Shown here: piece after piece, positions 1 to 64,000 of the stretch
Numbering within the stretch: the first letter of the stretch is position 1
Layout of the letters: the number at the start of each line of letters is the position of its first letter
Origin: Promethearchaeota archaeon
GTDB taxonomy: Archaea > Asgardarchaeota > Lokiarchaeia > Sigyniarchaeales > SOKP01
Reading direction: 5' to 3'
Assembly (NCBI GenBank): GCA_019058245.1
Contig: JAHPZJ010000028.1
Coordinates: 128,001 to 192,000, forward strand
Length of the DNA: 64,000 nt
Notes under the pieces: model-generated
The model's input: the letters and a program-made list of their open reading frames with translations, nothing else
The model's database searches: none
What the model was told of the DNA's origin: nothing
Made by a program: the position numbers and the translations under genes

Positions 1-417
1 GCTATTTACATTATCACCTTTTTTTCGTAAGGGTACAAAATGCCATTTTTTTTCTCTTGATAAGGGTGAAAAATCGATTCCTTTTTCTAATTTTCCTTCT
101 TTAAAATGTTCAAAAATTGTTTCTAAAGGCCTTTGAATTCCATCAAAGACATTTGCCATCAATCCAGGGCCTAACTCCATGGATAATGGTTTTTTAAGAT
201 TAATAACTTTTTCATATAACTTTAAACTATTTGTATCATCATAAGATTGGGCTACAATGTAATTAGAATAAATTTGAATAACTTCACTTAAAATATTATG
301 GTTAGAAATTTTGACTAAGTCATGAAGTCTTATTTCATTTTCCAATCCTTTTACTTTAATTATTGAACCTTTAATTGATGTAATTACACCATATTTATGA
401 AGTTCTTCGACTGACAT
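1..417 (-). CDS. atpA: A/V-type ATPase subunit A, second copy (N-terminal part; runs off the window edge)
   Basis: Not in the ORF track. Manual translation from ATG at 417 gives MSVEELHKYGVITSIKGSIIKVKG...[22 protein letters not shown]...KKWHFVP, collinear with the N-terminus of 5238..7088. Confidence 0.93.
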   Translation of the reverse strand, partial: MSVEELHKYGVITSIKGSIIKVKGLENEIRLHDLVKISNHNILSEVIQIYSNYIVAQSYDDTNSLKLYEKVINLKKPLSMELGPGLMANVFDGIQRPLETIFEHFKEGKLEKGIDFSPLSREKKWHFVPLRKKGDNVNS

Positions 418-457
418 TAATTACTATCCAAATTTTTTATTTATTTTTTTAATTATT

Positions 458-877
458 TTATTTATTTGGGGTACCACAAATGGGACATTTTTTGACATAA
501 CTTGGAAGTGTCATTCCACATTTCATGCATTTATTAATTAGAGGTTTACGATATTTAAAATTGAGGCTTACATCTGACAATTTTCTTATTTCAGGTTCCC
601 CTTCTATTTTATACGGTTCTTTTTTCCGATAAAGTTGATCTTTCCTTTTATCTTTATCAGGGAACATTTTTGAATAAAGATTTTTCGTCCGGTTTTTAAA
701 TATAAGTCCTAGAAAAGTTACAAGTATAAAACCGATAATTAGAATGATAATAAATGCATTTGTTTTAAATTTGATTAAAAAATATATTAGAATTAATAGT
801 AATATTATCAGAAAAATCATACTGATAGTTTTACGAATAACATCCTTCTGAGAGACCTTTTTGTTATCATTTTCCAT
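458..877 (-). CDS. Two-TM membrane protein with C-terminal zinc ribbon
   Basis: Two hydrophobic helices, then CMKC...CPIC at the C-terminus. Confidence 0.7.
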   Translation of the reverse strand: MENDNKKVSQKDVIRKTISMIFLIILLLILIYFLIKFKTNAFIIILIIGFILVTFLGLIFKNRTKNLYSKMFPDKDKRKDQLYRKKEPYKIEGEPEIRKLSDVSLNFKYRKPLINKCMKCGMTLPSYVKKCPICGTPNK

Positions 878-903
878 AATTCATTAATCAATTAAAATGT
901 GAG

Positions 904-3195
904 TCAAAAATATTTTTTAGAAATTTGTTTTGTAGCTTCAAGAATGTCCTCATGAATTTGCTTAGACTCAATTTCTCGTTCTATTTCTTCAGAAACAATA
1001 TCCTTTTCATCCCTTAATTTAAAGTTTATAATTGAAAAATTATCATCTAAATAAAAGGGATAAAATTTTATCCCAGATCCACTATAAAATTTGAAAAAGA
1101 ATTCATAAAAATTCAACCTCAACGCGTTTAAAAAGACTAATAATCCTTCTATAAGAATTACCACTATGTTGCCGAAAATTAAACCTACAGTTTTTGCAAA
1201 TTCAACCCAAAATCCCGATCCTTCAATTAAACCTGCCATCGCTTGGATGGCAATCATTAGAGCTATATGGGCTAGAGCTAATGCTAATAATCGTATATAA
1301 GAAGCAACATTGCTTATTACGGATAATAATGTTTCAAACGTTTCCATTGACCCTTCACTTACAAGATCTTTATATGATTCAGCTTTCATATACGATACAC
1401 CTAGAATTTTGCCAATAGGTTTTAAAATAAGGAGTAATATGCCTGGAATTAAGGGTAATAATATTGGAAATGGTGGTGATAGCCATGCATTTATGTCAAA
1501 TTTATAAGTTAAAATTAAAATCGTACCACCAATTAATAATAATATCTTAACGAATGAATCTGTAAATGCTAAATATTTTCTCCCTTGTCTCCAATAATTC
1601 AAAAACTGTATTACCCAACCTAAATTAATATGGATCACACCAACTAGTATTGCAAATATTAAAACCGCTGTTACACGCGAAATTGGATCATGTAATGACA
1701 TATTTAATATAGGAATTGTAATTGGATTTAGTTGAAGAAAAACGTGACCTCCAATTTCTATGTTATGCATACCAAAAAATTCACCATATAAAAAACCAAA
1801 TAAAACAGCCCCCAGACCACAATAAAAGATTATCCAACAAAAATTTAAAAAGTCAGTTCCTTTTTTATTTTTAAAAATGACAGCACCAATTAATCCTGCT
1901 ATAATTAAAACTATCCCATGACCAATGTCCCCGAACATCAACCCAAATAAAATAGGAAATATAATTGCTAAAAATGGTGTTGGATCAATTTCAGAATAAG
2001 AAGGAGTACCATACATTCTTGTTAATGTTTCGAAAGGTCTTACAAAAAAATTATTTTTCATAAGTCGTGGTGTTTTTTCTTTTAAATCTTTATCTGTTGC
2101 TATGTTACTCGAGATATCCTCTTTATTCTTAAGTTTATCTTTTGAATATGATTTTTCTTTTAATTTTTCTTCCCGTTCTGTTTCTTTAACTTTTATAATG
2201 GTTTTTTTTGATATTTCCATAGAATGAATATTTATCTTATCTTTGAAAACATCAATTAATCTTTTACGAACTTCCTCCTTTCGGTCCACAGGAATAAAAA
2301 ATTGAAGCTTTGAAGCATTTGATGATATATCTCTGAATTGTTGCTCAGCCCAATTATAATCTTCAATATTTTGAACAATTTCATACATAGCGGCGAATAA
2401 TACTATATTATCATCTTTAAGCCGCTCCAATTCTTTTTCATACTTAATTAAAGTATCTGAAATAAAATTAATTTCACTTTTAATTCTAGGAAAGTTAATC
2501 CCATCAGTAAGTAGATATTTTTTTAAAATGGGCACTTCTTCTACTTGAATAACCCGAAGTTTTTCTTTTAGATCTTCTTCTTTATCTTTAGGATAAATTG
2601 TGAAAAATGCTATTCGATCTTCTGAAATTTTTTGGGTGTCAAAAAAATTTGGAAAATTTGAAAAATCAAAAAGATTTTTTATGAAAACTAAATTTTTTGA
2701 AAAAGTGGTATAAACTCTAAAAGATAGCTGTTTCAATTGTGATAAATTATCTCGAGATACCCCAATATTATTTAGAAAATTATAACTTTCTTCAATAATT
2801 TTCATTTTATCTAGTTCAATATTAACTTTTGCTATATATTTTCCTAATTCCGCTACACGATTATTATAGAAATTAATCTCTTCTGAAATATAGTTTATTA
2901 ATTCAAGGATATCTTTAACAACAAACTCTTTTCTATCTTTTTTTTTAACATTTAACTTTTGTATATCATTATCAGTAATATTAAGCATTTTAAATAATCT
3001 TTCTATCTCAGCTCTTAATTTTTTTATTTTTTCAGAGAAAAGATCTCCTTTTTCGATATTTTCAATTATTTTTTCTTTTGGTCTAATATGAACTACTTTT
3101 ATTTGAGCTAATTCTTGTAACAGAAAATCTTTATAATCATTATGGATAGCTACATCAAATAAGCACATTACCGTCTTGGTTACCATCGCATTCAC
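904..3195 (-). CDS. atpI: A/V-type ATPase subunit I (a)
   Basis: Motifs YGTPSYSEIDPT, FGLMFGDIGHG, SYIRLLALALAH (essential Arg) and LRLNFYEFF. The start may be the ATG at 3186. Confidence 0.96.
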   Translation of the reverse strand: MNAMVTKTVMCLFDVAIHNDYKDFLLQELAQIKVVHIRPKEKIIENIEKGDLFSEKIKKLRAEIERLFKMLNITDNDIQKLNVKKKDRKEFVVKDILELINYISEEINFYNNRVAELGKYIAKVNIELDKMKIIEESYNFLNNIGVSRDNLSQLKQLSFRVYTTFSKNLVFIKNLFDFSNFPNFFDTQKISEDRIAFFTIYPKDKEEDLKEKLRVIQVEEVPILKKYLLTDGINFPRIKSEINFISDTLIKYEKELERLKDDNIVLFAAMYEIVQNIEDYNWAEQQFRDISSNASKLQFFIPVDRKEEVRKRLIDVFKDKINIHSMEISKKTIIKVKETEREEKLKEKSYSKDKLKNKEDISSNIATDKDLKEKTPRLMKNNFFVRPFETLTRMYGTPSYSEIDPTPFLAIIFPILFGLMFGDIGHGIVLIIAGLIGAVIFKNKKGTDFLNFCWIIFYCGLGAVLFGFLYGEFFGMHNIEIGGHVFLQLNPITIPILNMSLHDPISRVTAVLIFAILVGVIHINLGWVIQFLNYWRQGRKYLAFTDSFVKILLLIGGTILILTYKFDINAWLSPPFPILLPLIPGILLLILKPIGKILGVSYMKAESYKDLVSEGSMETFETLLSVISNVASYIRLLALALAHIALMIAIQAMAGLIEGSGFWVEFAKTVGLIFGNIVVILIEGLLVFLNALRLNFYEFFFKFYSGSGIKFYPFYLDDNFSIINFKLRDEKDIVSEEIEREIESKQIHEDILEATKQISKKYF

Positions 3196-3842
3196 ATTTT
3201 TATAAACTTTTTTTCATAAATTAGATCTTTTATACTTTTTAATCTTACAAAATTCTCTCGTTGAACTTCTTCTAATATATCTTTTATTTTTTTAATTTCT
3301 TGACTAAGTGAGGGGATAATAATATTATTTAATCCATGGATTCTTCGAGTTATTTTTTTAAAACTTAGCGAATGTTTTAACATTACATCTTCAATTTCTG
3401 CCAAATGAATCATTATATTGAAAAGATTTGTTAATTTTTTTATTAAGTCATCTAGATAATGACTTGTATATTCAAAAGAATAAGCGGGAAGTCTTTCTTT
3501 TCTTATTAGTTCATATTCTATCTCTGGTACTACATTACCAATCTTTTTTACATAGTTAACATTGATTGTTGGTGTGAATTGGATTTTGCTCAAACTGCTA
3601 ATTATTTTAAAATTGTTCTTTCCCATTTCCATATAAGTCTGTTGCAAGCAAATCATGACTTCTATGAATAGATTTAGGTAGTTTTTACGTTGTATTTTAT
3701 AGTCACTCCATAACTTTTTAATTGCAAATATTAATTGTTCTTGTTTAAATTCTAAAAAGCTCTTACCTTTCACAGCAAAGTTTAATCTTTTCTGTAGACT
3801 CATTAAGTTTGTTTTTGTAGGTTTGAATTCTCTAAAACTAAT
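3192..3842 (-). CDS. atpD: A/V-type ATPase subunit D (probable ATT start at 3842; ORF track starts at 3803)
   Basis: C-terminal TRRIHGLNNIIIP...RENFVRLK motif. The in-frame upstream extension SFREFKPTKTNL holds the conserved N-terminal KPT motif of subunit D, and AGGTG lies 10 nt before the ATT. Confidence 0.9.
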   Translation of the reverse strand: MSFREFKPTKTNLMSLQKRLNFAVKGKSFLEFKQEQLIFAIKKLWSDYKIQRKNYLNLFIEVMICLQQTYMEMGKNNFKIISSLSKIQFTPTINVNYVKKIGNVVPEIEYELIRKERLPAYSFEYTSHYLDDLIKKLTNLFNIMIHLAEIEDVMLKHSLSFKKITRRIHGLNNIIIPSLSQEIKKIKDILEEVQRENFVRLKSIKDLIYEKKFIKM

Positions 3843-3849
3843 AGTTGTA

Positions 3850-5241
3850 TTACACCTGCTCTTGATAATATTTTTTAATAAATTCTTGATGAATTCTATA
3901 TAATTGATTTTTTGGTAAAGCAGATAAAGCTTTCCAAGCTATTTTAAAAGTTGTTGTAAAATCTCGATTCTCATTTACATCTTGGTTTAAAAATTCTTTT
4001 TCGAAGATTTCTCCAAACTTTAACGTAGATCTTTGATTAAAGTTCAATCCATCTTCACCAACAATTGATATAAGATCTCTAACTTCAAGAGTATTTGAAT
4101 ATGAAGCTAATAATTGGGAACTTATATCCTTGTGATCCTCTCTTGTTGTATTTTCACCAATTGCATCTTTCATAAGTCGAGATATAGAAGCTAAAACTTC
4201 AAACGGTGGATATATACCTCTTTTATGCAAATTCCTATTAAGGACTAATTGCCCCTCAGTAATATATCCTGAGGTGTCTGGAATTGGATGAGAGATATCA
4301 TCATTTGGCATTGTTAGAATAGGTATTTGAGTTATTGTTCCTTTTTTACCTTTTATTTTACCGGTTCGTTCATAAATTGAAGCAAAATCAGTGTATAGAT
4401 ATCCTGGATAACCTTTTCTACTAGGAATCTCTTCTTTTGCTGAGCTAAGTTCTCTTAATGCTTCAGCATAATTAGTCATATCTATTAAAATAACAAGAAC
4501 GTGCATATCTTTATCAAAAGCGAAATATTCTGCAGTAGTTAATGCTACTCTTGGAATTATTAAACGCTCCATTATTGGATCATCTGCAAAATTTATAAAT
4601 GAAATGATGTTTTGGATATTTCCACTTTCTTGAAATCTATTTAAAAAATAAATTGCTTCATCCTGAATAATTCCTATCCCACAAAAAATAATTAGAAAAG
4701 GTTCTTCTGTTAAAACTCTAGATTGTGTTACAATTTGAGCCGCTAGTGCATTATGTGGCATTCCTTGTCCACTAAATATAGGAAGTTTTTGCCCTCTTAT
4801 TAGCGTAAACAGTCCGTCAATAACAGACATACCTGTCTGGATTACCTCGGTTGGGTATTCTCTTGCGAATGGGTTAACTGGTGCTCCATTAATATCTCGT
4901 TCAACTTCTGTTATCAATTCAGATTCTAAAACCTTTTTAGTATTTATATCAATTGGTTTTCCCAGTGAATTGAATGTTCTACCAAACATATCATTTGAGA
5001 TTTTAACTTTAAAAGAAGCCTCTGTAAAAAGAATTTTAGAATTCTCTGAAGATAAACCACTTGTATCTTCAAATACTTCAACAACAATAGTGTCTTCATC
5101 TATTTTTACAACTTGACCAGTACGTTCTATTCCACCATCAGTTAATATTTTAACAATCTCCCCATATTGTGCATCATGTTCATTACTTAAGAATAACAAA
5201 GGTCCTACAATTTGTTCAATTTTTCCATAGATAATACTCAT
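3850..5241 (-). CDS. atpB: A/V-type ATPase subunit B
   Basis: Motifs [32 protein letters not shown] and SRLMK. Confidence 0.98.
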
Positions 5242-7088
5242 TTTTCTCTAGAGCCCCCATATGATAATTTTAATGATTCTATTTCATTATTTAACCTTTT
5301 CTTTAATTTTTCTATATCCGAAAAATTATCATTAGAAATCGAATAACTTATTCTTAAAATGTCATTAATTACTTCGAGATTCTTAATATCTTCAATTAAA
5401 TATCCTGAATTTAATAAATCCATTCCTTCTTTATATAAAAGAAGAATTAATTTAATCTGACCAAGTAGTTTTTTAGTATCAGTGAAATTATCAATATCAT
5501 CAAAGGCATTTTGAATTAAAAAACTATTTCTAATTAATTTGGAAATAAAAAGAATTAATTGTTGATCATCAGGTAGATTTTCTTCCCCAATTAGTTGCAT
5601 TATATTTCTTAATTCATTTTCTTGAGAAAGAATGTTATTCACTCGATCTCTACTTTCATACCAATCAAGATTTATCTCAGGCCAAAAGATATCCCTATTA
5701 GACCACCAGTCGACTATATAATCGGGATAATTTGAATAAGAGTTGAGCCAATTTATTGCAGGATAATGCTTAGAGTAGGCTAGACTAGCATCTAATGCCC
5801 AAAAAGCTTGTACAAAACGTTTGGTGGTTGCCGTAACAGGTTCACTAAAGTCTCCAGAAGGTGGGGAGACAGAACCGATTATTGTTAAAGATCCATATCT
5901 TTCTCTATTCGCTGTATCTTCACCTAAAAGGTTTACAACTCCAGCTCTCTCATAAAAACTAGAAATTCTTGATGGTAAATATGCAGGATATCCCTCTTCA
6001 GCTGGCATTTCTTCTAATAACCCTGAGATCTCTCGTAATGATTCTGCCCACCTTGAGGTACTATCAGCTAATACTGCTACATCATATCCCATATCTCGAT
6101 AATACTCTCCAATTGTTACTCCTGAAAAAATACTAGCTTCACGAGCCGAAACTGGCATATTAGATGTATTAGCTATTAAAACTATTCGATTCAACAATGC
6201 CGTTCCACTTTTAGGATCAATTATTTCAATAAACTGTTTTAAAACATCTGCAATTTCATTTCCTCTTTCACCACATCCTACAAAAACAATAACATCAGCA
6301 TTACACCATTTAGCTAATGATTGTTGAATTACTGTTTTACCTGTACCAAAACCTCCAGGTACAGCAACAGTACCTCCTTTTGCTATGGGAAATAATAGGT
6401 CTATTACCCGCATACCCGTGATTAATGGTTCAATAGGAGATTCACGCCTCTTATAAGGTCTATTTTTAATAATTGGCCATTTTTGCAGCATATTAAAAGA
6501 TTTTTCAACTTTTTTTTCTTTCACGCAAAATAATTTGTCTTTAATCGTATAATCTCCCTCTTTAGCTATAAAACTCAATTTTCCCTTGATACCTATTGGA
6601 ACCATTATTCTATGTTCTATTACTAGAGTTTCTTGTACAGTACCAATAATATCACCACTACTTACGATGTCGTTTATATTTTTTTTGGGAACAAAATGCC
6701 ACTTTTTTACTCTTGATAATGATGGTAAATCATTCCCTCTTTCTAAAAAACCTTTATTGGTATTTTCAAAGGTTATATCTAAAGGTCTTTGAATGCCATC
6801 GAAAACATTACCTAATAATCCTGGACCTAACTCCATTGATAATGGTTCTCTTAAATTGGTTACTTTCTCACCCAACTTTAAGTTATTAGTACTCTCGAAA
6901 CATTGAGCAGTGGCGTGATCTGAATAAATTTGAATCACTTCACCTAATATATTTTGTTCAGATACTCTTATTAAGTCGTGAGTACGAACTTGACTTTCAA
7001 ATCCTTTTATTTCAATTAAGGATCCATTTATTGAGGTTATATACCCAAAATTTAACTTCTCATAAGCTTTTTTATTAGAAATTGTCAT
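5238..7088 (-). CDS. atpA: A/V-type ATPase catalytic subunit A
   Basis: Walker A GGFGTGKT plus [29 protein letters not shown] and EEGYPAYL. Confidence 0.98.
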
Positions 7089-7803
7089 AATCTTGTAAAT
7101 ATTTTTTTATAGCTAATTTTTGATCTTGAATGAATTTTTCATAATTTTCGATTATTTCATTTAGTTCTAAATATGTATCTGAAAAGATTTTTGAGAATTC
7201 AATTTCGATACTTGATCTTTTTTTATTTATTAAATTAACAATAGAAAAATCATAAGAAATGTTCATTTCAGTCTGTAAAATTCTAAATCCTCCAATAAAG
7301 TCATCATGTGTAGGATTTAATGTAACTCTATTGTTGAAAATACTTTGAATTTTATCAAATTTTTCAAGAAAATATTCATAATCTCTAGAATTTAAGTTTA
7401 TAACGACTTGAGGAGGTTTATCTATTAAATATTTGATTTTTTCTAAAGTTGCTAATAGGAATTTTATATAATTTGAATAATTACCTTTTATTTTTTTTTC
7501 CAAAAGTAAATTTAAATCCTTAATTAAAGTTAAAATTAAATCATTTTTAACGCTTAATGTTTCCTGTTTAATTTTTAACAGAGTCGAAGATATAGAATTA
7601 TTTAATTGTTTATTATATGCATCAATAAAATTATTTTTAATTTTTAAAGAACTTTCTGCTATTCGTTCTCTATACCTCTTTTTAACTTCTGCAATTTGAA
7701 ATAATGTTTGTTGATCAAGCTTTTTAATTTCAGTTTTGGCTTTATCAATAAGATATAATCCTAAATTCCCGAATCGTTCTTTTAATACATTAATTTCTGA
7801 TAT
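7075..7803 (-). CDS. atpE: A/V-type ATPase subunit E (probable ATA start at 7803; ORF track gives only the C-terminal 142 aa)
   Basis: C-terminal domain with IGGF motif, positioned between F and A. The frame is open upstream from 7503 to 7806 with coiled-coil-like sequence (SEINVLKERF...KAKTEIKKLDQQ...) and no ATG/GTG/TTG. Confidence 0.82.
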   Translation of the reverse strand: MSEINVLKERFGNLGLYLIDKAKTEIKKLDQQTLFQIAEVKKRYRERIAESSLKIKNNFIDAYNKQLNNSISSTLLKIKQETLSVKNDLILTLIKDLNLLLEKKIKGNYSNYIKFLLATLEKIKYLIDKPPQVVINLNSRDYEYFLEKFDKIQSIFNNRVTLNPTHDDFIGGFRILQTEMNISYDFSIVNLINKKRSSIEIEFSKIFSDTYLELNEIIENYEKFIQDQKLAIKKYLQDYDNF

Positions 7804-7815
7804 GATCTACATCTC

Positions 7816-8136
7816 TTAAGTTATAATTTTTTCAATAGATTCAAAAATTTTATTAAAAAATATATCTCGATGCTCAACATCTGGTTGGAAAATATTCGGT
7901 ATAAAAAATATAAATGGACTTTTATTGCTTATTTTAAATTCTAAAATAAAGTCTATAATTTCATCAGATAGATCCATAAATATGATTATCATTCCAATTG
8001 AGGAATCTTTAATCAATGTGTCAAATTTCTTAAGAAATTCTTCACTTTTTTCGATAATAGTACCATCTATACCTAAAAGACCAAATGTTAAAACAAATTC
8101 TTCTTGACCTAATACGTGAATTTTCTGATCTGGCAT
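7816..8136 (-). CDS. atpF: A/V-type ATPase subunit F
   Basis: KIHVLGQEEFVLTFGLLGI resembles the subunit F N-terminal motif; operon position and size fit. Confidence 0.88.
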   Translation of the reverse strand: MPDQKIHVLGQEEFVLTFGLLGIDGTIIEKSEEFLKKFDTLIKDSSIGMIIIFMDLSDEIIDFILEFKISNKSPFIFFIPNIFQPDVEHRDIFFNKIFESIEKIIT

Positions 8137-8447
8137 TAAAAATCAAAACCGATATCTTTTATAATTAATTCTATTAAGTTTTTTTTATTATCGTCATAAG
8201 CCTTTTTCATTTTATTTTTAAATTCTTTTAATTTCTCGTTTATAAAGATATTTTGATCCTCCAAATTTTTAGTTAAAGTTTTCAATGCTGAGTCAGATGA
8301 ATTTCGAAAATTATCAATGCTTTTTTCCATTAGATTTTCTTGTTCTTCTCTTAAACTTTTTAATTCAGTTAAATTCTCAGATTTAGCTTTTTCAATCAAG
8401 TTTTCATAAACTTTTTCGATCTCTTTAATCCATTCGAAAATTTCCAT
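8136..8447 (-). CDS. atpH: A/V-type ATPase peripheral stalk subunit H/G
   Basis: 103-aa charged coiled coil (IKEIEK...LIEKAK) inside the ATPase operon. Confidence 0.72.
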   Translation of the reverse strand: MEIFEWIKEIEKVYENLIEKAKSENLTELKSLREEQENLMEKSIDNFRNSSDSALKTLTKNLEDQNIFINEKLKEFKNKMKKAYDDNKKNLIELIIKDIGFDF

Positions 8448-8477
8448 TGTTATAACCTATCATTTTCTATATTTTTA

Positions 8478-9536
8478 TTATTCAATTAAATGTAATTTTT
8501 CAAATTTTTCATGAATTATTTTTACTACTTTTGGAATAATATGAAATCTAATTTCATTTTCTTTTTTTATAATTAATTCTAAGATTCTGAATATTGTAAT
8601 TAAATCAATTTCACCCATACTAATTTTAAATTTTATAAAATAATAATGAAGATATAAGTCTTCAATTGAACCAATTAAATGTTCTCTATCAACTAGTTTC
8701 TGCTCAGAGCCTCTTTTTAATTCCCTAATATTATCAATGTATTCTTCAACTAGAGAGGTTAGAACATTCAGATCCTCAATACTTAATAAATAATTTATCT
8801 TACCTATATCTAAAAATAAATGATAATCAATTAGAAATTGAGACAATAATTCTTTTTCAATACCATTTTTTAAACCTCGAAAAATGATATTTAAATTATA
8901 AATTTCAGTCTTATATTTTACAAATGTCTCTATGATTTTTCTTTCTTGAGCTCTCAAATTATTTAACTGAATTATCATGTTTTCGTAGTAAAATTTATCC
9001 AAAAAAGCTTCTAAAACAAAAATCTCTCTGTATTTTTTAAAATACGAAATACCTTCACTTATAGGTATATTATACCTTGTTTTTTTCATAAAATATTGAA
9101 TTTCATCCAAAGACGAGATTTTAAGTAGATCCTCAATGAACTCTGTGTTATCTAAATACTCTTCTACAATAAAGTTAACCATTTTTTTCTTATCTTTAAT
9201 GTTTAATCCTAAAATTGAACCAATAATAATTTGTTTAATATTTATTATTTCAAATTTTAAGAGATAGAATTTTAGAAAAGTTTTCATATTTGATGGTGAG
9301 TAGAGCATTATTTTACCAACCATCTTAATATAGTTATGATAAAGAGCCATTTCAATATTTCCAATAGTTTTTTCTTTTACAGCCAGATCTGGATAGAAAG
9401 GATTAATAAATTCTAAAAGCGTATCAATATTATTTATTTTGTCAATATTAAGTAAATTATAATCATCAATTATCAGCGATCTTAAAAAACCTATTCTTAT
9501 AAATGTGTAAGAATAGGATGGGACGATTGAACTCGT
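8478..9536 (-). CDS. atpC: A/V-type ATPase subunit C (AC39/d family; probable ACG start at 9536)
   Basis: Motifs FEIINIK, LEAFLDKFYY and EIYNLNIIFRG. The in-frame upstream extension SSIVPSYSYTFIRIGFLRS resembles the subunit C N-terminus, and GGTGA lies 7 nt before the ACG. Confidence 0.85.
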   Translation of the reverse strand, partial: TSSIVPSYSYTFIRIGFLRSLIIDDYNLLNIDKINNIDTLLEFINPFYPDLAVKEKTIGNIEMALYHNYIKMVGKIMLYSPSNMKTFLKFYLLKFEIINIKQIIIGSILGLNIKDKKKMVNFIVEEYLDNTEFIEDLLKISSLDEIQYFMKKTRYNIPISEGISYFKKYREIFVLEAFLDKFYYENMIIQLNNLRAQERKIIETFVKYKTEIYNLNIIFRGLKNGIEKELLSQFLIDYHLFLDIGKINYLLSIEDLNVLTSLVEEYIDNIRELKRGSEQKLVDREHLIGSIEDLYLHYYFIKFKISMGEIDLITIFRILELIIKKENEIRFHIIPKVVKIIHEKFEKLHLIE

Positions 9537-9591
9537 AAATTTATCACCATTATTTGAAAAGGATAAAAAAATTTATATAAGGAAACTGATT

Positions 9592-9960
9592 TTAAGGAAT
9601 ATCAGGAATCTTTGTCCATAAAAGTATAGCAATAATCAATCCATATATCGCTAAAGCCTCACATAAAGCAACAACCAAAAATGCTTTAAAAAATGTTTCT
9701 TCTCTTTCTGATAGAGAAGCAATTGCTGCAGTACCTACAGTTTTTAATGCCATTCCGCTTCCTACTAATGCAGCTCCAACTGAGATTGATGCTCCAATTG
9801 CTAATGCTGCTGCAGTTGTCGTATTATAATAATCAAAAGAATCTGCGGGGGTTTGTGCGGAAACAAATGTAATAATACCATTAACAGAGAAAAATACAAT
9901 AAAAATCAAGATCAATTGAAAAATACCCAGTAATAAGAAAAATTTATGCTTTCCATTCAT
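9592..9960 (-). CDS. atpK: A/V-type ATPase proteolipid subunit K (c), single hairpin with extra N-terminal hydrophobic segment
   Basis: ALCEALAIYGLIIAILL with the ion-binding Glu; first gene of the operon. Confidence 0.94.
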   Translation of the reverse strand: MNGKHKFFLLLGIFQLILIFIVFFSVNGIITFVSAQTPADSFDYYNTTTAAALAIGASISVGAALVGSGMALKTVGTAAIASLSEREETFFKAFLVVALCEALAIYGLIIAILLWTKIPDIP

Positions 9961-10024
9961 ATTATTCGCATCATAATAAATTTTTAAAAATTAAAATTTT
10001 AAAATATTAAAATCAAATTAAGCG

Positions 10025-10036
10025 TATAAATTTTCC
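10025..10036 (-). promoter_or_regulatory. Putative BRE-TATA promoter of the ATPase operon
   Basis: The minus strand reads GGAAAA-TTTATA about 65 nt upstream of the atpK ATG. The AT-rich background limits specificity. Confidence 0.4.
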
Positions 10037-10740
10037 TATTGTAAATAGAAAGAATAGCTAAAAATGATTTTTTAAGGACATAAACAATTTTAAATATATC
10101 TATAATAGTAAAAAATGCATCCTGTTATGATTAAAAATGAATTTGTATATATTCAATCTATATTAATTGCATTTTATTTAATATTGCTTTTAACAAGGAT
10201 AAAACTCTTTGTCGGTTTAAATGCACGATAAAAGGGCGTTTTTCCTTTAATTAATTTTTGATCTGTTACCAATACTTTTTTGATTCAGTTAACGCAAAAT
10301 TGTAAAAAGCTCGATTTTTCTCCAATAAAATACGGAGAACATGCTCCTGTTCTTTAGAGAGAGAAACCTTATTCTTTTAAGCTAGTTTAAGTTTAAAATA
10401 ATAGACAAAAACTAGTTTATCAAAAACAACACTAGACAATTTAATGATTTTCCTCTCATACTCTATTCTCAATCCAAAAGAGAGGTTTTAGTAAATTATT
10501 AAAATAAAGAATATAGATAATCGATTTTGATATATTAAAATTAAAGCTACTACAAAAAAACTTAGAGAATTTGAAAGGGGATCCCAAAGAGATAGCAAAA
10601 TAAGAGATTAATAATAATAGATTCAAATATTTCATATGATTATTTAACTTAAATCAAGAATGAAAAAGTAATTATTTCTTTATTTTATTATATCTTTTAA
10701 ATAACTAAAAAAAATTGTCTAAGGTTGGTTTCTTTATAAA

Positions 10741-12216
10741 ATGATATTTCAAGGATTATATAATGTTTTAGATTTATATTTTAATAATATTGAACTGTTC
10801 TATAATCATATAGATGAATATTTCCAGACGCAAATTATTAATTCATTTGGAAATAATAGAATCGAAAAAGGTAATCTTAGAGCCATTTCAGAAAAGATAT
10901 GTTCATTTTTAATAAATTATTTCATAGAATTAGGTTTTAAAAAAACTGAAATTGAGAATAAATTTTTAGATCCAATTTTGGAAATAGAAAATGGGGATGA
11001 AGAGACAATTTCAGTAGTGATTGATTTGTATAAAAAAAAAATTGCTCCTTTAATATATGAAATTCTTTTAGATAAAATTATTGCTTATCTTGTTGACGTT
11101 AATATAGCCCCTCTTCTATTAAAATTTAAGGATGAAGGATTTCTCCCGATTGAATTAATTATGGAAATAAGAAACCTGAGAACACTTTTCGAAAGAGTTC
11201 CAAATAAACTTGAAAATCTAAGAAAATATGTTCATATTCAAGAAAATATAATTTTTAAATTAAGAGAAAATAAGCAAAAAATTGAAAGTCTGGAAGATTT
11301 AGAAGAACCTCAGTATAAACTACAATTAATATATTTGATTTATAGAATCATTGATTTCTTTAATTTACAAAAAACGTTTAATTTTTCTCATATCAAATCT
11401 TATTTGGAAGAAAATATAGATGAATGGTTGATAGATATTCCATTAGTTTCACTAAGAAATCCCGATATTTATTTTTGTGGAATATATTTAGCAAAATATT
11501 TAAATGTAAAACTTGATAATAAAAAAATTTCAGGATTTTTATTACTTTTATATGAAGAAGCGATAAACCGATATGAATCTCCAATAATGGAGGCTACGGA
11601 TGGTTTGTATTATTTCTTTAAATCAACTGAATTAATGAAATTATGGTTAAATCATATGCAAATTAATAACATTATGATTACTTTTCCGAGATTTGTTGAT
11701 ATGAGTTATATAAAAAATCTTGAAACATCACAGTTAGTAGTAATATTAAAATTGTATAGGCAATTAGGAATAAGTGGGAAGGAATCTGAAATTGAAACAA
11801 TTATAGAGGAAATTGATACACGTATTACTCCAGAAGGTGTAAAACAGGAACGAGACGGATTTATTACATCAGAAGCTATATATTATGTTCTTTTTATTAA
11901 TTATATGAGAAATACCCTTGAAAAGTTAAAGGATTACGACTTTTTAAATAGTGTTATACAGCGAATATATAGAAATTTAGCACTTCTTGATTTTTCTGAA
12001 GATACTAATTATGATTTAATAAGTGAATTATTTTACTCTTGTGAAAGTTTAAAATTATTTAATTGTATAGAAACTAAAGAAATGATTATTCATATTGCAA
12101 AATATCTATTTCCAGAACAAATTCTTACCAAAATAACAAACAGCGAAGAAATTGCACGAACTACTGCAAAATTTAGGCATCTTAAAGTAAATAGAATTAC
12201 CGGAGAAACAATATAG
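10741..12216 (+). CDS. Hypothetical all-helical protein; C-terminal half possibly prenyltransferase-like alpha/alpha repeats
   Basis: 491-aa ORF with repeated helix-hairpin-like motifs (IYFCGIYL, GLYYFFKS, DGFITSEAIYY, ELFYSCESLKL). The fold assignment is tentative. Confidence 0.55.
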   Translation: MIFQGLYNVLDLYFNNIELFYNHIDEYFQTQIINSFGNNRIEKGNLRAISEKICSFLINYFIELGFKKTEIENKFLDPILEIENGDEETISVVIDLYKKKIAPLIYEILLDKIIAYLVDVNIAPLLLKFKDEGFLPIELIMEIRNLRTLFERVPNKLENLRKYVHIQENIIFKLRENKQKIESLEDLEEPQYKLQLIYLIYRIIDFFNLQKTFNFSHIKSYLEENIDEWLIDIPLVSLRNPDIYFCGIYLAKYLNVKLDNKKISGFLLLLYEEAINRYESPIMEATDGLYYFFKSTELMKLWLNHMQINNIMITFPRFVDMSYIKNLETSQLVVILKLYRQLGISGKESEIETIIEEIDTRITPEGVKQERDGFITSEAIYYVLFINYMRNTLEKLKDYDFLNSVIQRIYRNLALLDFSEDTNYDLISELFYSCESLKLFNCIETKEMIIHIAKYLFPEQILTKITNSEEIARTTAKFRHLKVNRITGETI

Positions 12217-12332
12217 AAATATAATTTAAGATTTTTACAATTTTTTCATAATCAAGTATATTTAGTACTAAATAATGTAATACAATTTTAAATAAAAAAT
12301 GGACTAAAATATAATTAATCAGTCAGAAAAGA

Positions 12333-12971
12333 TTATTGATACAGTAATACTCTAATTATATCAGCTATGTCATGGATCCGATCTGCTAACTGCTCCAGTA
12401 GTACAATACTATCTCGTAAACGCAAAAGTACTCTAATATTTAAATTCTCATTTGAATAGATATATTCTAGAAATTCTCTATAAATTGCATCAATTTCATT
12501 TTCAATCTCATGAATTTTTGTAGTATTACTAAACACCACATCTGGTTTATCTCTAAGGCTTTTAATTGTTGATTTAAGAACATTTGCCATTTCAATTGTT
12601 TTATTAATCAATTTTTCAAATCTTTTCTTTAATTCTTGATTGTTTTTTTTATCCACCTTAATTTGTGGTAATATATCTACAAATTCTAATGGGTAGTTAA
12701 TGACATTATCCATTCTTAGGATAAGAGCAATATAATCGCCTAAACCTGCAGTTTCAGCCTCAGAATAATTTTGAATCAACTGAATTTTAATACTATCTGC
12801 ATCCTCTTCTAACATTTGCATTTTACTTTTCTTTTTTTCAAGCGAAGATTTATTTTTCTCATAATTTTCTACCCATCCACTGTAAAAGACGCCCATATCA
12901 CTTAGAACAGAATAAATAATTCGAGAATGCTCAATAAGCATTGATATAATTTCTTCTTTAATCTTACTCAT
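12333..12971 (-). CDS. DUF47 / PhoU-like phosphate transport regulator
   Basis: Two repeats of the PhoU-like E..AD / E.EID motif (LEEDADSIK, IENEIDAIY) and LEQLADR. Confidence 0.85.
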   Translation of the reverse strand: MSKIKEEIISMLIEHSRIIYSVLSDMGVFYSGWVENYEKNKSSLEKKKSKMQMLEEDADSIKIQLIQNYSEAETAGLGDYIALILRMDNVINYPLEFVDILPQIKVDKKNNQELKKRFEKLINKTIEMANVLKSTIKSLRDKPDVVFSNTTKIHEIENEIDAIYREFLEYIYSNENLNIRVLLRLRDSIVLLEQLADRIHDIADIIRVLLYQ

Positions 12972-13182
12972 GAAAATTCCATTTAAATAGTTATTTTACT
13001 GTTATAAATATAAAAATTTGACTAATAAAAAATATAGTATTTAGAGAAATTTTAATATATTCTAAATTTTAATTTATAAATAAAATCTGAAACATTTTGA
13101 AAAACCTTAAGATTTAAAAAAATAAAGTGTAAATATTACGATTTTTAAAATAACATTTACCTAAAGAAAGGAAAAGAATTAA

Positions 13183-13827
13183 ATGAAAATTAAGGAAAAA
13201 ATCCAACTATGGAAGCAGTATTCAAAAATGTCTGATCTAGCTGAAATTGCTAGACGAAAATTCTTTAATAACTGTTTTGATGGCGCATTAACATGTGCAG
13301 GTATAGTAAGTGGTGTTTTTATTATATTTCTTGCACATTCTTCTAATTTTGCCCCAAAAGATGTTACTATTACTGGATTTGCTACTGCTTTAGCAATTGG
13401 AATTTCTGGTTTATGGGGTGCATTTCTTTCTGAAGAAGCTGAAAGACATAAAAAAATGATAGATATGAATAAAGAAATGGCTATTATAGAAGATGTTGAA
13501 GAAATAAAAAACGAAAAATCTTATAACAAAAAGAAAAAAGAGACACCATTATTAGAAAAAGCTGAAAATTTTGCCACGATTATTGCTTCTTTGGTGGATG
13601 GAGGAGCACCAGTATTAGGAAGTTCTCTTCCTTTAATTCCGTTTTTCTTTGGTATTTCATTATCATTTATTCATTTTATATTCTCTTATATTATACTTGC
13701 TGGTTTATTAATCTATTTAGGTATTTTTCTGGGAAAAATATCAGGTGGTGGGAGAGCTAAATATGCTATTCATTTAGTTACTGCCGGAATCGTAACTCTT
13801 TTAGTCTCAATATTACTTGGTATTTAA
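13183..13827 (+). CDS. VIT1/CCC1-family (archaeal TIGR00267-like) membrane transporter
   Basis: Motifs IARRKFFNNCFDG and GAFLSEEAE, PLIPF, and about five TM segments. Confidence 0.82.
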   Translation: MKIKEKIQLWKQYSKMSDLAEIARRKFFNNCFDGALTCAGIVSGVFIIFLAHSSNFAPKDVTITGFATALAIGISGLWGAFLSEEAERHKKMIDMNKEMAIIEDVEEIKNEKSYNKKKKETPLLEKAENFATIIASLVDGGAPVLGSSLPLIPFFFGISLSFIHFIFSYIILAGLLIYLGIFLGKISGGGRAKYAIHLVTAGIVTLLVSILLGI

Positions 13828-13915
13828 AGTCTTGGAGGATAATTAATTTCAATAAAAATTGTGAAGAAAATAGAATTAGGTTTTTCTTAACAATAATACT
13901 GATATACAATCAAAA

Positions 13916-14626
13916 ATGTTTGAAAGAGCTAAAACATACGCAAAAATTACGAATTTATGGGGAATTGCTAGACGCTATTTTGTAAATAACTTCTATGATG
14001 GTATGCTAACTGTGCTGGGTATACTTTTGGGATTTTTTGTTTTAATTCTTAAAGGAGATCAAAGTTCAATAAATAGTCATCTTGTTATTTTAACAGGTAT
14101 TGGAAGTTCAATATCAATGTTAATATCAGGAATGTCTGGTTCATACCTTTCAGAAAGAGCGGAACAAAAAAAAATGAAAGAAGAATTATATAAGGCTATG
14201 GTCATAGATAAAAACGATGAAGTAGAAGTATTAAAAGATTCTTCTGATGTAGAAGAGATTGAAAAGGCTATGTTAACAAAAATTAAGCATGATGTTAATT
14301 TAAGAGTTAGAAGCAGGTTAAGAAAGAAGAAAAAAAAAATTAAAACCTTACAACAAAAAGCAGAAAATTTTACAAGCATAATTGTCTCGATAATAAATGG
14401 AGGATCTCCCTTTTTAGGAGGTATTGTCCCTTTAATTCCCTTTTTAATTGTTCCTAACGCCGGATTATCAATTTTTATTATATCATTTTTTACTATCCTC
14501 GTTTGTATAGTTTTACTTGGAGTGTTTTTAGGTGTCGTCTCAAAGGAATCTATTCTCAAAAATATTTGTCAAATGGTTTTTGCATTTTTTATAACTCTTC
14601 TAATTTCTATATTTTTGCTCTCGTAA
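13916..14626 (+). CDS. VIT1/CCC1-family membrane transporter, tandem paralog
   Basis: Motifs IARRYFVNNFYDG, SGSYLSERAE and PLIPF. Confidence 0.82.
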   Translation: MFERAKTYAKITNLWGIARRYFVNNFYDGMLTVLGILLGFFVLILKGDQSSINSHLVILTGIGSSISMLISGMSGSYLSERAEQKKMKEELYKAMVIDKNDEVEVLKDSSDVEEIEKAMLTKIKHDVNLRVRSRLRKKKKKIKTLQQKAENFTSIIVSIINGGSPFLGGIVPLIPFLIVPNAGLSIFIISFFTILVCIVLLGVFLGVVSKESILKNICQMVFAFFITLLISIFLLS

Positions 14627-14679
14627 TTATGATTAAATTTAATTTTTGACATTCATTTTTCTTCATAATAACTAATTTC

Positions 14680-15486
14680 TTGGTATTAAATTTGACAGTA
14701 TTTGTTGGTATTGATATAGGATCACTTGAGACAAAAGTAGTGTTATTAGAAAATTCTGAATTATTAGATTTTCGAGTTAATCGATCCACATTTGATTTCA
14801 AGCGTGTAGGAAACGAGATGTTTAATGATCTTCTGGAAAGAAATAATTTAAAAAAAAGTGATGTCTATGTTATGTCAACAGGATATGGAAGGAATAGCAT
14901 TGATATTGCTGATGATCGTATTACTGAAATAACAGCACATGCACGTGGAGCACAATATTTTTTTCCAGACGTACATTCTGTCATAGATATTGGTGGTCAA
15001 GATAGTAAAGCTATAGTGATTTCAAAGAAAAGCGGGAATGTAATAGATTTTCAGATGAATGATAAGTGTGCCGCTGGAACAGGTCGTTTTATTGAAGTGA
15101 TGGCTGGCGCGTTAGAGGTTCCCATCCAGAACATTGGAGAATTAGCCCTTAATTCTAATAATCCGGCATCAATCAGTTCAACATGTACTGTTTTTGCTGA
15201 ATCTGAAGTAATTTCTCTTTTTGCTAAGGGCACAAAAAAGGAAGATATTGCAGCGGGAATTCATAAATCAATTGCAAGAAGGGTTGGTGGAATGGCCAAA
15301 CGTATAGGAGTTTCTCCTCTTTTAGTTTTTTGTGGTGGTGTTGCAAAAAACATCGCAGTCAAGAAATTTCTAGAGCAAGAATTAGGATTTGAAATTATGT
15401 CTCCCATATCAAACGGACAAAGTAATGCGCAATTAACAGGAGCTATAGGTGCTGCTTTAATAGCTTCTGATCAAAGTAATAGTTAA
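14680..15486 (+). CDS. 2-hydroxyacyl-CoA dehydratase activator (HgdC/BadF-type ASKHA ATPase with 4Fe-4S)
   Basis: Motifs GIDIGS, STGYGR, DIGGQDSK, MNDKCAAGTGRF and ISSTCTVFAESE. Start is TTG at 14680 or 14692. Confidence 0.95.
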   Translation: MVLNLTVFVGIDIGSLETKVVLLENSELLDFRVNRSTFDFKRVGNEMFNDLLERNNLKKSDVYVMSTGYGRNSIDIADDRITEITAHARGAQYFFPDVHSVIDIGGQDSKAIVISKKSGNVIDFQMNDKCAAGTGRFIEVMAGALEVPIQNIGELALNSNNPASISSTCTVFAESEVISLFAKGTKKEDIAAGIHKSIARRVGGMAKRIGVSPLLVFCGGVAKNIAVKKFLEQELGFEIMSPISNGQSNAQLTGAIGAALIASDQSNS

Positions 15487-15593
15487 TTATTAGCTTTTTT
15501 TATTGAAAATCTATCTTTTAATATAATATGATAAATTTTATGAATAATTCACTCTTTTTTGATTAATAATTCACAGTTGATACTAATAATATA

Positions 15594-16730
15594 ATGGATA
15601 ATTTGGAGCTTTTATCTGAATATACCCTATTCTTAAAAGAAGAAAAACAAAAAGGAAAAAAAGTTGTAGCTTTTATTTCTCACGATAACATCCCAGAAGA
15701 ATTACTAGATGCAGCAGGATTCATTCCTCTAAGATTAATGTTTGCAGGAAATGATGAATTAATGGACGCGAGCCATGATTATTTATCCCCTTCTACTTGC
15801 GCTTTTGCACAGTCATGCATTGGTTTATTTTCAACTAAACCAAATCATTTTAGATTTTTGGATTTAGTAGATTATTTTATTGTATCAAATCATTGTGTAA
15901 GTGATATATGTGCTTCTGAGATTATTTCCAAATATTTCAATATTCCTCGATTGAATTTTTATCTTTCATATACTAAAAATGAGAATAGTTTGAAATACTT
16001 TAAATTCGAATTACTAGATTTTAAAGATCAACTAGAAAAAATAATTGGTATTGAGATTAAAAATGAAGCTTTAATGGATAGCATTAAAAAGTATAATAAT
16101 TTTAAAAAAAAATTATTAGAATTTAACAATTTAAATATTAGAGGTTCAGAAAAATTAAGAATACTTCAAAAAGCAATATTATATGGTCCTATCTTTTTAC
16201 CTGAACTAGAATCTTATACCTTAAAATTCAGCGAAAATCAAATTCAAAATTCGAAAGACTTAAAGGATGTTATAATTACGGGTTGTTCGGTTTTTTTAAA
16301 TGATTACCTAATTGAATTAATCGAAGAAGCAGGGGGAAATGTAATATCTTTTGATACATGGATTGGAAATAATTACTATTATCAAATTTTTGAAGAAACC
16401 GTTATAAATCTCACGAAAAATCCATTTGATTTATTAGTGAGACGTTTTGAGAACAATCTCTATGGAGATCATTCTGTTCCCAATTTTTTAGAGAATAAAG
16501 TATCTCAAATTGAGAAAATTTGCCAAAATTATTTAGAAAAAACTGGAAAAAAATTGAGAATTATAAATCATATAATAAAATTCTGCGATCACATTTCTCT
16601 TATGTCAGCATATTTAAAAGAGCAACTACAAGAAAAAGGATTTCCTGTTTTAAACCTTGAGAGAGATTATTCAAGAGCTAATAGGGGGCAGTTATCTACT
16701 AGAATTGAAGCATTTTTGGAGATGGTATGA
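15594..16730 (+). CDS. 2-hydroxyacyl-CoA dehydratase family subunit (HGD-D)
   Basis: Motifs PEELLDAAG, KFCD and QLSTRIEAFLEM; adjacent to the activator. Confidence 0.9.
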   Translation: MDNLELLSEYTLFLKEEKQKGKKVVAFISHDNIPEELLDAAGFIPLRLMFAGNDELMDASHDYLSPSTCAFAQSCIGLFSTKPNHFRFLDLVDYFIVSNHCVSDICASEIISKYFNIPRLNFYLSYTKNENSLKYFKFELLDFKDQLEKIIGIEIKNEALMDSIKKYNNFKKKLLEFNNLNIRGSEKLRILQKAILYGPIFLPELESYTLKFSENQIQNSKDLKDVIITGCSVFLNDYLIELIEEAGGNVISFDTWIGNNYYYQIFEETVINLTKNPFDLLVRRFENNLYGDHSVPNFLENKVSQIEKICQNYLEKTGKKLRIINHIIKFCDHISLMSAYLKEQLQEKGFPVLNLERDYSRANRGQLSTRIEAFLEMV

Positions 16731-16733
16731 ATA

Positions 16734-18092
16734 ATGAGTCTTATGGCAGATGAAATTGTAAGATTTAGTTCTTTGTTAAGAATTGCTTTTAATCTTTTAA
16801 CTGGAAGAGATTATTTAAAGAGAAAGAAATTTAGAGAAAAAAAAAAGTTAATCTCCGTGGCTTTACCTTTTTCTGATATAGTGTATGGATTTCCAGATTT
16901 AGTGCCTGTTTTTCCAATTCGAACGCATGTTTTTAAAATGCATAAATATCTACAATATTTAGGGTCAGGAGCAAACATTTTTGGTTGGAAAAATGTATCC
17001 AATTTCTTAGGTTTTCTAAAAAACCTTGGTATTGGTGATATAAATAAAATTATTGATGAAATTATAGATAATGTTATAGATGCTGTTAATGAAAAATACA
17101 ATGAAATGTACGATATAGGAATTGAAAATGGAATTCCTTCTGATTTTTGTTATGGAATAAAAAGTCTTTATGGAATGCATGTTTCAAAAGGTAAAAATTA
17201 TGACGCCATTTTAAATTATACAATACGTTGTAGTGCATGGAATAAATATCACGAGTCCTTAAAAACAATTAATAATACTTCAAAACAAATCTGGATAGAT
17301 ATACCCCCTAGAAATGTTGGTGATGCTTTAGAATTATTAGTAAATAACCTCTATGATGGTATAAGTGAACTAGAAAAAATTAGTGGTAATACCTATGATA
17401 GTAATATTCTACGAAACCATTTTAAAGTTGCCAATGAAATTAGAAGATCCTACAAATCTATCCTATATGAGATAAGCACGTCTGATTTTTATCCTTGTAA
17501 TCCTGCCACATTTAGCGAAATATTAGTTATACTAAATAATAGTTTTCAGGATTACAATTCTAATGCAATTCGATATCGAGATAATATGACCGCATTAGTT
17601 CATGAAATAAAAGAGAGAATAAGAAATAAGATTGGTATGGATGTCAGTAATATGCCACGAATATTAATTACTCCTATGTTTGGTGGATGGGAACCAAAAA
17701 CCCATGAAATAATTTATGAACTTGGAGGTAGAGCATTATATGCCGATTGGGATGTTTTATTACTTTTAGAAGATATTCCAATTGAAAAAATATCTGATCC
17801 GGTTGAGGCGTATGCTCATTATTTAATGAATGCAACAACAAACGGAATTGGATGTGATAATAATACACTAACAGATTCATATTTCCGAATTGCAGAAAAA
17901 TTAAATGTTGACGGACTTATATTTATTCAGCTTTTTGGGTGTCATTCAGTATCCAATTGCTACCCAATGTTAAAGGAAAAAATTCGTCGAGAACTTGAAA
18001 TACCTAGTATGGCACTCACATTTAACAAGATAGGGGAAAATGTTGAACAAGTAAAAACTCGTTTAGGAGCTTTTATGGAAATGTTTAGATAG
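16734..18092 (+). CDS. 2-hydroxyacyl-CoA dehydratase family subunit (HGD-D), second subunit
   Basis: FC, RC and GCH cysteines and C-terminal QVKTRLGAFMEM; in an operon with the two preceding genes. Confidence 0.85.
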   Translation: MSLMADEIVRFSSLLRIAFNLLTGRDYLKRKKFREKKKLISVALPFSDIVYGFPDLVPVFPIRTHVFKMHKYLQYLGSGANIFGWKNVSNFLGFLKNLGIGDINKIIDEIIDNVIDAVNEKYNEMYDIGIENGIPSDFCYGIKSLYGMHVSKGKNYDAILNYTIRCSAWNKYHESLKTINNTSKQIWIDIPPRNVGDALELLVNNLYDGISELEKISGNTYDSNILRNHFKVANEIRRSYKSILYEISTSDFYPCNPATFSEILVILNNSFQDYNSNAIRYRDNMTALVHEIKERIRNKIGMDVSNMPRILITPMFGGWEPKTHEIIYELGGRALYADWDVLLLLEDIPIEKISDPVEAYAHYLMNATTNGIGCDNNTLTDSYFRIAEKLNVDGLIFIQLFGCHSVSNCYPMLKEKIRRELEIPSMALTFNKIGENVEQVKTRLGAFMEMFR

Positions 18093-18147
18093 TTTTATTT
18101 AGCTCTACAGAAGAAAATTTTCCAAATTTAAATTTAATTATTATAAT

Positions 18148-18567
18148 ATGATTGTTAGGAGACTTTTTCTTCTAATCATAATTATCAATCGATTAAAAAA
18201 AATGGAAAAAATCAACAGTATAATGGAAAAATGTGATAAACTCTTTGTCTATGGTACATTACAACATGGTCAAAGCAGGAATTACATCCTAAGAGGATTA
18301 AAATTTGAAAAAGCTGCTTTACTGAATTATAAAAAACTAGAACCGCCTTCACTTGGGTTTCCTTTCATCATTAAAGCGGAAAACTCTAATGTAAAAGGAG
18401 AAGTTTATTATGGGGTTAGACAATTTCTTATTAATCAAATTGATATGATAGAAGGAGAAGGAAATTTATATCATAGAATTATAATAAAAATATATTTAGA
18501 AGACGGAAGAGAAATTGAAGCTTATACGTATTACCCATCTAAAATGTTAATTAAGAATTATATGTGA
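18148..18567 (+). CDS. Gamma-glutamylcyclotransferase (AIG2-like) family protein
   Basis: Motifs LFVYGTL, VKGEVY and IDMIEG. The true start is probably a downstream ATG (18202 or 18223). Confidence 0.9.
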   Translation: MIVRRLFLLIIIINRLKKMEKINSIMEKCDKLFVYGTLQHGQSRNYILRGLKFEKAALLNYKKLEPPSLGFPFIIKAENSNVKGEVYYGVRQFLINQIDMIEGEGNLYHRIIIKIYLEDGREIEAYTYYPSKMLIKNYM

Positions 18568-18584
18568 ATAATTGGAGAATATAA

Positions 18585-18871
18585 ATGAGTAAAGATAATT
18601 TAAGGGATAATGAAAATAAAGATAAAATTCTCCTTGTAAATAATTATTCTCGAGGTTTTCCAACAGATAGAATAACATGTATAGAGAGTATAGTTAATAA
18701 TTGCATTGCAGAAGTAGAGTTTGATACTATCCATTTTACACAAAACTCATAATCCTTATTATTTTCATTCAAGCTTATTTGATGATAGGATTGCGGAAAA
18801 AACAAGGATTACCGGAGAAATAAATTATTGAAAACTTCATATGGATGTGTTCTTACAAGAAAAAACATTAA
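18585..18871 (+). pseudogene. Probable internally deleted class I glutamine amidotransferase remnant
   Basis: 55-aa ORF 18585..18752 (…KILLVNNY…) resembling the GATase N-terminal strand, followed by frameshifted TRITGE / IIENF fragments resembling the GATase C-terminus. The catalytic core is absent. Confidence 0.4.
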
Positions 18872-18954
18872 ATTCATAGTAACTATTGTTCAGAAATTCC
18901 AAAAACTGCACATTTTATTCACGTTATTTGAATTCAACAGACTTTATGAAAAAG

Positions 18955-19452
18955 TTATAATTCTTTATCAATAGTTTTATTTTTGGGAAAAAATAATTTT
19001 CTTCCTGAATGAACTGCTTCAAATGATTCTGTAAATTTTCTGATTTCTTCATGAATTTCTACTAATTCTTCATTTTTCAACATATTTTTAAAAATTCTTT
19101 TTACAGATAAATATAATTTTGGAACAAATGTATCTATTTGAGATAATTGATAAGCTAATTCTAAAACTGAAGAATAATCCATCTTTAAATTGATTTCTTT
19201 TCGTTTTATTTTTTCAATTATTTTTTTCTCAAACCTTCTTCTTGAAATGTTGCTCCATGTTATTTCATATACAAAATAATTTACACTTTGCACCGCTTCT
19301 GTTAAAATGGCAGTTCCGGTAGCAATAGCAATACTCCCTATAAATAAATATGCTGTAAGAAAACCAAGTACTAACGTTATTGACCTATAAATTATGCTTT
19401 TTATTACACTTTCTTTCCATTCAATATTCTGCAATTTTTTTTTGGATTTCAT
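18955..19452 (-). CDS. DUF2061-like membrane protein with C-terminal soluble extension
   Basis: ESVIKSIIYRSIT...YFVYEITW matches the DUF2061 pattern. Confidence 0.7.
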   Translation of the reverse strand: MKSKKKLQNIEWKESVIKSIIYRSITLVLGFLTAYLFIGSIAIATGTAILTEAVQSVNYFVYEITWSNISRRRFEKKIIEKIKRKEINLKMDYSSVLELAYQLSQIDTFVPKLYLSVKRIFKNMLKNEELVEIHEEIRKFTESFEAVHSGRKLFFPKNKTIDKEL

Positions 19453-19898
19453 CTTGATGTACTCATTATTTTAATTTTATAAAAACTTCAATTATTACAT
19501 TTGATGATCTTCTATAATAATTAAAATGATAGAATTATATTTTACAATATAGCTTTTAAAAAAACTATTATTTATAATAGATAATAGAAAATGCTTCAAA
19601 TCTAAATAATCATAGACTCAAAATACTATTATTAACTGGTTTTAAAATTAAAAGCTTCTTTCAATTTTTTTATAAAAATTATTGAAATATCTTTTTATTT
19701 TTGAAAAGATCTGAAGTTTTCTTCTTATATATTAATGCCTATAACTTTAAAAATGAGATTATCTGATCGGACATTAGAATTAAAATTTGAATTAATAAGT
19801 ATCCTGTTTTCAATAGTATTATTATATGATACTTCAAAATAGTGTACTAATTTGGATATATTAATCATAAAACCCTAAAAAATTAAAGTGAAATTCAT

Positions 19899-20519
19899 AT
19901 GGAAAAGATAAATAATCTTAATCTAATAGCCTATGAAAATATAATTATTGCTAAAAAAGAAAAATTGGTAGCCTTAGAATTAAAAAACTTAGCTATTAAT
20001 CTCTTAAAAAAAGCAAAATCAAGAAAGAAATTTGTTGAAAAAGAAATAAAGTTAGCTCAAATAAGAAAGAAATTGGTTGAGAATAATGAAAAATTATTAC
20101 AAAACAAAATTAAATCTAAGGAATTATTAAAATTTCCTGAAGAAGTAATAAGGAATGAAAGAGATTTTATAAATTATCATGAGAAAGTTGCTGAAAATCA
20201 ATTAGAGTTAGCAGAACATCATGAAGAAATAGCAAAGTTTGAAGAAAAGTTAGCTGAACATAAGCTAATATTAGCAAATTCAAAAAGGCATCTAGCAAAA
20301 GTTCGGATTAAATTAGGAAAATTACAATTAAAATATGTAAAAATGATTCAAAAAAAAAAACATGAGAAAGCTCTAATAATAAAATCATTATATAAAAGAA
20401 AACAAAATGAGTTAACTCATCATCTGAAAGATGTAACAGAGAAAGAAAAGGACGTTAAAGATGTTCAAAATACCATAGCAATTTTAACAACAAAATTTTC
20501 TCAGATATTGGTAAAATAG
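19899..20519 (+). CDS. Lys/Glu-rich coiled-coil hypothetical protein
   Basis: 206 aa with recurring LA(E/N) heptad-like repeats. Confidence 0.7.
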   Translation: MEKINNLNLIAYENIIIAKKEKLVALELKNLAINLLKKAKSRKKFVEKEIKLAQIRKKLVENNEKLLQNKIKSKELLKFPEEVIRNERDFINYHEKVAENQLELAEHHEEIAKFEEKLAEHKLILANSKRHLAKVRIKLGKLQLKYVKMIQKKKHEKALIIKSLYKRKQNELTHHLKDVTEKEKDVKDVQNTIAILTTKFSQILVK

Positions 20520-20701
20520 ATATCATTAATAGATTTTGAAAATTTACCAAATTTTAATACTTCTGCTGTTAAGCATAAACATTGACTAACCAATAAAAAT
20601 TATTTCCAAATGAATTTAATTTTATTTTTTTTTAGTAATTTTCTCTTTTTATTTATAATTTTTAGCCATAAGGTATTTATATATAATTATTTTCATTTGA
20701 G

Positions 20702-21616
20702 TTGATAAAAATGTTATCAGATAATAGAGCAAGTTTAGTTGGTGGAAACGTAATACGAGGAATAGGTTATTTTCTCTTCATTCTAGGGATTATGATATTA
20801 ATTGGTCTCATAGTTGCTTTAAATGTATTTGGAATTCCGCTTAATGTACTGGTATTTATTGGAATTAGCATAATGACTTTTATAGGATTCATTTTTATGG
20901 GTTTATATATTATCCCAGAGTGGATTAAAATACCTACATTATTATTAGGAAAATTTAAAAAAATGCGAGGTCCAGGAGTTATGTGGTTATTTCCATTTAT
21001 TTATCGAATTCCATTTTCTCTCGATATGAGGATAATTACAACCACATTCTCTGCTGAGCAAACATTAACAAAGGATAATGTACCTGTAAATGTTGATGCT
21101 GTGTTGTTTTGGAAAGTTGTAGATGCGTATAAGGCTTCTCTACGTGTTCAAGATTATAGAACTGCAATTGCGTGGGCTGCTCAAACTTCATTACGAGATG
21201 TAATTGGAAAAACAGAGCTGAGTCAGATGCTTGCGGGCAGGGACGAAATATCGCATGACCTTGAAAGAGTAATTGATGAGCGAACTGAAGAATGGGGTGT
21301 TAAATCTATCTCAGTAGAAATACGAGATGTTATAATTCCAACGGCATTACAAGATGCAATGAGCAGACAGGCACAAGCAGAAAGAGAACGCCAAGCGAGG
21401 GTTATATTAGCTGGTTCTGAGGAACAAATTGCGAATAAATTTCTTAATGCCGCTCAAATTTATGAAAGAGATGAAACTGCCTTAAATTTAAGAGCAATGA
21501 ACATTCTTTATGAATCTATGAAAGAAAAAGGAGGATGGATTGTTGTTCCCTCAGATATGGTAAACATATTAGGGGGAAGATTCAAACATCTTGAAGATTC
21601 CAAAACAGATAAATAA
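20702..21616 (+). CDS. SPFH/band-7 (stomatin-like) membrane protein
   Basis: Motifs LTKDNVPVNVDAV, AQTSLRDVIG and AMSRQAQAERERQA. The start may be the ATG at 20711. Confidence 0.95.
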   Translation: MIKMLSDNRASLVGGNVIRGIGYFLFILGIMILIGLIVALNVFGIPLNVLVFIGISIMTFIGFIFMGLYIIPEWIKIPTLLLGKFKKMRGPGVMWLFPFIYRIPFSLDMRIITTTFSAEQTLTKDNVPVNVDAVLFWKVVDAYKASLRVQDYRTAIAWAAQTSLRDVIGKTELSQMLAGRDEISHDLERVIDERTEEWGVKSISVEIRDVIIPTALQDAMSRQAQAERERQARVILAGSEEQIANKFLNAAQIYERDETALNLRAMNILYESMKEKGGWIVVPSDMVNILGGRFKHLEDSKTDK

Positions 21617-21791
21617 TCTTTTTTTTTAGTTTCATTATGATTTGACAGGACTTCTATACTCCATAAAGTGTATTAAAATTATTTGGAACCAATTCATAGA
21701 AAATCATAGAACATTACTATTAAAAATAATTGAAGATATAGGGAAATAGGGGTAAAATATTACCAAATAATAATTGTTTTAAAAAAGGAAA

Positions 21792-22067
21792 ATGGAAAAA
21801 GATATAAAAAACGCAATTATAAAAAAATGCGAAACTGATCTTTCAAATAAAATCAATGAACTTATCCAAAAAGGGTTTTCAGTTTTTAATGCGATTGATG
21901 AATCTTTTAAAGAATATAAACTTGATGAAGAAATTATATTAAAATATGAATTTGAAATGATAAAAAAAGATAATAATGACAATAAAAATTTAGAGATATC
22001 ACCAGAACAAATTAATAAATTAATGGATGAAGTGAAAAAATTAGTCTATAATAAATTTATTGATTGA
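21792..22067 (+). CDS. Small hypothetical protein
   Basis: 91-aa ORF with genome-typical composition, filling an otherwise empty gap. Confidence 0.55.
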   Translation: MEKDIKNAIIKKCETDLSNKINELIQKGFSVFNAIDESFKEYKLDEEIILKYEFEMIKKDNNDNKNLEISPEQINKLMDEVKKLVYNKFID

Positions 22068-22294
22068 ATTAATAACAATATCTTTTAAATTTAACTTAAA
22101 TAATGAAAGGAAAGAGTTTCTGCTTTATTTATATTTTACTTGCATTAAATTCTCAATGTATATAATTTGCAAAACGCTTAAAAAAAGGGGATAATTAAGA
22201 TTGTAAAAAAGTATTTTTCTATATTTTGGTTATAAAATTGATTTGAACATTATCATCTTATTTTCAGAGATCTACGATTTTCATTATTAAACTT

Positions 22295-23218
22295 TCAAAT
22301 TAAACTATTTATTTCTTTTAATCTTGTCCTTAGAGTAATTTCAGAAATATTCGCTATCTTACATATATGTTTTTGTGTTCGAAATTCTCCATTTTTTTTT
22401 GATACATAATACAGAGATGCAGCAGCAATTCCTTTAGGGTCTCTTCCTGATGTTACTAGTCCTTTCATTTTACTCTCCTTAATAATTTTTATAGCATTAT
22501 TCCGACTATTTAGAGATAAATCTAATTCGTCATAAAATTTATCTATATAGTCTTGAGGTGTAAAATTGTGAAGTCTTATATTTAATACTGGAAGAATCTT
22601 GGCAAATAGTATATTATAACAAGAAACAAACATTTTTTTAGAAATTTGAAATGCGGAAACAAGTTCTCCAATTATTATTGGGATTTTGTGCCTTTTTAGC
22701 GCAAAATAAAGAGATGCACACAGTATTCCATTAATTGTTCTTCCTTTTGTTAGTTTTGCTTTAGCAGCAATAATATAGATCCTGAAAGTACTTTCGATAA
22801 TATATTTTGGAAGATTCAAATGAGTTTTGATCTGATCTAATTTCGATATTGCAATCCATAAATTCCTTTCAAGTCCATTTACTAAACCTCTATTTATTTT
22901 AGATAATCTTTTATAATTTCTTAAAGCAATTGGAGTTAAAAAATTTCCTTTCCCATCTGAATTACCCTTAATTATAGTACGAGGGCCAAATGGGGAACGT
23001 ACAGGTTCAAAATTAATAAAATTTTTTTTCTCCCCAAAATACATTTTCCGGTCAGGCTTATTAGAAATTATTCTAGATTGGATTATTCCACAATTTGTAC
23101 AAACTTCGTATCCATTAGAAGAAATTATATTTGGATTTGAACAACATTTTGGTTCTTCTTTTTTTAAAAATGCTCTATTGTAATTGTTTCTGGTTATTAA
23201 CTGTATTATTTTTATCAC
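22295..23218 (-). CDS. tfb: Transcription initiation factor IIB (TFB) paralog
   Basis: N-terminal Zn ribbon (CC...CTNC) and two cyclin repeats (ERNL, KGRT, SGRDPKGIAAASLY, SEITLRTR). Confidence 0.92.
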   Translation of the reverse strand: MIKIIQLITRNNYNRAFLKKEEPKCCSNPNIISSNGYEVCTNCGIIQSRIISNKPDRKMYFGEKKNFINFEPVRSPFGPRTIIKGNSDGKGNFLTPIALRNYKRLSKINRGLVNGLERNLWIAISKLDQIKTHLNLPKYIIESTFRIYIIAAKAKLTKGRTINGILCASLYFALKRHKIPIIIGELVSAFQISKKMFVSCYNILFAKILPVLNIRLHNFTPQDYIDKFYDELDLSLNSRNNAIKIIKESKMKGLVTSGRDPKGIAAASLYYVSKKNGEFRTQKHICKIANISEITLRTRLKEINSLI

Positions 23219-23238
23219 ACCTTATTTTAAAATTCAAA

Positions 23239-23454
23239 TTAATTTACATTAGTTAAAAATATTTTATTTGAAATATCGAATTTGTCCAGAATGATATGGG
23301 GTTTTTCATTAGACTTCTTAGACTTTAATGGAATTTTTAATTCAATTTTAAAATCCTCAATAAAATGATTTATAAAGATTTCTGAGGTCGATTTATCATA
23401 CTCTATAAAAACCTTCAATCTAAAATAGTCTTCTTTATAAGTCAATAATCTCAT
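23239..23454 (-). CDS. Small hypothetical protein between Lrp and TFB (start ATG 23454)
   Basis: The internal ATG (MRLLTYKEDY...) has AGGTGG 6 nt upstream and overlaps the Lrp C-terminus, which suggests an operonic gene. Confidence 0.55.
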   Translation of the reverse strand: MRLLTYKEDYFRLKVFIEYDKSTSEIFINHFIEDFKIELKIPLKSKKSNEKPHIILDKFDISNKIFLTNVN

Positions 23455-23956
23455 TCTTTTCCACCTTTTTGATACAATTACATGATCTAAAATAAAAGTC
23501 AACCGGGACGACGATTTCATTTATTATATCTGTTATAATATCTGTTTCAATTTCATTTACATTAGGATTATTTCTAAAATGAAAATTAACAATTTTATCT
23601 AAACCTTTCAATGTAGGATAAGCAATAATTATCATAAAATCTGAAATTCCACTTAATCTATATCCCTGGATCATATATGGACAGGATCCAATCATTTTTT
23701 TGATACTATTAGGATCTAATGATTGAAAACTTACCTTTGCTAAATAATAACCTGTGCTTTTTAGATTTAAACCTGCTTGAAATTGTAATATTCCCAATTT
23801 TTCAAGTTTTTTTATTCTCATTCCTACAGTTGGTTGACTCTTATTTATTCTTTGTGCAATTTGTGTATGGGTAGTAGTTGGATCTCTTTGGATAAAATCA
23901 ACAATTTTTTTATCAGTTTCATCTAAAATATATGTTTGGACAACCATAATGTTCAA
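23435..23956 (-). CDS. Lrp/AsnC family transcriptional regulator
   Basis: LDETDKKIV...IAQRINKSQPTVGMRIKKLEKLGI HTH plus a RAM-like domain (YRLSG.SDF). Confidence 0.92.
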   Translation of the reverse strand: MNIMVVQTYILDETDKKIVDFIQRDPTTTHTQIAQRINKSQPTVGMRIKKLEKLGILQFQAGLNLKSTGYYLAKVSFQSLDPNSIKKMIGSCPYMIQGYRLSGISDFMIIIAYPTLKGLDKIVNFHFRNNPNVNEIETDIITDIINEIVVPVDFYFRSCNCIKKVEKNEIIDL

Positions 23957-24025
23957 CTCATCTTCTTTTTGTTAGTTTTAAAGATTTTTTTTGTATCCAT
24001 TTTTCTAATCTTATTATAAAATAAT

Positions 24026-24071
24026 AATATTGCGATATTTAAATATTGCGATTTTGAAATATTATGATATT
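24026..24071. promoter_or_regulatory. Three tandem near-palindromic 14-bp boxes with 16-bp period (putative operator array)
   Basis: AATATTGCGATATT (24026), AATATTGCGATTTT (24042) and AATATTATGATATT (24058) between the divergent Lrp and ArsR genes. Confidence 0.6.
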
Positions 24072-24186
24072 CCAAATTCATTATATTTAAATTTATAAAG
24101 GATCTTATTTATATTGATAATACTCTGTCTATATTTGAGCCTCATTTAAATCATTAAGATAGAGAAAAATTAGTATATGGGGAATA

Positions 24187-24528
24187 ATGGGAATGGATGA
24201 ATTAACAGAAGCTACATCAGAATTTTTAAAAATATTAAGTGATCCTTATAAATTAGAAATTATTAAATTTCTAAAAAATGGAGAAAAAACATCAAAAGAC
24301 ATCGAAGATGTTTTAAACATTAGCCAATCTTACACATCTCAACTATTAAAACAATTAGTAAAAGCAAATATTATATCTCATAAACGAAATAAAAGTATTA
24401 AATACTACTTTATAAAAACAATTAATATTTTCAGAGTAATTTCTGCTGTTAATTCAATTGTTATTGAGTTACATAAAAATAAGTTTCAAAAATTAATTGA
24501 TTCAGATAATATTGAAAAATTAAAATAG
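24187..24528 (+). CDS. ArsR/SmtB family winged-helix regulator
   Basis: FLKILSDPYKLEII...ISQSYTSQLLKQL...KYY. Confidence 0.9.
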   Translation: MGMDELTEATSEFLKILSDPYKLEIIKFLKNGEKTSKDIEDVLNISQSYTSQLLKQLVKANIISHKRNKSIKYYFIKTINIFRVISAVNSIVIELHKNKFQKLIDSDNIEKLK

Positions 24529-24568
24529 CTAAAAAGGCTTTAAGGTATACAGTTTTTATTATTCGATT

Positions 24569-25111
24569 ATGTCTATAATCAATAAATCAAAAGAGAGGAA
24601 AATTCTAGTATTAGGATTAGAAAAAAGTGGTAAAACTACTATTATCTTAAATTTTATTGGAAAATTTATTTTATCTGATTATATCTCTTTAGAGGAAACA
24701 CATAATCCCAATATTATTAAATTAGAAAAAGATGGTTCAAAATTTACTATTTGGGATTTTAATGGTAAAGAAATTTATCGAAATGAATTTTTAAAGAATT
24801 TTAACGATTATATTACTAATACAAAAGAAATTTTTTACGTTATTGATATACAAGATATGAAGAGTTATGATTTGACATTTAATTTTTTACAACAAATTAT
24901 AGAAAAGCTGGAAAAATTTGCTATTAATGTAGAATTTACATTTTTTCTTCATAAATACGACCATAATTTTTTTAAACGGTTTCCAGACATTAGTAATGAA
25001 AGAATAGAACGTTTTATAGAAAGAATTAAAAACGTCATTCCTCCAGACGTTTTTTATGAAATTTTTAAAACAACAATTTATACAGTTTTAGATAAAACTC
25101 ATGTTTATTAA
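24569..25111 (+). CDS. Arf/Rag-like small GTPase (Asgard eukaryotic-signature type), divergent
   Basis: G1 GLEKSGKT, G3 WDFNG, YVID and G4 LHKYD. Confidence 0.88.
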   Translation: MSIINKSKERKILVLGLEKSGKTTIILNFIGKFILSDYISLEETHNPNIIKLEKDGSKFTIWDFNGKEIYRNEFLKNFNDYITNTKEIFYVIDIQDMKSYDLTFNFLQQIIEKLEKFAINVEFTFFLHKYDHNFFKRFPDISNERIERFIERIKNVIPPDVFYEIFKTTIYTVLDKTHVY

Positions 25112-25212
25112 AAGGGATAATGATCTTTTAAAGCTAATCGTTAAGGATTGCAATTTTGAAACATATACACCAATTTTTCAGTTTTACGTATTATATTATT
25201 TTTATAAACTTT

Positions 25213-25848
25213 TTATTCGTAATGCAAAATCCTAATGATCTCTGCAATATGATGGATTTTATCAATAAATTGTTCTAATGTAATAACAGTATCTCGAATT
25301 ACCAACAGATTTCTAATGTTTAAATCTTTATCTTTATAAAGATAATTTAAAAATTGATGAAATATTATATCTATTGAGTTAGCAAGCTCATGGATCTTAT
25401 TAATATTGTAATTTACCATATTGGGGTTTACTAAAAGCAATTTAATTGATTCTTTTAATAATTCTACCATTTGCAATATTGTATTAATTGATTTATGATA
25501 CAGTTCTTTCATTTCAGGTGTTACATCATTCAAATCTATGTACATTAATAGATCGACAAACTTTAAAGCTAAGTACGATAGGTTATCCATTTTCAGAATT
25601 AATGTAATAAATTCACCTGAACCTAGATTTGTAACTTCAGAAAAATTCTCTATTGTTTGATTTTTTATTGAATCTGCTTCTTCAATATCAAATTTCAATT
25701 TATTTAACTTTTTTTCTAGTATTTCTTTATTAATTTTTGAATTTTTCGCCCAAGCAATATAAAATACACCCATATCGCTAATAATCGAATAAACAACTCT
25801 TGAGTGATTAACAAGCATTTCGATTATCTCTTTTTTGACTTTTTCCAT
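25213..25848 (-). CDS. DUF47 / PhoU-like protein, paralog of 12333..12971
   Basis: Collinear with 12333..12971 (HSRVVYSIISDMGVFY vs HSRIIYSVLSDMGVFY); directly downstream of hppA. Confidence 0.85.
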   Translation of the reverse strand: MEKVKKEIIEMLVNHSRVVYSIISDMGVFYIAWAKNSKINKEILEKKLNKLKFDIEEADSIKNQTIENFSEVTNLGSGEFITLILKMDNLSYLALKFVDLLMYIDLNDVTPEMKELYHKSINTILQMVELLKESIKLLLVNPNMVNYNINKIHELANSIDIIFHQFLNYLYKDKDLNIRNLLVIRDTVITLEQFIDKIHHIAEIIRILHYE

Positions 25849-25913
25849 AATATCATTTCATCATTCATATATATTTTTAAAATTCATTTTATCTTTTTAA
25901 TAGAAAAATTGTT

Positions 25914-28010
25914 TTATAAAATTATTAATGCTCCAAAAGCAATGAAGATAGGAGCAAAAGCTATTGAAACCGTATTTATTACTTTGACAAGAATATGTAG
26001 GGATGGACCTGCCGTATCTTTTAAAGGATCACCGAATGTGTCTCCGACAATTGAAGCTTTATGCGCTACGGAACCTTTTCCCCCTAAGATTCCTCCTTCG
26101 ATTGCTTTTTTAGTATTGTCAAGAGCTCCTCCACCGGTATTTAAAACAAATCCTAAAATTATACCTGATATAGTGCCAGATATTATAAATGCAGCTAACG
26201 CGACAGGACCAAATAAAAAACCAAGAATAATAGGAGTTAAAGTAGGTAATAATGCAGGAACTATCATTTGCTTTAAAGCTACTTTAGTACCAGTATCAAT
26301 ACATTTCTCATAATCTGGTAATGATTTATTTTCAAGTATTCCTGGTTCTTCTTCAAATTGTCGTTGGATCTCTTTAATCATTCCATATGCTGCCACCCCT
26401 GCTGACCTAATTGCTAATGCAGAAAAAATAAAAGGAATCACTGCTCCGATTAGTAATGCACATAATATTACAGGATGATAAATATTAACATCAATAGTTT
26501 TAATTTCTTCTAAATAAGCTTCAAATAATATTATAGCAGATAATGCAGCGCAAGTAATACCAAATCCTTTTGCTAATGCTTTGGTTGTATTGCCTACAGC
26601 ATCTAACCTATCTAAGTTATATCGTACTTTTTCTCCTTGATGTGACATTTCTGCTATTCCAGCAGCATTATCAGATACGGGTCCAAAACCATCAAACGCC
26701 AATATTATAGTTGTAATTGATAATAATCCCATTGTTGCGACAGTTATCCCAAATACTCCTCCTAAATATGGATTAAAATTGTTCACTATCCCATATTGTT
26801 CACCAAGAAGAAATGTTATAATAATTGCTATAACAAATGAGATTACTGGAATTGTGGGAGATTCTAAACCTAAAGAAAAACCACTTATTACATTTGTAGC
26901 CGCACCAGTTTCAGAACTTTTTATAACATGTTTTACTGGTCTATATCTTGAGGATGTATAATAATCAACCAGAAAATAAGTTGATAATCCTAATGCTATT
27001 CCTAAAACGGAACAAATGAATAAATATTGCCAACCTGTTTGAAAGCAAATCAGTGTTAATATTAAGAAAATAAGTATATTAAATATTGCTGAAGCAGTAA
27101 GACTTCTTGCAAATGCCGCAATCGGAGATTTATCTTTTTCTTTAATCTTTACAAAATATCCACTTATCATACCAGTAACATTACCTAAAGCTCTTGAGAT
27201 TAAGGAAAAAATAATGAATAACGGATTATTTGTAATTGCACTTAAAGCTGCCCCAATCATCATTGCTGCAATGTTATTTGCTGAAGAAGATTCATAGAGA
27301 TCTGCCCCTCTACCTGCACAATCTCCAACATTATCGCCAACATTGTCGGCTATAGCTGCGGGATTCCTTATATCATCCTCGGGTAATCCATATTCTAATT
27401 TTCCTACTAAATCAGCTCCAATATCTGCTCCTTTTGTATATATCCCACCCCCTAATTGAGCAAAGAGAGCCGAAAAAGATGCTCCAAAAGCAAAACCAAC
27501 AATATTTTGAATATTGAAATTAGACAATAGGTATAAAATGCTAATTCCTAATAAAGAAATAGAAATTACTGAAACTCCAATTACCATTCCAGCATTAAAT
27601 CCTATTTTTAAAGCGCTATTCAGGTCCTTTTTACAAGCTTGTGTTACTTTTACATTTGATAAAGTTGATACAATCATACTGATATAACTTGCTATTAAAG
27701 ATGTTATTGCCCCAATTATAAATGATACCGCTAATGGTATATTAAAAATAAAAAGTAAGCCAGAAATAATTATTAAGACTATACTAATAGTTTTAAATTG
27801 CCTTTTTAGATAAGCATTAGATCCTAATTTGATTAAATCGTGTATTTTTACCATTTCTTCTGTTCCATTTTCTAAATTTGACAACTTTTTCATAAGCCAC
27901 ATTATATAAAATAATCCTAAAATGGACAATATAATTACTAAAACAAAAAATATCCAGTATAATGAAAGAAAATGGAAACTCACATTATTTACATTAAAGT
28001 CTACAGTCAT
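25914..28010 (-). CDS. hppA: Membrane-integral H+-translocating pyrophosphatase, K+-independent type
   Basis: Motifs GGGIYTKGADIGADLVGK, DNVGDNVGD and GDTFGDPLKDT. GNTTKA has Lys at the position that determines K+ independence. Confidence 0.97.
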   Translation of the reverse strand: MTVDFNVNNVSFHFLSLYWIFFVLVIILSILGLFYIMWLMKKLSNLENGTEEMVKIHDLIKLGSNAYLKRQFKTISIVLIIISGLLFIFNIPLAVSFIIGAITSLIASYISMIVSTLSNVKVTQACKKDLNSALKIGFNAGMVIGVSVISISLLGISILYLLSNFNIQNIVGFAFGASFSALFAQLGGGIYTKGADIGADLVGKLEYGLPEDDIRNPAAIADNVGDNVGDCAGRGADLYESSSANNIAAMMIGAALSAITNNPLFIIFSLISRALGNVTGMISGYFVKIKEKDKSPIAAFARSLTASAIFNILIFLILTLICFQTGWQYLFICSVLGIALGLSTYFLVDYYTSSRYRPVKHVIKSSETGAATNVISGFSLGLESPTIPVISFVIAIIITFLLGEQYGIVNNFNPYLGGVFGITVATMGLLSITTIILAFDGFGPVSDNAAGIAEMSHQGEKVRYNLDRLDAVGNTTKALAKGFGITCAALSAIILFEAYLEEIKTIDVNIYHPVILCALLIGAVIPFIFSALAIRSAGVAAYGMIKEIQRQFEEEPGILENKSLPDYEKCIDTGTKVALKQMIVPALLPTLTPIILGFLFGPVALAAFIISGTISGIILGFVLNTGGGALDNTKKAIEGGILGGKGSVAHKASIVGDTFGDPLKDTAGPSLHILVKVINTVSIAFAPIFIAFGALIIL

Positions 28011-28304
28011 CTTTTACAATATTCTCGAATTTAGTTTTATTCTTATTCAGATAATTGCCTTTATAAAGCTATGTATAAAATTTTTAAAATCAAATTACTC
28101 TAATAATTAGTAATATATTTTTGATAGAAAAGTCGTCTTAGAGCATCTAAATGATTAATAGTAAAAAATAAGGTTAAAGACCTAATTTTTAAAATCAGTT
28201 GAATAAAATTTCAAAAAACTAATTTTTTTTAAGGCATATCCTTATAACACTAAAAACAATAATAATCATTATAATTTTAACACTTACCAAGGTGTAATTT
28301 AAAA

Positions 28305-30014
28305 ATGAATGATGATGAAAAAGATCAAGAGATTGCATATTTTTCTATGGAAATTGCTTTAGAGAGTAGTTTCCCTATTTATTCTGGAGGTTTGGGAATT
28401 TTGGCAGGAGATACCCTTCGATCTGCTGCAGATATGGGATTACCTATGATAGCTATCACATTGACATACGATGCAGGATACTTCTATCAACAAATTGGCT
28501 CAAATGGAGAACAAATCGAAAAAGAAATGGAATGGGATTTTAGTAATGATTTTAAAAAAATTGACCAACAAGTAACTCTCGAACTACAAGATAAATTAAT
28601 TAAGGTTGAATCCTGGAGTTATGAAGTTATAGGGAGAAATGGGCATAAAATAACAGTCTTATTATTGGATACTGATCTTAATGAAAATGAACCTTGGCAA
28701 AGAAATTTAACACATATGTTATATGATGCGAATCCATTTCAACGAATAGCTCAAGAGATGATTCTTGGTATTTGTGGGTATAGAATGTTAGAAAAATTAG
28801 GATATGATAACATTAAAACCTATCATCTAAATGAAGGACACGCTGCTTTTTTAATCTTTGAACTTCTAAAAAAGTATAAAAATCTAGAAGAAGTAAAGAG
28901 ACATTGTGTATTTACAACTCATACTCCAGTAAAAGCGGGACTTGAGGAATTTGATTACAATTTGGTAAATGATGTATTTCGAAATCGTATACCAGATCAA
29001 ATCCATGAATTTGGAGGAAAAAACAAACTAAATATGACTATTCTAGCTTTAAATGCCAGTGGTTATATTAATGCTGTTTCAAAAAAACACTCTGAAATCT
29101 CAAAAAAAATGTTTCCAAACTATGAAATTAATCATATTACAAATGGAATTCATGTAGGATATTGGTTATCTCCATATATGAGAGATTTTTTAAATGAAGA
29201 ATTAACTCGAGATTGGCATCATAATATAAAACTTTTTGAGAACGCTTTGAATTTAGATAGCTATGAGTTATGGAGAGTACATAATAAAGCAAAAAGAAAT
29301 CTTATTGAATATGAGAATTCACATTCCTGGATTTTATTTGATAAAAATTTATTGACAATTGGTTTTTGTAGGAGAATTGCTGAATACAAGCGGCCTCTAT
29401 TAATTTTTAATGACCTTGAACGTTTAGCCAAAATTATCAAGAAAAAAGCACAACTAATTTTTGCTGGAAAAGCACATCCAGCAGATCTACAATCTAAAGA
29501 TTATATAAGAAAGATTCATGAATATAGTGATTATTTATGGAATTCATACGGTATAGGTCTTATATTTTTAGAAAATTATGAGATTTCACTAGCAAAATCA
29601 TTAGTGAGTGGAGTTGATTTATGGTTAAATAATCCTAGACGATATTTAGAGGCAAGTGGGACAAGTGGTATGAAAGCATCAATTAATGGTGTACTTAATT
29701 TTTCTACCTTAGACGGATGGTGGATAGAGGGTTATTTTATGTCTGATAAGAAAGCAGGATGGGCAATAGGTCCTGAACCATCTGATCCAAAAGCACAAAT
29801 TGCAGATGATTCTATAGATGTTGAAGATATGTATAATAAATTAGAAAGTGAAATAATACCTCTATTTTATCATAGTAGAGATGAATGGCAAGAAAGAATG
29901 AAATATGCAATTAGGTTGGGTGCATATTTTAATACAAATCGTATGATGGAAGAATATGCTTTGAAATCTTATAATTTGATAAAGCAGCGAATATGGAAAA
30001 GTAAAATTGATTAA
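28305..30014 (+). CDS. glgP: Alpha-glucan (glycogen/maltodextrin) phosphorylase, GT35
   Basis: Motifs YSGGLGILAGD, HLNEGH, FTTHTP and EASGTSGMK (PLP lysine). Confidence 0.97.
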   Translation: MNDDEKDQEIAYFSMEIALESSFPIYSGGLGILAGDTLRSAADMGLPMIAITLTYDAGYFYQQIGSNGEQIEKEMEWDFSNDFKKIDQQVTLELQDKLIKVESWSYEVIGRNGHKITVLLLDTDLNENEPWQRNLTHMLYDANPFQRIAQEMILGICGYRMLEKLGYDNIKTYHLNEGHAAFLIFELLKKYKNLEEVKRHCVFTTHTPVKAGLEEFDYNLVNDVFRNRIPDQIHEFGGKNKLNMTILALNASGYINAVSKKHSEISKKMFPNYEINHITNGIHVGYWLSPYMRDFLNEELTRDWHHNIKLFENALNLDSYELWRVHNKAKRNLIEYENSHSWILFDKNLLTIGFCRRIAEYKRPLLIFNDLERLAKIIKKKAQLIFAGKAHPADLQSKDYIRKIHEYSDYLWNSYGIGLIFLENYEISLAKSLVSGVDLWLNNPRRYLEASGTSGMKASINGVLNFSTLDGWWIEGYFMSDKKAGWAIGPEPSDPKAQIADDSIDVEDMYNKLESEIIPLFYHSRDEWQERMKYAIRLGAYFNTNRMMEEYALKSYNLIKQRIWKSKID

Positions 30015-30207
30015 TTGACTAAAAAAGTAATGGAATTTCTATTAAAAAGAAAAATACGCAGAATCTTAATAGAAGAATTATAGAATCTTTTCAATTAAAT
30101 TTTAATTTATAAAAATAATAGAATATCTTTAAGAATCAGATTTTTTTACTATTTTATAAATTTTATAAATATCTTTTGAAAAAAGATGAACAATTAAAAT
30201 TAATAGA

Positions 30208-32691
30208 ATGAATAACATGACAATGGAAATATTGACTTCTGAAGAAGCAAAAAGTATGAGTATAGATGATATATATTCAAAACTCTCCACAAATGATAGA
30301 GGACTCAGTGAAACTAATGTTAGAAATAGATTAGAAAAATATGGTTATAATGAAATTCCTGAGAAAAAAGTTCGTCCATGGGTTAAATTTCTTAAAAATT
30401 TTTGGGGTCCTATTCCCTGGATGATTGAGGTTGCTGCCATACTTTCTATTATAATACAAGAATGGGATGACTTTGCTATAATTCTTGCGATGCTTTTTAT
30501 TAATAGTATTGTCCGTTTTTGGGAAGAAAATAAAGCAGATAATGCAATAGAATTATTAAAAGAAAAGCTAGCTCTAAAAGCTAAAGTTCTTCGAGATGGA
30601 AAATGGATTGAATTAGAAGCAAAAGAATTAGTTCCAGGAGATATAGTGCATCTGAGGTTGGGAGATATTATACCTGCAGATGTAAAATTGATCGATGGAG
30701 AATATCTCACAGTAGATGAATCTGTTTTAACAGGTGAATCATTGCCAGTTGATAAAAAAATTTCAGATATGGGATATCAAGGGGCGATTATTCAACAAGG
30801 AGAAATGGATGGAGTGGTTATTGGAACAGGATTAAATACTTTTTTTGGAAAAACAACAAAATTAGTTGAAGAGGCAAAAACGGGGAGTCATTTTCAACAA
30901 GCTATTATTAAGATTGGTAATTATCTTATAATTATCGCAGTTATACTTGTAGCAATAGTCTTGGTTGTTGGAATTGTTAGAGCTGAAAGTTTTTTAGTTT
31001 TACTCCAATTTGCACTAGTTTTAGTAGTAGCGGCAATACCTGTAGCTTTACCTGCTGTTATGATGGTCTCAATGGCCGTAGGAGCTATGGAGTTAGCTAA
31101 AAAGAAAGCGATAGTAAGCAAATTGCTTTCAATTGAAGAAGCAGCTAGTGTTGATGTTCTATGCAGCGATAAAACAGGAACTCTTACAAAAAATCAAATA
31201 TCTATAGCTAAAATCATACCATTTAATAATTATTCTGAAAACGATGTAATCCTTTATGGAGGATTAGCATCAAAAGAAGAAAGTAGAGATCCAATTGATG
31301 ACGCATTTTTTGATAAAATAAAGGAGAATATCGGAATTAATTCCATTTTTTCAAATTTTCATTTAATGACCTTCAAACCTTTTAATCCAGTTGAAAAAAG
31401 AACTGAAGCAAAAATTCAAAATAAAAACAATAAAGTAATTCTAGTTTCAAAAGGTGCAATTCAAGTTATTTTATCCTTAGTAAAAGGAGATCAATCCCTT
31501 CAAAACAGAGTTAATAACCTGGGTAAAGATTTTGCATCAGAGGGATATCGAGCACTAGGTGTAGCAATCTCTAAAGATGAAAGTACATGGGAATATATTG
31601 GAATTGTAGCACTTCACGATCCCCCAAGAGAAGATTCATTTGATACTATAAAAACGGCAAGATCATTAGGAATAAATGTTAAAATGGTAACCGGTGATCA
31701 TATAGAAATTGCAAAACAGATAGCAGGAAATTTAGGAATTGGAACCAATATTGTGGTATCTTCAGATATTATAGGTAAAGATGATCCTAAAACAATAAGT
31801 TTGGTTGAGAATGCTGATGGATTTGCAGAAGTATATCCTGAACATAAATATCATATTGTAGAGCTTTTACAAGATAAAGATCATGTTGTTGGAATGACGG
31901 GAGATGGGGTAAATGATGCTCCTGCTTTAAAAAAAGCAGATATTGGTATAGCTGTTTCTAATGCAACAGATGCCGCAAAATCCGCAGCTGATATAGTATT
32001 GACCGATCCAGGTATCTCAGTGATTATAAATGCCACAAAAGAAAGTCGATCGATATTTGAAAGAATGAAAAGTTATGCTGTATATAGAATCGCTGAAACT
32101 GTTCGAGTTCTTATTTTTTTAGTCCTCTCTATTACAATTTTTGCCTTTTACCCAATTACAGCTGTTATGATCGTGATCTTAGCATTATTAAATGATATAC
32201 CCATAATGACTATTGCTTTTGATAATACAAGAATAGCTCCAGAACCCGTTAGATGGAGAATGCAAAGAGTTTTGATTTTATCATCTGTTTTAGGCCTCGC
32301 TGGAGTTGCCTTCAGTTTTACTATATTAATTATCGGAAAATTTGTATTTCTACTTAGTACTGCGACTCTTCAGACATTTATATTCTTGAAATTAACAGTA
32401 GCGGGTCATATGACAATCTATCTGACTAGAACAGATGAAGATAACTTTTGGAAACGACCTTTTCCCTCAAAAATCCTCTTAATTGCCTGTGAATCAACTC
32501 AAGTGGTTGCTACAATAATTGCTGCTGTAGGTCTAGGTAATTTAATGTCACCAATCGGTTGGGCTTTGGCAGGCTTTATTTGGTTGTTTGCTTTTATTGC
32601 ATTTGTTGGCAATAACTTTCTAAAGGTTGGAACGTTAAAATTGTTGAATAGAAGATCTGCTAAAAAAAAAGATTTCAGACTAAAGAATTGA
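30208..32691 (+). CDS. Plasma-membrane-type proton-efflux P-type ATPase (P3A)
   Basis: Motifs LTGES, IPVALP, CSDKTGTLT, KGA, DPPR, MTGDGVNDAPALKKA and LLND in M6 (the P3A proton-binding Asp). Confidence 0.95.
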   Translation: MNNMTMEILTSEEAKSMSIDDIYSKLSTNDRGLSETNVRNRLEKYGYNEIPEKKVRPWVKFLKNFWGPIPWMIEVAAILSIIIQEWDDFAIILAMLFINSIVRFWEENKADNAIELLKEKLALKAKVLRDGKWIELEAKELVPGDIVHLRLGDIIPADVKLIDGEYLTVDESVLTGESLPVDKKISDMGYQGAIIQQGEMDGVVIGTGLNTFFGKTTKLVEEAKTGSHFQQAIIKIGNYLIIIAVILVAIVLVVGIVRAESFLVLLQFALVLVVAAIPVALPAVMMVSMAVGAMELAKKKAIVSKLLSIEEAASVDVLCSDKTGTLTKNQISIAKIIPFNNYSENDVILYGGLASKEESRDPIDDAFFDKIKENIGINSIFSNFHLMTFKPFNPVEKRTEAKIQNKNNKVILVSKGAIQVILSLVKGDQSLQNRVNNLGKDFASEGYRALGVAISKDESTWEYIGIVALHDPPREDSFDTIKTARSLGINVKMVTGDHIEIAKQIAGNLGIGTNIVVSSDIIGKDDPKTISLVENADGFAEVYPEHKYHIVELLQDKDHVVGMTGDGVNDAPALKKADIGIAVSNATDAAKSAADIVLTDPGISVIINATKESRSIFERMKSYAVYRIAETVRVLIFLVLSITIFAFYPITAVMIVILALLNDIPIMTIAFDNTRIAPEPVRWRMQRVLILSSVLGLAGVAFSFTILIIGKFVFLLSTATLQTFIFLKLTVAGHMTIYLTRTDEDNFWKRPFPSKILLIACESTQVVATIIAAVGLGNLMSPIGWALAGFIWLFAFIAFVGNNFLKVGTLKLLNRRSAKKKDFRLKN

Positions 32692-32798
32692 AATTTAGAA
32701 ATTGAAATTTAGAGTTTAATAACACATTTCCTTTTTTTTTATGATTTTTAATCTAAATATGAACTAAATTAATTTTATCTAAAAAAAAAGTTGAAAAA

Positions 32799-33275
32799 TT
32801 ATTTTCTAATAATTAGGATATCACAGGGTACATGTCTTAAAACTTTCTCTGCAACAGAACCAAGTAAGATTTCTTCTAAAATAGAATGAGTACCTTTACT
32901 CCCAATAATAACGAGATCAATATTTTCTTCCTTTACTGTTTTTATAATGTAAGATACTGGTCCATCTGAAAAAACTAACCTACCTTCAATTTGTATTCCT
33001 TCTTCTAAAAAGATTTCTTTAGCTCTATCTATAATAGCTTGAGCATTTAATTCATATACTTCTTTTATTCTTTTTATATCAGGATCTGAAATCCTGTAGA
33101 TATGAGGTATGGCAAATGATGGTGCCATAAACATTCCATTTGGTTCTGCATGATGTTCTACTGAATGAAATACAATCACTTCACAATTACTTGATTTTTG
33201 AATATCTATTGATTTTAATAAAGCCTTATAAGAAAGTTCTGATCCATCAATACCAATTAATATTTTTTTATAGAT
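32799..33275 (-). CDS. Universal stress protein (probable ATC start at 33275)
   Basis: C-terminal DLVIIGSKG...LLGSVAEKVLRHVPCDILII. The in-frame upstream extension (M)YKKILIGIDGS is the canonical USP N-terminus, and AGGTGA lies 6 nt before the ATC. Confidence 0.93.
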   Translation of the reverse strand: MYKKILIGIDGSELSYKALLKSIDIQKSSNCEVIVFHSVEHHAEPNGMFMAPSFAIPHIYRISDPDIKRIKEVYELNAQAIIDRAKEIFLEEGIQIEGRLVFSDGPVSYIIKTVKEENIDLVIIGSKGTHSILEEILLGSVAEKVLRHVPCDILIIRK

Positions 33276-33391
33276 AATAAATCACCTTATTGAACTTTTA
33301 TTACTAAAAACAAATAAACTTCTATTAAAGAATATTGTTTATAATTTTTAAAAAAAACAAAAAATATTTAGTATTATAGAAATGAAATAAA

Positions 33392-34672
33392 TTGATCATG
33401 ATTAATAAAAAAGAATCTCAGGAAAATTCTAGTTTAAACAAAGAAAGATTTCTCAATTATATAAATACTTTTGACTTTCCGAGATTAGCTGGAACTGAAG
33501 GAGAGAAAAAAGCTGTTAATCTAACAATAACAACTTTCAAAGAAAAAGATTTTAATAAGGATCAAATTTTTACCCAAAATTTTGATTTCTCAACATTTTA
33601 TTCAACATCTATGATGAAAATAATCATTCTAATGAATTTAATCTTTATAGCAATTATTTATTTAATAAAATATTTGTATCCCTTTCTAACTTTTTTTTCT
33701 ATCTTGATTTTATTATTAATTTTTTTTTCTATGCTTAAAGTATTAAAACATCCTGAGCTTAAGGGGTTCTGGGAAAAATATTTTGGACATTTCGTTAGTG
33801 CTACAAATGTTTTTGTAAAAATACCTGCTACTAACGTGTCATCTCAAAAAATAGGAAATATAATAGTTTCAGCTCATTTAGATTCGAAATCTCAATCTTT
33901 TAAAACTATATGGAGGGTAATTTTAATTAGAATATGGTTATATAGCGAAATTTTCTTGTTTTTGTTTTATATCTTCTTTTTAATAGATTACCATTTTTAT
34001 GTGCAAATAAATAGAATTTTAGAAATTTTATGGGAAATTTCTATTATTATTGGAACAATTTTGACAGTTGCTTCAAATGTCTTTTTATTATTTCTTAATA
34101 TTAAAAATGATTCACCAGGCTCCTTAGATAACGCTACTGGTATGGCAATTGTATTTGAGTTGAGTTCTTTTTTTAAAAGTAATCCACTTCATAATTTTAA
34201 TTTATGGTTTTGTCAATTTTCAGCAGAAGAGATAGGAACAATGGGTTCTAGAGAATTTTTAGATATGTATGATAAGAAATTTACTAAAAATTATACTTAT
34301 CAAATTAATTTTGATATGGTTTCAATAGCCAATAATAAGAGTAATTTTATAGAATATATCAAATCTTATGGCATTGTTCCAAGGAAAAAAATTTCACCAA
34401 TATTAAGTCAATATTTTATTAATTCAGCTGAAATTGAAAGGGTGAATTATCATGGATTTCATGTTGCTCTTGGTGCCCATACAGATTCAATACCCTTTCA
34501 TTTACGAAAATTTGATTCTATTGATATCACTACGAGAGCTGCAGCAAAATATACCCATAGTGCAGAAGATACTCCAGATAAAGTAGATCCCCAAATTCTC
34601 TTTGAGGTTTATAAGGTTGTTCGATTATTGATACAATCAATTGATAAAGACTATAATAAATTGATTAAATAA
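33392..34672 (+). CDS. Membrane-embedded M28 family metallopeptidase
   Basis: Motifs PRLAGT, SAHLDS, DNATG, AEEIG, NFDM and HS.EDT, with TM pairs inserted in the domain. Confidence 0.88.
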   Translation: MIMINKKESQENSSLNKERFLNYINTFDFPRLAGTEGEKKAVNLTITTFKEKDFNKDQIFTQNFDFSTFYSTSMMKIIILMNLIFIAIIYLIKYLYPFLTFFSILILLLIFFSMLKVLKHPELKGFWEKYFGHFVSATNVFVKIPATNVSSQKIGNIIVSAHLDSKSQSFKTIWRVILIRIWLYSEIFLFLFYIFFLIDYHFYVQINRILEILWEISIIIGTILTVASNVFLLFLNIKNDSPGSLDNATGMAIVFELSSFFKSNPLHNFNLWFCQFSAEEIGTMGSREFLDMYDKKFTKNYTYQINFDMVSIANNKSNFIEYIKSYGIVPRKKISPILSQYFINSAEIERVNYHGFHVALGAHTDSIPFHLRKFDSIDITTRAAAKYTHSAEDTPDKVDPQILFEVYKVVRLLIQSIDKDYNKLIK

Positions 34673-34694
34673 ATCTATATAGTTTAGTTTTTCT

Positions 34695-36434
34695 TTAAAT
34701 GTGAAGTAAACGCACAATAGAGCCAAATCCTAATATCGTTGAGACTACTGAGCCAAAGAATATTTGAACAATTATAAAAGAACTTATCATAACAGAACTG
34801 AATTTATTAGTTCTTTCATAGATAATTGAGTTCATTACCATAACTGCTAAAAATATTAAATAGGTAACAAGCATCCCACTGATAAGAAATAATGTATTGG
34901 AAAAATAAATTAGTATAAAAATATTAATCATTTCCATTAATGATGTAATTATTGTTTTATTCGATGGAGATATTATAAATTTGAGATTAGGATAAATAAT
35001 TTTTCTATAAAAGATCTCCATGGCTAAATAAAATGGATAAATACTAAAAGTTAAAATATATGACAAAAAATTTCTTGGAGAAAAAAATGCGAAAGGATAG
35101 GAAAGTGATAGAGCAATATAAAGTGATAAAAATATAAAAGAGGCAAACAATGAAAACAAAATAACATTTTTGTGAAACTGCGATTTAATTTCGTCTTTCA
35201 ACCTTAATTCTATGTATGTAGCTATTTTTTCACCTTTAACTTCAGCAGTAATTATATATTTTATTATTATATATAGAAAATACAATAAAAGGATAAGAAT
35301 AGGAGTAACAAGCAATCCAAGTATTCCTATCGTTTTTAACATAGATATCCAAAGAGTTAGAAAACCTATAAAGTATAAACAGACTATAATAACACTCTTT
35401 TTATTTGAATTTTTTTTTGTTTTATCACTATTCTTTATTTCATAATCCTTTTTTGAATAATCTTTAATTGAAAAATATTTAAATGAATATTTTATGATTG
35501 ATAAAGTCGTTAAAAATAATCCTATAAAGCTTAAACCTAGTAAAATGTAAGTTATCTGGTAGGATAAGTTAATAGGCCCATTATTTGTTTCGGAATGGAA
35601 AAAATTTAATTCAAACCATTTTATTGTTTCAATAATTACTTCATCTGAAAATAAATAGTGGGGGCCTCCAAATAAATGGTTTTTAATTTCTAATAGTTTA
35701 CAATTTGTTAAGTTTTTCGCGACTAAGGCATTTTTTTCAAAGGGAACTGTTGTATCATAAATGGATTGAATAACCAATAAATTAGTTGGATTATTTTCAT
35801 TAATGATTTTGGTGGGTATAAAATCCATAAATGGATGATCTTCAGTAATTCCAAAATAAGACGCAGAAAAGTTAACTAGACCTGCCCAAGTAACGGTTGT
35901 CTTAAATCTATCATCCATTGCACTATTCATTAAAACCACCATACCCCCTAATGAATGCCCAATTAATCCAATTTGAGATATATTTATCCTTGCAAAAAAA
36001 GACATTTGTGATAACTTATCTAAAAATCTAGAACAATCTTGAGCTATAGCAGGAACATTCGTCTGGTTCATATAAGGATTTGGGTTTATCTCCAAAATGT
36101 GACCCCCACTTTCTCCCTCGCCTCTATAGTCGATACTTGCAACATAAAATCCTCTTTTAGTAAATTCATTGGGTATTCTCGGATCTAAATCTCTTTGACT
36201 ACCTAATCCATGAGCAAAGATTATCAATGGGGATTTTTGCTGAAACTGCAATTTTTTTGTCGGATGGTAAAGATTTGCATAAAGAGTGCTATTATATGAT
36301 TTAAAAGTTATCCTCTCGTAAAATATATAACTTTCAGATCTTAAAGCAAATAAAGAACTTACAGAAATCATAAAAAATATAATTGAAGATATCAAAAACC
36401 AATGATGTTTCCACATTATTTTCTTTTTAATCAT
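34695..36434 (-). CDS. Alpha/beta hydrolase with N-terminal anchor and C-terminal multi-TM domain
   Basis: Motifs HGLG, DYRGEGES and GHSLGG nucleophile elbow, followed by several TM helices. Confidence 0.88.
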   Translation of the reverse strand: MIKKKIMWKHHWFLISSIIFFMISVSSLFALRSESYIFYERITFKSYNSTLYANLYHPTKKLQFQQKSPLIIFAHGLGSQRDLDPRIPNEFTKRGFYVASIDYRGEGESGGHILEINPNPYMNQTNVPAIAQDCSRFLDKLSQMSFFARINISQIGLIGHSLGGMVVLMNSAMDDRFKTTVTWAGLVNFSASYFGITEDHPFMDFIPTKIINENNPTNLLVIQSIYDTTVPFEKNALVAKNLTNCKLLEIKNHLFGGPHYLFSDEVIIETIKWFELNFFHSETNNGPINLSYQITYILLGLSFIGLFLTTLSIIKYSFKYFSIKDYSKKDYEIKNSDKTKKNSNKKSVIIVCLYFIGFLTLWISMLKTIGILGLLVTPILILLLYFLYIIIKYIITAEVKGEKIATYIELRLKDEIKSQFHKNVILFSLFASFIFLSLYIALSLSYPFAFFSPRNFLSYILTFSIYPFYLAMEIFYRKIIYPNLKFIISPSNKTIITSLMEMINIFILIYFSNTLFLISGMLVTYLIFLAVMVMNSIIYERTNKFSSVMISSFIIVQIFFGSVVSTILGFGSIVRLLHI

Positions 36435-36833
36435 ATAATTAATACATCAGGAATTATTGCTATTTTTCTAATTTTATTTATGTTAGATACAATTTAATAA
36501 TCTTTTAGATTAGAATTTAAAAAAAAATAATGCAACTTAAAAAAATTAAATGATTATTTTATAAAAATATCTTTTCTAGTTTAAGAAATTTCAGAATAAA
36601 TATTCATTTATTAATTGAATTTTAGTTTTAATAGAAATAATTCAACAAATTCTCGCTAATCTTATTATTTATTATTTAAATTCTAATTTGAGATTAAAAA
36701 TATAGAACAATTGACCATTTCGTTTATATAATGTTATTATGGCAGTAATTTTCTTTATAATTTGTAAAGAGTATCTTTATCAACCATGTTTTTTCTATAT
36801 TGATCAATAAACGATATTGAGAGAAGCTGATAT

Positions 36834-36893
36834 ATGTTGTATAATAAAATTTTAGTAGCTGTTGAAGAATCAAAGGATGCAATAGATGCGTAG
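36834..36893 (+). pseudogene. Universal stress protein N-terminal remnant
   Basis: ATG at 36834 encodes MLYNKILVAVEESKDAIDA-stop, matching the USP beta1/alpha1 start. The rest of the gene is missing. Confidence 0.55.
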
Positions 36894-36964
36894 AAAATAG
36901 AAGTTATAGTTCTGTTGTTTAATTAAATAATATGAATAAGTATTTAATTGCAAGTATGATTTAA

Positions 36965-38080
36965 ATGAAAATTGGAAAGATAAAAGGAATTGTTATTTCA
37001 TTACATATAAGTACTTTACTCATTATTGGGTTAGTAGGTTTTTATGCTGCTGATTTTTATGCTACTCTAACTCAAGAAAGTAATATTTTTAATTTAATAA
37101 TAGTTGGTTTAATCAATGGGTTAATTATTTTATTTTCAATTCTGATTCATGAGTTAACACATTCTTTAATTGCTCAAAAATATGGGTTAAAAGTTTCAGA
37201 AATTGAATTATATCTATTTGGAGGAGTTTCTAAAATAGAACAAGAGCCTAATAATCCAAAGAGTGAGTTAGTTATTTCTATTTTTGGTCCAATCTCCAGT
37301 TTATTGATTGGTGCTATTTTTTTAGCTACTTTATTTTTAATACCATTCCGTATTAATGCTATTCTTATAGTAACTCTTTTGTATTCTGGAATAACTAATA
37401 TTGGATTAGGAATATTTAATCTGATTCCAGCATATCCTATTGATGGTGGAAGGGTACTACGAGCAATACTATGGAATAAAAGACATGATATGCTTTCTGC
37501 TACGAAAACAGCATCAAAAGTTGGACATTATATTGCATATGGATTAATGGGATATGGATTTATATCAATGCTTTTCTTTGGCTTACTAAATGGTTTATGG
37601 TTAGTAATTATTGCTTCATTTTTAAATAATCAGTCAAGACATGCGTATATTCAAACTTTAAATGAATTTACTTTGTCGAAACTAAGTGTTAAACAGTTGA
37701 TAAGATTTCCCGAAGTTGCAATTCCATTTAACAAAACTGTAAGTGAAGCAATTCAGAATTATTTTATTCCATATAATAAAATATATTTTCCAGTTATACA
37801 GGGAGAAAATATAGTTGGTATTATACATCTTGAAGATATAAAAAGGGTTTCAATAAGTCAGAGGGATGAAATAATTGTAGGGTATTTGATGAAAAAAATA
37901 TCTCAATTCCCAACACTCAGTCAGAATAAAACAGGAAAGGATGCTTTAATAGAATTAAAGAAAATGAAAGATAGACCACATTTAGTAATTATTAAAGATA
38001 ATATTCAAAATAATATTATTGGCTATATAGGCGAAGATGATATTCTAACATCTCTAAAATTTTTTCAAAATAACATTTAG
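36965..38080 (+). CDS. Site-2 protease (M50) with C-terminal CBS pair
   Basis: HELTH zinc motif, FNLIPAYPIDGGR, and CBS-like C-terminus. Confidence 0.95.
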   Translation: MKIGKIKGIVISLHISTLLIIGLVGFYAADFYATLTQESNIFNLIIVGLINGLIILFSILIHELTHSLIAQKYGLKVSEIELYLFGGVSKIEQEPNNPKSELVISIFGPISSLLIGAIFLATLFLIPFRINAILIVTLLYSGITNIGLGIFNLIPAYPIDGGRVLRAILWNKRHDMLSATKTASKVGHYIAYGLMGYGFISMLFFGLLNGLWLVIIASFLNNQSRHAYIQTLNEFTLSKLSVKQLIRFPEVAIPFNKTVSEAIQNYFIPYNKIYFPVIQGENIVGIIHLEDIKRVSISQRDEIIVGYLMKKISQFPTLSQNKTGKDALIELKKMKDRPHLVIIKDNIQNNIIGYIGEDDILTSLKFFQNNI

Positions 38081-38515
38081 AGAAAATAAATTCCTTCCGT
38101 GAGAAAAAATAATTACTCTTTATACTACTAATATGTTTTATAATAAGAATTTATTATTTGAAATGGTTTAACGCTATTTATAACATTCTTAAGATTTTTA
38201 TATTTCTTTCTATAGTTTATAAAAACTACACTAAAAACTTATTTTTCAAATTGTTTCTATATGTAATTCTTCTGGTGTAAAGTAGAGATTTATTAATCTC
38301 AACTGCGAAATTAGTAGTTTGCTAAAACTTTCATATATTGATATCATGTAATTTAATAAAATTTAGATTTATAAGCAATATTAATAAATTTATTAAAAAT
38401 GATAAAAAAAAGAATTTTATTTTTTCAATTTATTAAAAGTAAGCTTATATAGTCATTTCTCTGTTCTACTAATAGAGTTATTTGTTCACAATTAAAAATA
38501 ATGAGGTGAAAAATA

Positions 38516-38953
38516 ATAATAATTTTATTAGATAGAATATCACTCCATGAATATTCAGCCTCTATTACAACTTATAATCTACAGAACGGTGGAACATTTT
38601 CAGCTGATCTTACAGTAATTCTCGTCTTTCTTCTGATTTGGTTTACCTGTGGATCAATTTTAGCATATTGGGTAAAAAGTGATATGAGAAAGAGAAATCT
38701 AGAAAATAGCTATATGATTTTCTTAATTGTATTAACTAGTTTAATTGGGTTTACATTTTATATAATCTCCACTCGTGGTGATAATGAAGTAGAATTTTTG
38801 GAACAAGTTGAGAATTTCCCGGATATTGATGAATTTATTAAAGATGAGTTAGAAATAGAATTTCAAGATGAAATTGAAGAAATTAACGAAGAAGAACTTG
38901 AAGATATTATTGAAACAATTATAGAAGTTCCTGAAATTAGAATATTATACTAA
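38516..38953 (+). CDS. Small membrane protein with acidic C-terminal tail (probable ATA start near 38516; ORF track starts at 38684)
   Basis: The frame is open from 38510 and adds a TM helix (VILVFLLIWFTCGSILAYWVKSDMRKR, PLDc_N-like). GAGGTGA at 38503-38509 precedes ATA codons. Confidence 0.65.
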   Translation: MIILLDRISLHEYSASITTYNLQNGGTFSADLTVILVFLLIWFTCGSILAYWVKSDMRKRNLENSYMIFLIVLTSLIGFTFYIISTRGDNEVEFLEQVENFPDIDEFIKDELEIEFQDEIEEINEEELEDIIETIIEVPEIRILY

Positions 38954-38977
38954 ATCATAAAATACAATAGATTTAAA

Positions 38978-40219
38978 TTAAACTTTATAATTTATTACTG
39001 TTTTTTTTAATAATTTTATGTAATCCATTAGATGTCGTGTCATTAAAAAATTATTTTTAACATGCTCTCTTCCTGCTTTTCCTATTTTTTCAGCTAGATT
39101 AGGATTTTCTAATAATTTCAAAACGCTCTCGGCACATTCTTCTATATTATTTACTAAATATCCCGTTTTACCATCAATAATTTGTTGTGGGATGCCTCCT
39201 ACATTTCCTCCTACAACTGGTGTGCCTTTCCATAAGGCTTCACTAACAGTTAAAGCAAAGCCTTCTCTAATTGATTTTTGAATAACAACCTTTGAGATTG
39301 TTTGCAGCGTATTTACTAGTAAACTACTTTCAGCAGTACTTATAATGATATCTGGTTCATTTTTAATATGTTTTAATAATTCCTCATAAATTTTTTGTCC
39401 CTCTGGATCATCTTGAGCCATATTCCCTAACAATATCAATTTACAATCGAATTCTTTTTTTATTATTTTAAATGCTTTTACTACTCCAATAGGGTCTTTC
39501 CATTTATCAAATCTGGAAATTTGAGTAATTATAGGTTTATCATTTTTAATGCCATACTTTCTAAGATAATGAGTAAGTCTTTTTTGACTTAATTTCTTAT
39601 TCTTATCATTAAAAGGATTAATAGAGGGCATTATAATTTCCTGAGGTAGATTAACAATTTGTTTGTATTTTTCTTCAGATACAATCATTGCATCATATTT
39701 ATTAATGAATTTTGAGATAAAATTCCAAACAATTGGATTTCTATTACTAAGATCTATATGGCATCTCCAAATCCAAGGTTGTCTTTTTCTATAAAAATTA
39801 ATAATTGGTAATGGTTGTGGGTCATGGATTATTACACAATCTTTATCACTTAATTGATTAAAAATGGAATTTCTTCGATTAACTTCAAGATATATTCTTT
39901 TTCTCTTACCTGATAGACTTTTTTCAGCACCTTGTAAAGCATTGTGAATTATTTTTGTTGTTGTAAAGAATTCTGGACTTCCTTTAATTTGATGCCATTC
40001 TGTATCAATCCCTAATTCATTCATCATTATTATCAAATCATTTAATATTTCAACGACACCACCACCATATAAAGTAGAATTTACATGAACAATTTTTTTA
40101 TTAAATAGAGGTTTAGATTCCTCGATTAAATCATTAATATAATCAAAACCAACTATTTGAGAGAATTGTTTTAATAGTATTTCATTTCCATTAAATTTCT
40201 CTAAATTTTTTGAATACAT
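38978..40219 (-). CDS. treT: Trehalose synthase (glycosyl-transferring), GT4
   Basis: Motifs HVNSTLYGGGVVEIL, IHDPQP, WRCHID, SRFDKWKD and EGFALTVSEALWKG. Confidence 0.93.
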   Translation of the reverse strand: MYSKNLEKFNGNEILLKQFSQIVGFDYINDLIEESKPLFNKKIVHVNSTLYGGGVVEILNDLIIMMNELGIDTEWHQIKGSPEFFTTTKIIHNALQGAEKSLSGKRKRIYLEVNRRNSIFNQLSDKDCVIIHDPQPLPIINFYRKRQPWIWRCHIDLSNRNPIVWNFISKFINKYDAMIVSEEKYKQIVNLPQEIIMPSINPFNDKNKKLSQKRLTHYLRKYGIKNDKPIITQISRFDKWKDPIGVVKAFKIIKKEFDCKLILLGNMAQDDPEGQKIYEELLKHIKNEPDIIISTAESSLLVNTLQTISKVVIQKSIREGFALTVSEALWKGTPVVGGNVGGIPQQIIDGKTGYLVNNIEECAESVLKLLENPNLAEKIGKAGREHVKNNFLMTRHLMDYIKLLKKTVINYKV

Positions 40220-40256
40220 ACACTTTTACCCAAATTTTATTCATATTATTATTTTA

Positions 40257-42452
40257 TTAAGATAATTTACTTAATCCTTTTAATAAATTTCTAGAATCTT
40301 GAACTGAAAATAGATTGTATTTAGCACTGCTTCTTTCAAGTCCAATTCTTATTGAATATGTAGTTTTAGGAGCTATATTAAACATATCCTCATCAGTTTT
40401 ATCATCTCCTAAAATTAAAATAAAATCCCATTCTTCTTTAAATAATGTAGTTGAGATCGCATGTCCTTTATTTATCATAGCACTTTTTACTTCTACTACT
40501 TTATTTCCATCTAATACATTTAAATCAGTATTATAACAATAGTTCTCTAATATATTGATTAATTCTCTTGATCTAACATTACCTAAATCAAATTCTGCTT
40601 TTCTATAATGCCAAGCTAGACTATATTCTTTTTCTTCAATGAAGGAACCTGGTGTTCTGTATGTAAATTTCTCTAGGATCGGGAGTATATTATCTTTCCA
40701 TTCAGTCATTAAGATTTCAACCATTTTCCATTCTTTGTTTAGTTTTTTAGTCCAAATTCCATGTTCTGCGATTAACTCGATATTAATATCTTTAAACCAA
40801 ATATCTAATGTCTGTTTATCTCGTCCACTTACAATTATTACTTTATTCCTTTTATCGTTACTAATTTTTTTAAGAGTATTTAGGATTTCATCATCTGGTC
40901 TTGCGTGATCAGGATTCTTATAGAATTGTACTAAAGTACCATCATAATCTAAAATTATTAATCTTTTCTTGCTATTTTCATAGTCTTTTAAAAGATTTTC
41001 TTTAGATGTGGAAGATAAAAGTCTTAAGGTTTTATCTTGAGGTATAATTTTAGTTTCCTTAAGATTTTCAATAAAATCTTCAGCCCATCTTATAACATCA
41101 TAATTTTCAATCCGTTTTTGCATTTTTAATATTTTTCTTTTTTTACGTTCTTCTGGCATTTCAATTGCTTCCTTTAAAGCTTCAACGATTTGTTTTCTAT
41201 TATTTGTATTAATGATAATTGATTCATATAATTCTTTTGCGGCTCCTGCAGTTTCACTTAAAATTAATACACCATTTCCGTCAACTTTTGAAGAAATATA
41301 TTCTTTTGCTATAAGATTCATACCATCTCTTATAGGGGTAATGAGTGCTACATCAGCTATTCGATATAAAGATATTAATTGTTCTAAAGATAAAGGGCGA
41401 TGGATATACAATATTGGATTCCATTCAATAGTACTAAATCGTCCATTTATTTTTCCTACAAGTTCATCAATATCACTTTTTAAAACTTGATATTCCTCTA
41501 CTTTTGATCTAGATGGTGCAATCACAAAAATTAAAATAATCTTTTCTTGATAATTAGGATAAGATTTTAAAAACAATTCATAAGACAAGAGTCTCTCTAA
41601 AATACCCTTGGTATAATCCAATCTATCTAATGATAGAATAATTTTTCGTTCTCCTATTTCTTCTTTGATTCTTTGGCTTTCATTTAAAATTTCTGAACTT
41701 TGAGCTGTATTATGATATTTTTTATAATCAATTCCCATAGGGAAGCAATCTACTTTTATTGTTCTCCCTTGTAAATAAATTTTATTCATTTTTATATCCA
41801 ATCCTAAAATTCGATGAGTACTGCTTAAAAAATGCCTTTCATAATCATACGTGTGAAAACCTAGTAAGTCTGAACCTAAAAGACCTTCAAGAATTTCTTC
41901 TCGCCAAGGAATTAAACGAAAAATTTCATAAGAAGGGAATGGAATATGTAAAAAAAAACCGATAGTAGAGTCGTGGATACTCTGTTTTATAAGATTAGGT
42001 AATAGCATTAAATGATAGTCATGGACCCAAATAATATCATTTTGACGAAAAATTTGTAAAATTATTTTATGAAATTTTTTATTAATTGATTTATATGCTT
42101 CCCATAATTTATCATCAAAAGTAGTATATTGTATAAAGTAATGAAAAAGAGGCCAAATTGTTATATTACAAAAACCAGCATAAAATTCATCAATTTCCTT
42201 TTTTTTAAGGAATACGGGATAGAAATTAAATTTAGATATTAATTCTTTTTCTATTTCTTCTTTTTTATCTTCAATTAATTCTAATTCAATCCCAGGCCAA
42301 CCTATCCAAATGCTGTTATGAGTTTTATGAAAAGAGCTCAATCCTGTAGTTAATCCTCCTAAGCTTCTTTTAAAAATGACCTTATCATTTTCTATTTTAA
42401 TAGTTACAGGTAATCTGTTTGAAATAAAAATTAATTTATTTTTATTAGTCAT
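40257..42452 (-). CDS. Bifunctional trehalose-6-phosphate synthase/phosphatase (OtsA-OtsB fusion)
   Basis: GT20 motifs SNRLP, WVHDYHL, DRLDYTKG and DGMNL; HAD motifs LDYDGTL and GDDKTDE. Confidence 0.96.
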   Translation of the reverse strand: MTNKNKLIFISNRLPVTIKIENDKVIFKRSLGGLTTGLSSFHKTHNSIWIGWPGIELELIEDKKEEIEKELISKFNFYPVFLKKKEIDEFYAGFCNITIWPLFHYFIQYTTFDDKLWEAYKSINKKFHKIILQIFRQNDIIWVHDYHLMLLPNLIKQSIHDSTIGFFLHIPFPSYEIFRLIPWREEILEGLLGSDLLGFHTYDYERHFLSSTHRILGLDIKMNKIYLQGRTIKVDCFPMGIDYKKYHNTAQSSEILNESQRIKEEIGERKIILSLDRLDYTKGILERLLSYELFLKSYPNYQEKIILIFVIAPSRSKVEEYQVLKSDIDELVGKINGRFSTIEWNPILYIHRPLSLEQLISLYRIADVALITPIRDGMNLIAKEYISSKVDGNGVLILSETAGAAKELYESIIINTNNRKQIVEALKEAIEMPEERKKRKILKMQKRIENYDVIRWAEDFIENLKETKIIPQDKTLRLLSSTSKENLLKDYENSKKRLIILDYDGTLVQFYKNPDHARPDDEILNTLKKISNDKRNKVIIVSGRDKQTLDIWFKDINIELIAEHGIWTKKLNKEWKMVEILMTEWKDNILPILEKFTYRTPGSFIEEKEYSLAWHYRKAEFDLGNVRSRELINILENYCYNTDLNVLDGNKVVEVKSAMINKGHAISTTLFKEEWDFILILGDDKTDEDMFNIAPKTTYSIRIGLERSSAKYNLFSVQDSRNLLKGLSKLS

Positions 42453-42528
42453 TTAATCACTTGAAGAGTTCTTTTTATTATTATAATATAATTTTTTATT
42501 TCATATGAAAAAATTTCATGCTTATATT

Positions 42529-42735
42529 TTATTTTTTATCCCAATTTCTCATCTTTTCTAAATTTTTGAATTCTTCTCCTGGTGGATGATATATCTCCTT
42601 AGTTGATATATAAGAGTCTTTTATTTCATCCAGTAATGGCAATTCTTTACTACATGAATTACAAATTAGAATATTTTTAATATTTTTTTTACCTGGTCCT
42701 AAAAGTCCACCACATTTTTCGCAAAATTCAACTAT
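42529..42735 (-). CDS. Small zinc-ribbon protein resembling the N-terminal domain of TFS/RpoM (probable ATA start); missed by the ORF track
   Basis: Manual translation gives (M)VEFCEKCGGLLGPGKKNIKNILICNSCSKELPLLDEIKDSYISTKEIYHPPGEEFKNLEKMRNWDKK (68 aa). Confidence 0.75.
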   Translation of the reverse strand: MVEFCEKCGGLLGPGKKNIKNILICNSCSKELPLLDEIKDSYISTKEIYHPPGEEFKNLEKMRNWDKK

Positions 42736-43373
42736 GTTTAATTAAACATCTGATGTTTTATTGTTTTTTGTTTTTATAAGAATATTAATTCAAATTCTTC
42801 TTCTTTTTGATATCTCTAAACCATTTTTATAATTTTTTATGAATTACTAATATTAAATGCTTAAATATCCATTAGATATTATGTAAAATTAACCAAATTG
42901 ATTATATTACTAAAAATATCATAAATAAAGACCGAAAAATTTTTTTTTTTTTATTTTTGAATATCTTATTTGATACTGAGGTCAATTTAAAGTGATAATT
43001 AAGCTAAAAGGATATCAAATCATTTTTATATCTATTTTACTAAAAAAATTAGGATATTTAATTTTTTCTAAAAATAAAGAAAAATTATAAGATATTTTAA
43101 TTAATACTTTTACATATTCACTTATAATAGATATTTTGAAACGGAATTTTCTTCTTTTTTAAATATTTGATTTTTAATTTTTTTCTTCCCGATTAATGGA
43201 AATTCAAATATTTCCCTTGAGAATAAAGAACTTGACAAATTGATATTTTCCTTGAAATTTTTTCTATTAGATTAATAAGTTCTCGAAAATTTTATTAGAA
43301 CTTTATGATTTAATTTAAATTATAATTCTTTATTATCAAAAATAAATTATTAATTCATTATAGCTCTTATAAA

Positions 43374-44729
43374 ATGAGTATATACGCTGATGATGTCGTA
43401 AACTTTACCTCCGTCTTAAAAATTGCATATAATTTCTTAACAGGTAGAGAGTATTTGCAAAAAAAGAAATCTAAAGAAAGGAAAACCTTAATTTCTGTAG
43501 CTTCAGGATTTCCTGATCTGGTATTTGCAGCTGATTCCATACCCGTTTTTCCCATTCGTATGGAAAAATTTAAGCTTAATTTATATTTACTTGCTTTAAA
43601 CACAGCAACAGGTCTATTTGGTTGGGATCTTACTACAAAATTGTTAGGAATCGCAAGACAAATAGATTTTTTAAAAATCGTAGATAATGTTTTAAATGAC
43701 GTTATTAGTACTATCAATAAAAGATATAATAAATTTTATGAATTAGCTATTCAGAAGAATGTTTCACCCAAGTTTTGCTTTGGTGTTAAATCACTTTATG
43801 GAATGCATCTCTCAAAATCAAATAATTGTGATTGCAGTTTAGATTTTACCCTAAGATGTAAGAAATATAATGATTATCTGAAATCACTAAAAGAATTAAT
43901 TCCAAACCAAATATGGTTAGAAATTCCTTCGATCAATACACAGGATGAGGGTAATGCATTAGAAATTATGATCACTAACCTGAAAAAAGTGATTCAAGAA
44001 TTAGAAAGTATCTCTGGCAATATTGTTACTGATAATAGTTTAAAAAAGCAGTTTCGCATTGGAAACCAAGTTAAGCGATATTATAAAACAATAATTTATG
44101 ATATTGGTAACTCAGATTTTTATCCGTGTAATTCTGCAACGTTCGCGGAAATCTTAGCATTATTAACTATTTCATTTCAAGATTATAACTCAAATGCTCA
44201 AAGATATTTAGAAAATCTTAGTCATTTAGTAAAAGAAATGAAAATGCGTATTCAAAAAGGAGTAGGAATGGATGTTTCTAATAGACCAAGAATCTTATTA
44301 ACTCCAATATTCAATGGGTGGGAACCAAAAGCTCAAGAAATTATACATGATTTAGGAGGGAGAGTTATTTATTCAGATTGGGATTCACTTGGATTGTTAG
44401 AAGAAATATCTGTTTCGAAGAATTCTGATCCAATTGAAGCTTATGCTCACTTCCTTTTGAATAGTTCAAAAAAAGGTTTATTCTGCTTAGATAATTATGA
44501 ATCACTAATTAATTCCTATAAAAACTATGTTAAAAAAACTAAAGTTGATGGTCTTATAATTAATCAACTTGAAGATTGTCATATAGATCCAAGTTGTTAT
44601 GAATTAATGAAAAATAAAATCAGAATTGAAAATAAAATACCTTCTGTTAGTATTAAATTTAAAAAGATTGGTGAAAATTTAGAAAAAACTAAAGTTACTC
44701 TGAAGTCTTTTATGGAATTATATGGTTGA
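43374..44729 (+). CDS. 2-hydroxyacyl-CoA dehydratase family subunit, paralog of 16734..18092
   Basis: Collinear with 16734..18092 (LTGREYL/LTGRDYL, KSLYGMH, DFYPCN, SFQDYNSNA, GWEPK). Confidence 0.85.
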   Translation: MSIYADDVVNFTSVLKIAYNFLTGREYLQKKKSKERKTLISVASGFPDLVFAADSIPVFPIRMEKFKLNLYLLALNTATGLFGWDLTTKLLGIARQIDFLKIVDNVLNDVISTINKRYNKFYELAIQKNVSPKFCFGVKSLYGMHLSKSNNCDCSLDFTLRCKKYNDYLKSLKELIPNQIWLEIPSINTQDEGNALEIMITNLKKVIQELESISGNIVTDNSLKKQFRIGNQVKRYYKTIIYDIGNSDFYPCNSATFAEILALLTISFQDYNSNAQRYLENLSHLVKEMKMRIQKGVGMDVSNRPRILLTPIFNGWEPKAQEIIHDLGGRVIYSDWDSLGLLEEISVSKNSDPIEAYAHFLLNSSKKGLFCLDNYESLINSYKNYVKKTKVDGLIINQLEDCHIDPSCYELMKNKIRIENKIPSVSIKFKKIGENLEKTKVTLKSFMELYG

Positions 44730-44739
44730 AATTTGAGAA

Positions 44740-45312
44740 TTACATTCCAAAGAAGTCAGATGGCTTTAATAAGTGCTGATCCTCTTCTTTCTCCTTTTTC
44801 GCCTTTTCATGGGGATCAACCCATTCTGCTTCTCCACCAGATGCTTGAGTTGTTGCTCCTCCAGGTGCTTTTAATCCTGTTGGTTTTAAGTTAATATCTG
44901 CTGATATTGCTTCTGGTTGTTGTCCTACTGCTACCGGGGCTGCTGGAACATAGGTTATCCCTCCTGCTTTTAAAACCTTTAATTCACTCAATACTTTTTC
45001 TAGATTCATTGTTTGTACGCTCTTATTCATTGTATCCATTATTTCTTTTAGAGATTTAGATGTTTCTCTTAATCCCTTTGGATTAATTCCTGTCAGTAGT
45101 GAATCTAAATTAGCCGCTATGTTATCATTTAATTCTTTTAACGAATCTAAGACAGTACTCCAGTGTTTATTCATTTGTGATTCTATGGCACTAATCATTT
45201 TAATTGTTTCATTCATAAAATTAACATGTGCTTCATAGCGTTCCTCGTCCTTAGCTCTAAGGTCCGAGATGAGCATTATTAATTTCCGTAGAGCTTCTTT
45301 TTCTTCACTCAT
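44740..45312 (-). CDS. Coiled-coil protein with low-complexity linker and C-terminal short motif
   Basis: Helical N-terminal ~115 aa, then an Ala/Pro/Gly-rich linker ending LLKPSDFFGM. Confidence 0.75.
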   Translation of the reverse strand: MSEEKEALRKLIMLISDLRAKDEERYEAHVNFMNETIKMISAIESQMNKHWSTVLDSLKELNDNIAANLDSLLTGINPKGLRETSKSLKEIMDTMNKSVQTMNLEKVLSELKVLKAGGITYVPAAPVAVGQQPEAISADINLKPTGLKAPGGATTQASGGEAEWVDPHEKAKKEKEEDQHLLKPSDFFGM

Positions 45313-45444
45313 TTTTTACCAAAAAATATATTATTTTTTCTATTATAATTATGATTATAAATAAATTTATATGTATGCATATAAAAAAACAAATCTGTTA
45401 TAATTCCATTAATTTATTTGAATTAAATTAAAAAAAAAAAGGAA

Positions 45445-46938
45445 ATGACAGTTATCGCCACAAAATGGATTAAAAATCCAAAAATCTATGAAATTAACAC
45501 TTGGCCTTGGTTTCAGTCTTTATCCGAAATTTATAATACCTCTATTACTTTAAATAATATTCCAGATGAAGTTTTTAATCATGAAATAAAATGTTTTGAT
45601 GTTGTTTGGCTTATGGGTGTTTGGGAAAGAAGCCCTGCTAGTAAAAAAATAGCACTTGAACATCCTGATTTGCAGAAAGAGTACCATAAAGTTCTACATG
45701 ATTTTAAGGATGAGGATGTAATAGGATCTCCATATGCGGTGTACTATTATCATATTGATAATAAACTTGGTGGAGTTGATGGAATTATCAAATTCCGTAG
45801 TCAATTAAAAGAGATGGGGATTCAATTAATACTAGATTATGTTCCAAACCATATTTCAGTTGACTCTTTATGGACTTTCGAGAACAATTTATTTATTGAA
45901 GGGACTTTAGATGACTTAATGTCTCATCCTTATGATTTTTTTAGTATTTCGGAAAAAATTTTCGCCCATGGTCGTGATCCAAACTTCCCTAGTTGGACTG
46001 ATACAATTCAAATTAATGCCTTTTCAGAAGCAGCTCGACAGAAAACAATTAAAACTCTTCTGAATATTGCGGAACTCTGTGATGGCGTTCGATGTGATAT
46101 GGCAATGCTTTTAACTAATGATGTATTTCGGAGAACTTGGGGGGAAAAAGCGGGAGAACCTCCAGAAAAAGAGTTTTGGGAAGAAATCATTCCAGCTGTA
46201 AAAGAAAAATATCCAAATTTTATATTCATAGCAGAAGTATATTGGGATATGGAATGGGATCTTCAACAACAAGGATTTGATTTTTGTTATGATAAAAGGC
46301 TATATGACAGATTAGCTCATGGAAATGCTAATACAATCAACGATCACCTTAAAGCGGAATGGAAATATCAAAGTAAATTAGTTCGTTTTATTGAAAATCA
46401 TGATGAAATGAGAGCTATAGAAAAATTTGGAGAGGAAAAATCTAAAGCTGCAGCGATTATAGCATTAACTCTGCCCGGAGCAAGATTAGTATACAATGGA
46501 CAAACTCGAGGGAATAGGATAAAATTACCTGTTCAATTAGGAAGAATTCCTTTTGAAGAAACGAATAATACTATTTTTGAATTTTATCAAGATTTATTTA
46601 AATCAATTCCAGGGAGAGAATACGGAGTAGGAAGTTGGTCTCTATGTGAATCAAAATTAGTAAAATCAAATGATTCTTCATTTACAGACATTATTTCTTA
46701 TTTATGGTGGATTAATGATGATTATCGACTTATTGTTGTAAATTATAGTCCAAATTCTTCAGAAGCTCATATAAAAATAAGTCCATTTCATTTTGATACC
46801 AATAGATGGATATTCACTGATTTACTAAAGCATAAATCATACATTTATAGTGGTAATAATTTGTATAAATATGGATTATATATTGAATTAAAAGCTTGGG
46901 AAGGATATATTTTTGATATCAAAAAAGAAAGTAATTAG
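45445..46938 (+). CDS. GH13 alpha-amylase family protein
   Basis: Motifs DYVPNH, DGVRCDMA (nucleophile), AEVYW (acid/base) and FIENHDE. Confidence 0.93.
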   Translation: MTVIATKWIKNPKIYEINTWPWFQSLSEIYNTSITLNNIPDEVFNHEIKCFDVVWLMGVWERSPASKKIALEHPDLQKEYHKVLHDFKDEDVIGSPYAVYYYHIDNKLGGVDGIIKFRSQLKEMGIQLILDYVPNHISVDSLWTFENNLFIEGTLDDLMSHPYDFFSISEKIFAHGRDPNFPSWTDTIQINAFSEAARQKTIKTLLNIAELCDGVRCDMAMLLTNDVFRRTWGEKAGEPPEKEFWEEIIPAVKEKYPNFIFIAEVYWDMEWDLQQQGFDFCYDKRLYDRLAHGNANTINDHLKAEWKYQSKLVRFIENHDEMRAIEKFGEEKSKAAAIIALTLPGARLVYNGQTRGNRIKLPVQLGRIPFEETNNTIFEFYQDLFKSIPGREYGVGSWSLCESKLVKSNDSSFTDIISYLWWINDDYRLIVVNYSPNSSEAHIKISPFHFDTNRWIFTDLLKHKSYIYSGNNLYKYGLYIELKAWEGYIFDIKKESN

Positions 46939-46958
46939 AAAGTTTTTTTCAAATTAAT

Positions 46959-48812
46959 TTAATGAACTGTAACAGTCTTGGCAAGATTAAGTGGTTTATC
47001 TGGATCTAAATTATGCTCTAGAGCAGCAAAATATGCCAATAACTGTAATGCAGGGATGAATGTAATTGAACTAAAGAGATTATGATATTTATCTCTTGGT
47101 TGTGGAATTCTAATGGTTATATCACTTAAATTAGTAATTTTTTCATCACTTTCTATAACTAATGATATAATTTTACCCCCTCTAGCTTTAAATTCCATTA
47201 CATTTCCTAATAATCGTTCATATGTTTCATCTGGAGGTGCAATAAATATTATAGGATATCCATCTCTTACTAATGATATAGGTCCATGTTTTGCATGAGC
47301 TGCAGAATATCCTTCAATGAATCGGCATGCAACTTCTTTTAATTTCAATCCACCTTCTTTTGCTGTCGCGATAGATGCTCCACGTGCTAGAAAGAAAAAA
47401 TTAAGATTCTTCTCTAAATCACTTACAATATACTTTATTAGATCAGCATTCTTCTCAAGAAAATTTTCAATAATATCGGGAACAGATTGAAGTGCTTCAT
47501 AATACTTCTGAATTTCCTCTTGTGAATCTTTATTTTTTAACTTAGCAATTTCTAATGCAACTAATGCAAGAGTTAAAATTTGAGTTACGAAAGTTTTTGT
47601 TGCAGCTACACCAATCTCTGGTCCTGCTTGGGTTACTAATACTTTATCAGAATATCTAGTAATAGATGATCCTACTATATTTGTAATTGACAATATTTTA
47701 ATACTTGGTTTATACTTTTTTGCCCATCTAATTGGCTCAATTAAATCAATTGTTTCTCCAGATTGAGATAATGCTATAATTATAGAATTTTCTTCGAGAG
47801 AATTATTTAACTGCGTTTTAAACTCTGAACATTCTATTGCTTCAATATACTTCCCTAGAAATTTAGTTATTATAAATTTACCAGCTAAGGATGCGTGAAA
47901 AGATGTTCCAGCAGCAGTAATATATATATGATCAGCAGTTAATAAAGGGATTGCAAAATCTTTTATAGAATCAGGAGAAATTTTCATCGTTCTTCTTAAA
48001 GCAGAGGGTTCTTCATAAATTTCTTTTAACATAAAATGTTGATATCCCCCCTTTTCTGCAGCATCAATATTCCAATTGATTTCTTGAACTTTCTTCTGTT
48101 TAGGTAAATCACTATTATCGATATCAAAAAATTCTACTGACCCAGCATTTAGAATCGCTAGTTCATCATCTTCCAATATATAACAGTATTTTGTGTATGG
48201 AAGAAACGCTGGTATATCCGAAGCACAATAACTTGTTTTTCCTTTATCGATTCCTATTATGAGGGGGGATTCTTTACGACAAGCAATTATGGTGTTAGGA
48301 TAATCAGCATGGCAAATTGCCAATCCATAAGCACCTTCGCACCTCTTTATTGCCGAAACAATCGCCTCTTTTAGATTTTTATTTTGTTTCAAATATTCTT
48401 CAATTAAATGTGGAATTATTTCAGTATCTGTTTCAGATTTGAAAATATGCCCTTTAGAAAGTAGTTCTTCTTTAAGTTCTAAAAAATTTTCAAGAATACC
48501 ATTATGGATAACGGCAATCTTATCAGTACAATCGAGGTGTGGATGGCTATTTATTTTGGTTGGAGGTCCATGAGTTGCCCATCGTGTATGAGCTAATGCT
48601 AGTTTAGAACCATTTGGAAATTCATCTAATTTTAGATATTCATTAATCTCGTCAATTTTACCTGCATCTTTTTTAACAAAAAGACTATTATTATGTTGAG
48701 ATACAATACCACACGAATCATAACCCCTATATTCCAATCTTTTAATACTTTCAAGAGCTATTTTTCCTATTTTGATATTTTGATTCGTAACTATTCCGAA
48801 TATACCACACAT
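46959..48812 (-). CDS. glmS: Glutamine-fructose-6-phosphate transaminase (isomerizing)
   Basis: Motifs MCGIFG, LEYRGYDS, HTRWATHG, SQSGET, LKLKE, KHGP and NLAKTVTV. Confidence 0.98.
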   Translation of the reverse strand: MCGIFGIVTNQNIKIGKIALESIKRLEYRGYDSCGIVSQHNNSLFVKKDAGKIDEINEYLKLDEFPNGSKLALAHTRWATHGPPTKINSHPHLDCTDKIAVIHNGILENFLELKEELLSKGHIFKSETDTEIIPHLIEEYLKQNKNLKEAIVSAIKRCEGAYGLAICHADYPNTIIACRKESPLIIGIDKGKTSYCASDIPAFLPYTKYCYILEDDELAILNAGSVEFFDIDNSDLPKQKKVQEINWNIDAAEKGGYQHFMLKEIYEEPSALRRTMKISPDSIKDFAIPLLTADHIYITAAGTSFHASLAGKFIITKFLGKYIEAIECSEFKTQLNNSLEENSIIIALSQSGETIDLIEPIRWAKKYKPSIKILSITNIVGSSITRYSDKVLVTQAGPEIGVAATKTFVTQILTLALVALEIAKLKNKDSQEEIQKYYEALQSVPDIIENFLEKNADLIKYIVSDLEKNLNFFFLARGASIATAKEGGLKLKEVACRFIEGYSAAHAKHGPISLVRDGYPIIFIAPPDETYERLLGNVMEFKARGGKIISLVIESDEKITNLSDITIRIPQPRDKYHNLFSSITFIPALQLLAYFAALEHNLDPDKPLNLAKTVTVH

Positions 48813-48862
48813 CTTTATATTATAAAATTTTTTTTAACATTATTTTAAATTCTAATAATAAC

Positions 48863-50281
48863 CTAGATTAAGTTCAATTTTTGCATCTTTTTCACAGCAA
48901 TATTATTCATTTCAATTGAATTATTGATATCAATAGTGGATTCACCAGATATTCTTAAATAGGGGCTTGTTCCAGAACGTCTAATCAAGAGCCAGCCATC
49001 TTCATAATCAAATCTACAACCATCTAACTGATTAATTTTAACAATTTTTTTTCCCAAATTATCTAAAGACTCATTTATTTCAGAAATGATTTTTTGATGT
49101 ATTTCTTCTGTAAATGGAATATCTTTAGTTAATTTAAATTTATTAGCAAAATATGGATAATGAGGAATATCCTTTAATAATTCTTTTAAAGATTTTCCAG
49201 TTTTTGTCATCATATCCAATACAATTGCAATAGTTAAAATTGAATCTGGTCCATAATGAAAATGAGGCCATATATAAGTACCAGAAGTTTCTCCTCCTAT
49301 AAAACCTCCTAATTCTCGTAATGCAATTGCTACTTTAATATCTCCAACTTCTGTTCTAATAACATTGCAACCAAGAGGTTTTAATACATCCTCAATTAAA
49401 CATGATGAATTAATTGGAGTAGCAACTTGCATTTGCTCTTTTGATAATTGATTTTCCTGGATATAATATTTTGCCATTAAAGTTAACAAACGGATTGGGT
49501 CTACGATTTCTCCATTCTCATCAAGAAAAATAACCCTATCAGCATCTCCATCAAGAGCAATCCCAATATCTTCTTCTTTGGAAATTTTTAAAAATTTAGA
49601 AAGTTTCATAAGATTCTTCTTATTTGGTTCTGAATGCCTTCCAGGAAAATTACCATCCATTTGTGAGTTTAGAGTAGTTACATTTATATTGTATTCACCT
49701 AAAAGCCGTGGTACAATTTCACATCCAGACCCATTTCCAGGATCTACAATTACATAAAGTTTATTACCATTAAATTTTATTAAACTCATTATTTCAGAAA
49801 TGTGAAGATCATTTGTATCATTGATTTGTGTAACTTTTCCAATTTGATCATAATTTATTTTTATGAAATCTTTCTCATCATATATACGAGAAATTTCCAT
49901 TTCTTGTTCAGGCGAAAATCCAATACCAGAGGGATTCCATAGTTTTAATCCACAATATTCTGGAGTATTATGTGAGGCGGTAATAACTACACCTGCTTCT
50001 GCATTTAAAAATTTTAATGATGCCGCAAGAGTAGGAGTAGTAACAATTCCTAATGTTTTTACATTGCATCCACAACTTACAAGTCCAGAAATTAAAGCAT
50101 ATTCAATAGGCAAAGCAGATGTACGAATATCTTTTCCTATAACTACAGTACCCCCTTTTAAATATGTACCTAATGCTAATCCTACATCAAGGCTCATAGC
50201 AGGCGTAAACATTAGATCTGATTCAGAATAATTTTTAAATACTCTTCTTATGCCACTTGTTCCAAAGATCGAAGTTGTCAT
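48863..50281 (-). CDS. glmM: Phosphoglucosamine mutase / alpha-D-phosphohexomutase
   Basis: Motifs FGTSGIR, TASHN, DGDADR and GGETSG; co-oriented upstream of glmS. Confidence 0.88.
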   Translation of the reverse strand: MTTSIFGTSGIRRVFKNYSESDLMFTPAMSLDVGLALGTYLKGGTVVIGKDIRTSALPIEYALISGLVSCGCNVKTLGIVTTPTLAASLKFLNAEAGVVITASHNTPEYCGLKLWNPSGIGFSPEQEMEISRIYDEKDFIKINYDQIGKVTQINDTNDLHISEIMSLIKFNGNKLYVIVDPGNGSGCEIVPRLLGEYNINVTTLNSQMDGNFPGRHSEPNKKNLMKLSKFLKISKEEDIGIALDGDADRVIFLDENGEIVDPIRLLTLMAKYYIQENQLSKEQMQVATPINSSCLIEDVLKPLGCNVIRTEVGDIKVAIALRELGGFIGGETSGTYIWPHFHYGPDSILTIAIVLDMMTKTGKSLKELLKDIPHYPYFANKFKLTKDIPFTEEIHQKIISEINESLDNLGKKIVKINQLDGCRFDYEDGWLLIRRSGTSPYLRISGESTIDINNSIEMNNIAVKKMQKLNLI

Positions 50282-50687
50282 AGTTTAGGTTTCGAGGTGT
50301 TTTTATATTTTACTGATTATAACTGTATCTTAATATATGATTAAGAAGTAATTTTTCTTTTTATAATTAATTTATGTAATTTTCCTTTATTGTAAATGAT
50401 ATTAAAGCTTTATAATATTTCCCAATAATAAGAAAACTATTATTTTTTTGATGATATTCTTTAAATAATGCTTAATAAAAATTGATATTATTGTTTCAGT
50501 GCTATGATTTTTCAAGGATTATTTAATATTTTAGATTTATACTTTCAAGTGATTGATATTTTTTATAATAATATAGATAGATATTTTCGAGATTTTCTAT
50601 TTTTCGTTAATAATAATGGTTTATATTAGTATTGCTAAAAATTATAAAATATTCCTTATCATTTTATTATTATATAAAAAAATACTG

Positions 50688-52175
50688 ATGTTTATGGATT
50701 TGAAAGAATTTGAATTAATTTATAAACAAAATCGGTGTGAGATTAAAGATAAAAAGAATATAGAAACTAGATTAAAAGGGATTGTTGGTAAGAATAATAT
50801 ATCAACTAAAAAAATAGATTTATTAGCTTATTCTAAGGATACTTCACTTATAGGGTTCAATTGGACACTCCAAGGAAAAATTGCAGGATTACCTGATTTT
50901 ATAACATGGCCAGAAACAGAAGAGCAAATATCAGAAATTTTAAAACTAGCAAATAGAGAGAAGATTCCTGTAATACCATATGGTGAGGGATCTGGAGTTG
51001 TTGGGGGTGCGATACCAGTTTATGGGGGAATTATTATTGATATGAAAAAATTTAATAACATTCTTGAAATAAATGATAAAAATTTGACAGTTACTGCTCA
51101 AACTGGTATTAATGGAATGAATTTGGAACGTTATTTAAATGCTAGAGGATATACAACAGGTCATATACCACAATCTCTTTATATTTCTTCATTAGGGGGA
51201 TGGATAGCTCATAGAGCTGCAGGACAATTTAGTACTAAATATGGAAAGATAGAAGATATAATTTTAGGAATGGAAGTAATTCTACCTCAAGGAAAGATTG
51301 TAAAATTTAAAACTATTTCCAGGGCATCAACTGGTCCTCAATTTGATAAGCTATTCATTGGCTGTGAGGGTACACTAGGAATTATTACAAAAGCTACACT
51401 TAAAATATGGCCCTATCCTGAAACAAGAGCATTAATTTCTTATGCCTTCCCTACTTTTGAGGATTCTTTAGAAGCAACTAGACAAATATTAAGGCAACAA
51501 ATTTATCCTGCTGTTATCCGAATTTATGATGCCGATGAAACATTCAGACATTTTGATCATATAGAAAAAGCTAAGAATAAGGTGATGGTTGTGTTTGTTT
51601 GTGAGGGGATTAAAAGCCTGGTTAATCTTGAAAAGGCAATTACTATGGATACATGTGAAAAAAATAATGGTGTTGCGTGTGGGGAAGAACCAGTTGAACA
51701 TTGGTTTGAAACTAGATTTAGAGTAACTGAAACTTCATTATCGCCAACATTAAAGACAGTTTTTGATACAATCGAAATTGAAATTTTATGGGATAAGGCA
51801 GCAGATCTATATCACTCTGTAATAACTACAACTAAAAAAATAAAAGGTTTAATTTTTATAACAGCGCATGTATCTCACTTTTATCCTAATGGAGTAGGGT
51901 TTTATTTTAGTTTTGCGGGAATTGCTCCAAAAGAAAAAACTGATCTTGAATTTTATCAAGAGGTTTGGAATACAGTTATTAAAGCAGTAGAAGATTGCGG
52001 TGGATCATTTGGACACCATCACGGTGTAGGAATCAATAGGTCAAAGTGGATGCCAGTAGAATGGGGTGTATCGTTTGATACTATAAAACAGATAAAGAAT
52101 TTACTTGATCCTAATAATATTTTAAACCCAGGGAAAATTTATGAAAATCTTTGGAAAAACGGAGATGAGAAATAA
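50688..52175 (+). CDS. FAD-binding oxidoreductase, alkyl-DHAP synthase (AGPS)/YgcU-like
   Basis: Motifs PYGEGSGVVGG, GHIPQS..ISSLGGWIA.RAAG..STKYGKIED, GCEGTLGII, HHHGVG and LNPGK. Start placed at Met25 of the 50616 ORF. Confidence 0.9.
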   Translation: MFMDLKEFELIYKQNRCEIKDKKNIETRLKGIVGKNNISTKKIDLLAYSKDTSLIGFNWTLQGKIAGLPDFITWPETEEQISEILKLANREKIPVIPYGEGSGVVGGAIPVYGGIIIDMKKFNNILEINDKNLTVTAQTGINGMNLERYLNARGYTTGHIPQSLYISSLGGWIAHRAAGQFSTKYGKIEDIILGMEVILPQGKIVKFKTISRASTGPQFDKLFIGCEGTLGIITKATLKIWPYPETRALISYAFPTFEDSLEATRQILRQQIYPAVIRIYDADETFRHFDHIEKAKNKVMVVFVCEGIKSLVNLEKAITMDTCEKNNGVACGEEPVEHWFETRFRVTETSLSPTLKTVFDTIEIEILWDKAADLYHSVITTTKKIKGLIFITAHVSHFYPNGVGFYFSFAGIAPKEKTDLEFYQEVWNTVIKAVEDCGGSFGHHHGVGINRSKWMPVEWGVSFDTIKQIKNLLDPNNILNPGKIYENLWKNGDEK

Positions 52176-53444
52176 ATGAGTGAGATCTTAGAGAAATATA
52201 AATGGATTGGCCCAATCATTGAAAAAATGGATCGAGACTTAAAACGGATATTTATGAAAAATTTTAGAATGCGAGATAAAAACTTTTTTCCAGAAGGGGA
52301 TTATAAAGCAGATATAAAAAACTTAGTTAATTGTATGCTCTGTCCAAATATGTGTAGATTTGATTGTGGTACGTTACAAACCTCTCTAACTGAAACCATG
52401 AGTCCTGCTTATAAAGCTCGGATAGGCTATTATCTAACAATAGGATTAATAGATCCAATGAAAAAAGAAAACCAAGATTTTATCAATTTAATGTACAAAT
52501 GTACAAATGAGGAAAACTGTAAAATTTGGTGCCCTTTTGAATTTTCGGTCGTATCACTCTTAGAGACTGTCAGAGAAGATTTAAATGATAAAAATTTGAT
52601 GCCAGATTACTGTAAACAGCAGATTGATAAGTTGAATAATACGAATACTATAGAAGAGTACAATATATATCGAACTTATACTGAAAAAGGAATAGAAAAT
52701 ATAGAAACGGATGGTAATGACGAAGTTTTCTATTATATTGGATGTGAATCAATGAAATTTCCTGAAGTTATAAAAGCAAATATAGAGATATTAAAGAAAG
52801 CTGGAATAAAATTTTCAACTAATCTTGATAGCAAAATATGTTGTGGAGGTCCAGCATTTAATATTAGAGAAATGGAAACCGCAAATAAGTTTGCTATGAA
52901 AAATAAAGAACTTATTGAGGCAACAGGTGCTAAGACCATCATATCAGATTGTCCGGGATGTATATTAACATTATCAAATAGATATGAAAAACTCGGAGTT
53001 AAAATTGAAAAACAAATAATCCATATTGTTCAGTTCTTTAAAAAGTTAATTGATGATGGAAAATTAAGTTTTAAAAATAAAATTCCTGAAGAATTTAGAA
53101 AAATCACTATTCATGATCCTTGTCTTATTGCTAGAAATTTAAAAGATACTGAATCAATAAGATTTATTCTTAATAGGATCCCTGATTTGGAAATTTTTGA
53201 ACCTCTTTATAATAAAGACTATGTTCATTGTTGTGGGTGGAGTGGTACTAACCATTGGGCAGATAGAGACTTAGCTATTAGAGAAGCAAGGAATAGAATT
53301 AATGAATTAAAAGATACTGGAGTAAATATTTTCATATCCGCATGTCCTCTCTGTGAATTAGGTCTAGCTTATGGAATTGATGAAAATGAAAAAGAAAAAT
53401 ATAAGATAATGGATATATCTGAATTGATAATAAGAATTTTATAA
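52176..53444 (+). CDS. Fe-S oxidoreductase with two CCG domains (GlpC/HdrD-like)
   Basis: CMLCPNMCRFDC ferredoxin-like motif and CCG domains CCGG...DCPGC and HDPC...CCG...ACPLC. Confidence 0.9.
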   Translation: MSEILEKYKWIGPIIEKMDRDLKRIFMKNFRMRDKNFFPEGDYKADIKNLVNCMLCPNMCRFDCGTLQTSLTETMSPAYKARIGYYLTIGLIDPMKKENQDFINLMYKCTNEENCKIWCPFEFSVVSLLETVREDLNDKNLMPDYCKQQIDKLNNTNTIEEYNIYRTYTEKGIENIETDGNDEVFYYIGCESMKFPEVIKANIEILKKAGIKFSTNLDSKICCGGPAFNIREMETANKFAMKNKELIEATGAKTIISDCPGCILTLSNRYEKLGVKIEKQIIHIVQFFKKLIDDGKLSFKNKIPEEFRKITIHDPCLIARNLKDTESIRFILNRIPDLEIFEPLYNKDYVHCCGWSGTNHWADRDLAIREARNRINELKDTGVNIFISACPLCELGLAYGIDENEKEKYKIMDISELIIRIL

Positions 53445-53479
53445 AAATAATAGGTATAATAAAATAAGGGTGTGATATT

Positions 53480-54940
53480 ATGAGTGATCTGATTTGTGTA
53501 TTCGACGTTGGAACTACTGGAGCTAGAACGATAATTTTTAATGATAAAGGTGAAGTAATTGCAAAAGAATATGAGGAATATCCTTTTATGAAGCAGCCTG
53601 TTGGCATTTCCGAACAAGATCCAATAATTTGGTGGAATGCTATAAAAAATACATGTAATAAAGCATTAAATCAGATTAATCCTGAAAATATTATAGGGAT
53701 TTCAGCAACATTTTTTCGTAGTACAATTACGATTATTGATAAAAAAGGAGAAATACTACATCCTGCTTTAACCTGGATGGATGAAAGACAAGAAACTTCC
53801 GCAATTGAGTGGAAAAGAGAGGTTGATCTTAGAAGATCAATTCCTAAAATACTATGGGTTAAGAAAAATAAACCAGAATTATTTAATAAAGCGTATAAAA
53901 TTATCCATCCAGATACTTATATCTACTTAAAATTATGCGATGAATGTGTTACAGATCCCACAAATGGAATTTTTGGGATTTTAAATAAGAATACTCTAAA
54001 ATGGGATGAGGAGTTATCTGAATCATTTGACTTACCAATAGAATTATGGCCAGAGGTGCATATTCCAGGTGAGATCATTGGTGAACTAACGAGTACCGCT
54101 GCTGATGCTTTAGGTTTTAAAAAAAATATTCCAATAATTTTAGGTGGTGGAGATCAACAATGCTCATCATTAGGATTAGGTGTAATCAATCCCGCTCAAG
54201 CTAAAGTTACTACTGGGACTGGAACATTTATTGATTATGTTGTTGATAAGCCTGTAGAACCTTCGGGAGATTTTCCTATTTTTTCATTACCTTCTGTAAT
54301 AGAAGGTAAATGGAACATTGAGGGTATTGCCCCAGGAACAGGTACAGCATTAAAATGGTTCGCAGAAAATTTCTCACAATTACAAATTAAGGAAAGTCAA
54401 GAAAAGAATATTAATATTTATGATATGCTAACAGCAGAAGCAGCTACCATACAGCCCGGAAGTGAAGGATTGTTATTTTTACCAGAATTATGTATCTTCC
54501 GAAAAGGAACACTTCATGGTTTAGGTTGGAATCATACTAGGGCACATATGGTACGAGCAATAATGGAATCTGCTGCTCTAGCTTCTCAAATGTATCTTCA
54601 ATTAATTGAAGGAATGGGAGGGAAGAAAACTACTGAATTGCGAGTTGATGGAGGTGCAATGAATAGTGAATTATGGACTCAGATTTTTGCGGATGTTATT
54701 TCAAAGCCAATATTAGTTCCAGAGGTTAAAGATGGTGCTGCTATGGGTGCTGCGATTTTAGGATTTTTAGGTTGCAAAAGATATGATACTATTGAAAAAG
54801 CCATTGAAAAAATGGTTAGATTTCCCACAATCAAAAACTCAAGTAAAGAAAATCTTAATATTTATAAAAAATTAAAAAGAATTTTTATGCCAGTTTTATT
54901 AGATATATACAGTAAAAAAAGAGTAACTAAAGATCTTTAG
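53480..54940 (+). CDS. FGGY-family carbohydrate kinase (xylulokinase/glycerol-kinase-like)
   Basis: Motifs DVGTTG, EQDP, WMDER, GGGDQ, TGTG and DGG. Confidence 0.95.
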   Translation: MSDLICVFDVGTTGARTIIFNDKGEVIAKEYEEYPFMKQPVGISEQDPIIWWNAIKNTCNKALNQINPENIIGISATFFRSTITIIDKKGEILHPALTWMDERQETSAIEWKREVDLRRSIPKILWVKKNKPELFNKAYKIIHPDTYIYLKLCDECVTDPTNGIFGILNKNTLKWDEELSESFDLPIELWPEVHIPGEIIGELTSTAADALGFKKNIPIILGGGDQQCSSLGLGVINPAQAKVTTGTGTFIDYVVDKPVEPSGDFPIFSLPSVIEGKWNIEGIAPGTGTALKWFAENFSQLQIKESQEKNINIYDMLTAEAATIQPGSEGLLFLPELCIFRKGTLHGLGWNHTRAHMVRAIMESAALASQMYLQLIEGMGGKKTTELRVDGGAMNSELWTQIFADVISKPILVPEVKDGAAMGAAILGFLGCKRYDTIEKAIEKMVRFPTIKNSSKENLNIYKKLKRIFMPVLLDIYSKKRVTKDL

Positions 54941-55128
54941 CTATTCTTAGAATTTCTTTTTTATATTTCTAAAAATTAGATATTATTTATGAAAATAATT
55001 AAATAAAACTTAAAAAGAGTAAAAATCTATTCAAGTAATCTTTATTTCTATTTATTTTTAAATTTAGAAAAGTATTTTTTGAATCTATTATTTCAAAAAA
55101 TATAGAACATAATAAACCTTTTGCTCAC

Positions 55129-55953
55129 ATGCCTTATTTTAAGAACCAAGAGGGTTACAATTTATATTATGAAAACATAAATTCGGATTCAAATAAGTGC
55201 ACCATTATTTTACTCCATGGATTCGCTTCATCTGCTTCTTTTTTTAAGGCTCAAATAAGTATTTTAAAAGAGGATTATCGAATTATTGCTTTTGATGCAT
55301 TAGGGCATGGGAGAAGTGAGCACCCAAAAGAACTCAATCTTACAAAAAATCTAAGACATGATATCATAAGAGATTTAGAAGATCTTCTAAGATTTTTAGA
55401 TGTAGATGAACAATATGGTATAATTGGGCATTCTTTAGTTGGTGGAATGATAGGTCAATTATATACAATGAAGCATCCAACAGATGTCAAATTTTTAATT
55501 TTATTGAATTCAGGGTATATTATGATAGATAATGTTGTTAGAAATATTTTTTATAATCTACTCCCATATTTTATCAGAATGAATTTTTTGGATGTAGTTG
55601 CAAATTCAGTTGAAAAGTTGTTAGATAAAACAATTCCTTATATCATTACCGCTTTATCAGGTAGTTTACCAGGTTTAAATCTAACAAAAGATCAATTATA
55701 TATGCAAATTGAAGATCAAATTTTTAGAATGATCCATGAAATTAAAGAATATGAACCTAATATTACTTGTCCAACACTTATAATTGGAGGAAGGCTTGAT
55801 AATTTTGCTCCAGAACAAATGTCAGAAAAATTACACCAGATGATTCCACACTCTACATTAGAAATTATTGATATGGCAGGTCATTTTGCTCCAGCTCAAA
55901 GAAAAGAGGTAGTTAATGAATTAATAAGTAATTTTATTAGAAAGATTAGATGA
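55129..55953 (+). CDS. Alpha/beta hydrolase
   Basis: Motifs LLHGF, DALGHGRS, GHSLVGG and AGH. Confidence 0.92.
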   Translation: MPYFKNQEGYNLYYENINSDSNKCTIILLHGFASSASFFKAQISILKEDYRIIAFDALGHGRSEHPKELNLTKNLRHDIIRDLEDLLRFLDVDEQYGIIGHSLVGGMIGQLYTMKHPTDVKFLILLNSGYIMIDNVVRNIFYNLLPYFIRMNFLDVVANSVEKLLDKTIPYIITALSGSLPGLNLTKDQLYMQIEDQIFRMIHEIKEYEPNITCPTLIIGGRLDNFAPEQMSEKLHQMIPHSTLEIIDMAGHFAPAQRKEVVNELISNFIRKIR

Positions 55954-55988
55954 AGGAAAAAAATCACAAACAAAATATAAATAGCTTT

Positions 55989-56435
55989 ATGTCAATGAAT
56001 GTTCTAATATCAATTAAACCAAAATATGTGAAGAAAATCGAAAAAGGAGAGAAAAGATATGAATTTAGGAAATCAATATTTAATTGCAAAAAAATAAATT
56101 TTATTTATATTTATTGTACTACACCAATTAAAAAATTAGTTGCTCGATTTAAGATAAAAAAAATTATTGAGGATACTCCATTAAATTTATGGGAAAAATA
56201 TAGATTTTTTGCCGGTATTAACAAAAATGAGTTTTTTAATTATTTTGAAGGAAAGATCAAAGGGTATGCCATAAAAATAAAAGATTTAGAATTCTTTAAA
56301 AATTCTGTTGATCCATATCAAATTTGGTCAGATTTCATCCCTCCTCAGTCTTTTCGTTATATTGAAGATATCCCTTATACTTTTGATATAGTAAAAAGCA
56401 ATGAAAATAATAATTTAGAAATTAAAAAAGCATGA
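55989..56435 (+). CDS. Stand-alone ASCH (PUA-like) domain protein
   Basis: VLISIKPKYVKKIEKGEKRYEFRK (GxKxxExR), YCTTP and PPQSFRY. The ORF opens at 55950; the likely start is 55989 or 55995. Confidence 0.9.
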   Translation: MSMNVLISIKPKYVKKIEKGEKRYEFRKSIFNCKKINFIYIYCTTPIKKLVARFKIKKIIEDTPLNLWEKYRFFAGINKNEFFNYFEGKIKGYAIKIKDLEFFKNSVDPYQIWSDFIPPQSFRYIEDIPYTFDIVKSNENNNLEIKKA

Positions 56436-56526
56436 AGAGATCATTCTTCATGAAAAATCTTAAATTTAATTGAAGAAGTTTAAATTGATTAGAATTTATT
56501 TATTTTTAAATTATAAATGATTCAAT

Positions 56527-57879
56527 ATGACCAGTAAATCTAATTTAAATTTAGAAATTCGAGAAGCTGTCAAAGAGGATTTTGAATTTGTTGAAGGTAT
56601 GATGTGTCATGCTTTAGAACCTTATTATGGTGGAGACCATAAAGCCCATGCCAAAAGAATATTAATGACTCATCTCTCTGGAGGAATTGATAAAATTGGA
56701 CATTTTTCATTTGAACAAAAAATGTTCATTCTGTGCTTAAATAGTAAAACCGTGGGAATGATTCATCTCGTTGGAAAGCGTCAGGGTACTTATAAGATCA
56801 GTCCAATTATAATTGATAAACCTTTTAGAGGAAAATATGGTTTAGGATCGGTTCTTCTTGAGCACGCTGAAAATTATGCCATTAAAAAGGGAGCAAGGCA
56901 AATATATTGTACCGTAGCTGAAGAGAATGAGGAAGCCCAAAGTTTTTTTTTAGAAAAAGGATATATAATAGCTGGAAAATCAGAAAGTCACTATAAATAT
57001 GGTATTACAGAGCTAATGATGTATAAAATATTTTTAGAACCAAATTTCGATGAAAAATTTGACAGACCTAATATTTCGGTTCATTTATTAGAAAAAAAAT
57101 ATGAACTACAAGTTTCAGATTTTTTATTAGAAAAACTTCCAGAGCACTTCATAGGAATTGATTTGAAATGGATTGATGCACTTTTTAAAGGATTTTATAG
57201 AAGAAATTCTAGGAATATAAACTTAAAATTTAAACTTATTTTTGTTGCTATAGATAGATATGATAATGTCTTAGGAATTGCTGGTGCTACTCCAAAGAAA
57301 GGAGAACCCATCAAAATTATGCCGTTTTTAGCGAAAACATTACCAGCATTTGTAGCACTATTATCAGATATTCCATTTGAACTAAGAGACTATGGTCATA
57401 AACTATATATTCATATAACACCCTCCGTTGAGGAAACAATAGCGTTACAGCAAAATGGATGGAAACTTGATGCTGCAATGCCAGAAGCATATCAAGAAAA
57501 AATAATAACTCAACAATGGAGTTTAGATATTGATGATCCAAATTTTGCGCGTATTATCCGCACAAAGAAGAAATATCTTGATTTGATGAAGAAAAATAAA
57601 AAAACAATTGAAGTTAGAGTAGCATATAAAAAAATGAAATCAATTAAAAATGGTGATAGAGTAAAATTTCGATGTCGTAACAGTTCATACACTACTACTA
57701 TTAAAGATATTAGATATTATTGTTCTATTAAAGAATTACTCGAAAGTGAAGATTCAAATAAAATTATTCCAAATCGGTCTAAAGAGGAGGTGTTGAAAAT
57801 ACTAAAAGATATTTATCCCGAAAAATTAGAAAATCTTGGTATGATGGCATTAGAATTAAATTTAAACGAGAAGAAATAA
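56527..57879 (+). CDS. GNAT acetyltransferase + second GNAT-like domain + C-terminal ASCH domain
   Basis: IREA..ED, FRGKYGLGSVLL (acetyl-CoA motif), N..AQSFFLEKGY. The middle segment repeats the GNAT pattern. The C-terminal YLDLMKKNKKTIEVR...GDRVKF...IYP is ASCH. Confidence 0.85.
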   Translation: MTSKSNLNLEIREAVKEDFEFVEGMMCHALEPYYGGDHKAHAKRILMTHLSGGIDKIGHFSFEQKMFILCLNSKTVGMIHLVGKRQGTYKISPIIIDKPFRGKYGLGSVLLEHAENYAIKKGARQIYCTVAEENEEAQSFFLEKGYIIAGKSESHYKYGITELMMYKIFLEPNFDEKFDRPNISVHLLEKKYELQVSDFLLEKLPEHFIGIDLKWIDALFKGFYRRNSRNINLKFKLIFVAIDRYDNVLGIAGATPKKGEPIKIMPFLAKTLPAFVALLSDIPFELRDYGHKLYIHITPSVEETIALQQNGWKLDAAMPEAYQEKIITQQWSLDIDDPNFARIIRTKKKYLDLMKKNKKTIEVRVAYKKMKSIKNGDRVKFRCRNSSYTTTIKDIRYYCSIKELLESEDSNKIIPNRSKEEVLKILKDIYPEKLENLGMMALELNLNEKK

Positions 57880-57880
57880 T

Positions 57881-58204
57881 ATGAGACGTCTTATTTTTAA
57901 AAAAGAATATCTAAAGCTCATCCTACAAGGAAAGAAAGTTTTAGAAGGAAGAGTTGGATATGAAAATATTAAGAAATTGAAGACGGGAGAAATTATTTCT
58001 CTAAACGGAAAATATAATGCAAAGATAATAAAAATTCAAAAATTTTCGAGTTTTAAGGAGGCATTGAATATAAATAATTATAAAAAGCTATTACCAAATG
58101 CTTCATCTATAGATGATGCTTTAAATATATATAGCAATATCTATCCCTTGTGGAAACAAGAAAAATTAGGTGTATTTATTTTAGAAATTAAATATCCATT
58201 ATAA
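57881..58204 (+). CDS. Stand-alone ASCH domain protein (same subfamily as the fused ASCH upstream)
   Basis: EYLKLILQGKKVLEGR, FSSFKEAL and IYP...KLGV; starts 1 nt after the GNAT-ASCH stop. Confidence 0.88.
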   Translation: MRRLIFKKEYLKLILQGKKVLEGRVGYENIKKLKTGEIISLNGKYNAKIIKIQKFSSFKEALNINNYKKLLPNASSIDDALNIYSNIYPLWKQEKLGVFILEIKYPL

Positions 58205-58394
58205 ATCTGAAACAAAAATAGCTTCTTATAGTTTTAACCAAATTATGAATTAAAAAATTGACAGTTTAGGAACTTTTTTTAATAGTATTATTCAATTTGA
58301 ACTCTTGTATTCAAATATAATAAATAAAAAGGAACTATATTTATTAGTAAGAGAAGAAAACTAAATTAAAAATATTCATAAATCTAAATTAAAG

Positions 58395-59423
58395 ATGAAG
58401 AATAATAATGAAACTATTTTTGTATTTGCATCTGGTTATCGAGATCTATATAAAAAAGAAATTTATAATACACTAGCTTATCCATCAGAATTTTTGATGC
58501 ATTTTAGATATCGTTTAAAATGGGTAAGTTTAGAGATTTCAAATCACATTTCTTTAGAAGGTAAAAATCTTATTGTGATCGCGACAATTGAGCTAGATGA
58601 TCAAAACAAAAATAAAAACCAGAAATTCATGCCATTGAGAAAAGGTAAGATTATATCTACTTCTAAGGATGGTGATACCTTACATATATATTTTGAATTA
58701 TCGAAAGATTGGGTTTTATATGAGGATAACTCCAATGATAGAATAGATTTATATGATACAATTATTAAAAGAGGGGGTAATCCTTCCAATGGTGTTGCTG
58801 TTGCATTTGGGAACGCTCATAATTTTAAATTCTCTAATGATGATTTAGCATGGGTTTATATAATTAATAGGCTTGTTGAATTTCCAGAATATCAAAATTC
58901 TCTTTTTTTTAGATTAAACTCTGTTACAAGAGTTCCTAATAATAAACCTCTTGAATTAAAGAAATTAGATCCTTTTACCAATGGATATATTCTTAAAAGA
59001 AGAAAAAATTATATTTTTGATTTCTCATTCAATTTTGGGCATGAGCCACCAGAAAACGCGAAAAGTGCTAATTTTGAATTAAATAGCGATGAAATCCTAA
59101 AAATATTTCCCAATAAGTTGATGTTGGGATTTAGAGTCGACAAAAAACATTTTTTTGTTTCTCCTAGTAGTCATTCTTCTAATGAGAGAACAATTATCTC
59201 TACTAAAATAAAAGGTACTATTGAAGCCCCATTATTGGAAATTCCAATAAGGGTTACAAAAAATAAATTATTATATGGCTTATATTTATTTTTGATTTTA
59301 CTTGGATTAATTTTTATAAGTTTACCTTTGGCAGAAAATATTTTAGGTGTGACTTTAAAACTATGTGGTGCTATTTCTACAGCTCTAGGGACTTTTTTAA
59401 TAAATTATTATACAAAATATTAA
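58395..59423 (+). CDS. Hypothetical protein with large soluble N-terminal region and two C-terminal TM helices
   Basis: 342 aa; hydrophobic hairpin LLYGLYLFLILLGLIFISLPL / LGVTLKLCGAISTALGTFLI at the C-terminus. Confidence 0.75.
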   Translation: MKNNNETIFVFASGYRDLYKKEIYNTLAYPSEFLMHFRYRLKWVSLEISNHISLEGKNLIVIATIELDDQNKNKNQKFMPLRKGKIISTSKDGDTLHIYFELSKDWVLYEDNSNDRIDLYDTIIKRGGNPSNGVAVAFGNAHNFKFSNDDLAWVYIINRLVEFPEYQNSLFFRLNSVTRVPNNKPLELKKLDPFTNGYILKRRKNYIFDFSFNFGHEPPENAKSANFELNSDEILKIFPNKLMLGFRVDKKHFFVSPSSHSSNERTIISTKIKGTIEAPLLEIPIRVTKNKLLYGLYLFLILLGLIFISLPLAENILGVTLKLCGAISTALGTFLINYYTKY

Positions 59424-59590
59424 TCATTGCGATAGAAAATCAAATTTGGAATAGAGTTTTATTTTAATAGTAGAAATTAGTTAATTTTCTTTATATTTCA
59501 AATCATTTTTAAATTAGATTTATAATAATAATTTTAAAAATAACCTCAACTAAATATTAAACATCATATATATTTAAAAACAATATTAAA

Positions 59591-59965
59591 ATGCGAAAGA
59601 ATTCAAATAATAATGATAATACAATCTCTATTTCTTATTTTAAAGAAAAAGTTAGGGAATTTGTAAAAGAACGCAAATGGGAGAAATATCAAACACCTCA
59701 AAATTTGATTCAAGCTCTTGGAATTGAGATTTCGGAATTGTCACAATTATTTCTTTTTAAGGATTATTCAATAGAAGATATCAAAAATAATAATCATCTT
59801 TTAAAAAATCTTTCAGAGGAAATCGCAGATGTTTTCATTTATCTAATATGTCTTGTAAATACCTTAAATTTTGATCTTACAGAAATATTTATAAAAAAAA
59901 TGGAAAAAAACAAGGAAAAATATTCAATTACAGAGTTTAACAATGGAATATATTATAAAAAATAG
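59591..59965 (+). CDS. MazG-like all-alpha NTP pyrophosphohydrolase, DCTPP1/RS21-C6-like
   Basis: FVKERKWEKYQTPQNL..AL.IE..EL, EEIADVFIYL and KKMEKN.EKY. Confidence 0.9.
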   Translation: MRKNSNNNDNTISISYFKEKVREFVKERKWEKYQTPQNLIQALGIEISELSQLFLFKDYSIEDIKNNNHLLKNLSEEIADVFIYLICLVNTLNFDLTEIFIKKMEKNKEKYSITEFNNGIYYKK

Positions 59966-59983
59966 AGGAATTGAGAATTTAAG

Positions 59984-60454
59984 ATGCCAGATATTAATAA
60001 AGCTCTTCTAGCTCCTTGTGGACTGTATTGTGGTGTATGTGCTATACATATTGCTGATCGAGATAATAATTCGAGATTTAAAGAAATACTTGTAAATGTC
60101 TATAAGCCATTTTCTAAAACTGCAAATGATATCAAATGTAAAGGATGTTTATCAGAAAATCAAGAGGACATTTTTGGATATTGTAAGATTTGTCCAATAC
60201 GGGATTGTGTAAAAAATAAAGGATTTGAGAGTTGCTATCAGTGTAATGATTTCCCTTGTAAATTAATAGATAAGTTTCCCATCCCTGTCGGAAAAAAAGT
60301 TATTCTTCGGGCAATTCCCCGATGGAAAGAACTAGGAACTGAAAAATGGGTCGATGAAGAGGAAAAAAGGTATCATTGCCCCGAATGTGGTAACTCATTA
60401 TTTCGAGGGGCAAAACGTTGTAATATATGTAAAATAGCAGTTGATATAGATTGA
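59984..60454 (+). CDS. DUF3795-like Cys-rich protein with C-terminal zinc ribbon
   Basis: APCGLYCGVC, CKGC, C.IRDC, CYQCNDFPC and CPEC...CNIC. Confidence 0.85.
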   Translation: MPDINKALLAPCGLYCGVCAIHIADRDNNSRFKEILVNVYKPFSKTANDIKCKGCLSENQEDIFGYCKICPIRDCVKNKGFESCYQCNDFPCKLIDKFPIPVGKKVILRAIPRWKELGTEKWVDEEEKRYHCPECGNSLFRGAKRCNICKIAVDID

Positions 60455-60516
60455 TCTATTTATTATTTCTTTATTAATAATAAGAATTTTTATGGTTTTT
60501 TCCTTTATAATTTCCC

Positions 60517-61494
60517 ATGGTTGCTAAGAATATTGATCATATCATAAAGGAGCAATTAAGTTTTACCTTAAAGGAAACAAATTTTTCTAATTTGGGAGAT
60601 TTATATCGAGGAAAAGTTAGAGATAATTATACAAAAGAAGATATCAGAATAATTGTTGCAACTGATCGTTTAAGTGCTTTTGATAGGGTAATAACGACAA
60701 TTCCATTCAAAGGGCAGATGTTAAATCAAATTTCATCCTTTTGGTTTGAAAAAACAAAAGACATTGTAAAAAACCATATTATCGATATTCCAGATCCTAA
60801 TGTTGCTGTGGTTCATCAATGTGAGACTGTTCCAGTTGAGGTCGTTATTAGAGGTTATTTAACTGGAAGTATGTGGCGTGATTATAATAAAGGTCATTCT
60901 ACTTCAGGTATAATGCCTCCGAATGGAATGAAAAAAAATCAGAAATTTGATGATATTATCATAACACCTTCTACAAAAGCAGAATCAGGGCATGATATTT
61001 ACCTCTCAAAGGAAGAAATTATAAAAAGAGGTATGGTTGATAAAAATATTTATGAAGAGATGGAAGTAGCGGCGCTTAAATTATTTGAATTTGGACAAGA
61101 GTTTTGCGAAAAAAATGGGCTTATCTTAGTTGATACAAAGTATGAATTTGGATTAAAAGAAGGTGAATTAATGATTATTGATGAAATTCATACTCAAGAT
61201 TCTTCTCGATTCTGGATTCTCAATTCTTATCAAGAAAGATTTGAAAAAGGACTAAATCCTGAAATATTAGATAAGGAAATTTTTAGAGGATGGCTTATGG
61301 AAACTTATCCTGAGATATTTCCTGATATTAAACCAGATGAAGATATTCCCCCCATCTCTGAAGATATTAAAATAGAATTAGCTAAAAGATATATGCGAAG
61401 CTATAAGAAAATTACTGGAGTAGAGTTTAAAGCAGAAATTTCAGATGTAAAAAATAGGATTTATGAAAATTTAAAGAGAGCCAATTACTTATAG
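60517..61494 (+). CDS. purC: Phosphoribosylaminoimidazole-succinocarboxamide (SAICAR) synthase
   Basis: Motifs YRGKVRD, TDRLSAFD, TPSTK, LVDTKYEFG and DSSRFW. Confidence 0.97.
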   Translation: MVAKNIDHIIKEQLSFTLKETNFSNLGDLYRGKVRDNYTKEDIRIIVATDRLSAFDRVITTIPFKGQMLNQISSFWFEKTKDIVKNHIIDIPDPNVAVVHQCETVPVEVVIRGYLTGSMWRDYNKGHSTSGIMPPNGMKKNQKFDDIIITPSTKAESGHDIYLSKEEIIKRGMVDKNIYEEMEVAALKLFEFGQEFCEKNGLILVDTKYEFGLKEGELMIIDEIHTQDSSRFWILNSYQERFEKGLNPEILDKEIFRGWLMETYPEIFPDIKPDEDIPPISEDIKIELAKRYMRSYKKITGVEFKAEISDVKNRIYENLKRANYL

Positions 61495-61539
61495 GATTTA
61501 AGTAAAATTTAAATAATTACCACAGTATTTTTTCGTAAT

Positions 61540-61743
61540 ATGTTTGATATAATTCTATTATTTCTTGATGCTATTCTATTTGTTCTTTCTTTTTTGTTTG
61601 TTATCCTTGACCTTAAAAGTTATGAAGGAGAAAAAAATGAAGGTTTAAAGGGGAACTTCATTCCTAAATATAGTCGTTTTGCTCTTTTATTTGGTCTTTT
61701 AGCACTAATAGTTGCTGTATTTAATAGTTTATTTTATCTTTGA
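61540..61743 (+). CDS. Small two-TM membrane protein
   Basis: 67 aa with two hydrophobic segments. Confidence 0.55.
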   Translation: MFDIILLFLDAILFVLSFLFVILDLKSYEGEKNEGLKGNFIPKYSRFALLFGLLALIVAVFNSLFYL

Positions 61744-61972
61744 AGGTATAATATTTTAGAAGGATTCTAATTTCCTGAGAATTTTCTATTTGTTAAATAC
61801 ATAGAATTCTGAATCTATGTTCTTTTTTCTCTAAGAAATTTAGGCTTTAATCAGCATTGATTTCATAAATTAATCAGAGGAAAAACTAATTCTTGTCGTT
61901 TTTGTCGATGAATATTATTTTTAAGTTAATAAGAATTAATAAAAATATATATAACTTCTTTTTTTTAACAAT

Positions 61973-62242
61973 ATGGCTCCCCAAGAATTTGAAGTAGAAA
62001 TAACTTTAATGAATAAACCTGCTGCAAAAGATCCTGTTGGTGCGACCATCCAAAAAGATCTTTTAGCTAAAAAAGGTTATGATATGATTTCTAATGTTCG
62101 TTCAGGACAATTTTTAAGAATTCATCTTAAAGCTGAGGATGAAAATGAAGCTAAGGAAATAATAGAAAAAATGTGTAATGACCTTCGAATTTTTAACCCA
62201 GTAACTCAAAACCTAACTATTTTGAAAGTATCAAAATTATGA
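61973..62242 (+). CDS. purS: FGAM synthase subunit PurS
   Basis: DPVGATI, VRSG and MC..L..FNPV; directly upstream of purQ. Confidence 0.93.
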   Translation: MAPQEFEVEITLMNKPAAKDPVGATIQKDLLAKKGYDMISNVRSGQFLRIHLKAEDENEAKEIIEKMCNDLRIFNPVTQNLTILKVSKL

Positions 62243-62949
62243 ATATTAAAATAGCAGTAATCCAATTTCCGGGTGCTAATTGTGATTTAGATGCTATACA
62301 CGTTCTAAATAATGTTATTAATGTTAAAACAGATTTAGTATGGCATAATCACTTCAAAGAAGAGAAATATGATGGAGTAATATTACCCGGTGGATTCGCA
62401 TTTGGAGATTATTTGAGAGCAGGAATTATTGCTGCTCATAGTCCAGCAATTGAAGAAGCAAGAATAATGCTAAAAGATGGAAGACCAGTAGTAGGAATCT
62501 GTAATGGATTTCAAGTTTTAACAGAAGCTCAATTTCTTCCAGGTGCATTATTACAGAACGATTCACTCAAATTTGCTTGTAAATGGGTAAATCTTAAAGT
62601 TGAGAATAATAATACAGCATGTACAAATAAAATGAACTTAGGAGATGTACTTGCAATACCTATAGCTCATGGAGAAGGACGTTATTATACTGATAAGTTG
62701 AAAGAATTAGAGGAAAATAACCAAATTGTATTCAAATATTCTACTGAAGAAGGAGAATTAACGGAAGAAGCAAATCCAAATGGTTCATTAGAAAACATTG
62801 CAGGTGTCTGTAATTTAGAACAAAATTGTGTTGGATTAATGCCCCATCCAGAACGTGCATCGGAAGAAATAATAAGCCCAAAAGGAACAATACATGGACA
62901 AATATTTTTTAAATCTATGATTGAATTTATTAAACGGAGGTTAGCCTAA
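62239..62949 (+). CDS. purQ: FGAM synthase glutaminase subunit PurQ
   Basis: Motifs FPGANC, GGFAFGDYLRAG, GICNGFQ, AHGEG, NPNGS and MPHPER. Confidence 0.98.
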   Translation: MNIKIAVIQFPGANCDLDAIHVLNNVINVKTDLVWHNHFKEEKYDGVILPGGFAFGDYLRAGIIAAHSPAIEEARIMLKDGRPVVGICNGFQVLTEAQFLPGALLQNDSLKFACKWVNLKVENNNTACTNKMNLGDVLAIPIAHGEGRYYTDKLKELEENNQIVFKYSTEEGELTEEANPNGSLENIAGVCNLEQNCVGLMPHPERASEEIISPKGTIHGQIFFKSMIEFIKRRLA

Positions 62950-64000
62950 TGACAAAAGTAGATATTAATGGTGAAAAAGCAGATGTGGAAATGACGATTG
63001 ATGAATATGAAAAAGTTAGGAAACTATTAGCTCGAGAGCCAAATATTACGGAATTGGGGATGTTCGATGTCATGTGGAGCGAACATTGCTCTTATAAATC
63101 GTCACGTCCAAAACTACGAATATTTGAGGACGCTGAGGCAAATTATGATTATGTATTGGCTGGTCCAGGGCAAGATGCTGGAGTTATCGATATTGGGGAT
63201 GGATACGCATTAGCATTTCGAATAGAATCTCATAATCACCCCTCCGCAATTGAGCCATATCATGGTGCGGCTACTGGAATTGGCGGAATCATTCGGGACA
63301 TACTCTGTATGGGCGTTAGACCAATTGCTCTTCTGGATCCTTTAAGATTTGGTACTTTAAAGAATAATCCTCATTCTCAATGGTTATTTAAATATGTAGT
63401 AAAAGGTATTGGGGATTATGGTAATTGTACAGGAATTCCTACTATAGGTGGTGAAGTTGAGTTTGATGAGAGTTTTGAGAGTAATTGTTTAGTTAATGTT
63501 GCGTGTATAGGGTTAGGGACAATCGAAGATTTTAAACATGCTCCAAGTAGAGCATATAATCCAGGTGATTATGTTATTTTAATGGGTGGATCTACAGGTA
63601 GAGATGGCATTCATGGGGTTACATTCGCATCTCGTACTTTAACAGAGATGTCTGAAGAGGATAGACCTGCAGTTCAAATAGGTGATCCCTTTACTAAGAA
63701 ATTGATTATAGAAGCCACATTAGAAGCAATAAAGACAGGATTCGTAAGAGGATTAAAGGATCTTGGTGGCGGGGGCCTAACATGTGCTACAAGTGAATTA
63801 ACGGGGGATGGAGATACGGGAGGAAATATAGATTTAAGAAAGGTTTTTACGAGAGAACCTGGAATGAACTCTTATGAAATAATGCTTTCAGAATCACAGG
63901 AACGAATGGCATTCATTGTTAAACCAGAAGGATTAGAAACTGTTCTTGATGTTTTTAGAAAGTATGAAATGTCTTTTGCTGTTATTGGGAGAACTGATGA
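62949..64000 (+). CDS. purL: FGAM synthase subunit PurL (partial; runs off the window edge)
   Basis: Manual translation from ATG 62949 gives MWSEHCSYKSS, ESHNHPSA.EP..GAATG.GG..RD, TGRDGIHG, VQIGDPF, DLGGGG and MLSESQERM. Confidence 0.97.
   Translation, partial: MTKVDINGEKADVEMTIDEYEKVRKLLAREPNITELGMFDVMWSEHCSYKSSRPKLRIFEDAEANYDYVLAGPGQDAGVIDIGDGYALAFRIESHNHPSAIEPYHGAATGIGGIIRDILCMGVRPIALLDPLRFGTLKNNPHSQWLFKYVVKGIGDYGNCTGIPTIGGEVEFDESFESNCLVNVACIGLGTIEDFKHAPSRAYNPGDYVILMGGSTGRDGIHGVTFASRTLTEMSEEDRPAVQIGDPFTKKLIIEATLEAIKTGFVRGLKDLGGGGLTCATSELTGDGDTGGNIDLRKVFTREPGMNSYEIMLSESQERMAFIVKPEGLETVLDVFRKYEMSFAVIGRTD

Follow-up and report, generated by a model that had tools for sequence, protein, structure and literature searches.

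Animal mitochondria use ATH codons as translation starts. Among bacteria, AUU and AUC starts are frequent in Mycoplasma gallisepticum (PMC5499595), the infC gene for IF3 combines an AUU or AUC start with translational autoregulation, and E. coli pcnB starts at AUU (PMC5499595, PMC4705826). For eIF1, autoregulation via an AUG in poor context is mentioned in PMC6237735, citing Ivanov et al. (2010). A review of archaeal initiation names only AUG, GUG and UUG (PMC7531240), Sulfolobus aIF1 rejects AUU mRNA in vitro (PMC4705826; PMC6237735), and the putative near-cognate sites in Haloferax Ribo-seq data are alternative ones that were put aside as potential false positives (PMC7261190). No paper on near-cognate starts in Asgard archaea was located in a literature search which largely missed subscription journals.

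The DNA analyzed here, referred to as the window, is a stretch of 64,000 nt from Promethearchaeota archaeon (Lokiarchaeia; Sigyniarchaeales; SOKP01), GCA_019058245.1, JAHPZJ010000028.1:128,001–192,000, forward strand. The host is an uncultured Asgard archaeon with an assembly that is 76% complete. In this genome and its family, ATA, ATT, ATC and ACG, not ATG, GTG or TTG, are very probably genuine translation starts of a number of genes which, judged by sequence comparison, include those for ATP synthase subunits and ribosomal proteins and also, in relatives, that for the proofreading factor aIF1. With known archaea, the lineage shares SD-guided selection by aIF1, aIF1A and aIF2 and a canonical anti-SD; unlike in Haloferax, however, the near-cognate codons are sole starts of essential genes. 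As in infC and pcnB, the initiator tRNA would read AUU, AUA or AUC, but bacterial near-cognates each account for only 0.004–0.024% of annotated starts (two genes in E. coli), whereas in the window lineage they total about 4–5%, ACG included. An AT-rich genome with many ordinary ATH-started genes is reminiscent of M. gallisepticum and mitochondria, from which the present case differs in being archaeal, with a genome of 3–5 Mb, initiation machinery of aIF1 and aIF2, an internal code that is standard and an ACG start that is conserved.

Near-cognate starts in the window

Six genes of the window lack any ATG, GTG or TTG ahead of the conserved N-terminus, and for most of them homologues show ATG at the equivalent codon. 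Altogether, near-cognate starts are found in 7 of about 50 genes, above the genome average. The features concerned are:

32799..33275, minus strand, universal stress protein (USP) gene, 158 aa, start ATC 33275; PF00582 at residues 2–157
33287–33282, minus strand, USP SD AGGTGA, spacer of 6 nt to ATC 33275, duplex –10.2 kcal/mol
38516..38953, plus strand, small membrane protein gene, 145 aa, start ATA 38516
38503–38509, plus strand, membrane gene SD GAGGTGA, its TGA being an in-frame stop, duplex –11.5 kcal/mol
42529..42735, minus strand, Rpb9/TFS-type N-terminal zinc ribbon gene, 68 aa, start ATA 42735
8478..9536, minus strand, atpC (A-type ATP synthase subunit C), 352 aa, start ACG 9536; PF01992
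9548–9544, minus strand, atpC SD GGTGA
7075..7803, minus strand, atpE, 242 aa, start ATA 7803, weak SD (–3.0)
3192..3842, minus strand, atpD, 216 aa, start ATT 3842, spacing 9
22295..23206, minus strand, TFB paralogue, probable start ATA 23206, alternatives ATA 23209 and GTG 23218; PF00382

A first-pass annotation of the window had assigned the USP, membrane protein, zinc ribbon and atpC, atpD and atpE starts to near-cognate codons; all these coordinates hold and its observation is confirmed, while its interpretation, a lineage with relaxed start selection, is partly supported. Most of these starts are indeed backed by an SD motif, as it had stated, but two of the six (zinc ribbon and atpE) are without a good one.

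In the USP gene, the TGA of AGGTGA provides an in-frame stop two codons 5′ of ATC 33275, and the earliest canonical codon is a GTG at residue 33. The start is ATT, ATC or ATA in 18 of the 20 same-genus copies read, and mostly ATG, GTG, TTG or CTG in other families. For the membrane protein, which gave no match in a Pfam search, the earliest ATG occurs only at residue 57. In the nearest relative, G024, the spacer is shortened by 1 nt immediately 5′ of ATA 38516, a deletion that bounds the coding start; the initial 55 codons show pN<pS, and a distant homologue has GGTGA followed by ATG.

The zinc ribbon gene has an in-frame TAA two codons 5′ of ATA 42735 and its earliest TTG at residue 32, in keeping with the initial proposal that only this ATA can be the start. 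No SD was found 5′ of it (duplex –1.6 kcal/mol), and the start codon is ATG in the four nearest orthologues and ATA, ATT or CTG in other family copies; it is the weakest of the window cases. The initial label of a TFS-like protein had to be narrowed. The TFS/Rpb9 cleavage factor consists of two zinc ribbons in about 110–120 aa with a C-terminal acidic hairpin; full TFS identity was rejected for this 68-aa product, which holds the N-terminal ribbon only and scores 21.9 bits for PF02150, below the cut-off of 25.2.

In atpC, ATG first occurs at residue 63. Its ACG start is kept in 11 genomes from 5 genera, in one of them directly after a stop, and is replaced by ATG or TTG in other genomes. The earliest canonical codon of atpE is a TTG at residue 101; pN/pS of the initial 99 codons equals that of the remainder of the gene, and the start is ATA or ATT in all eight same-genus genomes read and ATG in G055, G144 and G072. 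In atpD, single copy in nearly all genomes, ATG first occurs at residue 14, and the start is ATT, ATA, ATC or ACG in 12 family genomes and ATG in G064, G072 and the sister family. As to the TFB paralogue, GTG 23218 sits within its own SD, for which reason a downstream ATA had been suspected to be the real start; G024 has GTA opposite GTG 23218 and ATG opposite ATA 23206, pointing to ATA 23206 as the probable start.

Frequency, SD dependence and distribution

Genome-wide, near-cognate starts make up about 4–5% of genes as a lower bound (at least about one in twenty). The postulated high frequency is to be read in this sense; the starts are concentrated at strong SDs and do not reflect general laxity. 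Among 44 genes with the TGA of GGTGA as upstream stop, the third codon is ATG, GTG or TTG in 17 and ATA, ATT, ATC, CTG or ACG in 21 (sum 38), while at five other positions tested 35–42 of the 44 show other codons. At strong SD sites, 113 near-cognate codons were observed versus 59.9 expected (p=2e-11), and ATG, TTG, GTG, CTG, ACG, ATC and ATA form the top seven of all codons by enrichment; in the same genome-wide count, medium SDs gave no near-cognate excess. ATA is the commonest near-cognate start in the window genome. The median SD duplex is –6.5 kcal/mol at near-cognate and –2.6 kcal/mol at ATG starts (p=8e-4), a difference inflated because near-cognate positions were partly chosen by SD. 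The anti-SD is canonical in the genus (16S 3′ end), and some near-cognate starts (atpE, zinc ribbon, eS26) have a poor SD or none. When raw SD-N(d)-codon patterns were counted across the genome without gene calls, not even ATG gave a signal; hence, such counts are unusable for comparing genomes. An unconstrained EM over 61 codons was discarded, as decoy codons were given weight on small samples.

N-terminal extensions show pN/pS of 0.26–0.48 compared to 0.24–0.45 in the remainder of the same genes, and by this measure the N-termini upstream of the first canonical codon are under purifying selection. The predicted use of ATH and ACG starts by the lineage is seen in intact, essential genes: besides atpC, atpD and atpE, canonical starts are lacking in uS14 in 5/5 same-genus genomes and in uL15 in three. 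In the window genome, eL21, eL34, aIF5A and eS26 (identity read from sequence) are likewise without one.

The comparison at homology-defined starts for which the first-pass annotation had called yielded, after curation, 17/364 cases in the window genome versus 1/142 in G038 and 0/74 in Sulfolobaceae (p=0.005, with related genomes not being independent). For the window genome, this curation was done by hand and took out one probable selenocysteine split as well as six cases in which a canonical codon lies no more than four codons beyond the core boundary. This strict test supersedes an earlier narrow-window version with many false cases.

The near-cognate excess is clear in the window family but could not be detected in the Sulfolobaceae control or in the sister family (probably MK-D1/B35) as sampled, and the trait is therefore not Asgard-wide. 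As far as sequences tell, it is a family trait, weakly present also in Helarchaeales. Ribosomal proteins with a near-cognate start amount to 10/228 in the family versus 4/466 in other Asgards (p=0.003, again with related genomes not being independent). The trait was not seen in 400 kb sampled from the genome that is probably MK-D1, nor in the sister-family loci, so that the proposed test in a culture of a Lokiarchaeon would be likely to overlook it.

aIF1 and the proposed explanation of the trait

The window's assembly lacks aIF1, aIF2-gamma, 16S and tRNAi, all of which were read in relatives instead. Loss of aIF1 was rejected: the 20 kb surrounding it in G024 are likewise absent from the window assembly, and 48/53 genomes of the genus and 137/161 of the class carry the gene. 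In all 35 family genomes read, its start position holds ATT, ATC or ATA and in none ATG; in 28, no ATG, GTG or TTG is possible, and 7 more have ATT or ATA at the homologous codon. A near-cognate aIF1 start occurs in 5/18 other Asgard families; outside the class, aIF1 starts at ATG in 13/13 loci, of which 11 are named as non-Asgard. The aIF1 start and tolerance do not always match, since f14 and f20, with aIF1 at ATA, show no near-cognate start in ribosomal protein clusters of 15 and 20 genes, and f18 has aIF1 at ATG, yet RNP1 at ATC.

The parallel between this fixed weak start and bacterial infC suggests feedback control. In both, the gene of the start-codon proofreading factor begins at a near-cognate AUU behind an SD, but the aIF1 fold is unrelated to that of IF3, and feedback, proven for infC, is only predicted for family aIF1. 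eIF1, in turn, is a true SUI1-family homologue of aIF1 with a weak start site of its own, which differs in being an AUG in poor Kozak context reached by scanning instead of an SD-guided non-AUG codon. Whether archaeal aIF1 is autoregulated via its near-cognate start like IF3 and eIF1, with the loop keeping stringency low in the family, appears evenly balanced. In the literature searched, no archaeal fidelity-factor feedback is described.

Overall, the trait is likely best explained by SD-anchored near-cognate initiation with aIF1-linked tolerance. A strong SD:anti-SD duplex would anchor the mRNA on the 30S subunit and set AUA, AUU, AUC, ACG or, rarely, CUG, each one base off AUG, in the P site about 5–7 nt downstream. 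There, Met-tRNAi (CAU) delivered by aIF2 would decode the codon directly, and the protein would presumably start with Met. Tolerance may be set by aIF1, its own gene being AUU-started in the family: if, in the manner of IF3, aIF1 down-regulates its own production, the loop could settle where SD-anchored AUH and ACG starts work. This feedback component has an even chance of being part of the explanation. AT-biased mutation would turn ATG into ATA or ATT where a strong SD compensates, and a few starts (atpC ACG, aIF1 ATT) might persist because selection favors a low or regulated output.

Alternatively, the family's initiation machinery itself might be less stringent, through altered aIF1, aIF2, tRNAi or 30S P site, with the aIF1 AUU as a by-product. 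This is rather unlikely, although aIF1 of the window's order scores below most other Asgards on PF01253 and aIF2-gamma carries about ten family-specific substitutions, one just past switch I (GYA to GYS), as well as, in three genera, a fusion to HHH_5 at its N-terminus. However, aIF1 of the genus retains zinc knuckle and basic loop, its loop Tyr-to-Trp change is shared with Asgards starting aIF1 at ATG, and neither this loop-1 Trp nor the HhH fusion tracks the trait across the genomes compared. In tRNAi of G024, A1-U72, the three G-C pairs and CAU are intact (introns parsed by eye), and the anti-SD is normal; only the 3′ end of 16S is assembled in the genus, placing P-site residues outside the comparison. 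Moreover, a by-product start should at times revert to ATG, as in atpD and atpE, which is not the case for aIF1 in any of the 35 genomes. Of the fidelity factors inspected, as the first-pass annotation had proposed, none was found broken; what stands out instead is the near-cognate start of aIF1 itself.

Plant organelles edit ACG to AUG, and C-to-U editing of ACG and A-to-I editing of AUA before translation would fit the retention of the atpC ACG across genera despite AT pressure; but deamination cannot convert ATT or ATC to AUG, and the atpD start swaps among ACG, ATT, ATA, ATC, TTG and ATG between relatives, leaving editing very improbable. Equally improbable are pseudogenes, start-loss mutations or assembly errors with no protein made, a reading already largely refuted by the recurrence of the codons across genera and in G024, assembled independently, by the single-copy, essential nature of the genes and by the selection acting 5′ of the first canonical codon. 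Only the zinc ribbon ATA, private to the window genome and without SD, is in its favor, and decay of this one gene is plausible, albeit on the less probable side. Reassignment of ATA to Met, as in many mitochondria, would agree with the prevalence of ATA among near-cognate starts but is refuted, with ATA still coding for Ile: internal ATA aligns to Ile at 52% and Met at 3%, resembling ATT and ATC, in contrast to internal ATG (46% Met), and ATT, ATC and ACG starts would stay unexplained.

Consequences for annotation

Essential genes requiring AUA, AUU, AUC or ACG in a family near the eukaryote ancestor extend the archaeal AUG/GUG/UUG rule, and the fixed AUU start of aIF1 is a testable candidate for an archaeal counterpart of the IF3 and eIF1 feedback. 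If true, a few per cent of genes, including essential ones, would run on these codons, with start-codon identity serving as aIF1-dependent tuning of output. Due to such starts, ordinary gene finders shorten proteins, and many public Lokiarchaeal proteins are probably truncated, affecting marker genes and domain-loss claims; a shortened aIF1 loses its zinc knuckle. In line with the systematic truncation foreseen in the first-pass annotation, the window's AtpC stands on public record with 290 instead of 352 aa (62 aa lost), 47/120 AtpC matches are below 340 aa and 49/120 aIF1 matches are without the first Cys pair, some of either possibly being contig-end fragments. NCBI already recovers some ATT starts (aIF1 of 105 aa), but not the atpC ACG (G024 AtpC of 309 aa).

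Start positions of the window genes

Six genes of the window, proposed in the first-pass annotation to begin at near-cognate codons (ATA, ATT, ATC, ACG or CTG), all show an in-frame stop upstream, with ATG, GTG and TTG being absent until deep within the conserved protein.

Near-cognate starts, with the residue of the first canonical codon in brackets
3842, ATT, atpD (14)
7803, ATA, atpE (101)
9536, ACG, atpC (63)
33275, ATC, USP gene (33)
38516, ATA, membrane protein gene (57)
42735, ATA, zinc ribbon gene (32)

As homologues show a start codon at the same place, these positions are fixed, and since pN/pS 5' of the first canonical codon (0.26–0.48) equals that of the remainder of the same genes, the upstream stretches are coding. 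Judged by this sequence comparison, the near-cognate starts are real, in agreement with the proposal. In the window's genus, g1, 18 of 20 USP copies carry ATT, ATC or ATA before Y-K/Q/N-K-I, the remainder being one GTG and one TTG; other families chiefly use ATG, GTG, TTG or CTG. For atpC, ACG is found at one shared position in 11 genomes from five genera (in G064 immediately 3' of a stop codon), with ATG or TTG there in others, while the start varies between ATT, ATA, ATC, ACG and ATG for atpD and between ATA, ATT and ATG for atpE. In G024, the nearest relative within the window's family f1, the membrane protein gene has a one-base deletion in the spacer directly 5' of ATA. The zinc ribbon gene, with ATA here versus ATG at the same codon in its four closest orthologues and without an SD motif, is the weakest case. 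Its block (38964-43084, including two large genes) has no counterpart in G024 within 100 kb of syntenic sequence, suggesting a recent gain or loss.

Doubts about the tfb GTG were probably justified as well, as G024 lacks this GTG and has ATG opposite ATA 23206. This gene (22295-23221) encodes a divergent paralogue of TFB, with CC in place of CxxC at the beginning of its N-terminal zinc ribbon. The truncation predicted for standard annotation is likewise seen: AtpC is recorded as 290 aa versus 352 aa from ACG (309 aa recorded in G024), and many calls of the start-codon proofreading factor aIF1 are 84 aa long, missing the zinc knuckle, besides 105-aa NCBI calls starting at ATT.

Genome-wide rate and lineage distribution

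The window lies on contig C28 of an assembly comprising 3.09 Mb (29% GC, 76% complete). Where the TGA of GGTGA is the upstream stop (44 genes), the codon 6 nt downstream is near-cognate in 21 genes (ATA 13, ATT 4, ATC 2, CTG 1, ACG 1), canonical in 17 (ATG 8, TTG 6, GTG 3) and another in 6. Behind the weaker [ACT]GTGA, ATG predominates (30/77) and ATH stays at background. When taking the single best SD site per gene at a spacing of 5-7, the codons most overrepresented downstream of the 507 strong sites were ATG, TTG, GTG, CTG, ACG, ATC and ATA, with 113 near-cognates observed versus 59.9 expected (p=2e-11), a raw excess of 53 genes or one quarter of starts behind strong SDs. The proposed high genome-wide frequency is concentrated at strong SDs; at medium SD sites, the same test found no near-cognate excess. 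Once the expectation is corrected by calculation for sites occupied by real starts, strong SDs account for about 80 cases and medium SDs for about 35, in total about 4% of 2,690 called genes, and an independent strict homology test yielded 17/364 (4.7%) after curation, both rates being lower bounds because a GTG within the SD, or an absent SD, conceals cases. Affected genes include uS14 and uL15 and, with identities read from sequence, putatively eL21, eL34, aIF5A, eS26, an HdrC-like protein and small GTPases. HdrA-like genes interrupted by an in-frame TGA, probably encoding selenocysteine (contig C17 of the window's assembly near 88743; G024 L118-L120), were left out of the count.

Near-cognate codons behind strong SDs, observed versus expected; control samples span 200-400 kb, and p-values overstate significance, pooled f1 loci having partly been obtained via genes already known for near-cognate starts and genomes being related
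G024: 21 vs 8.0 (p=2e-5)
Other f1 loci: 39 vs 18.2 (p=3e-6)
G038 (sister family f2): 3 vs 8.8
Other f2 loci: 1 vs 3.4
Helarchaeales (relatives within the class): 11 vs 10.6
Sulfolobaceae: 8 vs 8.0

No excess was found in the G038, other f2, Helarchaeales or Sulfolobaceae samples; f2 includes two single-contig genomes, G038 and G049 (4,324,194 and 6,035,313 bp). The strict homology test after curation gave about 4/97 in G024, 4/70 in Helarchaeales genome G046, 1/142 in G038 and 0/74 in Sulfolobaceae, and 10/228 starts are near-cognate in the ribosomal protein clusters of f1, against 4/466 for the other Asgards. The elevation expected over other archaea holds for f1 against G038 and Sulfolobaceae, but is not seen in the sister family samples. 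By these counts, the trait belongs to family f1, perhaps in weak form to Helarchaeales too, and is sporadic elsewhere. Outside Lokiarchaeia, RNP1/Rpp29 starts with ATC in two f18 genomes (L064, L065; G171, G181), and uS3 with CTG in G209 (L073) and probably ATC in G197 (L067). Reading frames broken near the 5' end in uS3 of L090 (G012) and uL18 of L093 (G051) are probably assembly frameshifts, not unusual starts.

aIF1 and the initiation machinery

Inspection of aIF1, recommended in the first-pass annotation, revealed a near-cognate codon at the factor's own start position in all 35 f1 genomes read. In 28 f1 genomes initiation at ATG, GTG or TTG is impossible, and 7 further ones have ATT or ATA at the homologous codon and an in-frame GTG few codons upstream; ATG is used in none of these 35 genomes from ten genera. 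The gene was found in 48 of 53 g1 genomes and is missing from the window's assembly together with the entire surrounding region. Outside f1, two Helarchaeales families as well as f14, f20 and one f2 genus start aIF1 with ATA, and f9 does so with CTG; the codon is TTG in G038, and ATG in G049, several other families and 13/13 loci outside the class, 11 from named non-Asgard archaea. With near-cognate aIF1 starts in 5 of 18 other Asgard families versus 4/466 ribosomal protein starts, aIF1 is special.

The anti-SD is canonical in g1 and f2. The initiator tRNA, likewise recommended for inspection, retains A1-U72, the three G-C pairs and CAU in G024. Its gene (L314, G024:C3, minus strand near 5012) has an anticodon-loop intron and apparently two more in the variable/T arm, due to which it was missed by a 3'-half pattern; introns also occur in the D-loop in G049 and the anticodon-loop in G038. 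In aIF2-gamma, G motifs are intact; about ten family-specific substitutions are candidate changes, as is a helix-hairpin-helix domain (HHH_5) fused to the N-terminus in g1, g21 and g22 (L306:232-1767 of G024; L356, L358, L361-L369). This N-terminus bears a short Cys/His finger in g12 and mostly lysine-rich extensions in f2. Reassignment of ATA is ruled out, as internal ATA encodes Ile.

Proposed initiation mechanism

An archaeal review gives AUG, GUG and UUG as sole start codons (PMC7531240), and a literature search did not find a paper on near-cognate starts in this lineage. In bacteria and eukaryotes, initiation at near-cognate codons is already known, as are weak starts of fidelity-factor genes. 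Codon positions, conservation and SD dependence are evident in the sequences; tRNAi decoding of near-cognate starts, aIF1 feedback and drift are our inferences. In the reading we favour, a strong SD duplex would pre-position the near-cognate codon in the P site, where normal Met-tRNAi would accept it. As aIF1 is the archaeal factor rejecting AUU in vitro (PMC4705826; PMC6237735) and its own gene must start at AUU, a natural negative feedback loop would result, resembling that of infC (PMC5499595). This loop would settle at a level where AUU initiation is workable, which would let AT-biased ATG-to-ATH changes persist behind strong SDs.

The ACG of atpC, in turn, is conserved against AT pressure, pointing to selection for a weak start. 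Within the ATP synthase operon, near-cognate starts fall on low-copy subunits C, D and E, and A and B start with ATG or TTG in f1; stoichiometric tuning by start codon, however, fits only in part, because F and H, low-copy too, mostly have ATG. Adjoining this operon, G024 carries a second, diverged atpA copy (L104-L105, G024:C27 about 71988-73742).

What the first reader, a model, noticed from the sequence alone, without database searches (positions are those of the whole stretch)
55950..59965. Candidate undescribed system: ASCH + GNAT-GNAT-ASCH + ASCH + 2TM protein + DCTPP1-like pyrophosphatase
Seen: five co-oriented genes between metabolic genes and the pur region. They carry three ASCH domains of two subtypes (GEKRYEFR; NKKTIEVR and GKKVLEGR), an acetyltransferase with an intact acetyl-CoA motif fused to one ASCH, an unknown protein with a C-terminal TM hairpin, and a DCTPP1/MazG-like enzyme. 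Established: ASCH is a PUA-like nucleic-acid or modified-base-binding fold, E. coli YqfB (ASCH) hydrolyses N4-acetylcytidine, GNAT domains write ac4C in TmcA/Nat10 and acetylate aminoacyl-tRNA in toxins, and DCTPP1 removes modified dCTPs. Inference: a writer/reader/sanitiser module for an acylated nucleobase or nucleotide, possibly an antiviral or toxin-antitoxin-like conflict system with the 2TM protein as effector. Caveat: all three ASCH motifs have Glu where YqfB has its catalytic Thr, so binding or nuclease roles are more likely than YqfB-type amidohydrolysis.
Basis: partly seen in the sequence, partly recalled or inferred. Interest (0 to 1): 0.8.

Follow-up and report, generated by a model that had tools for sequence, protein, structure and literature searches.

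The report
Mobile cytosine-acylating enzyme with eraser domains
The five genes are not one system: four were inserted in front of an ordinary house-cleaning gene, and their core is an uncharacterised, widely scattered enzyme related to the one that acylates cytosine in amicetin antibiotics, here fused to and paired with domains of a family that removes that same mark.

Summary
All five genes are real and intact, but they are not a conserved module. The DCTPP1-like gene is resident: it directly follows the hydrolase in 40/40 congeners. The other four form a 3.6-kb insertion of three unrelated parts.
(1) GNAT-GNAT-ASCH plus a free ASCH. This pair recurs in 33 of 52 assessable lineages, and the scan noted it before on other DNA. 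New here: the tandem GNAT is homologous (32-33%, E about 1e-58) to the gene in the amiF position of amicetin clusters, where it is fused to a DCTPP1-like domain. AmiF acylates cytosine N4 (from memory; paper not readable).
(2) The first ASCH is an orphan PDC-M11B; its PIN-GNAT-EVE partner, present in 5/5 congeners, is missing.
(3) The 2TM protein models as EVE/YTH-like + Ig + two membrane helices, and its closest relatives sit beside Druantia or restriction genes.
Best reading: an acyl-CoA cytosine N4-acyltransferase with built-in and free erasers, in a small defence-type islet. The substrate (free nucleotide, RNA or DNA) and any antiviral role are untested.

The parts
56527..57879 (+). Core gene: tandem GNAT (GNAT1 about residues 8-170 with acyl-CoA loop; GNAT2 about 180-335, CoA loop lost but highly conserved) fused to a PH0355/PF0469-type ASCH domain (340-448) with invariant K359, E362, R364. 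Predicted cytosine N4-acyltransferase.
   Evidence: homology to amiF-position genes
57881..58204 (+). Free ASCH (K-x-x-E-x-R intact), 1 nt after the core gene; its clade is sister to the fused ASCH domains, so probably a duplicate of them. Predicted trans eraser of N4-acylcytidine.
   Evidence: (100/97 support)
55950..56435 (+). Orphan ASCH of the (PIN)-GNAT-EVE operon type (PADLOC PDC-M11B); left end of the insertion; likely true start 55989 or 55995
   Evidence: (E 2.4e-47)
58395..59423 (+). EVE/YTH-like domain (about 5-158) + Ig-like beta-sandwich (about 168-290) + two membrane helices; member of a large unnamed family whose close relatives lie beside defence genes; right part of the insertion
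55954..59590 (.). Extent of the 3.6-kb insertion; congeners have a short spacer here (34-74 nt between matches in 37 of 40)
59591..59965 (+). Resident DCTPP1/RS21-C6-like pyrophosphatase, not part of the insertion; His34 replaced by Gln
55129..55953 (+). Resident alpha/beta hydrolase, left flank of the insertion site

Best explanation
The region is a resident hydrolase-DCTPP1-DUF3795-purC block interrupted by a 3.6-kb accessory insertion (shown). The functional core is the GNAT-GNAT-ASCH gene with its free ASCH (recurrence shown). Inferred mechanism: GNAT1 binds an acyl-CoA, most likely acetyl-CoA. GNAT2, which has lost the CoA loop, helps form the cytosine-nucleoside site shared with AmiF-type enzymes. 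The enzyme acylates the N4 amine of cytosine in a nucleoside, nucleotide or single-stranded nucleic acid, without the ATP-helicase of TmcA. The fused ASCH binds or hydrolyses N4-acylcytidine and so limits or edits the product; the free ASCH is an optional trans eraser that keeps the cell's cytidine pool and tRNA clean. The orphan PDC-M11B ASCH and the EVE/YTH-Ig-2TM gene are separate defence-type cargo gathered at the same site.
For: Empty site in 40/40 congeners. Core gene not found in 134 genomes of the family but 50-63% identical in scattered bacteria and archaea. Free ASCH adjacent in 33 of 52 assessable lineages, in three arrangements and about four ASCH clades. The tandem GNAT matches the sixth gene of two complete amicetin-type clusters (32-33% over about 330 aa, E 7e-58 and 4e-59; 45 of 67 family-invariant residues kept), where a DCTPP1-like domain replaces ASCH. 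Closer relatives (38-42%) lie in or near a second nucleoside cluster with MazG, nucleoside deoxyribosyltransferase and radical SAM genes; a Rhodococcus fusion lies in a third. Both alternative C-terminal domains belong to cytidine-handling families. All three ASCH domains keep the Lys/Glu dyad shown essential for ac4C removal.
Confidence: 0.6

Rival explanations
1. Protein or aminoacyl-tRNA N-alpha acetyltransferase (RimI/NAT-like or toxin-like) that the ASCH domain merely targets to RNA or the ribosome.
For: GNAT1's best folds and sequence matches include RimI, Ard1, Naa50 and NatC.
Against: These matches cover GNAT1 only (E 1e-4 to 1e-8), while amiF-position proteins match both GNAT domains (E 1e-58). 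No conserved antitoxin-type neighbour other than ASCH.
Confidence: 0.17
2. Detoxification enzyme: it acylates foreign cytosine nucleosides (antibiotics, analogues, damaged nucleotides), and ASCH recycles wrongly acylated native cytidine.
For: Relatives sit in cytosine-nucleoside clusters; patchy, single-gene spread; no consistent defence neighbours. Compatible with the N4-acylation chemistry of the best explanation, differing only in role.
Against: N4-acylation builds rather than inactivates amicetin (own knowledge). A nucleic-acid-type ASCH domain is kept in nearly all family members.
Confidence: 0.15
3. The first reader's five-gene writer/reader/sanitiser/effector system working as one unit.
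For: All four inserted genes carry PUA-like domains; one locus has a weak 2TM-family match directly after the GNAT gene (L027, E 1.4e-4); GNAT-DCTPP1 fusions exist; the resident DCTPP1 is more diverged than usual (61% versus 74%).
Against: DCTPP1 is resident, and two congeners depart from consensus as much. Gene 1 is an orphan of PDC-M11. None of five informative 2TM-family loci carries the GNAT gene. Each extra gene recurs in at most 1 of 60 lineages.
Confidence: 0.06

Closest known systems
AmiF of the amicetin/plicacetin cluster (Zhang et al. 2012, PMC3302616, not readable here; cluster layout checked against PMC7040171)
   Same: Tandem GNAT homologous over about 330 aa, 32-33% identity, 45 of 67 invariant residues shared; paired with a cytidine-handling C-terminal domain.
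   Different: C-terminal domain is ASCH, not DCTPP1-like; no biosynthetic cluster around it; paired with a free ASCH; spread as a one- or two-gene unit.
(PIN)-GNAT-EVE + ASCH operons (Bell et al. 2020, PMC7641849; PADLOC candidate PDC-M11)
   Same: Gene 1 is the PDC-M11B ASCH; same GNAT plus PUA-like-domain logic.
   Different: The PDC-M11A partner is missing; the core gene is another family (PADLOC E 0.0009, hhalign probability 12.6%), with no PIN and no EVE.
Glu-type ASCH ac4C deacetylases (bioRxiv 10.64898/2026.02.27.708502); Pyrococcus PF0469/PH0355/PF0455 structures; E. coli YqfB
   Same: K-x-x-E-x-R motif intact in all three; fused and free ASCH match 1xne, 2z0t and 1s04 (E 1e-13 to 1e-18).
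   Different: Here fused to and beside a candidate writer; activity of this subfamily not matched to a tested protein.
TmcA/NAT10 ac4C writers
   Same: A GNAT proposed to acylate cytosine N4.
   Different: No ATP-helicase or tRNA-binding domain; patchy, not housekeeping.
EVE (THYN1) and YTH (Mmi1) modified-base readers
   Different: No sequence-level match; joined to an Ig-like domain and two membrane helices, an arrangement I found under no Pfam or PADLOC name.

Membership tests
AmiF-type acyltransferase | Tandem GNAT homologous to the amiF-position protein | tested here: met
   32-33% identity, E 7e-58 and 4e-59, 45/67 invariant residues; position fixed by counting from amiA (ADC lyase) to amiP (TetR)
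AmiF-type acyltransferase | Fused C-terminal DCTPP1/MazG-like domain, as in the amiF-position proteins found here | tested here: not met
   ASCH instead (versus 106, 137)
AmiF-type acyltransferase | Lies in a cytosine-nucleoside biosynthetic cluster | tested here: not met
   Neighbours are ASCH, 2TM and resident metabolic genes
AmiF-type acyltransferase | Acylates cytosine N4 from an acyl-CoA | not testable with these tools
   Needs an enzyme assay
PDC-M11 / (PIN)-GNAT-EVE + ASCH | M11B-type ASCH | tested here: met
   E 2.4e-47
PDC-M11 / (PIN)-GNAT-EVE + ASCH | M11A (PIN-GNAT-EVE) gene directly upstream | tested here: not met
   Present in 5/5 congeners, absent from the locus and not found in the 76%-complete genome; the core gene is not M11A
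Glu-type ASCH ac4C deacetylases | Catalytic Lys/Glu dyad in G-x-K-x-x-E-x-R | tested here: met
   All three domains; K359, E362, R364 invariant in 43 sequences
Glu-type ASCH ac4C deacetylases | Removes ac4C from nucleoside or tRNA | not testable with these tools
   Needs an assay
TmcA/NAT10 | ATP-helicase domain fused to the GNAT | tested here: not met
   Architecture is GNAT-GNAT-ASCH; PF05127 not found in the genome
Type II GNAT toxin-antitoxin (AtaRT/TacAT) | Single GNAT with a conserved adjacent ribbon-helix-helix antitoxin | tested here: not met
   Only ASCH recurs next to the gene among ORFs of 70 aa or more
DCTPP1/RS21-C6 pyrophosphatases | MazG fold with metal-binding acidic residues | tested here: met
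   E 1.6e-12 to DCTPP1, acidic motifs aligned; one conserved His is Gln
EVE/YTH domains (gene 4) | PUA-like barrel homologous to EVE or YTH | tested here: inconclusive

The most novel reading that the evidence does not exclude
A helicase-free, switchable cytosine N4-acylation system used in conflict: the AmiF-like enzyme acylates (d)CTP or cytosines in invader nucleic acid during infection, depleting usable dCTP or marking the invader, while fused and free ASCH domains reverse the mark on self, and an EVE/YTH-Ig-2TM protein reads modified bases and triggers membrane damage.
Probability: 0.17. Interest if true: 0.88.

Novelty: new variant of a known kind. Interest (0 to 1): 0.62.

Why it matters
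It gives a specific, testable chemistry to a family of several hundred uncharacterised GNAT-GNAT-ASCH proteins. If right, it is a second, ATP-independent route to N4-acylcytidine beside TmcA/NAT10/TmcAL and the first writer genetically tied to ASCH erasers, whose natural role is an open question in the 2026 preprint. It would also link an antibiotic-biosynthesis enzyme to a mobile family in uncultured microbes. The EVE/YTH-Ig-2TM family (1401 clusters) is a separate candidate modified-base sensor with a membrane effector.

Tried and rejected
Five-gene recurrence: rejected. Core gene as PDC-M11A: rejected. Viral carriage: no relative in IMG/VR; GenBank phages gave one ASCH-only match. Defence enrichment around the core gene: 120 neighbours gave scattered PADLOC/Pfam hits, mostly generic ATPases and kinases, with no control, so inconclusive. 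Complex of the core protein with the free ASCH: no answer (score 0.31, mark 0.32), not used as evidence. Sequence confirmation of EVE/YTH for gene 4 failed; Foldseek saw only the Ig part. Promoter scan at chance level and not suited to all hosts. The GC3 values for the core gene are off-frame and were discarded. A remnant of the PDC-M11A end before gene 1 was considered but is largely forced by the overlapping ASCH start, so it was not counted. No target-site duplication was evident by eye. The amicetin paper and Iyer 2013 could not be read. No held paper describes PDC-M11 function or this fusion. Host taxonomy and expression were not examined.
Full report
Observation. The five ORFs, their orientation and the quoted motifs are in the sequence. 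Pfam confirms ASCH, GNAT and MazG-like domains. The 450-aa protein folds confidently as two GNAT-type domains plus ASCH (pLDDT 92.9; repeat seen weakly by profile). GC and GC3 do not differ from the flanks.

The five genes are not one unit. Orthologues of gene 5 occur in 41 of 53 congeneric genomes and of the upstream hydrolase in 40. In all 40 that have both on one contig, the hydrolase is followed directly by gene 5 (34-74 nt between matches in 37, then 157, 167 and 1034 nt). Gene 5 is therefore resident, and 55954-59590 is an insertion. The core gene was not found in 134 genomes of the family, nor the 2TM gene in 53 congeners. Across 88 loci (60 lineages at 85% identity) carrying the core gene, gene-1-like, 2TM-like and MazG-like genes each appear in one lineage, the first two only weakly.

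The recurring unit. A free ASCH of about 110 aa is adjacent in 33 lineages: 19 convergent, 8 co-oriented downstream and 6 upstream. It is absent in 19 lineages with adequate flanks, and 8 are too short to tell. The partners fall in about four ASCH clades, and the window's copy is sister to the fused domains (100/97). Arrangements cluster on the GNAT tree, so these are a few origins, not 33. In the window's own clade most members lack the partner, and three MAGs have no other ASCH match, so it is optional. Earlier notes of this scan saw the same pair on other DNA.

ASCH chemistry. bioRxiv 10.64898/2026.02.27.708502 reports that all 19 ASCH proteins tested, Glu-type included, remove ac4C from tRNA, with Lys and Glu essential. 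All three domains here keep K-x-x-E-x-R, invariant in 43 fused domains. The fused and free domains are of the Pyrococcus PF0469/PH0355 type. The preprint tested Pyrococcus proteins, but I could not match their sequences to these.

GNAT chemistry. Solved structures give only generic RimI/Ard1/small-amine matches to GNAT1 and none to GNAT2. A plasmid search found a Rhodococcus protein with both GNAT domains (hhalign probability 99.9%) fused to a DCTPP1-like domain instead of ASCH, inside a deoxysugar/nucleoside cluster. Among 400 genomes of an SsgA-rich, Streptomyces-like genus, four carry relatives. Two lie in complete, one-directional clusters: ADC lyase, dehydratase, reductase, (NTP transferase), GNAT-GNAT-MazG, glycosyltransferase, methyltransferase, nucleoside deoxyribosyltransferase, unknown, reductase, CoA ligase, ADC synthase, DegT, ABC-F, TetR, MFS, unknown, SHMT, adenylation enzyme. 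PMC7040171 gives amiA as the first gene and an ADC lyase, amiP as TetR, and one direction; PMC4278220 cites AmiG as the glycosyltransferase. Counting, and allowing for one uncalled gene at position B, puts the GNAT at amiF. From memory of Zhang et al. 2012, AmiF forms the amide between cytosine N4 and p-aminobenzoate; I could not read that paper. The window protein is 32-33% identical to these (E about 1e-58) and shares 45 of 67 family-invariant residues. It is 38-42% identical to two tandem GNATs in and near another nucleoside cluster with separate MazG, deoxyribosyltransferase and radical SAM genes. The family is thus tied to cytosine chemistry by homology, by neighbours and by two alternative fused domains.

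Mechanism. Shown: architecture, insertion, recurrence, homology, intact motifs. Inferred: N4-acylation of cytosine by the tandem GNAT (about 0.6); limiting or reversal by the ASCH domains; a conflict role (less than even). Unknown: acyl donor and whether the substrate is free nucleotide, RNA or DNA. Neighbours of the core gene show no clear defence enrichment and no viral copy was found.

Gene 1 matches PADLOC PDC-M11B (E 2.4e-47). Its five congeneric orthologues all follow a PIN-GNAT-EVE gene (PDC-M11A), as described by Bell et al. 2020. That gene is absent here and was not found in the 76%-complete genome. Gene 1 is an orphan of a catalogued candidate system.

Verdict. The proposed five-gene system is not supported. 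What is there is an uncharacterised AmiF-related tandem GNAT-ASCH enzyme with an optional free ASCH, plus two unrelated defence-type genes, inserted before a resident DCTPP1-like gene. New variant of a known kind; interest 0.62.

Noticed in passing
window 59591-59965: The resident DCTPP1-like gene is 61% identical to congeners (74% among themselves, while flanking genes show no such gap) and has His34 replaced by Gln; relaxed selection or co-option after the insertion is possible, but two congeners depart from consensus as often.
   Followed up: partly
L143:7956-16930 (Rhodococcus sp. 2G plasmid NZ_CP018064.1) and L147: Amicetin-like cytosine-deoxysugar cluster with a GNAT-GNAT-DCTPP1 fusion, without PABA or NRPS genes in the stretch read.
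   Followed up: partly
L159:741-10757 and L158:5902-6945: Streptomyces-like nucleoside cluster (tandem GNAT, MazG, deoxyribosyltransferase, radical SAM, DegT, MFS-like, ABC-F) with a second tandem GNAT 14 kb away; resembles blasticidin-type clusters from memory.
   Followed up: partly
L027:1911-3092: 393-aa ORF with a weak match to the EVE/YTH-Ig-2TM family (E 1.4e-4) starting right after a GNAT-GNAT-ASCH gene; the only hint that the two recur together.
   Followed up: no
L099, L100: NurA-HerA pair next to a lone DruA and the 2TM-family gene.
   Followed up: no
P0173, P0187, P0204, P0227, P0231: 2TM-family proteins fused to N-terminal HAD phosphatase or radical SAM domains.
   Followed up: no
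P0078, P0082, P0088, P0098, P0100, P0102: GNAT-GNAT-ASCH proteins with N-terminal extensions: a SARP-type regulator (Trans_reg_C + BTAD) in P0078, unannotated 110-190-aa segments in the others.
   Followed up: no
window 56431-56452: 8-bp inverted repeat flanked by A-runs between gene 1 and the core gene; scores as a minus-strand terminator.
   Followed up: no
L134 (G069:C7): Another congener has about 1 kb of extra DNA at the same hydrolase-DCTPP1 site, so it may be a recurrent insertion point.
   Followed up: no
L121-L125: Five congeners carry complete PDC-M11 (PIN-GNAT-EVE + ASCH), beside a HEPN protein in one and a TIR protein in another.
   Followed up: partly
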